Shown piece after piece: positions 1 through 40,918 of a stretch of 40,918 bases of DNA. The stretch is from an uncultured Bacilli bacterium (GTDB lineage Bacteria > Bacillota_I > Bacilli_A > RF39 > UBA660), in assembly GCA_944359705.1 (NCBI GenBank), contig CALVSZ010000002.1, positions 1-40,918 of the forward strand. The letters are read 5' to 3'. The notes beneath the pieces were generated by a model. It did no database searches. It was not told the origin of the DNA and worked only from the letters and a program-made list of their open reading frames with translations. Every line of letters begins with the position of its first letter. Within the stretch, counting starts at the first letter, position 1. A program made the translations under genes and the position numbers.

Positions 1-80
1 CATTTTTATCACCATTAGTATTATGACAAATTTCCTTATTTTTTATTCAATGACATTTATAAATATTAATTACATATTTA

Positions 81-250
81 AATCCTTTATGGTTTGCGAT
101 TGCTCTAATTACTGCTTTTGCTAAACTTTGATATTTTTTTAAAACTCTACATTAGCATTACTATCATCTATAACCCCATATTCTACTATTATTGGTTCTG
201 TTTTACCAGTATTTCTGTGAATAAATTACTTCAGCGTCGGGTACTACCTC
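81..250 (-). pseudogene. Decayed internal fragment of an Amidase_3-type cell-wall amidase gene
   Basis: nt 81-250 align by eye with nt ~2781-3089 of the intact amidase gene (shared strings include aatcctttat, tgctctaattactgctt, ctacattagcattactatcatctataa, attattggttctgtttt). There are scattered mismatches and a ~120-nt internal deletion, and no intact reading frame. Confidence 0.6.
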
Positions 251-268
251 ACGATGGTCAAAATGGAG

Positions 269-508
269 TTATTTTATATCTAAAATCCCTTGATAATCTA
301 ATTTAATTAGCTCATCATTTATCTTTAAATCCAGTCCAATTTGATTATCTAATATATTTCCAAATTTTACTATAACATTACTATCAATAAAGTCAATAAA
401 ATTTTTAGTATCAAACATTTCTATGTGTGTTATTTTTGGTTCAGTAGGTAACTCATTATATTCTTTATTTTCTATGTTTTTAAAATCATTAACATTAAAA
501 AAATCCAC
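269..508 (-). CDS. Hypothetical protein, possibly the 3' remnant of a larger disrupted gene
   Basis: 79-aa ORF that starts at GTG with no obvious RBS. The same frame stays open and protein-like for ~25 more codons upstream with no start codon. No recognisable motif. Confidence 0.3.
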   Translation of the reverse strand: MDFFNVNDFKNIENKEYNELPTEPKITHIEMFDTKNFIDFIDSNVIVKFGNILDNQIGLDLKINDELIKLDYQGILDIK

Positions 509-688
509 ATAAAAGCTAATATATCTTTTGACTTCATTTAATTCAATATCAATTGTTACTAAAATGAAATACCCTTTTTCTTATTGTATTTTGCATTGGC
601 AAATTTAATTTGAGAAGCATCATATTTATTATTTTTTTAACATATTATATCTACCAACTTAAAATAAATTAATTGTTTTAATTTTAAA

Positions 689-1510
689 CTAATTAGTGAT
701 TTTCTTAAATTCATCTTTTTCTATTTCTTTTATAGACTTTTCCGGAGTAGGTAAATCTTCCGGCATTGTTCCACCAAGTTTTTTTATAGTATCCCTAACT
801 GCTTTGCCAACTTTAAAATGAGTATTGGTAGCTACTTGTTCATTAGGTTCTTCTTGTTTTTCTAATAAAGCCTCTGTTTGTGTTATTCTAAATATATTAG
901 CACCTAACTCAACACTTCCCATTTTATCAAGTATATCTTCTCTATATCTTAATCCTTTTCTTTTAGCTATATCATTTGCTGTTTCACCATTATATAAGCC
1001 TTTATATCCTGCATTGGTAAATTTATCGAAATTCTTTACACCTTTTTCTTTTGCTATTTTATATAATATTTTATTACCATCTTTAGTTTGTTTCCTTCTA
1101 TACAATCTTTTTTCATTTTCACTTAATCTACTATATTCTTCTTCTGTTAGTTCCATTTTTCTAGTTTGAACAGCAAAATAAGTTTGACCTAAAGCTACTG
1201 CTTCAAATTTTGGATTAGCATTTTGAACTATCAAATAGCAAGCATAACGACTCAATTTGTAATCAATGATTGTTTTTGTAGAAACACCAGTTTTTACTAT
1301 TTTGGTGTTAACACCAAAATTGGAATTAATGTTATTATTACTTTGTGAACAAGATACTTGAGCTTTTTCAATCACCGCTGAAAAATATCGCCACTCTTTA
1401 TAACCTAATATTTGTTGTAATTCCCTTGCTTCCCAATATTCATTACCATTATCATCTATATGCTTTATATCTTCAAAAGTTTTTTCTTTATATTGTTCTA
1501 TACTATTCAT
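689..1510 (-). CDS. dinD: DNA-damage-inducible protein D (DinD family)
   Basis: Collinear similarity over the full length to E. coli DinD as I recall it: LSRYACYLIVQNANP, GQTYFAVQTR, EKRLYRR, HMGS-type MGSVELGANIFRITQTE, ATNTHFKVGKAVRDTIKKLGGTMPEDLPTP. Confidence 0.8.
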   Translation of the reverse strand: MNSIEQYKEKTFEDIKHIDDNGNEYWEARELQQILGYKEWRYFSAVIEKAQVSCSQSNNNINSNFGVNTKIVKTGVSTKTIIDYKLSRYACYLIVQNANPKFEAVALGQTYFAVQTRKMELTEEEYSRLSENEKRLYRRKQTKDGNKILYKIAKEKGVKNFDKFTNAGYKGLYNGETANDIAKRKGLRYREDILDKMGSVELGANIFRITQTEALLEKQEEPNEQVATNTHFKVGKAVRDTIKKLGGTMPEDLPTPEKSIKEIEKDEFKKITN

Positions 1511-1715
1511 CTTTTTTTACCTCCTTTATTACTATATTTTCAAATTTTGAAAGTTCTATTATATCATCTTTATTACCAATTCTTTTAATGTACTCATGAC
1601 CACCATCTACTGCTACACTACCACAAGCACACCTTTTAAAATCATTTACTTCTTTAGATTCAATCATATCACCACATTTTTTACATTTAACTTCATTTAT
1701 AATTATTTTCTTCAT
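1503..1715 (-). CDS. Small four-Cys zinc-ribbon protein
   Basis: 70 aa with CKKCG...CACG. The start is preceded by ggtgatt, and the gene overlaps the dinD start by 8 nt, which suggests translational coupling. Confidence 0.6.
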   Translation of the reverse strand: MKKIIINEVKCKKCGDMIESKEVNDFKRCACGSVAVDGGHEYIKRIGNKDDIIELSKFENIVIKEVKKDE

Positions 1716-1988
1716 AGTTAATCACCATTAATACTATATCATACATTAGTTCGTTTAACAATAATTTATCTTCATTTAATTAAAACTCTATGGCAAATTG
1801 TCCTGAAGTAAATATAAATATTATTTTTTACTTATGCACATGCATAAGTTAGTATTTACTATAAAATTCCCACTAAACTGGCTTAAAAACCAACCTAAAC
1901 AAATAATTAATTAATTTTTTTATTTAAAATAATTTTAATTATAAATTATTGTATGTTTTCTATAAAGAAAAAAGCGATAATTACTCGC

Positions 1989-3368
1989 CTATTCTATTAT
2001 TAAAATTTGACCAATACTTAATAAATTACCTGTTAAATTATTTAATCTTTTTAATTCGTCTACGGTTGTATTAAATTTTCTAGCTATTCCATATAAATTA
2101 TCTCCACTTTTTACAACATAAGTAGTCTCTGTTATAGATGTAGTAGGTATTTTTAATATTTGACCGATACTTAATAAATTACTTGTTAAATTATTTTCTT
2201 TCTTAATAGCATCTACAGTAACATCATAATTTTTAGCAATTGAATATAAACTATCTCCACTTTTTACCGTATATGTAATAGTATTACTGTTTTGCTCATT
2301 ATTACTATTTGGTATTTTTAACACTTGACCTATACTTAAAGTATCACTTGTTAAGTTATTAGTATTTTTTAATTCGGATACAGTTGTTCCTAACTTATTT
2401 GCTATTCCATATAGTGTGTCTCCTTTTTGCACCGTATAAGTATCTGCTATTACTGTAGCACTTGGTAATAATAGTGTTTGACCTATTGTTAATACATCAC
2501 TTGTTAGTTTATTAATCGTTTTTAATTCAGATACGGTTGTATTATTTTCTCTTGCTATTGAATACAAACTATCTCCTTTTTTTACTACATATATATTCTT
2601 TTCACCATCTTGCACATATTTTTCTGGTATTTTTAATATTTGACCTATACTTAAATTATTACTTGTTAAATTATTTAGTTTTTTTAATTCATCAACAGTA
2701 GTACCTAATTTATTTGCTATTCCATATAATGTATCTCCTTTTTGGACTGTATATGAATTACTAACAAACCCTTCTGGAGGTATATAATTAAATCCTTTAT
2801 AATCTGCAACTGCTCTAATTACTGCTTCTGCTAATCTTTGATAATTTTCTTTTAAAAATTCTACATTAGCATTACTATCATCTATAAAACCATATTCTAC
2901 TATTATTGGTTCTGTTTTTCCAGTATTTCTATGAATAAAATAATAATCTTTACTAGTATCAGATGGTAATCTTCTTTGATAATATTTTCTAGTTGTTTGA
3001 CCTTCTGCTCCAATAGACTCTAATACTTTTTTAGCAAGAGTATCAGTATTTCTAAGTGCATAAATTACTTCAGCACCGGTACCACCTCCCGCATTCAAGT
3101 GATTAGATATTACTATTACATCAGAATTATTTCCATAAGCATTTAATATCTTATTTACCCTATTAGTAGGATCCAAACTAACATCACTATCTCTTGTTAA
3201 AGTTACTGGAATACCTAACTCTTTAAATCTATCATACATGTACTTAGATATTAATAAAGTATAATCCTTCTCTAACATATCATTACCTACTGCTCCCGAA
3301 TCACTTCCACCATGTCCCGGATCTATAACAACTCCCGTTAACTTCCTGTCATAATTCAAGTTAATCAC
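1989..3368 (-). CDS. N-acetylmuramoyl-L-alanine amidase (Amidase_3 domain) with five C-terminal LysM repeats
   Basis: N-terminal VVIDPGHGGSDSGAVG and NHLNAGGGTGAEV motifs typical of Amidase_3. Five repeats follow of the form YTVxKGDxLYxIAxK..TTVxELKxxNNLTSxxLSIGQxLKIP (LysM). Confidence 0.9.
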   Translation of the reverse strand: MINLNYDRKLTGVVIDPGHGGSDSGAVGNDMLEKDYTLLISKYMYDRFKELGIPVTLTRDSDVSLDPTNRVNKILNAYGNNSDVIVISNHLNAGGGTGAEVIYALRNTDTLAKKVLESIGAEGQTTRKYYQRRLPSDTSKDYYFIHRNTGKTEPIIVEYGFIDDSNANVEFLKENYQRLAEAVIRAVADYKGFNYIPPEGFVSNSYTVQKGDTLYGIANKLGTTVDELKKLNNLTSNNLSIGQILKIPEKYVQDGEKNIYVVKKGDSLYSIARENNTTVSELKTINKLTSDVLTIGQTLLLPSATVIADTYTVQKGDTLYGIANKLGTTVSELKNTNNLTSDTLSIGQVLKIPNSNNEQNSNTITYTVKSGDSLYSIAKNYDVTVDAIKKENNLTSNLLSIGQILKIPTTSITETTYVVKSGDNLYGIARKFNTTVDELKRLNNLTGNLLSIGQILIIE

Positions 3369-3441
3369 CTCTATAATAATTTATGTATAAAAAAAGAAAA
3401 TGTATACTCGTTTAAGTATATTATTTCTTTACTTTTTTTAA
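3082..3441. repeat. 360-bp direct repeat, copy A (amidase codons 1-97 plus 73 nt upstream)
   Basis: Collinear with 12685-13044, with about nine mismatches by eye and no indel. Identity stops at ccacctcc on one side and at ctttactttttttaa on the other. Confidence 0.85.
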
Positions 3442-3577
3442 CATCTTTACCCTTTTTATCTAAAATTAATATTTCATTCTCATTTAACATAAAAATCACC
3501 ACTTAAATTGATTTAATAATTATTGTTAAACATGTGTTACCAAATGACTTTCACGACCACATAAATCTATATCATTT

Positions 3578-5239
3578 TTATTCAAAATATTGACCTAAAT
3601 TCTTTATAACATTTTCAAATTCATCCACCATTGCAGGCCTATTTCTAAAATATTTTTCATTTATTTCACTTAATATTGACATTACAACATCACTAGAATT
3701 ATCCATATTAATTATATGATTAATCTGAATAGCAACATCTCTATATGATTTTCTATTACTTGATTTAGACGCTGAATTAAGACACGAATTTTTATAAATA
3801 TTTAATAATTCATTATTATATTTTGGTAATAAATATTTTTCATATTCTTTTATATAACCCATATCATAATTACATATATTCAAAAACAATTCATCATACA
3901 TTTTCTCTTCTATATAAATTTGATTTAAAATTCTATCAACATATTTATCTTTCTTAATTTTTTCTATAATTTTAATTTTTTCTTCATTCCAATCAGTATT
4001 AGAATACAATTCCTTAATTTTAAGATAAATATCAAAATCATAACTAGAATACTCATAAAATATATCATATAAAATATTTTTATATTCTTCATTCATTTTA
4101 TTATCATAATATATTTGAGCTAATTTAAAAGCATATTTTTTACTTTTATAATCATCTTCACATAAATTACTTTTCAATATTTTTATAGCATCATCTAATT
4201 TATTTTCTTTAATTAATTCATCAACATACATCATACATATATTTTCATCATAAGAATATTTCTCTAACAATTTAATTATATTTTCTTCCTTATCATTTAA
4301 TATATATATTTGAATTAAATAATTTACATAATCTTTTCTGCAATAAAAATATTTTTTATCTTTAGAATTATCAAGTGCAGTTTCCAAAGAATTCTTTATT
4401 TCATCTAAATATAAATGTTCATTAATAAAATATTCCAATATACTCTTTAAATCTATACCATAATTATATAAATATAAATTTTTAACATCACTTATAACAT
4501 AGTCTAATATATCTTTAATTAACTTATCATCATTACCTATTATATCCAAAATATCAAATATTATCTCTATACAAGAATCAGCAACCATTCCCGTTGAACC
4601 ATTCGAATCATCTATCTCAGTTCTAGGAATTGAATCTAATAAAATAGTTACTATTGTAAATGCTGTATTATAATCCTCATTATCGACTAATTTTTTAGCT
4701 TCACTAATAAATTCTAACATAACATGCTCATATTTATATGAACTACTATAATCAATAAAGCCATATTTTCTATCCCCACAAGCACGAATAGCATTATATA
4801 TTTTATTTTCATAACTTTTCTTAGATAACTTAGGAAAAAAATCACTAAATTCAACTCTAAACTTATTTAATAAATCATCATCATTAACCAAACTATTATA
4901 AAGAAATTTTCTTATCTTTTTATCATTTATTTTATTAACTATATCTTCTAAATCATAACTTTTATTACTATCAAATACTTTTTCATCATTCAAACAATAT
5001 AAAACAGCAGCAATATGTTTACAATATTCTCCATTAGCATTATAAGGACAACTACATTCACCATTAATAAATATACCACTATCCATTTCAACTTTCACAT
5101 TATAATCTTCATTTCCATGTACTATCGCTGTTACATTACCCTTATTATTTTTAACTTTACCAACCTTACCTGAAGTATAATAATCATACCCTCTACTTAA
5201 AATATAATCAAAAAATTCATCTTCGAAATCTATTTTCAT
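3578..5239 (-). CDS. SWIM zinc-finger protein with a long helical-repeat C-terminal region
   Basis: CSCPYNANGEYCKHIAAVL fits the CxCxnCxH SWIM signature. The remainder is Y/K/L/E-rich and predicted helical (TPR-like). It is the last gene of the nine-gene array. Confidence 0.8.
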   Translation of the reverse strand: MKIDFEDEFFDYILSRGYDYYTSGKVGKVKNNKGNVTAIVHGNEDYNVKVEMDSGIFINGECSCPYNANGEYCKHIAAVLYCLNDEKVFDSNKSYDLEDIVNKINDKKIRKFLYNSLVNDDDLLNKFRVEFSDFFPKLSKKSYENKIYNAIRACGDRKYGFIDYSSSYKYEHVMLEFISEAKKLVDNEDYNTAFTIVTILLDSIPRTEIDDSNGSTGMVADSCIEIIFDILDIIGNDDKLIKDILDYVISDVKNLYLYNYGIDLKSILEYFINEHLYLDEIKNSLETALDNSKDKKYFYCRKDYVNYLIQIYILNDKEENIIKLLEKYSYDENICMMYVDELIKENKLDDAIKILKSNLCEDDYKSKKYAFKLAQIYYDNKMNEEYKNILYDIFYEYSSYDFDIYLKIKELYSNTDWNEEKIKIIEKIKKDKYVDRILNQIYIEEKMYDELFLNICNYDMGYIKEYEKYLLPKYNNELLNIYKNSCLNSASKSSNRKSYRDVAIQINHIINMDNSSDVVMSILSEINEKYFRNRPAMVDEFENVIKNLGQYFE

Positions 5240-5248
5240 ACACTACAC

Positions 5249-6274
5249 CTATCCTATTTTTTGAACATCTTCATTACACTTTTCTAAACTAAATTCATTT
5301 ATATCATAATCTCCCCAATCAGTATTTTCACCACTAAAAATATCTCCTAAAGTCCAAACTCCGCCACAATCATCTATTATTCCATATCCTTTCCCTGATA
5401 AAACTTCAAATTCATTCTCACTAGTACCGTGGGTTATTTTACTAAGAGTCAAATTAAATTGCCAATTATCTCCCCAGTCATAAATAACTTTCAATTTATT
5501 TTTTTCTTTTAAATTCAAATAAAATAATTCAAGGTCACTATAATATTCTCCTAAATATTCTTTTCCTATTTTAACATCAAATGGATGTGATAAATCACCA
5601 TTCATAGATAAAACTACTTTTTCGCAAAACCTGTTTATTGTTATATTACTATTTACTGAAATTTTTCTTTTAATTTCTTTATTAAATCCCTCTAACGAAA
5701 CATTAAATATATATTTTTTAGGTAATAGCATATCTTCTTTACTCTTTTTATAATCATCAATTCTATCATTTACTTCATTAACATCAAATCTTTTTTGTAA
5801 ATATTCTTTTTCACTCTTTAAATAATAAGAGTCATAGTCTTTTCTTTTTTCAGCAAATAATGCTACTAAATAATCACACATTTTATCATCTATTATTCCA
5901 TATCCTTTTCCCGATAAAACTTTAAAATCCACATTTTTATTACCATTATCTTCTTCTATAAAATTATCTACACTTAAATCAAAATAATAAAAATTATCAA
6001 AATTATATCTAATACAAAAAGATTTACCTTTCTTTAAGTTTAAACTTTTTAAAGTTAATTCTAATAAAGTTTTATCATATCTACTTTCTTCTATATCATA
6101 CGGCCAATATATATTTTTACCATATTCAAGTTCATAAATAGGAATTTTTTTACCATCCATAGAAACTATTACATACTCACATAAATCTGTTAACAAGATA
6201 TCTTCATCAACCAATATTTGTCTATTTATTTTATCTTCCAATTCACATAAAGTTACATTAAATAATACTTTCAT
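5249..6274 (-). CDS. Protein with two tandem MM3350/pRiA4b-ORF3-like modules
   Basis: Two internal repeats. Each starts with a (V/Y)(L/I)FNV(T/S)L...(I/E)(N/K)R(Q/K)I(L/S)V strand and ends in FxVLSGKGYGIIDD. The second also has YDWGDNWQFNLTL and IIDDCGGVW, which resemble the canonical YDFGDxW and CPPEDCGG motifs of this fold. Confidence 0.7.
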   Translation of the reverse strand: MKVLFNVTLCELEDKINRQILVDEDILLTDLCEYVIVSMDGKKIPIYELEYGKNIYWPYDIEESRYDKTLLELTLKSLNLKKGKSFCIRYNFDNFYYFDLSVDNFIEEDNGNKNVDFKVLSGKGYGIIDDKMCDYLVALFAEKRKDYDSYYLKSEKEYLQKRFDVNEVNDRIDDYKKSKEDMLLPKKYIFNVSLEGFNKEIKRKISVNSNITINRFCEKVVLSMNGDLSHPFDVKIGKEYLGEYYSDLELFYLNLKEKNKLKVIYDWGDNWQFNLTLSKITHGTSENEFEVLSGKGYGIIDDCGGVWTLGDIFSGENTDWGDYDINEFSLEKCNEDVQKIG

Positions 6275-6286
6275 AAAACACCAATC

Positions 6287-7300
6287 CTAATTTTTATCTA
6301 TATTATTTTTTATTTTCCAATCTTTTATTATTTGTTCATAATAATAATTTGAATATTCCAAATAATCTTTAAACAGTCCATATCTTCTTAAATTATCGTA
6401 AAATTTATCCATATAATCATAATTTCTAAGTGCATAAAACAATGCTTGTCTAATTTCTTTATCATAAATATTCCTTTTTACATATAAAGTCATTATATCT
6501 TTATGATTTAAATCATCATAATAAGGAAGCATATAAATATTTAAATCTTTATAATCCGGTATATTTAATTCCTTTATTTCTTCATCTGACAATTCACCAT
6601 AATTATCTGGAATATATTTTTTTATATAATCAAAAGGTTTAACTATACTATTAATATCAGTTTTATAATATATAACCATTCTATCTTTTATAATTCTTAT
6701 AATATCAATTAAATTAATTTCTTCATATTCATCTTTTACAGAATTAACATTAATTTTAGACATAAAATTATTATCATTCAAATCAAAATCACGATAATCA
6801 AAAAATTCTTCTTCCTCTTCATCATCAATAATAATAGTTGTTGAATAATTTGAATGTCCTAAAACATCAGTTTCATCTACTATTTGCTTTAATTCATAAC
6901 CACTAACATAATCAATTGCCCCTTTTCCAGCTCCATCAATTATCTTAGGATAATCATCATCCAAAGAAATATTTATACTATCAATAAAATTAATAACAAA
7001 TTCTATTTTACTTTGATAATTATATTCCAAAATCAACTCTTTATTAACATCAAAATCAATATCTTTTAACATAATCCCCATAGCAGACTTATATTGATTA
7101 TTATCAAATATTACATTTGCACTATCATATTTATCACTATCATAAGAAATAGTAAAAAATTTATTGGAATATAACTCAAATGATGTCAAAATAAAATATA
7201 CTAAATCAGCCAATGTATCACTGCTTTTTATTCCTACTCTACGATAAATTTTACTCTCTAACCCTTTTATTCCAACATTAAATATTAATTCTTTATCCAT
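6287..7300 (-). CDS. MM3350/pRiA4b-ORF3-like N-terminal module fused to an unknown C-terminal domain
   Basis: LIFNVGIKGLESKIYRRVGIKSSDTLADLVYFILTSF and IIDGAGKGAIDYVSGY parallel the modules in the neighbouring gene. There is an acidic DDEEEEEFFD linker, and the C-terminal half is unassigned. Confidence 0.6.
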   Translation of the reverse strand: MDKELIFNVGIKGLESKIYRRVGIKSSDTLADLVYFILTSFELYSNKFFTISYDSDKYDSANVIFDNNQYKSAMGIMLKDIDFDVNKELILEYNYQSKIEFVINFIDSINISLDDDYPKIIDGAGKGAIDYVSGYELKQIVDETDVLGHSNYSTTIIIDDEEEEEFFDYRDFDLNDNNFMSKINVNSVKDEYEEINLIDIIRIIKDRMVIYYKTDINSIVKPFDYIKKYIPDNYGELSDEEIKELNIPDYKDLNIYMLPYYDDLNHKDIMTLYVKRNIYDKEIRQALFYALRNYDYMDKFYDNLRRYGLFKDYLEYSNYYYEQIIKDWKIKNNIDKN

Positions 7301-7318
7301 ACCATAACTCCACTTATA

Positions 7319-8881
7319 TTATAAATGATAAAACTTAATAGATCTTGAAAGTTCACTATTAACTATTTTTTCAAAATCATTCCCCATCTTTATTCCAAAA
7401 TTCATAATTACTCCATCATAAATAAGTACATCTTTAAAAGGAAGTATTGTCATTATTACAGTTTCAGGTAAATTTTTATATGAAATAACATTATCTAAAT
7501 TATCATTTATTCCTTTTATCATATATGTTCTTTCTTTGTTCATAACAGCAGTATATTCTTCATAAAATTTTGCTACAATAAACATATCTCTAATACCTTT
7601 TTTAAACTCACAAGTTAATTTCAACTCTTCACTATTAAATTTATAAGGATTTGCTAAACAAAATTCCAAAACAATCACATCTTTATTCTCCCAAAATACA
7701 TCAATAATATCCGTAATATCATATGGATTTATACCTTTTTTATTATATATTTTATAATTAGATCTTATTTTATATTTATTGTTCGTAAACTCAAGTAATC
7801 CAAAATATATTTTATAAAATAACTTAGCATCTTCTCTAGACAAACAAGCATTTTTTTGCTTTATATATTTTTTCTCTTTCTCATATCTATTTTTATTTTC
7901 TTCAATTTTAATCTTTTTAGCCTCATTTGGAGTAAATCCATTTAATACTCCACTAGGCATCTCATCCATAGCTTCATCTAATATTTTGAAAAAATTTGTT
8001 AAATCACAATTTTTAAGTGCTGGCACATTTGAAATTGCATTCTTTAATGGTTTTCTATCAATATTCAACACTGCAAATTCTCTAATTATATCGAGTGCTG
8101 AAGTCCAAAAAAACGGTAATTTTTTTATTTCGTCCAAAAATCTTTTTATTTTTTTATTATTAATATCAAAATCATTATAAAATAAAGTTTTATATATTTT
8201 AGAATCTATCGGCAAATCACCTGCTAATCCTTGTTTCATTCTCTCTTCATCTATCTGTTCTTCAATACCATAATAATCTTGATACAACGCTACATATATA
8301 TTATCTCCCAACCCTTCTATATTTTTAGGATAAATCATTACATAATAATTAAAAACCTTATTATGTAATACATGAGTATATATATCATTTTCACTAATAC
8401 CACTCATCATAGAACCAAACAAACATACAGTATTTAATAAAGAAGAAGCTTGTATTTTACAATAACTAACTAAAATTTCATTTAAATCATTTAATTTTTT
8501 AACAGTTGTCCAATTAACATTTTTAATAGCCAATCTTACCTTATCTATTATTTCATCAGGAATAAATACTCTATCCGGATAATCAGTTTCTACTAAAAAC
8601 TTGCCATGTAACGTTTTTCTTTCCCAATCATATTTATCATCTAATAATTCCTTCATAGATGAATTTCCATCAAGTATCATCTCTATATACTTTAATTCTC
8701 TTACAGTACAAATATCAATAATATTATTATAATCCTCATATACTTTATATATTGCATCCAACATTTTAACAGCTGTTATTTTTTCATAATCTTTAAATGG
8801 TTCTACAATCCTTGCATATTGATTATGAACAAATTCTTTTTTATACCATTTTATTCTTTCATACATTTTACTTGTTCTCAT
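7319..8881 (-). CDS. Hypothetical protein (520 aa), function unknown
   Basis: Long uninterrupted ORF in the operon-like array. No catalytic motif that I recognise, and no TM segment or signal peptide. Confidence 0.75.
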   Translation of the reverse strand: MRTSKMYERIKWYKKEFVHNQYARIVEPFKDYEKITAVKMLDAIYKVYEDYNNIIDICTVRELKYIEMILDGNSSMKELLDDKYDWERKTLHGKFLVETDYPDRVFIPDEIIDKVRLAIKNVNWTTVKKLNDLNEILVSYCKIQASSLLNTVCLFGSMMSGISENDIYTHVLHNKVFNYYVMIYPKNIEGLGDNIYVALYQDYYGIEEQIDEERMKQGLAGDLPIDSKIYKTLFYNDFDINNKKIKRFLDEIKKLPFFWTSALDIIREFAVLNIDRKPLKNAISNVPALKNCDLTNFFKILDEAMDEMPSGVLNGFTPNEAKKIKIEENKNRYEKEKKYIKQKNACLSREDAKLFYKIYFGLLEFTNNKYKIRSNYKIYNKKGINPYDITDIIDVFWENKDVIVLEFCLANPYKFNSEELKLTCEFKKGIRDMFIVAKFYEEYTAVMNKERTYMIKGINDNLDNVISYKNLPETVIMTILPFKDVLIYDGVIMNFGIKMGNDFEKIVNSELSRSIKFYHL

Positions 8882-8952
8882 TTATTACCACTCCTAACAT
8901 ACATCTAAATAGTCATTAATTTCCATATTCTATCACAATTTGCTATTTACCA

Positions 8953-9387
8953 TTAAAATATATCATAATATGTTCCATTATCAAAATCATCTAATGTTTC
9001 AAAAAAATCATCCATACTATCTTTAATAAAAATACACATAAATTTGTAATCATCTACATTAACATAATTATTTTCACTCATATATTGATAAAACTTCTTT
9101 AAACTAGCAACCATTTCCTTTATTGAATTTTTTGAAGCCAATAAACATTTTCGAATAAACCATCCATCTATAAAAGAATAAATATCATCTATACCATCTT
9201 CAGCCTTAATGACCTCATAATAATTTAAATAATCATTAATATATAAATCAACATTACTTAAATGTTTTCTTATTGTTTTCGCTACTAAACCTTTTTCAAT
9301 TAACCACTTTTCAAACCCTTTAATAAATTTTTCATTTCTTTTACAATTTTCTTCAACTTTCTTTTCAAAGTCAGTATAATCACTCAC
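8953..9387 (-). CDS. Hypothetical protein with an integrase core-binding (SAM-like) type helical segment and no catalytic domain
   Basis: FEKWLIEKGLVAKTIRKHLSNVDLYINDYLNYY resembles the N-terminal core-binding domain of tyrosine recombinases. The protein is only 144 aa and lacks the R..HxxR..Y catalytic region. Confidence 0.55.
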   Translation of the reverse strand: MSDYTDFEKKVEENCKRNEKFIKGFEKWLIEKGLVAKTIRKHLSNVDLYINDYLNYYEVIKAEDGIDDIYSFIDGWFIRKCLLASKNSIKEMVASLKKFYQYMSENNYVNVDDYKFMCIFIKDSMDDFFETLDDFDNGTYYDIF

Positions 9388-9396
9388 ATTTTACTC

Positions 9397-10614
9397 CTAT
9401 TTTATTTCTATATTTTCTAACGATTCCCATTTAATATATTTTAATATTTTATCGTCTTCAATATGCATAAATTCTAATGGTTTATATTCTTTAAAATAAC
9501 CCCCACATGCAATTGGCGCTATTTCATTCGGAACAATCCCTATATAATCATCCCCACTGAGCGAATTCTTTATCACATCTACATTATATATTTGTATAGG
9601 AATACCATTCTTATTAAAGACATTAAATATTTTAGCTATTTCAATTTTCCTTAAAATTTTACTACCATCAAGCGACAAATAATATCCAAATTCATCATGT
9701 CCAACTCGTAAATTAACTCTTGCAAATGAATGGCCTCTTATAATTTCCCACGGATGTCCACCAAACTTTGTATCATCGTTGTACCATTTATCGAACTGAG
9801 CACTGTTATTCTCATCAACCTTACTTAATCCTTCATCTCTTCCATCAGCATATTTTAAATATAACTCTTTATTTGTTAGATCACCTATTTCATATCCTAT
9901 ATTTTTATAGACTAAACCGACACATTCAAAATATTTACCTGAAGTCATATTTTTTATTCTATTATCTTGTTTTTTGCTCGCATTTTTTATAAAATAATCC
10001 ATTTCTTCTTGTGATATTTTATTTAATAAATTCTTTTTATTATCTGGATATAAATTCCAATAATCTTTTCTTTTTATTACTCCAAATCTATTTTTATAAG
10101 AATAATTTTCTTTTATATAATCATTATAAGTTCCACTTTCAAGTTTCTTAATACATTCTTTTACTTTGTTTATAAGAAAATCTAATAATTCTTGTAACTG
10201 ATAATTCGGTGGAATACAATTATCACTATCCATATCAGCATATATTATATTTTTAAAATTAATAGATATCATTCGATAATTTTTATATCTAGTCGAAATC
10301 ATTTTATACCAATAAATTTCATCTGGATAATCTTCATTAAATCTATCAACAAATTCTTGATATTCTTCAGCATCACAATATTCATTTTCATCATTATAAT
10401 TAATATATTCTTCTATACTTCCCTTTGGAGCACTAAAATATAACACTTTATATTCATCATCTGATAATGGTTTTATTCTATCAAGTAAATCATATAATAT
10501 ACCTAATTTTTCTTTGAGTAAAACGTCATAACTTTGTGGATTGTAGTTTTTAATATCAAACACATCTATTAAAAAATCTAATTTTGGAGCAGTCATCATA
10601 ATTATCATCTCCAC
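9397..10614 (-). CDS. Hypothetical protein (405 aa), function unknown
   Basis: Long ORF whose ATG shares one base with the stop codon of the upstream gene (10614). No recognised motif. Conserved-looking C-terminal segment FGGHPWEIIRGHSFARVNLRVGHDEFGYYLSLDG. Confidence 0.75.
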   Translation of the reverse strand: MEMIIMMTAPKLDFLIDVFDIKNYNPQSYDVLLKEKLGILYDLLDRIKPLSDDEYKVLYFSAPKGSIEEYINYNDENEYCDAEEYQEFVDRFNEDYPDEIYWYKMISTRYKNYRMISINFKNIIYADMDSDNCIPPNYQLQELLDFLINKVKECIKKLESGTYNDYIKENYSYKNRFGVIKRKDYWNLYPDNKKNLLNKISQEEMDYFIKNASKKQDNRIKNMTSGKYFECVGLVYKNIGYEIGDLTNKELYLKYADGRDEGLSKVDENNSAQFDKWYNDDTKFGGHPWEIIRGHSFARVNLRVGHDEFGYYLSLDGSKILRKIEIAKIFNVFNKNGIPIQIYNVDVIKNSLSGDDYIGIVPNEIAPIACGGYFKEYKPLEFMHIEDDKILKYIKWESLENIEIK

Positions 10615-10874
10615 TATTTTATATATTTATCGATTAATTTTTTAGCTAATTCTTCGCCTTCTGGTGTTAAAGATACTGATTTATTTTTATATTCACTAAA
10701 GTATAAATATTTTTCATCCATTAACTTGTTAATAATATCAAACGAATATCCTTTCCAACAAGTTTTAATCTTCGTTTCTTTTGGCATACCATTTTCATCA
10801 GCCACATATCCATCTTCTTCCCAAGAAGTTAAATAAATAAGCAATAATGTTAATTCTTCAATATTTTTTTCCAT
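10614..10874 (-). CDS. Small DUF6429-like protein
   Basis: 86 aa. LTLLLIYLTSWEE...CWKGYSFDIINKLMDEKYL...KSVSLTPEGEELAKKLIDKY matches my recollection of the DUF6429 pattern (LLLxYLxSxEE...WKxxDxDxLxxL...SVxLTEEG). Confidence 0.5.
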   Translation of the reverse strand: MEKNIEELTLLLIYLTSWEEDGYVADENGMPKETKIKTCWKGYSFDIINKLMDEKYLYFSEYKNKSVSLTPEGEELAKKLIDKYIK

Positions 10875-10891
10875 TTACTATACCACCTTCA

Positions 10892-11830
10892 CTACAAATT
10901 TTTAAATACATCAAATAATATTTTAATAGTTTCCTTAGCATCATCAATAGTTATTACACTTTCATTATCCATTACATATATTCTTTGCATTTTATTAAAA
11001 GCACTAACTAAGCCGTCATTAAACTCTAACTTCATATAATCAAAATCAATTATATCTTTATCTTCAGGAATTCCACCTATTCTAGATTTTTCCTCTTTTC
11101 TCTTATAACCTATTAATTTAGTTAATTCAGATTTATTTTTTAATAGTTCTTTTATATCATCATTTTTTATCATAATAGAAATATCATATAAATGTTTAGA
11201 AACATCTTCATACATTTCTCTTTCATAATAAAATTCTGCAGCAAATATTTTATCAATAAAGATTCTTTCAAGTTTAATAATTTCTATTTCAAATTCAGAT
11301 ATATTATAATTTTCTTTCAAAATACTTCTTTCTTCTTCTGTTGCATACTTATAAACAAGAGGTTCAATAGTATAAGTAGAAACTGGTTCAGATACAGTAA
11401 ACGAAGTCGCTTCTATCTGTATTCTTTCTGATTTAAAAAGTTCATTTAAACTAAACAATGAATCATATTTATAAAATGATGTAATACTTCCTTTTTTATC
11501 AATTGTTTCATCATCTACTAATATTAAACCATCAATACTATATCCAAGTGCAGACTTTTTTAATCTTGTTTTGTTACTATTATTTGATTCATTTTCGTTC
11601 ACTTTAACAGTTAAATCAATATCTTCAGAAAATCTATTCATATGATCTAATATTTTATAAACAGCTGTTCCACCTTTAAAATAAGCTTGTAATTCTTTTT
11701 GTTTATAAGCTAATTCTTTTAAAACAAGACAAACATAATAATCTTTCTCCAAAATATCATTTCTAATACCAGTTCTACTATTAATATTTAATATTAATTC
11801 TTCTAATATTTCTTTATTCAATATTTTCAC
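10892..11830 (-). CDS. AbiEii/AbiGii-family nucleotidyltransferase toxin
   Basis: FKGGTAVYKIL...NRFSEDIDLTV matches the GGTAL...R.S.DID nucleotidyltransferase signature of AbiEii. It overlaps the upstream AbiEi-like gene by 17 nt. Confidence 0.8.
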   Translation of the reverse strand: MKILNKEILEELILNINSRTGIRNDILEKDYYVCLVLKELAYKQKELQAYFKGGTAVYKILDHMNRFSEDIDLTVKVNENESNNSNKTRLKKSALGYSIDGLILVDDETIDKKGSITSFYKYDSLFSLNELFKSERIQIEATSFTVSEPVSTYTIEPLVYKYATEEERSILKENYNISEFEIEIIKLERIFIDKIFAAEFYYEREMYEDVSKHLYDISIMIKNDDIKELLKNKSELTKLIGYKRKEEKSRIGGIPEDKDIIDFDYMKLEFNDGLVSAFNKMQRIYVMDNESVITIDDAKETIKILFDVFKNL

Positions 11831-12467
11831 CTCCTAATTCATATAATCTTTTTATTGGTTTTAAATTATTTATTTTATTAGCGTATTCAAATATCTTTTC
11901 AAGTTCTAACTCATTATCTTTAATAAATTTATAAATAATTTCTTTTGCATTATCAACTTCAATTTTTATATTATCCTTATTAATTAACACATCAAAAAGT
12001 TGAAGATATTTATAATTATCATCATTAATTTCAATTTTAGGTCTTCTAATAGTAACACCTAAATTCTTATTATTATAATCATTTGCATTAGGGCACTCAT
12101 TAGTAACAATTAAAATTTCTTTTGGTATTTGCATAGTTAAACCTATTTTATTAAATAAATAAGCACCTGTTAAATATCCTTTTTGTCTAGTTCCATCATG
12201 TATATACTTCTTATCAATAACTTTATTAATATTTAAAAGTTTATTTCCAAATGTACCTTTTAAAGGCTTATAATAAACTCCTTTAATAAATTGAACAAGT
12301 TTATTATCCTTTACAAGTCTATTAATATATACATAAATATTTTTAAATACATCATCAAAATTATTTTTAATATAATTTTTAAAATAATCTTTGATGTCCT
12401 CAATAAAAATAGGTTCATCATATGGATATTCATCAATATACTTAATTAAAATATCATTATAATTCAT
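11814..12467 (-). CDS. AbiEi-family (type IV TA) antitoxin-like protein
   Basis: 217 aa located immediately upstream of, and overlapping, the AbiEii gene, which is the canonical AbiE arrangement. The call rests on size and position; there is no strong sequence motif. Confidence 0.6.
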   Translation of the reverse strand: MNYNDILIKYIDEYPYDEPIFIEDIKDYFKNYIKNNFDDVFKNIYVYINRLVKDNKLVQFIKGVYYKPLKGTFGNKLLNINKVIDKKYIHDGTRQKGYLTGAYLFNKIGLTMQIPKEILIVTNECPNANDYNNKNLGVTIRRPKIEINDDNYKYLQLFDVLINKDNIKIEVDNAKEIIYKFIKDNELELEKIFEYANKINNLKPIKRLYELGGENIE

Positions 12468-12489
12468 ACATATCCCTCCTAAATATATT

Positions 12490-12539
12490 ATGTTATTATT
12501 TTATTAAAATACGCAAAATATAACACCTGTTAATAACAT
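12490..12539 (-). promoter_or_regulatory. 9-bp inverted repeat pair (atgttatta ... taataacat) in the leader of the AbiEi-led array; candidate operator
   Basis: Perfect 9-bp arms at 12490-12498 and 12531-12539, separated by 32 nt. They lie between the predicted -10 box and the AbiEi start codon. Confidence 0.3.
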
Positions 12540-12566
12540 TATATATTATTTTTAATTATATGTCAA
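12538..12566 (-). promoter_or_regulatory. Consensus sigma-A-type promoter for the nine-gene array
   Basis: On the minus strand it reads TTGACA, a 17-nt spacer, then TATAAT (ttgacatataattaaaaataatatataat), about 70 nt upstream of the AbiEi ATG. Confidence 0.55.
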
Positions 12567-12593
12567 CTAAACTCCATTTCAAACTTATAAAAA

Positions 12594-12627
12594 TCAAAAA
12601 AATACTAGAAATTATTTTACCTAGTAT
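12594..12627 (-). terminator. Rho-independent terminator downstream of the truncated amidase ORF
   Basis: 7-bp stem atactag/ctagtat with a 12-nt loop. On the minus strand it is followed by a run of 7-8 U. Confidence 0.5.
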
Positions 12628-12656
12628 TTTATAAATTTATAATTTGGCTTTAATTG

Positions 12657-12971
12657 TTATACATTCGTTACACAATGACTATCGCCACCTCCTGCATTCA
12701 AGTGATTAGATATTACTATTACATCAGAATTATTTCCATAAGCATTTAATATCTTATTTACCCTATTAGTAGGATCCAAACTAACATCACTATCTCTTGT
12801 TAAAGTTACTGGTATACCTAACTCTTTAAATCTATCATACATATACTTAGATATTAATAAAGTATAATCCTTCTCTAACATATCATTACCTACTGCTCCA
12901 GAATCACTTCCACCATGTCCCGGATCTATAACAACTCCTGTTAACTTTCTATCATAATTCAAGTTAATCAC
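12657..12971 (-). pseudogene. 5'-truncated copy of the amidase gene (codons 1-97, then 7 unrelated codons and a stop)
   Basis: The first 97 aa are identical to the intact amidase at 1989-3368. The sequence diverges right after NHLNAGGG into DSHCVTNV-stop. The rest of the catalytic domain and all LysM repeats are absent. Confidence 0.8.
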
Positions 12972-13044
12972 CTCTATAATAATTTATGTATAAAAAAAGA
13001 AAATGTATACTCATTTAAGTATACTATTTCTTTACTTTTTTTAA
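12685..13044. repeat. 360-bp direct repeat, copy B
   Basis: See copy A (3082-3441). It includes the last codons of the Fic-like gene, the amidase promoter region and amidase codons 1-97. Confidence 0.85.
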
Positions 13045-13983
13045 GACAGACATTGTTTCTCCTAATCTATCTTGATTATAATAAATTTGTTTTTCAAAAA
13101 GAAGCATATTAAATGTTATCCATTCATTGAAAATAGCAGTTGAAGGATTAACCGCAAATTCTTTAATTAAATTCCTATACACTCCTCTTTTATTAAGACG
13201 TATTATTGCATCAGAACTATACAGTACCGGTAATTCTATATAAGAATTTTCTAAATACTTATTAGCTAAATCCCATATAGAAACATGTTCTAAAACTCTA
13301 GATAATCTTGTATTTCCATCTCTAAAACATTGTAAAGCCGCTAATAAACCATGAATAATAATTGGATTTACAAATATATCACTTAATTCTAATATATCTT
13401 TTTTATTATATAATTTTAATATTTTATCAAGAGTTACTTTTATATCCTTATAATCTATTGGAAGATAAGATACATTTTTTATTGAAGAAATTTCCCCAGT
13501 TAATGGAGATATAGAAAACGAACCTACAAAAGTATTATTATCAGTTCTATACTTACTTTCTTCTTCAATTGAAGTAGCAAGTCCATTTAATAGAATTTTA
13601 TGATATTTACATAAATTATTTATCGTACAATTTCTACCGTTTAACTTATCTCTTATTGCAAAATTAGTCGCAGACTTATGATTAGAATTCATAAATACTT
13701 GAATTAAAAATGGACTAATTGACTCTAAAGCCTGATTACTCTTTATTTCTTCTTCTTTTAATGACTTTAAAAAAGGAGTTTTATATTCTTCTAATTGTTC
13801 TAAAGAACTAATAAAGTTCACATACAAATCAGTTATATCCTCAATTAAAAACTTATTATTACTGCTTAATTTAAATTTATCTAAAATATCAAAGACATAT
13901 AATCCTGTTTGTTTTGCATCACCTAAATTAGCAATATTACTAATATATCTTTTAAATTCTAAGTCATCCATTATGTAATTCAC
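13024..13983 (-). CDS. Fic/DOC-family-like protein with a degenerate active-site motif
   Basis: LQCFRDGNTRLSRVL aligns with the Fic signature HPFx(D/E)GNGRxxR, but with His to Gln and the second Gly to Thr. Confidence 0.65.
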   Translation of the reverse strand: MNYIMDDLEFKRYISNIANLGDAKQTGLYVFDILDKFKLSSNNKFLIEDITDLYVNFISSLEQLEEYKTPFLKSLKEEEIKSNQALESISPFLIQVFMNSNHKSATNFAIRDKLNGRNCTINNLCKYHKILLNGLATSIEEESKYRTDNNTFVGSFSISPLTGEISSIKNVSYLPIDYKDIKVTLDKILKLYNKKDILELSDIFVNPIIIHGLLAALQCFRDGNTRLSRVLEHVSIWDLANKYLENSYIELPVLYSSDAIIRLNKRGVYRNLIKEFAVNPSTAIFNEWITFNMLLFEKQIYYNQDRLGETMSVLKKVKK

Positions 13984-13985
13984 CT

Positions 13986-15836
13986 CTAAACATTATCATC
14001 TTTTACTTTTGTTTTTATATATCCCTTTTCTTTTGCTTTATTTAACACCGAAATACATATTTTCTTACCAATAACTTTAACAGCTAAAATAGCATAACAT
14101 GCACTTAATATTGTATCAAAGTATAATAATATTTGATGGTAAGGAATACTTCTATATTTATCTATATCTATTTCAATAGTTTCTATTTGATCATTAATAT
14201 TATGATAAGAATTATCTTTAAAATCATCTCCAAAAACATCTGAATCATATAAATAATCTACATCACAATGTCCCATATTATTACTAGCGCCAGTATTCGT
14301 AGCAACATTAGTTACTTGCATAATTGAAGTTTCATATTGTTCCCCTACAAAGTTTTGTGTTTCAATTAAATCTTCAACCTTAACATCATCTAAATTTGTA
14401 TGTTCTCTTCCCGAATATTGTACACCACCAGCTTGCCATACAAAAAAGTCTGTATCCTTAAGTTCTATTCTTTCTCCATCTTTCTTAAGTGAACTACTAA
14501 TTTGTGTTAATGTATTTTTATTTCCATAGATACCTACTTTAGTAAAACCATAACTATTACATACATTTTTAAAAGTATTCAATAAACCATAATAATCATT
14601 ATCTGAACAGTAAACTTCAAAATCAAGAAATACTGGAATGTTTTCTTTTTCTAAAGTAATACTATTATCAAGTTCATCCATTAATCTATTAAAGTAATTT
14701 ATTAATCTTTTTTCATATTCTGATATATCCATATCCTTAGATACACAAAAATATAAACCTAAAGATATATCATTATTTATAGTATTAGTAATTTGATTTA
14801 TACATTCAGGAATAAAATATCCTGGATTTTCTTTATAATTATAATTATCTCTTGCCACTTCCACAATAACAAAATCAGAAGTTTCTGCTACTCTATTCCA
14901 ATCAATATTAACTTGATAATCAGATATATCAATTCCCCTTGCTATAGCATACATATATGATACTTCATTTGTTTTAGTATCAATACTTTGATATAAATTA
15001 GGAATACTAACAATATCTCCAACTTTAAGTTCACCTTTAGAGTTATTATTGTATAATCTTAAATCTTCTTCTGATAAACCAAACTCTAATGCAAGAGTAT
15101 TATATGTATCATCTTCTTTAGCAATATACTTAGCAGATAATACTAACTTTTCTTTAGAATTTGAACCTTTTTCCATTATAATTTTCGCCAAATTAGTACT
15201 ACTTTTAATTGTACCATCCAATTCTTTAACAATACTAGCAGTACCACTATAATCATACGAAGAGTTATCTTTAATTAAATAGCAATCAAAATCCTTTAAA
15301 GAACAAATATATTCTTCACATAAAGATAATGACATATCACTTCCACTCATTCCAATATATAAATTAGATGCATTAGCTTTATTAATAAAAGCTTCAATTA
15401 AACTATTCTTTTGAATATTATTTAAAGATTTATTATTCATAATACCATCAATGTTTAAAAATATTGGTAAATCTATTTTATATGTTAATAATAATGACTG
15501 AATAAAATCAATGTCCTTATATATACTTCCTAAAGTAGATGCATCAGTATCTAAAACTAAACCAACTGATATATCAAGTTCATTACACTTTTCTAATTGC
15601 TTTTGCAGATATGATAAATCATTACCATTACTTGATAAATGTAATAATACAAAATTATTTGGATGAACTTTAGTATTATACCTAATTCCTATATTTTCAT
15701 ACCCAATTGTATTCTCATCCGTACTATCTAAATAATTATCAGAGATTTCATTTCTAACAAGAAAATAACCCTTACCTACTAAAAAAGGTGCTCCTCCAAA
15801 TAAAAAAGCTAACTCTATTTTTTCTTTCTTTTTCAT
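13986..15836 (-). CDS. GH25-family muramidase with a LysM domain and a C-terminal membrane anchor
   Basis: ARGIDISDYQVNIDWNRVAETSDFVIVEVA and IPVFLDFEVY fit the GH25 motifs (DxSxxQGxIDW, LDxE). There is a LysM-like segment YIAKEDDTYNTLALEFGLSEEDLRLYN...GDIVSIP. The N-terminal ~200 aa look like a second, degenerate GH25-like module. The C-terminal segment ILLYFDTILSACYAILAVKVIG is hydrophobic. Confidence 0.7.
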   Translation of the reverse strand: MKKKEKIELAFLFGGAPFLVGKGYFLVRNEISDNYLDSTDENTIGYENIGIRYNTKVHPNNFVLLHLSSNGNDLSYLQKQLEKCNELDISVGLVLDTDASTLGSIYKDIDFIQSLLLTYKIDLPIFLNIDGIMNNKSLNNIQKNSLIEAFINKANASNLYIGMSGSDMSLSLCEEYICSLKDFDCYLIKDNSSYDYSGTASIVKELDGTIKSSTNLAKIIMEKGSNSKEKLVLSAKYIAKEDDTYNTLALEFGLSEEDLRLYNNNSKGELKVGDIVSIPNLYQSIDTKTNEVSYMYAIARGIDISDYQVNIDWNRVAETSDFVIVEVARDNYNYKENPGYFIPECINQITNTINNDISLGLYFCVSKDMDISEYEKRLINYFNRLMDELDNSITLEKENIPVFLDFEVYCSDNDYYGLLNTFKNVCNSYGFTKVGIYGNKNTLTQISSSLKKDGERIELKDTDFFVWQAGGVQYSGREHTNLDDVKVEDLIETQNFVGEQYETSIMQVTNVATNTGASNNMGHCDVDYLYDSDVFGDDFKDNSYHNINDQIETIEIDIDKYRSIPYHQILLYFDTILSACYAILAVKVIGKKICISVLNKAKEKGYIKTKVKDDNV

Positions 15837-16235
15837 ATTGATCCCCCCAAATTGGTAATTATTTTATCATAAAATATGATTATCGTCAAATTTTAATACT
15901 ATGTAAAATATTTATTCCGTTGTTTAATTTTTTCATTACTTCTTCCATTTTAATATTTAAATCTAAAGTTTCTTTATAATCATCAAATTGTGCATTATAG
16001 ATAATTTTTTTCATATCCAATTTTATCTTTTAAAAACTTACTATGTTTTGATATTATTCAAATGTTTTTTTATTATCTAGAATTCATATTATTCCTTTAC
16101 TAATTTTTCAAAAAAATAATTTTGTATTCCTCTATCTTTAGTAATGCAACACAATATATTATTTACTCTTCTTCAATTGTTTTTTATAATCAGTATTTCA
16201 TTTTCATTATATACAACAATACTATAATAAAATAA

Positions 16236-16264
16236 ATAGTCAGTAATAATTTTTAACTGACTAT
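16236..16264 (-). terminator. Rho-independent terminator after the J-domain gene
   Basis: Perfect 9-bp stem atagtcagt/actgactat with an 11-nt loop, 37 nt downstream of the stop. A U-rich tail (uuuauuuua) follows on the minus strand. Confidence 0.55.
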
Positions 16265-16300
16265 ATTTGTTAATTTATTCTATAATTTTCCTATTTTTCT

Positions 16301-16717
16301 TCAACGACCTTTGTTATGTTTTTTTGAATGATAAATAAGAATTGCTCTTACTTTACGTAATCTTTCCAATTCACTATCTCTTGCATCGTATATTCCATAC
16401 ATTTTTAACAAAATAATACTTAAAGTATCAAAATTACTTTTAGTGTTCTCTTTTGCTTGACTATATGATTTTGATCTTTCAAAATGTAATTCATCAAAAT
16501 GTTGTCTATCATATTCTTTTCTTTTTTCCACGTCAGATAACACTTCATATGCTACAGTTATCTTTTGCATCATATCGTTAGCATTAGGATTGTTAGGATT
16601 CATATCTGGATGATATTTTTTTGCTAATTTTCTAAATGCCCTTTTTATTTCATCTTGGGTAGCATCAGTTGATATTTCTAAAATTTCATAATAATTAGTC
16701 TTATTTTGTAATGACAT
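16301..16717 (-). CDS. J-domain (DnaJ-like) protein
   Basis: NYYEILEISTDATQDEIKRAFRKLAKKYHPDMNP is a canonical J-domain with the HPD tripeptide. There is no Gly/Phe or zinc-finger region, so this is not full-length DnaJ. Confidence 0.85.
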   Translation of the reverse strand: MSLQNKTNYYEILEISTDATQDEIKRAFRKLAKKYHPDMNPNNPNANDMMQKITVAYEVLSDVEKRKEYDRQHFDELHFERSKSYSQAKENTKSNFDTLSIILLKMYGIYDARDSELERLRKVRAILIYHSKKHNKGR

Positions 16718-16845
16718 AAAATTCCTCCTTAAAAGATAGATATATTATATAAAAAATATAAAAAAAGTCAAATTTTAATCCCTCAATTACTAAATTATAC
16801 ATATTTAGACATTATATTTATAAAATATATTAGAGGTGTATCACA

Positions 16846-17541
16846 ATGTTATTAAACATATTTAATTTTCTAATTAATAACTTTACTTTCTTTACTGGTT
16901 CATATTCTAATAATGTATTCCCTGATCCTCTACCAAAAGAAGAAGAAGAAAAATATATATTACAAGCTAAAAATGGCGATAAGGAAGCTAGAAGTAAATT
17001 AATAGAACATAACTTAAGATTAGTTGCTCATATTGTAAAAAAATTTGAAACAAATACTAATGACACAGATGATTTAATTGGAATAGGAACCGTAGGATTA
17101 ATTAAAGGAATAGATACCTATTCTCCTAATAAAAATGTAAGACTAACAACATACGTTGCTAAATGTGCAGAAAATGAAATTCTTATGTATTTTAGGGGAG
17201 ATAAAAAGAATTCAAAAAACATAAGTATATATGACAGTATCAGTTATGATAAAGAAGGTAACGAAATTACTATATTAGATATATTAAAAACACCAGATCC
17301 TGATTTTGCCTTAGAAATACATAAAAATGACAATATTGAATTATTAAAAAAATACTTAAATAAACTTACTAAAAGAGAAAAAGAAATAATTGAAGCAAGA
17401 TATGGTTTAAATAATAAAGAAGAAAAAACACAAAAAGAAATTGCCCAAAAATTAGGAATATCTAGAAGTTATGTATCTAGAATCGAAAAAAGAGCAACTA
17501 CTAAAATACTTAGAGAATTTATAAAAAATAACCATGTATAA
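16846..17541 (+). CDS. sigK: Sporulation sigma factor SigK (pro-sigma-K, uninterrupted)
   Basis: LIEHNLRLVAHIVKKFE, IGTVGLIKGIDTY, CAENEILMYFR and LGISRSYVSRIEKRA closely track B. subtilis SigK. The N-terminal hydrophobic pro-sequence ends in ...NNVFPDPLP. Confidence 0.85.
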   Translation: MLLNIFNFLINNFTFFTGSYSNNVFPDPLPKEEEEKYILQAKNGDKEARSKLIEHNLRLVAHIVKKFETNTNDTDDLIGIGTVGLIKGIDTYSPNKNVRLTTYVAKCAENEILMYFRGDKKNSKNISIYDSISYDKEGNEITILDILKTPDPDFALEIHKNDNIELLKKYLNKLTKREKEIIEARYGLNNKEEKTQKEIAQKLGISRSYVSRIEKRATTKILREFIKNNHV

Positions 17542-17550
17542 CATCTTTCC

Positions 17551-17579
17551 TTGACTATAAACATAATTTTTGATAAAAT
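17551..17579 (+). promoter_or_regulatory. Sigma-A-type promoter with an extended -10 upstream of the L28-like ORF
   Basis: TTGACT, a 17-nt spacer, then TAAAAT preceded by TGn (ttgactataaacataatttttgataaaat), about 30 nt upstream of the ATG. Confidence 0.5.
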
Positions 17580-17609
17580 TAATATGCATTGATTTAAGGA
17601 GGGATAATA

Positions 17610-17777
17610 ATGGCAATTAAAGTAACTAATAAAAGAGCTAAAACTGTAAACAATAGACCAAATTGTTTAAAAATAACTAAAAGAACACAAAAAGTAAATT
17701 TACAAAATATTACAGTTAATGGTGTTAAATTTAAAACAAGCGCAAGAGAAGCAAGAACACTAAAAAAATGTGCATAA
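17610..17777 (+). CDS. Divergent ribosomal protein bL28-like small protein (55 aa; absent from the supplied ORF track)
   Basis: My own translation is MAIKVTNKRAKTVNNRPNCLKITKRTQKVNLQNITVNGVKFKTSAREARTLKKCA. It is preceded by the RBS aaggaggg. The pattern NNR....K.TKR....NLQ....VNG.....SAR resembles B. subtilis L28 ([41 protein letters not shown]). Confidence 0.55.
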   Translation: MAIKVTNKRAKTVNNRPNCLKITKRTQKVNLQNITVNGVKFKTSAREARTLKKCA

Positions 17778-17801
17778 AGTATTGAATAAATACTTTTTTT
17801 T
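17777..17801 (+). terminator. Rho-independent terminator after the L28-like ORF; it may also end the convergent minus-strand operon
   Basis: 7-bp stem aagtatt/aatactt with a 5-nt loop, followed by tttttttt. An A-run after it gives partial symmetry for the opposite strand. Confidence 0.55.
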
Positions 17802-17817
17802 ATAAAAAAAAATAAGA

Positions 17818-18633
17818 TTAATGATTAGGAATAACACTTCCAAATCGATCAATCTTAGGAAAAGATGAAATTATTTTTTCTTTTATATTATTATCTTCCT
17901 TAGTTTCTTCTAATTTATGATTAAGCTCATCGAAAAACTCTTGAGGGAATTCTTCCGTTTTTTCTCTTAATTCATCAAAAGTAGTATCATCAAATTCACT
18001 AGAATGTGGGTACTTTTCATTAATTTCTTTTACTAATGACTGAATAATATCATCATTATTAAAAGAAATTTCATTAACATCTTGCTTATTTTCCTTTACT
18101 TCATCCATTATTTCATTAATCATATTAATTTTATTACTATCTTCGTTTACTAAATCAATAAAATCATTATTTTCTAAAGAAATATTTGAATCACCTTCAG
18201 TGTCTTCTTTGCTATCTTCTATAATATCATTTAAAGAATCTTTATTATCTTCTTTTATTAAATCAATAAAATCTTCTTTATCGTTATTTTTTTCTTCTTC
18301 GGTATCATTTAAGAAAACATTTAAAGAAGAATTATCATTAGTAAAAATATCATCTTTTTTAGTGTCTATAAAAGAATCAAAATCCTTATTAAAAAAACTT
18401 TCATCACTTTCTTTATCAGAATTAATATTTGAAGTAGTCTTCTCTATAGTCTTTATTTCAGGAGTATTTTCTTCTATTTTTGGTAAAGTTTCTTTTTTTA
18501 TTGGATGTATTTCAACATTTTTATCATTTGTATTAAATATATCTTTACTATCTAAAAACACTCCATCACTTGCAAATATATCATTATCATTATTAGTAAA
18601 CAAACTATCATCAATATTCTTTTTATTACTCAT
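17818..18633 (-). CDS. Highly acidic low-complexity protein (271 aa); last gene of the F1-like ATPase operon
   Basis: D/E/N/K/I-rich throughout, with no TM segment. Its start lies 3 nt after the gamma-like gene stop. Confidence 0.7.
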   Translation of the reverse strand: MSNKKNIDDSLFTNNDNDIFASDGVFLDSKDIFNTNDKNVEIHPIKKETLPKIEENTPEIKTIEKTTSNINSDKESDESFFNKDFDSFIDTKKDDIFTNDNSSLNVFLNDTEEEKNNDKEDFIDLIKEDNKDSLNDIIEDSKEDTEGDSNISLENNDFIDLVNEDSNKINMINEIMDEVKENKQDVNEISFNNDDIIQSLVKEINEKYPHSSEFDDTTFDELREKTEEFPQEFFDELNHKLEETKEDNNIKEKIISSFPKIDRFGSVIPNH

Positions 18634-18636
18634 AGT

Positions 18637-19425
18637 CTACCCCTTTCTAGTATACTTAGTCTTTTTATAATTTTCTACAGTTTTTAAAATAGTTTCCTCA
18701 TTTTTTTCTTTAATTCTTTTTGCTTTATTTTGCTCTTCAATTTCATCTAATCTATCTAAAGATAAATTTGTGATAATGCTTCTTTTTACATTTTCAGCAG
18801 CATAACAATTCTTTTCAAACATTTTAAGTTCATAACATATATAAAAAGCAGTCATACTACTTAACATTTTATGTATATCAGTTTCTAGTGTAAAGTCTTC
18901 TCCCTCACTGTATTCACCTTCAAACTCTATTGGAAAGACCTTTTTACTCATAAACTCAAATGTTGTCGTATTATAATAATGATTATAATATACATTAATT
19001 TCACTATATGATAAATTTAAAATAGATTCTCTTATTATTTTTTCAATTCTACTAAATTCATCATAAAAACTTTTTTTATCAATTGCTAATATTGTTAAAT
19101 CGTCTCTATATTTTATTTGTTTTCCTATTATTATTTTATAACAATCTTTATCTTTTAATATTTGTCCATTAATCATTGCATTAAAATTGCCACAAAACCC
19201 ATAATCACTGGCTATATATATACTAAGTTTGGGTTTTGACTTATCAGGGACTAATATATTTTTATCTAGTATTAAATTTTTGTTATACATAATCCTAGAC
19301 ATTAATTTTGTAAGTTCCGTACTAACATTCATAAGTTCATTTGCTTTTTTCTTAGCACTATCAACCCTCAGAAGTGAGTGAAAATTCATAACTTTAACTA
19401 CTTTTTTTAAACTCTCAGTTTTCAT
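18637..19425 (-). CDS. F1 gamma-subunit-like protein
   Basis: Its size (262 aa) and its N- and C-terminal helices resemble the gamma coiled-coil ends: SLKKVVKVMNFHSLLRVDSAKKKA... and ...AAENVKRSIITNLSLDRLDEIEEQNKAKRIKEKNEETI. The position in the cassette supports this. Similarity is remote. Confidence 0.55.
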   Translation of the reverse strand: MKTESLKKVVKVMNFHSLLRVDSAKKKANELMNVSTELTKLMSRIMYNKNLILDKNILVPDKSKPKLSIYIASDYGFCGNFNAMINGQILKDKDCYKIIIGKQIKYRDDLTILAIDKKSFYDEFSRIEKIIRESILNLSYSEINVYYNHYYNTTTFEFMSKKVFPIEFEGEYSEGEDFTLETDIHKMLSSMTAFYICYELKMFEKNCYAAENVKRSIITNLSLDRLDEIEEQNKAKRIKEKNEETILKTVENYKKTKYTRKG

Positions 19426-19948
19426 TTTTCACCTTCTTCTTTGGCACTTGTAATTTGACAATGTTATTTAATCTTCTAAACATTGTATAAGTATAATATA
19501 AAAACACAAATATTACTACGAATAGAAGAATAATTGATAAAGCAGTATTTCCATCAGTTGTCAAATAATCTTTAAATATAGTAATTACATAAATAGAAAT
19601 AATTTCTATTAATGAAGATATCAAATTTATTAACATTCTTTTAAAATTAGTAGAAAATAAATCAGATAAAATTATTAATACTATTGAAAAAATAGCATAA
19701 ATATAATTCATTTGAAAATTAATTAAACACCAAACTAAAAACAAATAATTAATAGACACTAAAGAAAATGATAAAATAGCATTATTATTCATATTCAAAA
19801 AGACACCATATAATTTTATTTTATCAATAGAAAATCTTTTAGATAATATTTTTAAAGTAATTGATAAGATAATTAAAAATATAACAGCTACAGCAGTAAA
19901 ACCTAATAAATTATATATAATATCACTATAATTCATAATTTCCCTCAT
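19415..19948 (-). CDS. Polytopic membrane protein (177 aa, about 5 predicted TM helices), unrelated to the F0 a subunit
   Basis: Hydrophobic stretches run through the protein. It overlaps both neighbours (23 nt and 11 nt). It has no a-subunit-like helix with a conserved Arg. Confidence 0.7.
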   Translation of the reverse strand: MREIMNYSDIIYNLLGFTAVAVIFLIILSITLKILSKRFSIDKIKLYGVFLNMNNNAILSFSLVSINYLFLVWCLINFQMNYIYAIFSIVLIILSDLFSTNFKRMLINLISSLIEIISIYVITIFKDYLTTDGNTALSIILLFVVIFVFLYYTYTMFRRLNNIVKLQVPKKKVKNEN

Positions 19949-20189
19949 TAATCATTAAATTAAATTCATTATTACTATTCATATAAAACCCTTTTATATT
20001 TTTAAAAGATATATCTACATCATCACCTTTTATATCAATATTACCATCAAATTCCCCAATTATTGGCAAATAATCAACCATAATAAGTAAATTATAGTCT
20101 TTACTAATTATTCTTACTAATTTTATATTTTCATATATTGTTAATCCATGATCAAGTTCAAATAATCTAACTTTAAAACTAGTGTTCAT
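19926..20189 (-). CDS. F1 epsilon-subunit-like beta-sandwich protein
   Basis: 87 aa. IMVDYLPIIGEFDGNIDIK...FKNIKGFYMNSNNEFNLMINE parallels the epsilon pattern (G..GILP.H.P....L..G.V......GGF.EV....V.ILA). It sits directly after beta. The C-terminal helical hairpin is absent. Confidence 0.5.
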   Translation of the reverse strand: MNTSFKVRLFELDHGLTIYENIKLVRIISKDYNLLIMVDYLPIIGEFDGNIDIKGDDVDISFKNIKGFYMNSNNEFNLMINEGNYEL

Positions 20190-20334
20190 TATATTTACCT
20201 ATATATAAGAATTCATTCTCATCTATTTCATCATATTTTCCAGATAAAATATTTTCAACGTCATTAAGTACATCTTCTAATTCAACATACTCTCCCTTTA
20301 TGTTTTTAAATTGTTTATATACATGTAGAGGTTT
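20179..20334 (-). other. In-frame continuation of the beta-like gene beyond a TAA codon (encodes the missing beta C-terminus)
   Basis: My translation after the TAA at 20335-20337 is KPLHVYKQFKNIKGEYVELEDVLNDVENILSGKYDEIDENEFLYIGKYNEH-stop. This aligns with the canonical beta C-terminus (QPFFVAEVFTGSPGKYV.L..T...F..IL.GE.D..PE.AFY.VG). The frame ends at 20179 and overlaps the next ATG (20189) by 11 nt. Confidence 0.7.
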
Positions 20335-22843
<2,509 letters not shown>

Positions 22844-22845
22844 AA

Positions 22846-23857
<1,012 letters not shown>

Positions 23858-23876
23858 TTAATCACTCCTTTGCCTA

Positions 23877-23905
23877 TTATATTATTATTATAGCATTAAC
23901 TATAT
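23877..23905 (-). promoter_or_regulatory. Possible internal sigma-A-type promoter ahead of the ATPase cassette
   Basis: On the minus strand TTGCAA, a 17-nt spacer, then TATAAT, in the only sizeable intergenic gap of the operon. No terminator hairpin is seen in that gap. AT-rich DNA produces such matches easily. Confidence 0.4.
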
Positions 23906-23915
23906 TTTATTGCAA

Positions 23916-24650
23916 TTATTTTATTTCATTTAAATATGACGGTCCCATTAATAAAGTAAAACTATCAAAATAAACACATTGATCATAGTTTAACTCTATA
24001 TTATAGTAATCATTCTTTGCAATTACTTGTTCATTTCTCATATCTAATATTTTATATGTATCAGTTTCTCTATCATAGTATTCAATACCATTTCCAACAT
24101 TTACTCTAATATACGACATCGGACTTAAAGTTATTTCTTCATTTCCGATTGTAATAATAGTTTCCATTAAGAAAAAGTATAAATCTACTCCATCATATAA
24201 AAAACTATACTCTAATTCTTTATCATATTCATTAGATTTTAATAAATACTTATTATTTTCTTTATCCCAAGTAATTGTAGAATAGTTAACTATTTTCTCT
24301 TGTTTATAATTTTTTAGTGGTCTAACTACTGTCATACTTTTAGGAAATAAAACCTTAACTTCATTATCTTTAAAATAAATAGGTACCGTAGTTAAATCAA
24401 TTTTTTTGTTAACAATATCCATATCAACAATATTATCTTGACGATTTAATTTTAATACAGCATCATATTCAACTTTCATACCTGCAAAATATTGATAAAA
24501 GGAAGCATTATGATCGGTAGTATGATTTACGTATAATTTATGTATACTATAAATTGCAAAAACTAAAATTAATATAATAATTAGTGATATTGGAATTAAT
24601 ACTCCATAATATTTATTAATAAAAGTTTTAAATTTCTCCTTTTTATTCAT
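23916..24650 (-). CDS. N-terminally anchored extracytoplasmic protein (244 aa)
   Basis: A single TM helix (YGVLIPISLIIILILVFAIYSI) is followed by a beta-rich domain. The RBS ggaggcagtt lies directly after the stop of the upstream gene. Confidence 0.75.
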   Translation of the reverse strand: MNKKEKFKTFINKYYGVLIPISLIIILILVFAIYSIHKLYVNHTTDHNASFYQYFAGMKVEYDAVLKLNRQDNIVDMDIVNKKIDLTTVPIYFKDNEVKVLFPKSMTVVRPLKNYKQEKIVNYSTITWDKENNKYLLKSNEYDKELEYSFLYDGVDLYFFLMETIITIGNEEITLSPMSYIRVNVGNGIEYYDRETDTYKILDMRNEQVIAKNDYYNIELNYDQCVYFDSFTLLMGPSYLNEIK

Positions 24651-24660
24651 AACTGCCTCC

Positions 24661-26079
24661 TTATTTTATCTTTACTTTATATCTTACATCAACATCAATA
24701 AAATATCCACTAAATTTAACATCACTTAAACTTATAGTAACAAACTCACCTATGTTATCAAATTTAAATGAACCAGACACACTTTCTTTATTAGCAAGCG
24801 TACCATTACTAAATGTGCTAGCATACCTTACTGTTTCGCCATTTTCTAATTCACTATTTAAATTAACTGTTAATGCATCCAAAGAATAATCTTTATCTAG
24901 AATTACACTGTAATATATTGTCTTTCCAGCAATCTTATCTATTCTAAGCGAAATATCAGGCTTACCTACCGTAACACTAGTTTCATCAAACATTTCTTCT
25001 ACTCTAACACCCTCAACGTAATAAATATACTTAAATTTCAAATTATATCTAATATTAGCTTTTAAACCAGTAATTATAAAATTAGTATTCATTTTATCAA
25101 AATATCCGACACTAACAAGACGATTATCACTATCATATACTTCTACAAATACTGATTCATATTCATTAAGTGGATCGTATATTACATAATCAATAGATAT
25201 ATTTCCAACAGAAGGGTTAACAGATATAATTGACGTAGTTTTTGTTTTGTCAATGATATCATCGATATTTACATCATTATTATCATTTCCTGTATTATTA
25301 CCACCTGTTTGATCTTGATTATTATTTTCACCCGTTTGATTATTGTCATTACCACCAGTATTATCTTGGTTATTACCTTGATTATTATTGGATTCATCAT
25401 CAGGTTTATCTTCTGGCTTTGTATATTCATTTGTACTTCCAATAATTTTCTTTAAATCAATTGTTTGACCAGCAATAACTAATTCTTCATTAGCAATATC
25501 AAAAGTATAATTAGAAGTAATAATTGTTGTTGGTTCAAAGGTTTTTAAATTAACTTCATTATTTAATAATACTGCATTACCAGTTTTATCTAATTCTACA
25601 ATCAAATAATTTTTAGTGTTTAAACTACCGTTATCAGTTTTAATAGAAGGGTCAATCAATAAGTACTTACGATCAGCTATTTTTAAAAACTTACTTTGAG
25701 TAGTTCTAACAACTGTTTCATCTTCATAGACAATAACATTGTCTTCTCCACTAGAAGTTACTTCATAAAATTTTCCATATAATTGCATTATATCTTTACT
25801 TGGATTGTAAATAATACCATTCTTTCCAAGTAAATACATATCATCATCTTCCATAAGATAGTAATCGTCATTCCATTTTATTTTTAATACAGATTCACTT
25901 TCTAGTTTAATTAAATTTTTATCTTTATCATATAATATAGAACCAATATCGATAAAATATTCTATCTTTCCATTTTTAATTACTTTGGCAATAAAAAAGG
26001 AAAAGATGATAATTAAAATCAAACTAGCGAGTACTATTAAACCAAAATATACTTTATTTCTTTTATCATATTTCCTCAT
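24661..26079 (-). CDS. N-terminally anchored surface protein (472 aa) with an N/G/Q/D-rich linker and two beta-sandwich modules
   Basis: TM helix VYFGLIVLASLILIIIFSFFIA, a ~190-aa juxtamembrane domain, the linker PEDKPDDESNNNQGNNQDNTGGNDNNQTGENNNQDQTGGNNTGNDNND, then FN3/Ig-like modules (e.g. IITGLKANIRYNLKFKYIYY). Confidence 0.8.
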   Translation of the reverse strand: MRKYDKRNKVYFGLIVLASLILIIIFSFFIAKVIKNGKIEYFIDIGSILYDKDKNLIKLESESVLKIKWNDDYYLMEDDDMYLLGKNGIIYNPSKDIMQLYGKFYEVTSSGEDNVIVYEDETVVRTTQSKFLKIADRKYLLIDPSIKTDNGSLNTKNYLIVELDKTGNAVLLNNEVNLKTFEPTTIITSNYTFDIANEELVIAGQTIDLKKIIGSTNEYTKPEDKPDDESNNNQGNNQDNTGGNDNNQTGENNNQDQTGGNNTGNDNNDVNIDDIIDKTKTTSIISVNPSVGNISIDYVIYDPLNEYESVFVEVYDSDNRLVSVGYFDKMNTNFIITGLKANIRYNLKFKYIYYVEGVRVEEMFDETSVTVGKPDISLRIDKIAGKTIYYSVILDKDYSLDALTVNLNSELENGETVRYASTFSNGTLANKESVSGSFKFDNIGEFVTISLSDVKFSGYFIDVDVRYKVKIK

Positions 26080-26088
26080 AATTGCCTC

Positions 26089-29000
26089 CTATTTATTTCC
26101 TTTTACTTCAATATAGTTATTAGATGTAGACACCGGTACTTCTGAACCGTCTTCTCCCAATACATTAAAAGTAAAATATACTTCATATAAAGAGTTAAGA
26201 TCAAATGTTATATTTTCTGGAGAAATTACAAATTCGTGTTCTAACGTATCTGTACCATTATCTATTTTCACAAAATTATTTTCTTGTCCTTCACCTATTT
26301 TATAAGTACCTTCAGCTACCTTGTCTGATAATTTATATATCTCATATTTCATAGAAACTATTTTTTCTAAGTTAGAGCTATTTTTAAAAGTCATTTTAAT
26401 ATTATCAGTACCAAGTGCACCAGAAACTGAACCTAATGAAACACCTGATGGACCAGTTGTATAAACTTCATAATTAGTAGTAATTGTTTTTCTTATATAA
26501 TTATCTACAGGCTGTCCATTCAAATCAGCTTCTTGCCTTAAACTAAAGTTATTTGTATATATTTCATAACTTACTTCAATAATGTATTTAATATCTGGAA
26601 CTAAGTCAACTTGAATATTATATTTATCTGGATTATCTACACTACTTGCAAATTTAATCATTTTTAATTCATCCACAGATAGATTTTCAGCCTTAGCAAC
26701 TTCTGTTTTTGTCTCATTAGTTAAAAGTCTTACTGTATAAACACCATTAGTAATAACTTTATCACTATCTTTTATACCTACTCCAACCTCGATTGAATAT
26801 ACACCGTCAACTAAATTGGACATTTTACTAATTGTTGTTTCTGGTTGTTTTAGTTCATTTAATACAAGAAAGTTATTATATATTTCAACATATTCATCCT
26901 CTTTTGTTGTATCTGTAATAGCAATTAATTCTAATCTAAAGTAATCAGCACCATATATGGCATCAATTGAATTTGTTATATCAAACTCAAATTTCACATT
27001 AGCATTATCTATTATTTGATCATTAGTAATGGTTTCTGTACCAATTATTTCATCATTTTCCCATAAATTTATAAGTAAATCATAGTTTTTACCATAATTA
27101 ACAAGTTCGTTGTTTAATGTTAAATCAAAACTAATTTTTCTATTTAGATATTTTATTTCTGTACTCTCAGACAAATGATTATATGTAATATTCCCAAAAA
27201 GTTCACTACCTCTTAATGAAGTAAACGAATACTCAACAGGTCTACATTCACCTTGATTACATGTATCAATATCATTAAGTTGTGTATAAGCTTCGCCATT
27301 TTTATCTAACTTTGCAAATAATTTATACTTATATGTTGTAGCATCATCTAAATTATATATATTAAATATTGTTTCTTTAGCATATCCATTTTCTACAGTA
27401 ATCTCTTTTTTATAAGTTTTTATTAATTCATCTGTTTCATTATTATATAATTCTAAATAAATATAGTATTTATTATCTTCTTTTATAAATCCTCTGCTTA
27501 ACATATTACTAGTAATACCCGTAGTATCAATAGTAATATCTGCACCATTTATAACGCCATCATAAGTAGTTGAAACGTCAGGAGTAATACTATAAAATAT
27601 GAAATTAGTATCTCCTACTGGCTTAACAGAAGTTTTAGATAAAGATTTAAACGTAATAGTATAATTACCATATTTCATTCCTTCATAAGTTTTTGCTAAA
27701 GTTATTCTAGTATTAAATAACTTATTTTCATTATCAGATACTTCATCAAAGGTATATAATTTATTAGACCTATCTATTAAATTATATAAAGTAGCATTAT
27801 TACCTGACATTTGGTAATAATAAACTCCAGGCATTGAAGTCGCTTCTATAAGTTTACTTTGGCTATCCAAAACTAAGTATGATCCTTGACCTGATTCGTT
27901 ACTATTTTGTTGAACTAAATATCCAATATCAGAAGTGTTTCCAATTAAACCATTATCATAAATAGCATTAACTTCTACAGTTAAATTTCTATTATTAAAG
28001 TTTTCTATTTCTGCATATTTAATTTCTTTATATAATACACATGAATCATCTGTACATTCTTTAAAGTTTGTAAAAGTCTTATTATATTTAATAGAATCTC
28101 CATCTTTTATTAATACTTGAAAAGCAGATATTCTCTTTAAAACGCTATTAATATTCCCTGTTGGAAGTATCTTAACTACTACTTTATTACTAATTTGGTT
28201 ATTAGTAATACTATATTCTATATTTAAATCTTCTTCTTTATAAAATCCGTCAAAAGTATATTTATTTTCAATATCTACTGAAACATCACTATCAACATTT
28301 CCTGTTTTAATAGTAGCTATTTTATAATAAATATCATATCTAGTATTATTAGTTAAACCACTTATTGTAAATTCAGTATCTGTATTATTTTCAAATTCTA
28401 CTTTATATTCTTCAGATCCGACTCTATAATTTATATAATATTTAGATTCATCCATTCCTTTATATAGAGCCTTATCAAAATCTTGTACTCTAAATGAATA
28501 TGTAATACTATCTTCTGTACTTGATACAACATTTAATTTAAAATCTGGCTTATCTTTTTCTAATTTTAATGGAGAAGAATCAACATATTTTTTATCTGTT
28601 CTTCCAGGATAGTAATAATCAATTGTACCATCTTTATCACTATCTACAGTTATGTAGAATCTAAATTTAAATGTATTACCTCTATTTAAAGTTATATTTC
28701 CATCTTTTAAAAGAATATCTTTTTCATTATAATCAGTACCATTTGTATGAAAAATATTTCTAGTATATTTCCCTGATGTAACTCCTACCGGACTAAAGTC
28801 ATGACATTCATTTGTTATTGTATTACAAACCCCTAAAACTAACTTAATATCAGATTCTGGGAATAATACATTTAAATTATTATAGTCAAAATCGGCAACT
28901 ATTTCTACTAAACTACCATTTCTTTTAGCAGTAATTGTAGGATCACCTAAAATATCATCTGCAATTAATGTATCATCAATTTTAAACGCATAGATATTAT

Positions 29001-31608
29001 TTTCTACTGGAATAACATTTATACCAGCATTATCAGTTGCATCTGTTATTTTAAAAATATAATATTTTGTTAATATACCATCTGTTTTTTTCTTTAAATC
29101 ATCAATAGTATATCCAAACGTATCTTTAGCTGTTATTTTAAATTTATTATCATAAAAATCACTTTTTATATTAGTATTAAATACTTTTTCACCAATTAAT
29201 TTACCATCTTCTAACTTATCAGTGTTGCTAGCATAAACTTCTATCTTCAAATTAGCTAAATTTAAAGCTTCTATTTCACTATTATTAGTTGATGTTAATT
29301 GGTTTCCTCCTAATGAGAATACATTATCTTCATTACTTATTTTTTCTTCTCCCCAATTAACGGTTAAAGGAACTATCTCTGCTGTTTTTACAGTAAATCC
29401 TTCACCAATTTGAACATCTTCTTGTAATCCATTTCCATCTTTTAAATTAACATCTCCAAACAGTTCAAATACATAATCAGTATTAGCTACTAAATTAGTT
29501 ATTTCAAAATTACTACTTAAAGTAATTGGATCAAACTCTATATTTTGATAATTATATTCAACAGTAGAATTACTAGCCTTATAATATCTAATATAAAGTT
29601 CATTAATTTCCGGGAAGCATTCTCTTCCTTCAATAGGAACAGTACAATTTTTATCTTCAATATATATTGTACCTGAAATAGTTCTAAAGTTTGTTTTTTC
29701 TGAATTTATTTCATATCTTATAGCAGGCACTGCCCCAGATACAAAACTATTACTAAACATTGATTCAATTTCAACTGTTTTTTCATTATCATAATATTCT
29801 AAGACAACATTAAATCTATATGATTGGTTAGATTTTAATTCATTACCATCGATAGGAACATCTACACTTTTAGCATCTTTTGTTTCAATTATTTTAACAG
29901 GTTCATACCCACCTTCTTCAGTTACATCACTATATTCATAGATTTTATATGTAAATTTAGTTAATCCATTATCAGGATCATTAATATTGCCAATAGTTAA
30001 TTTAGCAGAATTTTCTTCTTTGTTAACTGTGGCTTCCAAGCTTTCTAAAATTGGGGCTTTTTTCAAGGTTTTTAAGCTAAGTGCTAAAGTATAACTTCCA
30101 TCTTCTCTATAACTACCTTCATTATTTACATCACTATAGATAATACTACCATACATAACATTTCTAAGAACTCCCGTATAAGAAGTATTAGAATTTAATC
30201 CTTCAAATAATACATAAACTTCCTTTTGATCTTTTGCTTCAATATTTTTAGTTTCAACTAATTCATTATTATTATCATATAATTCTAAATCAAAACTATT
30301 AACGTAAGTATTATCATCCATCAAAACTAAGAATGAAAGTTCTGAAGTAGATGCATAATCTTTTTTCAAATCTAATCCCAAAGTTTCTGTTCTAAATACC
30401 CTTTGAAAGTATTGTCTTTCATATGTTAATTCATCTGTTTGATAATTTCCTACAATAGAAACAATATAATTGGTATCTGGTTCTAAGATGCCTGTCATAG
30501 TCGATATTTCAATTGTATTAGAATCCCCACTTACTGTATCTGTATATACAGTTTTAGCTGTTTTCATATTTGTAATGGAAATATTTAAATCTCCTGTGAT
30601 AACATCATAATTATCTATAACTGCTATTAATAAATCCATTTTATTGGCAGTAACATTTGCTTCTAGTAATTTAAATTGCGGATTTTTTGTAATAGTTACT
30701 TCTGGCTCTTCAGTGTTATCTTCTCCACCTGGATTTTCTGTATCATTACCTCCTATTTGACCCTGATTATTTCCATCTCCTTCACCAGTATTTCCTCCTT
30801 GATTATTATCACCATCTTGATTATTACCATCATCAGGATTTTCTGGTTTTTGTTCTTCTTCTGGAGGTATTATATCAATATTTTCATCACCATTTATAGT
30901 AATTTGTTCTAATGAAACTTTTTCCTCGTTATTAAAATAAATATTTTTATCCCCTAAATTTATAACAGTATTTTCTCCAATATAGAAATAAGTTCCATCA
31001 GCTGTAGCACTTCTTGTATTAACACCATCAGAAATTACTACTACTCCATTCTCTATATAATTAAATTCAAAAAAGTTTTCACTAGAATACAAAATGTCAG
31101 AGTTTCCTGCTAATTTTAAAGTAAGTTTTTCCCCAGATATTATATATTTATTTTCACTTATCTTACCTAACCAATTAGATAAATTTAATTCACCATTTAT
31201 TGTTTTAATGATATACCCATTATTTCCTTTTTCTATTAGTGATTTATTAGTTATATTATAATACGGAATTATGGTTTCATTAATTTTAGACAAATCCAAT
31301 ATAACACCATTTTGCAAATAGGCAATATCACCATTTTTATAATGTATAAAATTATCTAATGAAGATACTGCTTTTTTATCTTCTGTATTGTTAAATACTA
31401 ATTCACCATTTATATTTTCACGATATTCTGTTCCTTCATCAAACCTATCAATTACAGTTGTACCTTTTTCAAAAGAAATAATATATCCACTATTTTGAAA
31501 AGTTGTTTTATTCCCTCTAGTCAAAAAAAATACTAATGCAATTAATATAATTAATGAAGTTATACTAATAGTCATTATAAGTCCAAAACTTCGTTTCATT
31601 ACCTTCAT
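26089..31608 (-). CDS. Giant N-terminally anchored surface protein (1839 aa) with ~15 divergent FN3/Ig-like beta-sandwich modules
   Basis: TM helix FGLIMTISITSLIILIALVFFL, a juxtamembrane domain and a G/N/D/Q/E-rich linker. These are followed by repeated ~95-110-aa modules ending in motifs such as LEPDTNYIVSIVGNY, LNSNTSYTGVLRNV, LKSNQSYRFNVVLEY, LVANTDYVFELFGD, LTNNTRYDIYYKIA and LDDATTYKYKLFAK. Confidence 0.9.
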   Translation of the reverse strand: MKVMKRSFGLIMTISITSLIILIALVFFLTRGNKTTFQNSGYIISFEKGTTVIDRFDEGTEYRENINGELVFNNTEDKKAVSSLDNFIHYKNGDIAYLQNGVILDLSKINETIIPYYNITNKSLIEKGNNGYIIKTINGELNLSNWLGKISENKYIISGEKLTLKLAGNSDILYSSENFFEFNYIENGVVVISDGVNTRSATADGTYFYIGENTVINLGDKNIYFNNEEKVSLEQITINGDENIDIIPPEEEQKPENPDDGNNQDGDNNQGGNTGEGDGNNQGQIGGNDTENPGGEDNTEEPEVTITKNPQFKLLEANVTANKMDLLIAVIDNYDVITGDLNISITNMKTAKTVYTDTVSGDSNTIEISTMTGILEPDTNYIVSIVGNYQTDELTYERQYFQRVFRTETLGLDLKKDYASTSELSFLVLMDDNTYVNSFDLELYDNNNELVETKNIEAKDQKEVYVLFEGLNSNTSYTGVLRNVMYGSIIYSDVNNEGSYREDGSYTLALSLKTLKKAPILESLEATVNKEENSAKLTIGNINDPDNGLTKFTYKIYEYSDVTEEGGYEPVKIIETKDAKSVDVPIDGNELKSNQSYRFNVVLEYYDNEKTVEIESMFSNSFVSGAVPAIRYEINSEKTNFRTISGTIYIEDKNCTVPIEGRECFPEINELYIRYYKASNSTVEYNYQNIEFDPITLSSNFEITNLVANTDYVFELFGDVNLKDGNGLQEDVQIGEGFTVKTAEIVPLTVNWGEEKISNEDNVFSLGGNQLTSTNNSEIEALNLANLKIEVYASNTDKLEDGKLIGEKVFNTNIKSDFYDNKFKITAKDTFGYTIDDLKKKTDGILTKYYIFKITDATDNAGINVIPVENNIYAFKIDDTLIADDILGDPTITAKRNGSLVEIVADFDYNNLNVLFPESDIKLVLGVCNTITNECHDFSPVGVTSGKYTRNIFHTNGTDYNEKDILLKDGNITLNRGNTFKFRFYITVDSDKDGTIDYYYPGRTDKKYVDSSPLKLEKDKPDFKLNVVSSTEDSITYSFRVQDFDKALYKGMDESKYYINYRVGSEEYKVEFENNTDTEFTISGLTNNTRYDIYYKIATIKTGNVDSDVSVDIENKYTFDGFYKEEDLNIEYSITNNQISNKVVVKILPTGNINSVLKRISAFQVLIKDGDSIKYNKTFTNFKECTDDSCVLYKEIKYAEIENFNNRNLTVEVNAIYDNGLIGNTSDIGYLVQQNSNESGQGSYLVLDSQSKLIEATSMPGVYYYQMSGNNATLYNLIDRSNKLYTFDEVSDNENKLFNTRITLAKTYEGMKYGNYTITFKSLSKTSVKPVGDTNFIFYSITPDVSTTYDGVINGADITIDTTGITSNMLSRGFIKEDNKYYIYLELYNNETDELIKTYKKEITVENGYAKETIFNIYNLDDATTYKYKLFAKLDKNGEAYTQLNDIDTCNQGECRPVEYSFTSLRGSELFGNITYNHLSESTEIKYLNRKISFDLTLNNELVNYGKNYDLLINLWENDEIIGTETITNDQIIDNANVKFEFDITNSIDAIYGADYFRLELIAITDTTKEDEYVEIYNNFLVLNELKQPETTISKMSNLVDGVYSIEVGVGIKDSDKVITNGVYTVRLLTNETKTEVAKAENLSVDELKMIKFASSVDNPDKYNIQVDLVPDIKYIIEVSYEIYTNNFSLRQEADLNGQPVDNYIRKTITTNYEVYTTGPSGVSLGSVSGALGTDNIKMTFKNSSNLEKIVSMKYEIYKLSDKVAEGTYKIGEGQENNFVKIDNGTDTLEHEFVISPENITFDLNSLYEVYFTFNVLGEDGSEVPVSTSNNYIEVKGNK

Positions 31609-31635
31609 ATTAAGTAGCCTCCTATTATTAAAATA

Positions 31636-31664
31636 ATTATATCATTTGCGATATTTAAAGTCAA
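31636..31664 (-). promoter_or_regulatory. Sigma-A-type promoter of the surface-protein/F1-like ATPase operon
   Basis: On the minus strand TTGACT, a 17-nt spacer, then TATAAT (ttgactttaaatatcgcaaatgatataat). The RBS aggagg lies at 31618-31623 and the ATG at 31606-31608. Confidence 0.55.
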
Positions 31665-31674
31665 TTATAACCAA

Positions 31675-31705
31675 AAATAAATATCGGAAAATCCGATATT
31701 TATTT
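31675..31705 (-). terminator. Rho-independent terminator of the first TasA-like gene
   Basis: Perfect 14-bp stem aaataaatatcgga/tccgatatttattt with a 3-nt loop. It overlaps the stop codon and has a U-rich 3' side on the minus strand. Confidence 0.65.
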
Positions 31706-32368
31706 ATCTGTAAATGTTGAGGTCAATTTATCACCAGAAACTGCTGTAAATACAACATTACCAGTAAAATCACCATAATCAGTATTATTTTGTGGTACAC
31801 CATTATCACTAATCCAAACTACAATATAAAATGAATAAGTTGTATTTTTAGCAACTAAGCAAGATTCATATAAGACATTATTTTGCATACTATTAATTTC
31901 ACCGTATATTTTAGGCTCAGCATAAAAATCAACAAATGCCCATTTTAAATTAGAATAATTAGAATTATCGGCTGCTATTAAATCAAGATTTCCTTCAAAA
32001 ACAGCACCATAATCACTTTTATTAGTAATATTTATTTTATATATTTGACAAACTTGATCTCCATTTTTATCAACACAATAAACATCATTATTACCTAATA
32101 TAGAACTATTAATTAAACTATCTTTTACAGGAATCATACCATCAACACTATCTTTATTTACCTTTTCTACATTTAAACTAAAATTAACTACTGCTGATTC
32201 TATTTCATGTAATAATTCGCTTTTAGAACTTGCTGTAAAAAAAGCAATACTTATACTTAAACAAGTTACAAAAAATGCTAAAAATAAAAATACAAAATAA
32301 AATACACTAACACCATTTTTTCTTTTTTTATTACTATTATTAACTAAGCTACTTTCCAAATTTTCCAT
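31700..32368 (-). CDS. Secreted protein with a SipW/TasA-camelysin-type signal peptide (paralog 3)
   Basis: N-terminus ...VFYFVFLFLAFFVTCLSISIAFFTASSKSE. It shares FSLNVEKVN, the Cys pair YCVDKNGDQVCQIYKINITN, NLKWAF and a C-terminal GDFTGNVVFTAVSG...TSTFT with the two neighbours. Confidence 0.6.
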   Translation of the reverse strand: MENLESSLVNNSNKKRKNGVSVFYFVFLFLAFFVTCLSISIAFFTASSKSELLHEIESAVVNFSLNVEKVNKDSVDGMIPVKDSLINSSILGNNDVYCVDKNGDQVCQIYKINITNKSDYGAVFEGNLDLIAADNSNYSNLKWAFVDFYAEPKIYGEINSMQNNVLYESCLVAKNTTYSFYIVVWISDNGVPQNNTDYGDFTGNVVFTAVSGDKLTSTFTDK

Positions 32369-32391
32369 TTAGTATCCTCCTATCATAATAA

Positions 32392-32420
32392 AAGAATATC
32401 AAATTTTGATAAAAAAAGCA
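32392..32420 (-). promoter_or_regulatory. Candidate promoter of paralog 3
   Basis: TTGCTT, a 17-nt spacer, then TATTCT preceded by TGn. It has the same layout as the promoters of paralogs 1 and 2, but the -10 box is weak. Confidence 0.35.
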
Positions 32421-32421
32421 A

Positions 32422-32446
32422 TAAAAAAAGTAGATAAAATCCACTT
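32422..32446 (-). terminator. Rho-independent terminator of paralog 2
   Basis: In minus-strand RNA, AAAGUGGA-UUUUA-UCUACUUU forms an 8-bp stem with one G-U pair, followed by UUUUUUU. Confidence 0.55.
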
Positions 32447-32461
32447 TTATTTAAAATATCA

Positions 32462-33109
32462 CTAAGCTGTGAATGAAGCAGAGATTTCACCACTACCAGC
32501 AGCTTTAAATGATACACTTCCAGAATAACTACCAGATTCAGTTCCAGATTGATCTGATTCAGTATTTTCTAGATATATAAGTAAATAATATACTACTGGA
32601 GTATCAGCATTAACAGCTGCACCACTGTGCATATCATAGCCTGTAGCTTTAGCAAAAGTATCATTTTTCAAGAAAGTTTCTGCATTAGTTTCGCTTCCAG
32701 TAAATACAGAATATTTCCAACGATCTTTTGTACCTGCAGTTGTAGTTAAATTATCAATAGTGATACTTGCTGTACTAAGTTGTTGACCAGATTCAGCAGT
32801 AATTCTATATAAATGGCAACCTGTATAACCATCTTTTTCACATTTTGCTTGTAAAGCTTGATTAATACCAGTAGTGTCTCCACCGTTTAAATCAGCAGGA
32901 ACCAAGTCATTAGATGGTGCTGTTCCACCCAAATTAACTTTTTCTACATTTAAAGTAAAGCTAGATGCAACGTCTAATGTCTGTCCAGTAATAGTATTAT
33001 CATTTGTAGCACTTGCGCTAAAAAATGCAAATGTTGCACCAATAATAGCTACTATAAGTGTTGCTACACCTATAACTCCATAAAATATTCCCTTTCCATT
33101 GTTTTCCAT
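32462..33109 (-). CDS. Secreted protein with a SipW/TasA-camelysin-type signal peptide (paralog 2)
   Basis: GVIGVATLIVAIIGATFAFFSASATND resembles the camelysin/TasA signal region (..GGGTFAFFSD..). It contains FTLNVEKVN, KCEKDGYTGCHLYRITAES and GSYSGSVSFKAAGSGEISASFTA. It is visibly more G+C-rich than its surroundings. Confidence 0.65.
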   Translation of the reverse strand: MENNGKGIFYGVIGVATLIVAIIGATFAFFSASATNDNTITGQTLDVASSFTLNVEKVNLGGTAPSNDLVPADLNGGDTTGINQALQAKCEKDGYTGCHLYRITAESGQQLSTASITIDNLTTTAGTKDRWKYSVFTGSETNAETFLKNDTFAKATGYDMHSGAAVNADTPVVYYLLIYLENTESDQSGTESGSYSGSVSFKAAGSGEISASFTA

Positions 33110-33137
33110 TTTTTATCTATCCTCCTTTACATTAATA

Positions 33138-33166
33138 ATATTATCAAAAACAAAAATAAAATGCAA
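33138..33166 (-). promoter_or_regulatory. Candidate promoter of paralog 2
   Basis: TTGCAT, a 17-nt spacer, then TAATAT with an extended -10 TGn. The RBS aaggagga lies downstream. Confidence 0.45.
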
Positions 33167-33187
33167 TAGTTTTTTTACATTTTTTAA

Positions 33188-33217
33188 TGAAAAAAAATTA
33201 AGTTTATACACTTAATT
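33188..33217 (-). terminator. Rho-independent terminator of paralog 1
   Basis: Perfect 8-bp stem aattaagt/acttaatt with a 6-nt loop, starting 2 nt after the stop. A run of 8 U follows on the minus strand. Confidence 0.65.
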
Positions 33218-33218
33218 T

Positions 33219-33899
33219 TTAACCACCCATTGTAAATGTACCAGTAACTCCACTTCCATTTGAAGAAGTAAAGTTAACAACTCCAGTAAATCCACCAACA
33301 TCAGTTTTATTTTGATCTTCTAAAGTATCATCAATCCATATCATTATATAATATGACTTAGTACCAGGAGTAAAATCTAAATCTCCTCCAGTACCTGCTG
33401 GGATATTATCTCCACTTATTATTGTAGTATCTTCTTTGGTAAAGAAAGATTCTTCATCAGTTTTAGGAGTAGATGAATCAGTCATTAATTGCCATTTCAA
33501 ATTAGTAATGCCTTCATTTGTTAATGTCAATGTACCATTTACATTTATAACTGCTTTTCCTTGATTACTTACTTTTAATTCATATATTTGGCAAACAGTA
33601 TTTCCATCCTTATCCATACACATCTTATTACCTGTAGCAGTATCTCCAGCTACAGCATTTGTTAATAATTCTTTTTTAAGCGGGATTAAATCTCCTGAAG
33701 CTTGATCACTTAATCTTGTTACTTCCAAACTTAATCCAACTTTTGCAGCACTACCTTTAATTGTATCATTGTTACTTGCTTGTAATGAGAAATATGCAAA
33801 TGTTGCTCCCACCATAGCCACTACTAAAGTAAGCATGGCAACAATCATATAAAAAGTCCCTTGCCCTTTTCTTTCATTTTTATTTAATTCTTCTTCCAT
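33219..33899 (-). CDS. Secreted protein with a SipW/TasA-camelysin-type signal peptide (paralog 1)
   Basis: MIVAMLTLVVAMVGATFAYFSLQASNNDTIKG, LSLEVTRL, MCMDKDGNTVCQIYELKVSN, NLKWQL and GGFTGVVNFTSSNGSGVTGTFT. Confidence 0.65.
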   Translation of the reverse strand: MEEELNKNERKGQGTFYMIVAMLTLVVAMVGATFAYFSLQASNNDTIKGSAAKVGLSLEVTRLSDQASGDLIPLKKELLTNAVAGDTATGNKMCMDKDGNTVCQIYELKVSNQGKAVINVNGTLTLTNEGITNLKWQLMTDSSTPKTDEESFFTKEDTTIISGDNIPAGTGGDLDFTPGTKSYYIMIWIDDTLEDQNKTDVGGFTGVVNFTSSNGSGVTGTFTMGG

Positions 33900-33924
33900 T
33901 ATTTTCTATCCTCCTTATGTTAAT

Positions 33925-33953
33925 AATATATCAAAATACATAAAAAAAAGCAA
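33925..33953 (-). promoter_or_regulatory. Candidate promoter of paralog 1
   Basis: TTGCTT, a 17-nt spacer, then TATATT with an extended -10 TGn. The RBS aaggagga lies downstream. Confidence 0.45.
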
Positions 33954-33970
33954 TACTTTGTATCACTTTT

Positions 33971-35812
33971 TTATTCAACTGTATCAAATTGTGAATTATA
34001 TAAAGTTGCATAAAAACCATTCTTTTTTAATAATTCTTCATGCGTACCTTGCTCCACAATATCTCCATCATTCATAACCAATATTAAATCAGCATTTTTT
34101 ATTGTTGATAATCTATGAGCAATTATAAAACTTGTTCTACCTTCTAACAATTTATCCATCGCTTGTTGTATTAAAACTTCCGTTCTAGTATCTACAGAAC
34201 TTGTTGCTTCATCTAATATTAATATTTTAGGATTTGCAAGTATTGCTCTTGCAATTGTAAGTAATTGTTTTTGACCACCACTTACATTTGATGTTTCTTC
34301 ATTTAAAATCATATTATATCCTTCAGGAAGGGTTTGAATAAAGTGATGCACATGAGCAGTTTTAGCAGCTTCAATTACTTCATCATCAGTAGCGTCTAAT
34401 TTACCATATCGTAAATTATCCATTACACTACCACTAAATAACCAAGTATCTTGAAGCACCATTCCAAATATTCCTCGTAAATCTTCCCTGTTAAAATTAT
34501 TTATATTATAACCATCAATTAATATTTCGCCATCATTTACTTTATAAAATCTCATAAGTAATTTTACGATAGTCGTTTTACCAGCTCCAGTAGGTCCTAC
34601 TATTGCAACTTTTTGTCCCTTTTTAACTTTAGCATTAAAATTCTTAATTATTATTCTATCAGAATTATAGCCAAATTTTACATTTTTAAACTCAACTATC
34701 CCTTCTACTTTATCTAATTTAACTGGATCTTTTACTTTAATGCTTTCTTCCTCTTCATCTAAAAATTCAAAAATTCTTTCTGCAGATGCTAACATTGATT
34801 GAAGCATATTAGATACTTGTGCAAAATTTAAAATCGGCCTTGTAAAATTCTTAGTATATGAAATAAACGACTGAATATTACCTACTGTAATTTTACCAAG
34901 TATTGTAAAATATGCTCCAACAATAGCTATTAAAACATAACCAATATTACCAACTACATTCATAATTGGATGCATTAAACCAGATAAAAACATACTCTTC
35001 ATTGCTGATTCTCTTAAATTATTATTTTCTTTTTCAAAATTATCAATCATTTTCTTTTCTGCATTAAATACTTTTATAACTGTATGACCAGAATACATTT
35101 CTTCTATTTCACCATTAACATTTGCTAAATATTCTTGCTGTTTTGTAAAATATTTCTGGCTATTTTTCATAATAAAGCCAATTAATGCAATTGAAACTGG
35201 CAGTATAAGTATTGCTATTAATGACATTGTTATATTTATTGTTAACATCATTACAAGTATACCAATTACTGTCACTATTGATGTTACTACTTCCGTAGCA
35301 CTTTGATTTAAATTTTGTGATAAATTATCCACATCATTAGTTATTATTGATAGCGTTTCTCCATGAGTTTTAGTATCGAAATAAGATACTGGCAATCTAT
35401 TTATTTTTTCAGATATCTTTTTTCTTAAATAATATGTATATCTTTGACTAACTTCTGTCATAACCAATCCTTCAACATATGAGAAAATTAAACTAACAAT
35501 GTAAATTATTAATAAGAAAATTAATATTGATCCTATTTTAGAAAAATCAATTCCGGTTCCTCCAGACATTTTACTAATAATTCCATTAAATAATTCAGTA
35601 GTAGCATTTCCAAGTATTTTAGGGCCTACTATTGAGAATATTGTACTTGCAATAGCACAAACAAAAGCAATAACTAATCCAATTTTATACTTAGACATAC
35701 TTCTAAGCAATCTTTTTAAAGTGCCCTTAAAGTCCTTAGCTTTTTCTGTTGAATTTATTCCTCTAGGTCCACTTCTAGGCCCACGCATTTTTTTTGTATT
35801 ATCATTAGCCAT
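33971..35812 (-). CDS. ABC exporter, fused permease/ATPase half-transporter (second subunit of a heterodimer)
   Basis: Six-TM exporter domain, Walker A GPTGAGKTT, signature VSGGQKQLLTIARA and Walker B ILILDEATS. I moved the start from the track's GTG at 35830 to the ATG at 35812 (MANDNTKK...), which lies 8 nt after the RBS gaggagga and overlaps the upstream stop as ATGGCTAA. Confidence 0.85.
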   Translation of the reverse strand: MANDNTKKMRGPRSGPRGINSTEKAKDFKGTLKRLLRSMSKYKIGLVIAFVCAIASTIFSIVGPKILGNATTELFNGIISKMSGGTGIDFSKIGSILIFLLIIYIVSLIFSYVEGLVMTEVSQRYTYYLRKKISEKINRLPVSYFDTKTHGETLSIITNDVDNLSQNLNQSATEVVTSIVTVIGILVMMLTINITMSLIAILILPVSIALIGFIMKNSQKYFTKQQEYLANVNGEIEEMYSGHTVIKVFNAEKKMIDNFEKENNNLRESAMKSMFLSGLMHPIMNVVGNIGYVLIAIVGAYFTILGKITVGNIQSFISYTKNFTRPILNFAQVSNMLQSMLASAERIFEFLDEEEESIKVKDPVKLDKVEGIVEFKNVKFGYNSDRIIIKNFNAKVKKGQKVAIVGPTGAGKTTIVKLLMRFYKVNDGEILIDGYNINNFNREDLRGIFGMVLQDTWLFSGSVMDNLRYGKLDATDDEVIEAAKTAHVHHFIQTLPEGYNMILNEETSNVSGGQKQLLTIARAILANPKILILDEATSSVDTRTEVLIQQAMDKLLEGRTSFIIAHRLSTIKNADLILVMNDGDIVEQGTHEELLKKNGFYATLYNSQFDTVE

Positions 35813-38000
35813 TTGCGAGTTCCTCCTCACTTAATTGCGACAAAGCAATTTCTTTATATACATCACAATTTTTCATTAATTCTTCATGCTTACCTATTCC
35901 TACTATACTTCCATTATCCATTACAATTATTTGATCAGCTTTCATTACAGTACTTATTCTTTGAGCAACTATCAAAATAGTACTGTTTTTTGTATACTTA
36001 TTTAACTCTTTACGTAATTTAGCATCAGTTTTATAATCTAAAGCTGAAAAACTATCATCAAATATATATATTTCAGGATCCATAGCTATTGCTCTAGCAA
36101 TAGATAATCTTTGTCTCTGCCCACCACTTACATTAGTACCACCTTGTGAAATTTCACTATTAAATTTATCTTCTTTTTCATTTATAAATTCCAACGATTG
36201 ACTAATCATAGCAGCTTTTTCCAATTCATTTTCTGATATTTTATTTTTACCAAAAGAAATATTAGACTTAATCGTTCCAGTAAATAATATTCCTTTTTGA
36301 GGTACAAAACCAATTTTATGTCTTAATTCTTTTAAATCAGCATCTTTAATATTAATGCCATCAATTAGAATTTTACCTCCTGTAACATCATATAATCTTG
36401 GTATTAAATTTACTAATGTAGATTTACCACTTCCTGTTGAACCAATAAATGCAGTAGTTGTTCCTTTTGTAGCCTTAAAGCTAATATTTTGAAGAACATC
36501 TTCTTCAGCATCAGGATATCTAAAATAAACATCCCTAAATTCTACTGTACCTGTTGTTTCTTTTGGAAAATGTAGAGTTTTTTCTTTATTTTTTATTGAT
36601 ACCTCTTTATTTAAAACTTCTCCTATTCTTTTCAATGATACAAAAGAACGAGGTATCATTATTGAAATTATTGAAATCATTAAGAATGACATAATTATTT
36701 CAATAGTATAAGTTATAAACGCTATTAGACTACCAACTTGCATAGAACCCATATCTACTTTTGAAGATCCTACCCAAATTATTAAGATACTAACAGCATT
36801 CATTATAAACATCATGCTTGGCATCATTAAACTCATAAGTCTATTTACAAATAAATTTGTTTTTGTTAAATCAGTATTCGCCTTATCAAATCTTTTTTCT
36901 TCATATTTTTCATTACCAAAGGCACGAATAACAGGTGTACCAGTTATAATTTCTCTAGATACTAAATTTAACTTATCCAATAATTTTTGAACTAAATTAA
37001 ATTTAGGAAGTGCTAAAGAAAACATTACAACTACTAAAGTGAATATCATTGCAATAGCTAAACCAATAACCCATGCCATAGAACTGCCAGATACTTTTAC
37101 AAAAGCACCTATCCCCATAATAGGAGCATAAATTACCATTCTAAGGCACATTACAGTTAACATTTGAACTTGTTGAATATCATTTGTCGTCCTTGTAATC
37201 AATGAAGCAGTAGAAAAATCTTCAAATTCCTTTGTTGAAAAGCTCATAACTTTACTAGTTACCTTACTTCTTAAATCTCTACTAAAATTAGTTGCTATTT
37301 TAGTTGAAAGATAAGTACTTGAAATAGTTAATAACATAGCTAAAATAGAATAGCCTAACATTATTAAACCAGTTTTTACAATATAATTTATTTGATAGGC
37401 TTCTAAATCAATACCAACTGCTATATATTCATTTTTTACATAATTAATTGCATATTGTTCTAATATACTTGATTCTAAATTTTCGATTTTTTCTTTAGAA
37501 ATTGAAATAAAATTAGATAATTGTTCAGAACTTAAATCATTTATGTTAAAGGAATTAACATCAAAATTTTCTCCAAATAATGCTGTTAAATTATTATTTT
37601 TACTTTCTAACAGTTCTACCATAATAATTGGATAATTTAAAATATCATTTAAATTATCTCTAGAATCAGTGTCAATATCATTTAATAAATATACGCTTTC
37701 ATTTGATAAAACACTATATTTATCAATATATTCATTATCATTTTTTTCTATTTTTGTATAACTTTCATTAACAATATTTTTTTCATCATCATTTAAAAAT
37801 AACATTAATTTATTATATTCACTTTCACGAATAACTTCTAATACGTTATTTTCAATACCACCTTGCTGTATTCCAACATCAACTATTTTTGATGTATAAT
37901 TTGGAAGCTCTAAATTACAATTTGCTTGAAAAAACAAAAGAAGTATTACTAATAAAATTTGCCATGTGTATTTTTTCAACGTATTAAATACATGTTTCAT
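35805..38000 (-). CDS. ABC exporter, fused permease/ATPase half-transporter with a ~190-aa extracytoplasmic insert after TM1
   Basis: Walker A GSTGSGKST, signature VSGGQRQRLSIARA and Walker B IYIFDDSFSALD. The start is moved to the ATG at 38000 (MKHVFNTLKKY...), downstream of the RBS aggaggaat. The track's start at 38084 lies inside the upstream gene. Confidence 0.85.
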   Translation of the reverse strand: MKHVFNTLKKYTWQILLVILLLFFQANCNLELPNYTSKIVDVGIQQGGIENNVLEVIRESEYNKLMLFLNDDEKNIVNESYTKIEKNDNEYIDKYSVLSNESVYLLNDIDTDSRDNLNDILNYPIIMVELLESKNNNLTALFGENFDVNSFNINDLSSEQLSNFISISKEKIENLESSILEQYAINYVKNEYIAVGIDLEAYQINYIVKTGLIMLGYSILAMLLTISSTYLSTKIATNFSRDLRSKVTSKVMSFSTKEFEDFSTASLITRTTNDIQQVQMLTVMCLRMVIYAPIMGIGAFVKVSGSSMAWVIGLAIAMIFTLVVVMFSLALPKFNLVQKLLDKLNLVSREIITGTPVIRAFGNEKYEEKRFDKANTDLTKTNLFVNRLMSLMMPSMMFIMNAVSILIIWVGSSKVDMGSMQVGSLIAFITYTIEIIMSFLMISIISIMIPRSFVSLKRIGEVLNKEVSIKNKEKTLHFPKETTGTVEFRDVYFRYPDAEEDVLQNISFKATKGTTTAFIGSTGSGKSTLVNLIPRLYDVTGGKILIDGINIKDADLKELRHKIGFVPQKGILFTGTIKSNISFGKNKISENELEKAAMISQSLEFINEKEDKFNSEISQGGTNVSGGQRQRLSIARAIAMDPEIYIFDDSFSALDYKTDAKLRKELNKYTKNSTILIVAQRISTVMKADQIIVMDNGSIVGIGKHEELMKNCDVYKEIALSQLSEEELANG

Positions 38001-38016
38001 AAAATTAAAATTCCTC

Positions 38017-40317
38017 CTATTCTGTTCTAAGTGCAATAACCGGATCTTTCTTACTTGCCATAGTAGCAGGAATAAAGCCGCCAATTAAAGTCAAGATTAA
38101 ACTTATAATTATTAATATAAATGCATGAATTGGATTTAATCTAGCAACATTTGCCAAATCCGTAATATTTTCTAAAATTATATTTGCAGGAATTAGTAAA
38201 ATGTATGTTATTATTATACCTATTAAACCAGAACATAAACCAATTATAAAAGTCTCCGCGTTAAATACACGTGTTATATCCTTTTTCCTTGCCCCAAGCG
38301 CTCTTAATATTCCTATTTCTTTAGTGCGCTCTAATACAGAAATATATGTAATTATTCCAATCATAATTGAAGATACTACTAAGGATATAGCTGAAAAAGC
38401 TATTAATACTACTGTAATTGCATTCATAATATCGCTAGATAAAGAAGATATTGTGCTTGCTAAGTCTGTATAAACAATTTTGTGTTCATCATCTTGATTA
38501 TCATTATATTTATCTAAATAGGCAATTATTTCTTCTTTAGTATCAAAATCTTTAGGATATATATTAATCATCATTGGATAAGTGTCTGCCCCTAAATATG
38601 CTAGAGTATTATCTTTCGTTTCAGTTCCACTTTCATCACTTGTAAACACTTCACCAGTTAACACATTATAATTTACTTCTTTTTGTGTTTTAACAATATC
38701 AGATTCATTATTTTTTTCTATAACATAATTTAACAAATCATTTGTATATAACATTCCAGATGTTGAAGTAGTTAATTTATTACTATCTTTACCTCGCATA
38801 ATTCCAACAATTTTTAAAGTAATTGCATTATCACTATTATACATTGAACTATAATCTTGATTAAATGTATAATAACTACCTAAACTTTTATAATAATCAT
38901 TATTTAATACTAGTTTGACTTCTTTATTAATTAAATCTTCAAAAGATATCGTTTTTTGAGTTGTATCAAATCCTAAAGATTCTAATAATTTGGAATCAAG
39001 TCTGTTTTTAGAATCTACTAATATCACTAACTCATTATATTCATTAGGCATATTTCCATATATAATATCATAATTAGACTCCACTATACTTACTCCATCC
39101 TTATCAATATTAACTGGAATTGTTGAAAAATTAGTTGTATTAACAATATTATATTTGTCATTACTATAATTTAAAATATTTAATGCAGTTGCCCTATAAT
39201 ACGAAATACCAGCAACTAATTTTGGATTAATATTTTCTATATAATCAATATATTCATCAGTAAAAATATTTTTATGTGTAATTGTTTCAGTAATTGGTTC
39301 AAGAGGATAAATTTCTTCTTTATCAGTATAACTTTCTAATTCATCATTTTGACCAGTCATTTCAAGCATTGTATCTTCATCCATTTCCATATTAGTTTTA
39401 GATATCATTATAGGTAAAGAAGATAACGTTTCTTTTTCAAAAATATCTATTTGAATGTCAAATCCATTAGATAATGATAGAATTAACGCAATACCAATAA
39501 TACCAATTGAAGAAGCAAAAGCTGTAAGAAATGTTCTCCCTTTTTTAGTAATAATATTGTTGAAAGATAAATTTAAAGCTGTAAAAAAACTCATTGAAGT
39601 TTTTTTTATGTCAAACTTATCATTTTTTTCTTTTTCGTTGGTTATTGGATTACTATCATTAAGCAAATTGCCGTCTCTAAATTCAACAATTCTAGTAGAA
39701 TACTCTTTAGCAAGTTCGGCATTATGTGTAACCATTATAACTAATTTATCTTTAGACAATTCTTTAATTAAATCCATTATTTGCTTACTTGTTTTAGAAT
39801 CCAAAGCTCCAGTTGGTTCATCTGCTAAAATAATATCAGGATCATTAACTATAGCCCTAGCAATTGCTACTCTTTGCATTTGACCTCCGGATAATTGATT
39901 AGGCTTTTTACTCGCATGATCTTTTAAACCAACCTTGTCTAAAGCTTCTAAAGCTTTTTCTCGTCTTTCTTTATGTGATACACCACTTAAGGTCATAGAT
40001 AATTCTACATTTGCTAAAATAGATATATGGCTTATTAAATTATAACTTTGAAAAACAAATCCAATGCAATTATTTCTATATGCATCCCAGTCTCTGTCTT
40101 TAAATTTTTTAGTTGATTTTCCATTTATAATTAGATCACCTTTATCGTATCTATCCAAACCTCCTATTATATTCAACAAAGTAGTTTTTCCACTACCCGA
40201 AGGTCCCAAAATTGATACAAACTCATTTTTCCGAAATTCTAAATTAACATCCTTTAAAACCTGTTGAAAAAAATCGCCAGTTTTATAGCTCTTACATATA
40301 TTTTTTAATTTTAACAT
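38017..40317 (-). CDS. MacB-type ABC protein: N-terminal ATPase fused to an FtsX-like permease with a large extracytoplasmic domain
   Basis: GPSGSGKTTLLNIIGGLD, LSGGQMQRVAIARA and IILADEPTGALD, followed by TM, a ~350-aa loop and three TM helices, with EIGILRALGARKKDI (FtsX/MacB motif). Confidence 0.85.
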   Translation of the reverse strand: MLKLKNICKSYKTGDFFQQVLKDVNLEFRKNEFVSILGPSGSGKTTLLNIIGGLDRYDKGDLIINGKSTKKFKDRDWDAYRNNCIGFVFQSYNLISHISILANVELSMTLSGVSHKERREKALEALDKVGLKDHASKKPNQLSGGQMQRVAIARAIVNDPDIILADEPTGALDSKTSKQIMDLIKELSKDKLVIMVTHNAELAKEYSTRIVEFRDGNLLNDSNPITNEKEKNDKFDIKKTSMSFFTALNLSFNNIITKKGRTFLTAFASSIGIIGIALILSLSNGFDIQIDIFEKETLSSLPIMISKTNMEMDEDTMLEMTGQNDELESYTDKEEIYPLEPITETITHKNIFTDEYIDYIENINPKLVAGISYYRATALNILNYSNDKYNIVNTTNFSTIPVNIDKDGVSIVESNYDIIYGNMPNEYNELVILVDSKNRLDSKLLESLGFDTTQKTISFEDLINKEVKLVLNNDYYKSLGSYYTFNQDYSSMYNSDNAITLKIVGIMRGKDSNKLTTSTSGMLYTNDLLNYVIEKNNESDIVKTQKEVNYNVLTGEVFTSDESGTETKDNTLAYLGADTYPMMINIYPKDFDTKEEIIAYLDKYNDNQDDEHKIVYTDLASTISSLSSDIMNAITVVLIAFSAISLVVSSIMIGIITYISVLERTKEIGILRALGARKKDITRVFNAETFIIGLCSGLIGIIITYILLIPANIILENITDLANVARLNPIHAFILIIISLILTLIGGFIPATMASKKDPVIALRTE

Positions 40318-40339
40318 TATATCAACTCTCCTATATATT

Positions 40340-40774
40340 TTATTTCATTTTTTCCAAATTATTTTTAATCTTTAACATTAGTCTATATACAACAGATAAA
40401 TCGTCTTCACTCATACCTTCAAATATAATATTTCCCATTTTCTTTTTTAATTTCATCATCTGATGATATTTTTCCATACCAATATTTGTTAAATATAATC
40501 GAGCTAATCTCTTATCATTAATATCATTTTTTCTAACAACGTATCCCATATGCTCTAATCTATTTAACATAGTTGTTATAGTCGCCGGTTTTTTCAAAGT
40601 AATATTAGAAAGTTCACTTTGTGTAATACCATTATTTTCAAATATTCTTTCCAATATAATTGGCTGACCTGGGTAAAGATTAATATCAATAAGTTCCTGA
40701 TAATTAATTTTATAATTTAATAATACAATTTCTTTAAACATGTCATAAATATAATCGTATTTTCCCATATTCAC
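40340..40774 (-). CDS. MarR-family transcriptional regulator
   Basis: 144 aa. Winged-helix segment ITQSELSNITLKKPATITTMLNRLEHMGYVVRKNDINDKRLARLYLTNIG. Confidence 0.85.
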   Translation of the reverse strand: MNMGKYDYIYDMFKEIVLLNYKINYQELIDINLYPGQPIILERIFENNGITQSELSNITLKKPATITTMLNRLEHMGYVVRKNDINDKRLARLYLTNIGMEKYHQMMKLKKKMGNIIFEGMSEDDLSVVYRLMLKIKNNLEKMK

Positions 40775-40778
40775 CTCA

Positions 40779-40790
40779 TTAGACGTCTAA
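40779..40790. promoter_or_regulatory. Perfect 12-bp palindrome TTAGACGTCTAA; candidate MarR operator
   Basis: It lies between the predicted -10 box and the marR RBS, and it is unusually G+C-containing for this DNA. Confidence 0.4.
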
Positions 40791-40791
40791 C

Positions 40792-40821
40792 ATTATATAA
40801 CTAAATAGAAATGGAAGTCAA
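40792..40821 (-). promoter_or_regulatory. Sigma-A-type promoter of the marR-ABC operon
   Basis: On the minus strand TTGACT, an 18-nt spacer, then TATAAT. Confidence 0.5.
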
Positions 40822-40842
40822 TACAATCACATAATTTCCCAT

Positions 40843-40868
40843 AAAAAAAATATATACCAAAGTATATA
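40843..40868 (-). terminator. Possible rho-independent terminator of the unit entering from the right edge
   Basis: 7-bp stem tatatac/gtatata with a 4-nt loop, followed by 8 U on the minus strand. The stem is A/U-rich, so this is weak. Confidence 0.4.
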
Positions 40869-40891
40869 TAACAAAAAATAAAAAAAATATT

Positions 40892-40918
40892 AGCAACGAC
40901 CTATTTTCGCGAACCACT
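40892..40918 (-). rRNA. Possible 3' end of a 5S rRNA gene (partial, cut by the window edge)
   Basis: The reverse complement agtggttcgcgaaaataggtcgttgct resembles the 3' end of Firmicute 5S rRNA (..gtgagagtaggacgccgccaagc). Only ~27 nt are visible. Confidence 0.3.

Follow-up and report, generated by a model that had tools for sequence, protein, structure and literature searches.

How does a set of nine genes without a recombinase come to lie between two direct copies of the start of an amidase gene? The question is raised by a 40,918-nt stretch of DNA from an uncultured Bacilli bacterium (hereafter the window), and a first-pass annotation had answered it with a Campbell-type or homology-driven insertion of a cassette carrying a 5′ segment of the amidase. 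The comparisons described below favor a different answer: the locus is probably a heavily used insertion hotspot with stranded defense cargo and not a simple cassette made by homology.

Two Copies of the Amidase 5′ End

All of the genes concerned lie on the minus strand, in the order Fic-domain gene, repeat copy B, nine co-oriented genes (12467–3578), and copy A with the full amidase. Self-BLAST aligns copy A (3082–3441) with copy B (12685–13044) over 360 nt at 97.5% identity, with nine mismatches and no gaps, across a spacer of 9243 nt. Each copy holds the last six codons and stop of the Fic gene, the intergenic/promoter region and amidase codons 1–97. Two of the mismatches lie upstream of the ORF and the other seven are synonymous changes at third codon positions (dS = 0.13, dN = 0 by the Nei–Gojobori method); the chance that seven of seven random changes would be synonymous is about 2e-5. 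The extent, content and silent differences of the repeats are as the first-pass annotation had described them, and the alignment and dN/dS calculation that it called for support its view that A and B are diverged alleles with a past as functional genes and not a fresh duplication. The two copies probably interact, and mosaic A/B alleles, a pattern that assembler phasing could also give, occur in sister strains.

The upstream neighbor is the Fic-domain gene (13024–13983; Pfam Fic, E = 9.5e-7), which is kept in F-context strains and whose last six codons and stop (13024–13044) fall inside copy B. Copy B continues with a sigma-K-type promoter (13006–12980) and a dead amidase stub that starts at TTG 12962, comprises codons 1–97 and ends at the att crossover GGAGGTGG (12692–12685); its Pfam Amidase_3 match covers residues 1–80 only. 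Copy A holds a Fic-tail relic, a sigma-K-type promoter (3403–3377) and codons 1–97 of an intact N-acetylmuramoyl-L-alanine amidase gene (1989–3368, likely start TTG 3359) with Amidase_3 and five LysM domains by Pfam, called as a 456-aa product in other assemblies. What the 360-bp direct repeat pairs is the 5′ end of a dead resident gene and the 5′ end of an intact copy. It is what trimming has left of a duplication that spanned 1.1 kb or more; in L013- and L131-type loci the duplicated stretch is 1.1 kb, begins at Fic codon 67, extends to amidase codon 97 and adjoins an ISAzo13 pseudogene. An assembly artefact, for which the first-pass annotation had set a check, was rejected because both junctions recur in independent assemblies from other samples, with the structure in at least six independent assemblies and with single contigs spanning both copies (ERZ24773461 NODE_1160, 40.6 kb; ERZ24773513 NODE_343, 79 kb).

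The promoter motif, AC-N16/17-CATANNNTA, was recognized by the sigma-K consensus of PMC3789822. Its background frequency is 0.008 per 160 nt, yet 72 of 79 homologs have it at a fixed upstream place. Together with an intact sigK at 16846–17541, the motif suggests probable mother-cell expression of the amidase target.

The Nine-Gene Array and Its Missing Recombinase

Of the terminator and consensus promoter annotated between the repeats, the promoter stands (12538–12566, 5′ of AbiEi; sigma-70 type, TTGACA-17-TATAAT, 12/12), whereas the AT-rich hairpin and T-run in the spacer fall below the terminator scanner's criteria. The first two array genes, AbiEi (12467–11814) and AbiEii (11830–10892), are adjacent and overlap by 17 nt. 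Both defining genes of the AbiE type IV toxin-antitoxin abortive-infection system are thereby present, with strong profile matches (PADLOC, 7e-42 and 2.5e-98; Pfam AbiEii and DUF6088). The system covers only these two of the nine genes, and the other seven form a tight operon (3578–10874) to which neither Pfam nor PADLOC assigns a function or system. The operon encodes a DUF6429 protein (10874–10614; Pfam), a 405-aa protein (10614–9397), a 144-aa protein with only a SAM-like N-terminal domain (9387–8953), a 520-aa protein (8881–7319), two PRiA4_ORF3 proteins (7300–6287 and 6274–5249; Pfam) and a SWIM protein (5239–3578; Pfam), the last being its only member with a PADLOC label (PDC-S62). Homologs of the 405-aa and 520-aa proteins number in the hundreds in uncultured Bacilli, and the confident models of both (pLDDT 92 and 89) match no PDB fold.

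Searches with Pfam, NCBIfam, PADLOC and PHROGs found no integrase, transposase or relaxase in the array or elsewhere in the window. A tblastn search of the whole window with the recombinases, transposase and relaxase from related loci gave no match, and the fold search of the 405-aa and 520-aa proteins returned no recombinase, transposase or relaxase. These results bear out the earlier picture of an accessory array of nine co-oriented genes, AbiEi to SWIM, bracketed by the repeats and devoid of integrase, transposase and relaxase. The array resembles a cis-mobilisable element (CIME) in having neither integration nor transfer genes. A large serine recombinase (LSR) element would encode its own LSR, which is absent from the window but present in relatives at the same site; the TnpX-type LSR, TnpV and TnpZ relaxase that mark Tn4451/Tn4453 are likewise all absent from the window.

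An Insertion Hotspot at Amidase Codons 94–97

Where the stub ends proves to be shared far beyond this genome. In a survey of 80 metagenome loci with amidase homologs (56–99% amino acid identity), 61 loci have an intact gene, and in the remaining 19 it ends within GGNGGNGG of codons 94–97. The cut loci carry four different conserved tails after the crossover and conspecific strains add two more arm types, such that at least six unrelated arm families have been inserted independently at one nucleotide position of the target gene. On its inner side (12685/12684), copy B ends at this same crossover point, common to many lineages. The attachment site reads AAT GCN GGN GGT GG, and its core is preserved within the intact amidase (GGAGGTGGTACCGG, 3076–3089). 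From these patterns, codons 94–97 are the predicted attB for a clade of LSRs, and a second predicted site, at codon ~18, is that of another LSR clade.

In the window the crossover is followed by the arm CGATAGTCATTGTGTAACGAATGTATAACAATTAAAGCC... (12638–12684), an attL with a P′-type half site that is identical to the type-1 arm of related loci and shows 0/47 differences in every array-bearing locus. After the same crossover, the type-1 arm is found in L013, L049, L051, L053, L055, L059, L061, L067, L079 and L090; in eight of these (L049, L051, L053, L055, L059, L061, L067 and L079) the RBS and ATG of a gene come next, and in L059 that gene is TnpV by Pfam (PF14198, 5e-37). Imperfect inverted-repeat arms flank a short common core in L053, whose attL arm GTCATTGTGTAAC and attR arm GTTACACAATGAC form an inverted repeat, and likewise in type 3 (L071) and at site 2 (L135/L137).

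The elements of relatives at codons 94–97 encode 524–554-aa proteins with Resolvase, Recombinase and Zn_ribbon_recom domains that are 48–56% identical to one another, with DUF4368 added in L059/L137. Besides large serine recombinases, relatives have defense cargo and TnpV, the first gene of type-1 elements, and L071 is a complete 9.5-kb element in which R-M genes, LSR and Mrr lie in this order between attL and attR. A search for attP-bearing contigs found none, and no circular form was seen. Since the window has no recombinase, it is from these relatives only that we infer LSR catalysis of integration at codons 94–97.

In the window, as in L121 and L132, nothing has been inserted at the attB of copy A. 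The corresponding site is filled by other elements in L133, L136, L140, L013 and L131; these five and L112 break exactly at the 3076–3089 core with other arms. In L140, another LSR element adjoins the type-1 arm directly, giving a hybrid junction, and in L137 an element is nested at site 2 of the stub. Further elements accrete at att sites in CIMEs as well, and here L140 and L137 do so alongside the filled downstream attB of L133, L136, L013 and L131.

A Probably Stranded Cargo and Its Two Contexts

The array is always preceded by the stub and type-1 arm, in two chromosomal contexts (GH25-Fic and UDG). When the window is compared with L131, a U-context locus, 18/307 positions of the stub (5.9%), 0/47 of the arm and 36/9199 of the array (0.39%) differ; the last stub difference lies 15 nt before the crossover, and the divergence changes at the arm. 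On these figures the array has been placed at the same nucleotide in two amidase alleles 5.9% apart. Within the species, the flanks differ by 1.2–2.9% and the array by 0.23–0.29% (array dS 0.002–0.005), with a low-divergence block from ~13220 to ~2870.

The right side of the array is variable: a Fic tail, an ISAzo13 pseudogene followed by Fic codons 67–315, or type III R-M genes. In the window it is the 5′ fragment of a 144-aa gene (3442–3523; upstream region plus 21 codons), cut at the start of copy A and fused to the Fic tail, with no attR directly there. This gene is intact in L096/L097 and retains 117 codons in L013/L131. Because the upstream limit of copy A (3441) truncates it, that limit is a secondary breakpoint. 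Deletions and IS activity are evident elsewhere in the region, with a 165-bp Fic deletion, the ISAzo13 pseudogene and truncated genes.

The history that we favor can be envisioned as follows. An element with the type-1 arm, carrying AbiE and the seven-gene operon, would have integrated site-specifically at codons 94–97 and split the ancestral amidase into stub B (12971–12685) and a 3′ half, the decayed rest of which, with a type-1-like attR arm, would be 296–71. The element would later have been reduced to 47 nt of left arm plus the cargo, and, having no recombinase, would be stranded like a CIME. A second, allelic copy of the target, consisting of a Fic piece, the promoter and the complete amidase, would have come to lie 3′ of the cargo, where it would supply the amidase function and offer a fresh attB that further elements would have taken in sister strains. 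Lacking a recombinase, the window's own array cannot reconstitute the amidase. The AbiE toxin-antitoxin pair would disfavor loss of the array.

A Third Amidase Piece

The intact amidase is followed, in all strains seen, by genes for a DUF7695 protein (1715–1503) and a Bro-N protein (1510–689), both named by Pfam and together spanning 689–1715. Beyond them lies a truncated 79-aa ORF (508–269, within a feature at 253–508), of which L117 has a longer version. The ORF is fused at ~293 to a right arm on the attR side (...AACTCCATTTTGACCATC, 296–253) that is type-1-like only; this arm can be aligned to the attR of both L053 and L020 and repeats the attL arm in inverted orientation. Next comes a fossil of the amidase 3′ half (71–252, residues ~93–196), which begins at the same GGT(G/A)G core and carries a 100-nt deletion and frameshifts. 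This third amidase piece (253–71), absent from the first-pass annotation, is 87% identical to 3091–2781 apart from the deletion, and in longer contigs it continues into the amidase 3′ end and conserved downstream chromosome.

The fossil would be the partner of stub B. However, stub B is 97.5% and the fossil 87% identical to copy A, so this pairing needs gene conversion as an extra assumption; conversion from A would keep B similar, and the mosaics that support it could be assembly artefacts. The fossil and attR arm are present in strains whatever fills the main amidase, and the fossil, which diverges by 1–4.5% between strains and by 13% from copy A, is older than the spread of the array. The pair may thus be a leftover of an earlier element rather than the right end of the array itself; in terms of a CIME, attL is intact and the type-1-like attR at 296–253 may belong to an older event.

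Competing Explanations

A related possibility is that 12684–254, 12.4 kb in all, forms a single composite trans-mobilisable element, moved by a type-1 LSR supplied by another element, with the captured target gene serving as a "replacement amidase" with its own attB. The interval does have type-1-like arms at both ends in the proper inverted orientation; the same array has, in U-context genomes, an F-like Fic(67–315)-amidase on its right; the distant lineage L020 likewise has a full amidase and, 2.5 kb on, an attR-like arm and amidase fossil; and relatives accrete elements at both att sites. The chromosome-like divergence of the 3′ part of amidase A, of DUF7695 and of Bro-N (1.2–2.3% between strains, 5–10 times the array) speaks against a composite that moved recently. 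The fossil arm is only a moderate match to the attL arm, L111, L114, L119 and L120 have neither the 79-aa ORF nor the attR part of the fossil after Bro-N (L111 alone is seen with a 104-nt amidase 3′-end fragment), and the U-context loci are seen without their right ends. We regard a single composite of this extent as doubtful. Within the stranded-cargo reading, the origin of the intact copy can be graded separately: arrival inside a composite element moving as a unit has close to an even chance, repair of the disrupted gene by an imported intact allele with one illegitimate or IS-mediated junction is a credible but more tentative candidate, and other routes are rather unlikely.

The Campbell-type model holds that a circular, non-replicating cassette with a 360-bp amidase 5′ segment entered by a single homologous crossover, with no site-specific enzyme ever involved. 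As in such integrations, direct repeats flank the insert and one gene copy is truncated and the other complete; the repeats are co-terminal, with Fic tail and promoter in both, and their divergence is allelic and synonymous only. The low-divergence block from ~13220 to ~2870 looks as if flanking homology moves the island between strains, and the direct repeats of L013/L131-type loci could yield such a circle. The truncation, however, falls at a conserved site-specific crossover, the breakpoint of at least six unrelated elements in 19/80 loci, and is followed by the 47-nt arm, so that a homology-made left junction is largely refuted. Nor does the stub travel with the array (5.9% versus 0.39%, the shift falling at the arm). 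The repeats themselves are old alleles, and copy A, supposedly a carried 5′ segment, opens a second amidase gene that is complete. The limits of the repeat are not set by the extent of homology alone, as the outer limit of copy A, a secondary deletion in the 144-aa gene, lies further out in L013/L131. The first-pass annotation had also predicted easy loss of the array and had proposed looking for an empty site, with Fic next to a single amidase. None was seen in about 12 conspecific contigs that reach past Fic, a sampling that is not exhaustive, and by that annotation's own criterion this counts against easy loss. As an account of the whole locus the model is improbable; a Campbell-type or flank-homology step may have given rise to the second copy and helped the island to spread within the species.

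Least probable is a tandem Fic-amidase duplication in situ, followed by an LSR element entering the upstream copy and by deletions of the element's right part and that copy's 3′ end, since, although Fic sequence does stand upstream of both copies and regional deletions and IS activity are evident, the copies' dS of 0.13 with dN 0 is far above the array dS of 0.002–0.005 and unexpected for unstable tandem copies that share a genome, and the fossil after Bro-N and the U-context loci without an upstream Fic are left unexplained.

Relation to Known Systems

Among the closest parallels of the stranded-cargo reading are the gene-intervening elements of sporulation genes, namely skin in sigK, SPbeta in spsM, vfbin, vrin, and gin in gerE (Abe et al., PMC4191935, PMC5595907). 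Like the hotspot elements, these are LSR elements inside a coding region, with att sites made of short cores and inverted-repeat arms. Their targets are mother-cell genes, as the amidase, to judge from its sigma-K-type promoter and the presence of sigK, probably is, and gin is a non-phage element with restriction-modification genes, like some hotspot elements. In contrast, the element in the window has no recombinase, and an intact second gene copy takes the place of reconstitution. Within the searchable literature, we found no description of an amidase as a target of gene-intervening elements.

CIMEs and tandem ICE/IME accretion in streptococci (Pavlovic 2004; Bellanger 2011; reviewed in PMC5704250) offer a second comparison, in that further elements integrate beside or into resident ones and build composite islands, as in L133, L136, L137 and L140. 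Classical CIMEs, however, involve tyrosine recombinases and tRNA or gene 3′ ends and not LSRs and a mid-gene target; they keep both attL and attR, whereas the array's own attR is missing or uncertain; and they do not enclose a full copy of the target gene.

The relatives' elements also recall the clostridial mobilisable and conjugative transposons Tn4451/Tn4453 (TnpX, TnpV, TnpZ) and Tn5397 (TndX), with which they share the TnpV start, a DUF4368-tailed LSR and, in some, a Mob_Pre (MobV) relaxase, although their LSRs are only ~34% identical to TndX. Tn4451 integrates with low specificity (PMC5704250), unlike the highly site-specific integration at the hotspot, and the cargo here consists of defense genes rather than catP.

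Repeats and Gene Layout

Every gene of the region lies on the minus strand. In gene order, a GH25/LysM gene (15836-13986) is followed by a Fic-domain gene (13983-13024), by repeat copy B (12685-13044) with its 104-aa amidase stub, by the array of nine co-oriented genes (12467-3578), and by a complete amidase with an Amidase_3 and five LysM domains, which begins in repeat copy A (3082-3441) and runs from 3368/3359 to 1989; DUF7695, a Bro-N protein and a 79-aa ORF come downstream of it, in that order. A third amidase fragment, absent from the first-pass annotation, lies at 253-71 and is 87% identical to 3091-2781 with a 100-nt deletion. Comparison of the window with itself returns a single long direct repeat, 3082-3441 against 12685-13044, 360 nt long, 97.5% identical and gapless, so the repeat pair with about nine mismatches that had been read from the sequence is borne out, the number being exactly nine. 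Two of these lie upstream of the ORF and the other seven are third-position synonymous changes, as had also been reported; dS between the copies is 0.13 and dN is 0, and the probability of seven out of seven being synonymous by chance is ~2e-5. The differences would be synonymous because those that survive today are most likely old differences between two functional alleles. Nor is the repeat an assembly artefact, which the same annotation had allowed for, since both junctions recur in contigs from other samples, two of which cover both copies.

A Site-Specific Junction at Codons 94-97

Scanning metagenome contigs with amidase residues 1-93 gave 80 loci in several lineages, with amino-acid identities of 56-99%. 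The amidase runs on in 61 of the 80; in 19 it ends within GGNGGNGG of codons 94-97 (site 1), exactly at the end point of copy B, and what comes after the break is one of four tails, each conserved and none related to the others. Two further arm types occur there in conspecific strains. Copy B thus has a site-specific junction as its inner end. The window's tail, at 12684-12638, is what we call type 1, and these 47 nt are all that the window keeps of the type-1 left end. In most of the other loci that have it (L049, L051, L053, L055, L059, L061, L067, L079) this tail is followed immediately by a ribosome-binding site and the start of a gene, which in L059 is TnpV by Pfam. Beyond it lie defence genes, for restriction-modification or other functions, together with an HTH protein and a large serine recombinase (LSR) of 524 aa, recognised by its Resolvase, Recombinase, Zn_ribbon_recom and DUF4368 domains. 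Directly after the type-1 recombinase gene there are five to seven short hairpins of the form AACTTSNNNCC-AAWTTGG-NNNRAAGTT (L049 10680-11050, L051 16570-16950, L059 18840-19230), possibly an oriT or accessory sites.

Inverted arms around a short core are expected of serine-integrase attachment sites, and wherever both element ends are visible, in L053 (type 1) and L071 (type 3), the arms are imperfect inverted repeats around a GGTGG core. The L071 element is complete, and its 9.5 kb encode two methylases, a restriction enzyme, the recombinase and Mrr. The site-1 recombinases are 48-56% identical to one another and ~34% identical to TndX on plasmids. A scan of viral contigs gave a single amidase match, with no usable context.

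Conspecific strains show that the same amidase contains a second attachment site at codon ~18 (CATGGTGGAAG; window equivalent 12909-12913; L014 ~11069, also L102, L107, L108, L135 and L137), with inverted arms AAATCCAAAAAT / ATTTTTGGACTTT and three arm variants. Site 2 is occupied in L107/L108 by a 707-aa serine recombinase distinct from the site-1 enzymes (~30% identity to them) and in L014/L102 and L135 by elements with a Mob_Pre relaxase; in L137 a 533-aa recombinase adjoins the site-2 attR.

Arrival of the Array

The first-pass annotation had proposed that a cassette carrying an amidase 5′ segment was inserted by homology, and a look-up of a variant of the 520-aa array protein (p520) provides the comparison that bears on this reading. 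The same array, always preceded by the stub and the type-1 arm, occurs in two chromosomal contexts: F (SigK-DnaJ-GH25-Fic), which is that of the window, and U (XFP...UDG), found in L131, L134, L135, L138 and L139. The XFP genes, compared as a possible link between the U and F contexts, show no similarity and were uninformative on this point. Between the window and L131 (which is 99.94% identical to L013 and stood in for its first 8.7 kb), the stub differs at 18 of 307 positions (5.9%), the last of them 15 nt before the crossover, while the arm differs at none of 47 and the next 9.2 kb at 36 of 9199 (0.39%). Homologous recombination would have brought the donor's stub allele too; the array does not carry the stub along, and insertion by homology is not borne out at this junction. 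Had a site-specific event placed the element in two diverged target alleles, divergence would be expected to step just at the crossover, as it does.

Among F-lineage loci, divergence is 1.2-2.9% in the flanks and 0.23-0.29% in the array, for which dS is 0.002-0.005 and dN/dS 0.6-1.4 (the mismatch count of L133 was left out because of an indel); array genes are split or shortened in several strains. The array has therefore spread recently, and purifying selection on it is not detected over so short a divergence. Among the gene polymorphisms, SWIM is split in L121/L140 and DUF6429 is shorter in L101, L103, L133 and L136. The low-divergence block within the species extends from ~13220 to ~2870, a pattern compatible with exchange of the entire island by homologous recombination between conspecific strains. 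That the block might end exactly at the attB of copy A, as it would if the element had brought a replacement 5′ end, was considered and rejected, the first mismatch lying 220 nt beyond, at 2862. Mosaic B alleles (L005, L101, L103, L109, L133) and identical private SNPs in both copies of L136 suggest gene conversion between copies A and B, though metagenome assemblers can yield the same pattern.

Copy A and the Older Amidase Fossil

The amidase of copy A is complete and its attB (3089-3076) is intact in the window. In sister strains it is cut at the same nucleotide by other elements (L133, L136, L140; also L013 and L131), and L112 joins a type-4 attR to an A-type 3′ half. At 3441, its upstream limit, copy A has a secondary breakpoint. 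Here a 144-aa gene, which is whole in L096/L097, is cut after 21 codons; in L013, L131, L135 and L137 it extends to codon 117, and between it and Fic codons 67-315 with the amidase lies a split transposase pseudogene of the ISAzo13 family. By this breakpoint and these loci, the 360-bp repeat is what a deletion of ~2.2 kb has left of a duplication at least 1.1 kb long. The pseudogene, a DDE transposase (L013 8871-9889), marks the exact point where the array side meets Fic codon 67.

The stretch 296-253 is a right arm of type-1-like sequence (AACTCCATTTTGACC...) and corresponds to the attR arms of L053 and L020; at GGT(A)G it passes into heavily decayed amidase residues ~93-196 (253-71), whose 100-nt deletion falls between AGAAATACTG repeats. 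Longer contigs continue from this fossil into the amidase 3′ end and then into conserved chromosome (acetyltransferase, 843-aa gene, ParC). The arm, the junction and the downstream 3′ end together indicate that an ancestral amidase was split at the same attB, with all of 12684 to 254 inside. It might be supposed that the fossil is the array's own right end, a reading weakened by its presence whatever sits in the main amidase, including strains with other elements there (L122, L123); it differs by 1-4.5% between strains and is therefore older than the spread of the array.

Cargo of the Array

The first two array genes encode AbiEi and AbiEii (PADLOC, 7e-42 and 2.5e-98), and the remainder encode DUF6429, a 405-aa, a 144-aa and a 520-aa protein, two PRiA4_ORF3 proteins and SWIM; a perfect sigma-70 promoter lies at 12566-12538. 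The 405-aa (9397-10614) and 520-aa (7319-8881) proteins have confident AlphaFold models (pLDDT 92 and 89) and hundreds of homologs in uncultured Bacilli, all hypothetical. They match nothing in Pfam, NCBIfam, PHROG or PADLOC, and their models find nothing better than E = 0.6 among PDB folds, so they appear to be new families. The idea that either is a cryptic recombinase found no match in these sequence and fold searches, and the 144-aa protein is no recombinase either, for it carries nothing but a SAM-like N-terminal domain. The first-pass annotation was right that the array lacks an integrase, transposase or relaxase: neither the array nor any other part of the 40.9-kb window yields a detectable recombinase (serine or tyrosine), DDE transposase or relaxase. 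A literature search on the PRiA4, DUF6429 and PDC-S62 genes found nothing functional. Relics of PRiA4_ORF3 (p337-like) and p520-like genes lie ~170 nt upstream of intact amidases in L023, L035, L071 and L073, and also at L088 7608-9919, which suggests that similar arrays have decayed at such loci of other lineages.

A Possible Link to Sporulation

Of 79 amidase homologs, 72 have an AC-N16/17-CATANNNTA motif upstream at a constant distance, against a background of 0.008 per 160 nt, and both repeat copies contain it as AC-N16-CATAAATTA (13006-12980 and 3403-3377). It agrees with the sigma-K-type consensus, in which the −35 element is AC and the −10 element is common to sigma-E; the sigma-K regulon of C. 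difficile includes putative amidases (PMC3789822). The stub's copy of this promoter would read into the array. At a distance of 3 kb from the hotspot, sigK (16846-17541; TIGR02846 score 302.6, cut-off 298.65) is intact and uninterrupted by any skin-like element. This motif and the intact SigK make it probable that the amidase is a sporulation gene of the mother cell. Genes of this class are known hosts of serine-recombinase intervening elements (skin, SPbeta, vfbin, vrin and the non-phage gin; PMC4191935, PMC5595907), and the likeness to these elements is one of target class, to which the window's amidase is assigned by inference. Our literature search found no report of an amidase as the target of an intervening element.

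A broader reading, which we offer tentatively and think somewhat unlikely, is that the LysM amidase depends on sigma-K for expression in the mother cell, as a lysis or coat gene, and is an undescribed, unusually busy target, with two att sites and at least six arm families, of developmentally excised LSR intervening elements by which defence systems pass between uncultured spore-forming Bacilli of the gut, and that the window is the aftermath, a stranded element plus an intact gene copy serving as landing pad. If so, loss of the recombinase would have stranded the element for good, and the cell or the element itself would have kept an intact amidase copy, which both restores function and receives new, accreting defence islands.

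Proposed History

In a first step, a type-1 serine-recombinase element with AbiE and the seven-gene operon would have entered attB. We see the crossover, the arm and the step in divergence directly; catalysis by the recombinase we infer. The recombinase end would then have been lost, leaving a stranded island that resembles a cis-mobilisable element (CIME; PMC5704250) in this respect. An intact allelic Fic′-amidase would next have come to lie downstream, either via a composite insert that carried it or through repair by an imported intact allele, the latter with one illegitimate or IS-mediated junction, and the duplication would finally have been trimmed by deletion to 360 bp. The feature most likely belongs with serine-recombinase integrative elements and with CIMEs subject to accretion, and possibly also with sporulation gene-intervening elements. 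What the first-pass annotation observed is confirmed and its interpretation holds in part; a recombinase-free mechanism of insertion is not what the feature shows.

In its present form the array has only two ways to move, through homology in its flanks or by means of a recombinase provided in trans. Its easy loss through the repeats, which had been predicted, is not evident, because in none of the ~12 conspecific contigs extending beyond Fic is a single amidase the next gene; they show stub and array or a site-2 insertion. Counter-selection by the AbiE toxin-antitoxin pair is a plausible candidate reason for its retention.

What seemed a recombinase-free cassette thus becomes a legible record of the delivery, stranding and stacking of defence islands at one gene, and long direct repeats that flank an island need not imply insertion by homology. 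Two att sites with several cognate LSRs, a shared attB and diverged attP arms are useful for studies of LSR specificity and as candidate tools. The locus is also a new candidate for sporulation-linked gene rearrangement, and it brings to attention a conserved seven-gene operon whose two largest proteins are modelled confidently and have no known fold relative.

Other Features of the Neighbourhood

The Bro-N protein (689-1510) matches the PADLOC candidate PDC-S13 (4.7e-96), and in other lineages (L027-L029 and others) UDG-amidase has homologs of both this protein and the 144-aa protein together on its upstream side. The 3′ end of Fic has a 165-bp deletion (13013-13177) in L101/L103, and the DnaJ-domain gene (15898-16742) is missing in L105-L108. 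The stretches 18637-23854 and 26089-33899 hold an atypical ATP-synthase-like operon, an 1839-aa surface protein and three pilin-like genes, all unrelated to the finding. Within the 616-aa GH25/LysM gene, a hypervariable patch at 15123-15210 forms a dense SNP cluster in every conspecific comparison.

Follow-up and report, generated by a model that had tools for sequence, protein, structure and literature searches.

The window, i.e. the whole stretch of 40,918 nucleotides that was analysed, comes from an uncultured Bacilli bacterium and carries a block of eleven genes that run on one strand from 31608 down to 17818 (Table 1). All eleven minus-strand open reading frames of the original prediction were confirmed. 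Three genes for surface proteins come first, followed by a cassette with homologues of the ATP synthase c, alpha, beta and gamma subunits, a stalk protein, an epsilon-sized protein and a polytopic membrane protein; a gene for an acidic protein occupies the last slot.

Table 1. Features of the gene block and its upstream flank
Feature	Positions	Strand	Basis or remark
Three paralogous TasA/camelysin-like secreted proteins, 222, 215 and 226 aa, SipW-type signal	31700..33899	-	Weak Peptidase_M73 and TIGR04088 matches
Terminator-like hairpin, 14-bp stem and T-run	31675..31705	-	Closes upstream TasA-like gene
Promoter-like site, sigma-70-type, TTGACT-17-(TG)TATAAT	31636..31664	-	5' of giant gene; putative promoter
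1839-aa surface protein: N-terminal TM anchor, acidic/Gly/Asn-rich linker, long beta-rich ectodomain	26089..31608	-	ORF
472-aa N-anchored surface protein, low-complexity linker	24661..26079	-	ORF and hydropathy
244-aa protein (p244): N-terminal TM helix and all-beta ectodomain	23916..24650	-	AF2 model, pLDDT 91.4
Promoter-like site, TTGCAA-17-(TG)TATAAT	23887..23915	-	61-nt gap before c gene; consensus match only, 10/12 plus TG
c-subunit homologue, 81-aa hairpin without ion-binding carboxylate	23609..23854	-	PF00137, 3e-8
Predicted b-delta fusion: TM helix, long helix, linker, delta/OSCP-like domain	22846..23616	-	AF2 model, pLDDT 81
Short alpha subunit, 436 aa	21533..22843	-	PF00006, 1e-71
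Beta subunit, 450 aa when intact	20179..21531	-	Pfam, 4e-64
87-aa epsilon-sized protein	19926..20189	-	Identity from position and size only
177-aa polytopic membrane protein (TM177), 4-5 TM	19415..19948	-	Hydropathy
Gamma subunit, 262 aa	18637..19425	-	PF00231, 5e-20
Acidic 271-aa cytoplasmic protein	17818..18633	-	ORF

Spacing, control sites and neighbours

Spacings down the block are 9, 10, 61, -8, 2, 1, -11, -23, -11 and 3 nt, where the -11 between beta and the epsilon-sized gene assumes that beta is read through to 20179. The claim that gaps do not exceed 10 nt, the 61-nt gap apart, stands only when an in-frame stop in beta (see below) is read through, and fails otherwise. The 61-nt gap (23855-23915) has no hairpin, as stated at the outset, but it holds a promoter-like site. 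The near-consensus promoter proposed upstream of the giant gene is the region's best-scoring site in a scan (11/12 plus the TG extension), and an AGGAGG ribosome-binding site lies 5' of that gene's ATG. In this AT-rich region overall, promoter-like sites show no excess over chance (132 found vs 139.6 expected). Hairpins had been placed on both sides of the block: the upstream one is present, but the downstream one is an A/T-only palindrome, at which a terminator scan called no terminator. Genetic code 4 was ruled out; table 11 leaves the genes uninterrupted, and among the sampled genes 20 TGG codons are in use and one gene ends in TGA.

The neighbouring sigK was rightly named (TIGR02846, 302.6 bits vs a cut-off of 298.65). 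It adjoins the cassette only in conspecific contigs, and a sporulation link as a conserved feature is therefore ruled out; the sigK neighbourhood is incidental. An earlier reading of this DNA overlooked both the stop codon in beta and the adjoining TasA-like genes. The window's TasA-like copy falls below the family cut-offs (17.7 vs 22.5 for PF12389; 14.6 vs 19 for TIGR04088), and 8 of 43 members of its family match PF12389, at best with 3e-7 and mainly across the signal region; a PDB search gave no match to TasA.

At the other end of the block, the acidic protein gave nothing usable in Pfam, NCBIfam and PDB sequence searches. The last slot differs among relatives, where a coiled-coil protein (F10), a small protein with a Flp/class-III signal or an acidic protein is found. 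By hhalign, the acidic protein and F10 share a weak 23-column match only.

Catalytic head, shaft and the stop codon in beta

The identities first given to c, alpha, beta and gamma are borne out by Pfam matches to all four, and the alpha and beta motifs quoted with them are present. Alpha is indeed shorter than usual, as it lacks ~15 N-terminal and ~60 C-terminal residues (about 70 aa), and its nucleotide site and Arg finger are intact. The motif GDKKTGKT is found in 87 of 89 family alphas and LSVSRLG in 88; four elements, namely the Walker A and B motifs, the catalytic Glu and the Arg finger of alpha, are each kept in 87-89 of 89 members. Gamma lies far below the cut-off of TIGR01146 (43.5 vs 194). 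For the protein that had been termed epsilon-like, no support came from Pfam, NCBIfam, PDB or hhalign; in hhalign its profile had no significant match to PS3 and E. coli epsilon, for which approximate sequences were used. It is present in 80/80 related loci and lacks the epsilon regulatory helices.

The beta reading frame in the window contains an in-frame TAA at 20335-20337, past which beta homology resumes. Is the cluster in this genome, then, the remnant of a decaying pseudogene? The premature stop and seven further nonsynonymous changes close to it speak for decay. All eight differences, however, are substitutions within one 46-nt patch (20306-20351), and the window otherwise shows no difference from a conspecific contig across the 21,311 nt compared. 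The patch is absent from ten conspecific contigs, all with an intact 450-aa beta. Of 80 related loci, 79 encode Ser at the stop-codon position and one (L080) encodes Thr; none has a stop there, and every other gene of the cluster is intact. Decay is thus barely credible. Clustered differences and intact relatives point to a local event and not to decay of the system: the stop is compatible with a local error in assembly or consensus, or with one strain having acquired the lesion very recently. An exact look-up of the truncated 398-aa beta had no match. Recoding of TAA was rejected because conspecific contigs have TCA (Ser) at this position and the stop lies within the cluster of eight substitutions. 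With core and catalytic motifs conserved across the family, the cassette is, as far as its sequence tells, functional and not decaying.

Membrane sector and peripheral stalk

The c homologue has A. woodii c1/c2 as its best PDB match, whose conserved Glu aligns with Ser. The ion-binding Glu position is Ser or Ala in every family member, and helix 2 has no Asp or Glu in any of 54 distinct family sequences; scores are under the NCBIfam c cut-offs. The c carboxylate is essential, and an F- or V-type ATPase without it has no ion-binding site. Its absence across the family therefore means, by the established mechanism, that the site has been removed.

The TM177 product is polytopic, as predicted from the start, and tblastn finds it in 77 of 80 loci. 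Its alignment has Gly48 as the one invariant residue and lacks a conserved Arg; Pfam and NCBIfam searches yielded nothing usable for it, and PDB showed no a-subunit similarity with E up to 10. The reported absence of an a subunit (AtpB) holds: no a-like gene is detectable in the operon, and the sole polytopic protein has no conserved Arg. TM177 is a candidate for replacing the a subunit as membrane stator or partner. The view that the cassette is unlikely to be a normal ion-coupled synthase is upheld by a c homologue without carboxylate in all 54 distinct sequences together with the lack of a detectable a.

A delta subunit had also been declared missing, and this proved wrong. The gene product labelled b-like has no sequence-level match (Pfam and PDB sequence searches), so that its name is unsupported at that level, but its structure model does support a b-like identity. 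The first 35 Foldseek ranks are taken up entirely by delta/OSCP chains of ATP synthases or by mycobacterial b-delta chains; at the top, 6oqr_W has a probability of 0.99, with a delta assignment of modest E-value (6e-3) and low TM-scores. The protein models as a peripheral stalk with b and delta fused, and its family comprises 634 clusters in public data.

A distinct and conserved ATPase family

The core is kept in all 80 related genome loci, which belong to uncultured, low-GC gut Bacilli, and its order (c, b-delta, alpha, beta, epsilon-like, 4-5-TM protein, gamma) is the same in 79 of 80 genomes. In the exception, L080, gamma lies between alpha and beta. Identical layouts recur in independent metagenome contigs, and a metagenome scan with the stalk profile found only equally close relatives, in which the layouts are repeated. 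Much of the synteny comes from related metagenome-assembled genomes, and because of this the counts are inflated by shared ancestry.

The description as a non-canonical F-type ATPase cassette stands, as order and content differ and alpha and beta are under all family cut-offs. Alpha scores 374 vs 484 and 401 vs 554 on canonical atpA (TIGR00962 and NF009884), 370 vs 600 on Type 2, 308 vs 520 on Type 3 and 337 vs 750 on the N-ATPase family (TIGR03324). Intact conspecific beta falls ~17 bits short of canonical atpD (TIGR01039, 445.5 vs 462.85) and scores 379 vs 850 on Type 2, 410 vs 570 on Type 3 and 408 vs 752 on N-ATPase (TIGR03305). Best FliI scores are 161 bits for alpha and 231 for beta, against cut-offs of about 380-620. 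Control sequences pass: canonical alphas with 564-715 bits, and true Type 3 alphas with 523-555 bits in their own family. When a representative library was scored against the cassette alpha, alphas of the family reached 560-448 bits, after which there is a gap down to <=311; Type 3 alphas, at 245-247 bits, are below canonical ones (up to 311). There are thousands of alpha clusters in public data. Together these appear to form a distinct and conserved F-type-derived ATPase family of uncultured low-GC gut Bacilli. No description of such a cassette outside mycoplasmas was found in the literature.

Surface proteins linked to the cassette

The three proximal proteins are N-terminally anchored as predicted, hydropathy giving one N-terminal TM segment each (residues 10-28, its single TM-like segment, in the 1839-aa protein). 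Pfam, NCBIfam and PDB sequence searches found no match to the 1839-aa protein and nothing usable for the 472-aa protein or p244. The p244 model has no significant fold match in Foldseek vs PDB (best E 0.014, TM 0.15), and none of the 110 clusters of its family is named. No support was found for the description of the giants as FN3-rich: there is neither a Pfam nor a PDB match, and self-comparison of the giant reveals no internal repeats.

The proposed linkage of surface-protein genes to the cassette does extend to relatives. Of the 52 loci whose upstream flank spans at least 8 kb, 34 carry the trio there, the 472-aa gene always accompanying the giant gene, and giant and/or TasA-like genes are present in 41 of 42 loci with both flanks. 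One clade of 17 loci (L062-L078) has the p244 gene within the cassette, where it overlaps or closely abuts its neighbours, the genes for the TM protein and gamma. In L080 a polytopic domain, found where TM177 would be expected, appears to be joined to the p244 ectodomain; the match of the TM177 half is weak (11.5 bits; hhalign E 0.009). Of the surface components, p244 has the closest tie to the ATPase. In 21 loci it is replaced by an unrelated 245-aa N-anchored protein, F12, with no homology to p244 detected by hhalign, and six loci with a full upstream flank have neither. The trio is also found with no cassette within 10 kb (L093; L091/L092).

Might the ATPase serve to export such proteins? 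By analogy with the type III FliI/FliH/FliJ module, the head would power secretion, insertion or polymerization of TasA-like, Flp-like or giant proteins, possibly via the c-ring, and the use of an F1 relative in protein export is an established precedent. In 39 of 54 loci the cassette has TasA-like paralogs with SipW-type signals as neighbours, several clades have a Peptidase_S26-like gene as well as a class-III-signal/Flp-like gene directly 3' of gamma, and the family that matches next best is that of the FliI-type ATPases. In 15 of 54 loci, however, the Tas module is missing, and the surface and TasA-like proteins that would be the cargo bear ordinary Sec/SipW signals or signal anchors; therefore no special exporter is needed. 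The similarity of alpha and beta to F1 far exceeds that to FliI (401 vs 161 bits), and the two are encoded by distinct genes, unlike the homo-hexameric FliI/SctN type, whose family scores are not reached. A gamma/c-ring rotor with a stalk points to rotation rather than threading, and nothing resembling a translocon was found. The reading as an ATPase for export or assembly is hence improbable.

Comparison with known systems

The cassette shares with canonical F1Fo (Type 1; atpIBEFHAGDC), above all with the Na+-type enzymes of anaerobic Firmicutes and Fusobacteria, homologous alpha, beta, gamma and c subunits, a delta-like stalk head and the catalytic motifs; a peripheral stalk of b and delta is probably present as well, as a fusion. 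In PDB, the closest matches are Bacillus-type F1 and the c subunits of A. woodii and I. tartaricus. It differs in the lack of a, in a c without the ion-binding Glu, in the predicted joining of b to delta, in an alpha shorter by about 70 aa and an epsilon-sized protein of only 87 aa, in gene order (c, b-delta, alpha, beta, epsilon, TM, gamma) and in the scores of all subunits, which are under the NCBIfam equivalog cut-offs.

Could this nevertheless be the housekeeping F-type ATPase of the lineage, which pumps H+ or Na+ via a diverged membrane sector and has surface genes as neighbours by descent only? TM177 would then be a cryptic a subunit, and polar residues would take the place of the carboxylate. 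Every canonical subunit but a is present, full stalk included; alpha and beta resemble canonical F1 more than Types 2 and 3, beta nearly reaching the atpD cut-off; conservation is high, as for a housekeeping gene; and the trio can occur apart from the cassette. Against this, the carboxylate is missing in every family member, and TM177, with its one invariant Gly and no conserved Arg, has no a-subunit similarity. Two clades have p244 embedded in the cassette or apparently fused into it, a portion of the alpha C-terminal domain is missing and the epsilon-sized protein has no regulatory helices. A housekeeping role is quite unlikely.

The N-ATPase (alternate F1Fo, atpDCQRBEFAG) is an accessory enzyme with a rearranged F-type operon (PMC2881411). 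The cassette resembles it in being rearranged, but the order is not that of the N-ATPase (beta-epsilon-Q-R-a-c-b-alpha-gamma) and there is no a, whereas the N-ATPase retains a and an ion-binding c and translocates Na+. The mycobacterial b-delta subunit, like the modelled stalk, joins a b helix and a delta domain in one polypeptide (7njk_d is among the Foldseek matches), with no sequence similarity detected between the two; the mycobacterial enzyme, however, is a true synthase coupled to protons, whose subunits include a, b' and a c that has the carboxylate.

In the original prediction, order and composition were likened to the mycoplasma clusters of Types 2 and 3. This does not hold, as those clusters are different and have no c and no membrane-anchored stalk (PMC3369863; PMC12994834). 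The Type 3 cluster encodes a 12-TM protein, a cytosolic protein, gamma, epsilon, a 2-TM membrane protein, alpha and beta (PMC3369863), and its F1-like X0 ATPase (MSC_0618/0619) is needed for MIB-MIP antibody cleavage (PMC12994834). Like the cassette it is F1-derived, is encoded in one operon together with surface proteins and is presumed to have no bioenergetic role, its alpha is shortened at the N-terminus, and cargo linkage is frequent, not absolute (PMC12994834). Unlike it, the cassette has c and b-delta and no 12-TM protein, alpha and beta scores under the MSC_0619 and MSC_0618 family cut-offs, another cargo and another host clade. Family libraries detected no MIB- or MIP-like genes in the window or in the scanned neighbour genes of related loci.

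The Type 2/G1 gliding motor of M. mobile (MMOB1660/1670; Gli123, Gli349, Gli521) likewise pairs an F1-like motor with giant N-anchored surface proteins. It differs in having no c-ring and no TM stalk, a beta with a 30-kDa N-terminal extension, motors that are cytoplasmic twin chains and gli genes at a separate locus; the cassette's alpha and beta are under the MMOB1660/MMOB1670 cut-offs, and its 450-aa beta has no extension. The Type 2 structure 9io5 is a poorer match than canonical F1 (alpha 256 vs 298 bits, beta 283 vs 357). GliD has been hypothesized to derive from a b-delta fusion, in a paper that also mentions an F1 relative in protein export (PMC11864180); neither a PDB sequence search nor Foldseek of the model showed the stalk to resemble GliD.

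Possible function and significance

The reading preferred here, at a rough probability of 0.55, is a new rotary ATPase, derived from the F type but not coupled to ions, which acts on envelope proteins and does surface work instead of conserving energy. With no ion-binding site or channel and with surface proteins as usual neighbours, ATP would probably be put to a mechanical or surface use. The observations on which this builds are the subunit identities, carboxylate loss, delta-like fold of the stalk head, catalytic motifs and gene linkage; from these we infer rotation, surface-protein coupling and the nature of the output. The machine would consist of an alpha3beta3 head with intact catalytic motifs, a gamma shaft with the epsilon-sized protein, a c-ring and a b-delta stalk anchored in the membrane. 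ATP hydrolysis might turn the gamma/c-ring rotor against a b-delta/TM177 stator with no ions moved, and torque or a conformational cycle may be relayed within the membrane to single-pass surface proteins, p244 being the first candidate for coupling, then the 472-aa and 1839-aa proteins. Envelope proteins would thereby be moved, deployed or remodelled. A precedent exists in the mycoplasma F1-like ATPases that power gliding and MIB-MIP function (PMC11864180; PMC12994834).

A bolder version is possible, although the odds are against it: an unrecognized rotary motor, where an ion-blind c-ring torques surface proteins for motion, adhesion or motility, which would be a new machine of gut Bacilli that are abundant but uncultured. 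The cassette might then be an intermediate between F1Fo and the mycoplasma motors, one with c and the b-delta stalk retained, and a and ion coupling lost.

Repurposed F1-like ATPases have so far been described in mycoplasmas only, for gliding and antibody cleavage. If the preferred reading is true, the idea of a repurposed F1 would extend to the uncultured Bacilli of human and animal guts, a large group, and the cassette would offer a natural example of a complete rotor-stator ATPase whose c-ring cannot bind ions. It would bear on the ways in which rotary torque may do work besides moving ions, and on the origin of mycoplasma motors from F1Fo. Conserved, fold-novel surface proteins of poorly known gut bacteria are also flagged here as likely parts of an active machine.

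Operon layout and signals

Pfam confirmed four of the subunits named in the original prediction (c, alpha, beta and gamma) within a block of eleven minus-strand open reading frames, and the close spacing ascribed to these genes, with a lone 61-nt gap, was also borne out. The seven remaining products had no significant match in Pfam or NCBIfam. By hydropathy, the 1839-aa giant, the 472-aa protein, the 244-aa protein (p244) and the 'b-like' protein each have a single N-terminal transmembrane (TM) segment, c has two and the 177-aa protein four to five.

The region's strongest promoter-like site is found between an upstream hairpin and a downstream AGGAGG ribosome-binding site. A second site, in the gap preceding c, could allow the ATPase genes to be transcribed on their own as well, apart from those for the surface proteins. 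Both sites are only suggestive, as promoter-like matches across this AT-rich DNA (window G+C about 25%) have an overall frequency equal to chance.

Features of the window and the basis for each
Feature	Position	Strand	Basis or remark
Eleven ORFs	31608 to 17818	minus	ORF calls
Terminator hairpin, 14-bp	31705-31675	minus	Upstream of first promoter-like site
Promoter-like TTGACT-17-TATAAT with TG extension	31664-31636	minus	Promoter scan
Lone gap above 10 nt	23855-23915		61 nt
Promoter-like TTGCAA-17-TG-TATAAT, extended -10	23887-23915	minus	In 61-nt gap
c subunit	23609-23854	minus	Pfam
alpha	21533-22843	minus	Pfam
beta, up to in-frame stop	20335-21531	minus	Pfam
In-frame TAA	20335-20337		
beta, full	20179-21531		C-terminal similarity
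gamma	18637-19425	minus	Pfam
55-aa ORF	17610-17777	plus	Beside sigK; weakly L28-like (18 bits, below cut-off)
sigK	16846-17541	plus	Passes NCBIfam equivalog cut-off
Three ~220-aa secreted-protein paralogs	31700-32368, 32462-33109, 33219-33899	minus	GATFAYFSA SipW-type signal; weak camelysin/TasA and SipW-cognate matches
Genes upstream of TasA-like genes	33971-40317	minus	Two ABC half-transporter genes, ABC/FtsX fusion, MarR regulator
Region beyond sigK	1-16717		Bro-N, amidase with five LysM repeats, SWIM protein, two PRiA4_ORF3 proteins, integrase fragment, AbiEii + DUF6088, Fic, LysM/GH25 protein, DnaJ-domain protein
Truncated amidase copy	12657-12971		97.5% identical to 3082-3441

A stop codon in beta and conservation of the family

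The original prediction overlooked an in-frame TAA that ends the beta frame of the window; similarity to the beta C-terminus runs 52 codons past it. Ser occupies this codon position in 79 of the 80 related genome loci and Thr in the remaining one (L080), and beta is intact (450 aa) in ten conspecific contigs whose alpha is 100% identical. The window and the conspecific contig L082 are identical across 21,311 nt apart from 8 substitutions, all within 20306-20351, each to A or T and each nonsynonymous, one of which makes the TAA. The stop is best put down to an assembly or consensus artefact confined to this patch, or to a lesion that arose very recently in a single strain. It was rejected as a feature of the ATPase system, as conspecific beta is intact and relatives carry Ser or Thr; the TCA (Ser) of conspecific contigs at this codon and the clustering of the substitutions led to rejection of TAA recoding.

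Metagenomes contain thousands of close alpha relatives of about 434-441 aa. The 80 loci, from a scan of species-representative genomes, are all in metagenome-assembled genomes (MAGs) labelled uncultured Bacilli, 'Tenericutes', 'Clostridium sp. CAG:302/CAG:914' or 'Mycoplasma sp. CAG:472', which we take to be small-genome Bacilli of the RF39/RFN20 type. By tblastn and clustering, the core genes (c, 'b-like', alpha, beta, epsilon-sized, 177-aa TM protein, gamma) are found in 80 of 80, in the same order in 79; in L080, the most divergent locus, gamma lies between alpha and beta. The same locus layouts recur in independent metagenome contigs. The catalytic signatures (Walker A, GxGER(S/T)RE and Walker B in beta; the P-loop and LSVSRLG Arg finger in alpha) are kept in 87-89 of 89 family members. 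Such conservation contradicts gene decay, whereby the cassette would be a degenerating remnant, and we consider that highly improbable. In one complete MAG chromosome (L064, CP091726.1, 8900-13600), the cassette frames are fragmented (b 67, alpha 307, beta 212 and gamma 78 aa), probably through assembly indel errors and not decay.

Relation to known F1-type ATPases

Does the cassette belong with the F1-like ATPases of mycoplasmas? The original prediction likened it to the Type 2 (M. mobile gliding) and Type 3 (MIB-MIP-linked) clusters, a likeness that fails on gene order, content and NCBIfam scores. The best solved-structure matches are to canonical Firmicute F1 (alpha 298 bits, beta 357 bits), with the M. 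mobile G1-ATPase structure lower (256 and 283 bits). Neither alpha nor beta reached the cut-off of any curated NCBIfam model for canonical, Type 2, Type 3 or N-ATPase proteins. Among controls, canonical alphas clear the atpA cut-offs and true Type 3 alphas clear those of Type 3; against the cassette alpha, the latter score 245-247 bits, below canonical alphas. In a library of 50%-identity representatives, alphas of the family score 560-448 bits and the next proteins at most 311. Because of the sub-cut-off scores, this gap and the behaviour of the controls, the family is, as judged from sequence comparison, an offshoot of its own, with canonical F1 as its nearest relative.

NCBIfam scores and cut-offs (score/cut-off; beta is the intact conspecific protein)
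Model	alpha	beta
Canonical	401/554	445/463
Type 2 (gliding)	370/600	379/850
Type 3 (MSC_0619/0618)	308/520	410/570
N-ATPase	337/750	408/752

In mycoplasma clusters the genes are ordered 12-TM protein, cytosolic protein, gamma, epsilon, membrane protein, alpha, beta, and both c and an anchored stalk are absent (PMC3369863; PMC12994834). The cassette has c and a putative anchored stalk, and differs in order. Type 2 or Type 3 membership was rejected on these differences and the scores. Relative to canonical alpha, the cassette alpha is shorter by about 15 N-terminal and 60 C-terminal residues. No description of the cassette was found in the literature library covered, which is incomplete.

Stalk and membrane sector

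Pfam and PDB sequence searches gave no match to the 'b-like' protein. Its AlphaFold2 model (41 homologues, pLDDT 81) has a helix at 2-74, comprising the TM segment and a long stalk, followed by a disordered linker and then a domain of eight helices accompanied by a small beta domain. In a Foldseek search of the PDB, the top 35 hits were without exception delta/OSCP chains of ATP synthases or b-delta fusions of mycobacteria, headed by delta of E. coli (6oqr_W, E 6e-3, probability 0.99); E-values are modest, and the long helix depresses the TM-scores. The model supports a putative fusion of b to delta, so that delta, originally thought absent, would be present in fused form. Such a fusion would serve as a stator, able to keep alpha3beta3 in place while the rotor turns; the mycoplasma clusters have no such stator. 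The 87-aa protein may be epsilon, judged by size and position only.

Can the membrane sector move ions? The c protein aligns full-length with c subunits of A. woodii, I. tartaricus and chloroplasts, and their ion-binding Glu aligns with Ser in the window. None of the 54 distinct family sequences carries an Asp or Glu in helix 2, and all share the RNPE loop unchanged. In most loci c equals or exceeds alpha and beta in conservation, with 79-95% identity within the main group. The 177-aa family has Gly48 as its sole invariant residue and no conserved Arg, and no PDB chain, a subunits included, is similar to the window protein. Given how rotary ATPases are established to work, lack of both the c carboxylate and an a subunit would make ion translocation impossible, and we infer that the c-ring cannot move ions. 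A rival reading, a cryptic ion pump that serves as the housekeeping ATPase of the lineage, is unlikely as judged from the loci compared.

Linkage to surface proteins

Among 52 loci whose upstream flank spans 8 kb or more, orthologues of the giant, 472-aa and 244-aa proteins occur in that order in 34, an unrelated 245-aa N-anchored protein (F12) in 12 and neither in six, and giant and/or TasA-like genes are present in 41 of 42 loci having both flanks, counts in which many loci come from related genomes, weakening the case for an obligate link. Also against an obligate link is the trio of surface-protein genes in loci with no cassette within 10 kb (L093; L091/L092). At L093:2361-10753, spoVS and a gene for a Mur ligase come after the trio; at L091/L092:10001-19603 a p244-like gene lies ahead of one for a 2930-aa protein.

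Two rearrangements within the cassette itself argue for a real functional tie to p244. In the 'Mycoplasma sp. CAG:472' group (L062-L078; ~12880-15250 per locus), the p244 gene is inserted between those for the TM protein and gamma, accompanied by a gene for a predicted 104-120 aa product (family F16), and a class-III-signal/Flp-like small protein gene follows gamma. In L080 (13793-15007, plus strand), a 405-aa open reading frame directly after epsilon represents a fusion of a polytopic N-domain, weakly matching the 177-aa family, with a p244 ectodomain (hhalign probability 98%, E 5e-14); this locus has no separate 177-aa gene, and a second p244 paralog and a 1632-aa protein are encoded further on. 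The p244 model (pLDDT 91) consists of a TM helix and an all-beta ectodomain with no PDB match.

Neighbouring genes

The three secreted-protein paralogs of the window are TasA-like and are encoded immediately upstream of the operon. Genes of their family adjoin the cassette in 39 of 54 loci, in some cases accompanied by a Peptidase_S26 (signal-peptidase)-like gene. An ATPase for export or assembly of these neighbouring secreted proteins could be envisaged, and we give it little credence. What follows gamma varies: the window has an acidic protein, most relatives have a coiled-coil protein (F10), and others a small protein of class-III-signal/Flp-like type. In a second locus layout, the half-transporter pair has homologues close upstream of the F12-c genes, with one 134-aa gene between. 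The sigK assignment of the original prediction stands; the gene adjoins the cassette only in this species, and speaks for a walled, spore-forming lineage and not for a mollicute. The DNA beyond sigK looks like a mobile or defence island.

Significance

Mycoplasmas use F1-like ATPases to power gliding and MIB-MIP function (PMC11864180; PMC12994834). On this precedent, and from its own anatomy, the cassette ATPase would rotate and couple to envelope proteins. The most likely reading, to which we assign a probability of about 0.55, is a non-ion-coupled, F-type-derived rotary ATPase that works on envelope proteins, with p244 as the best-supported partner.
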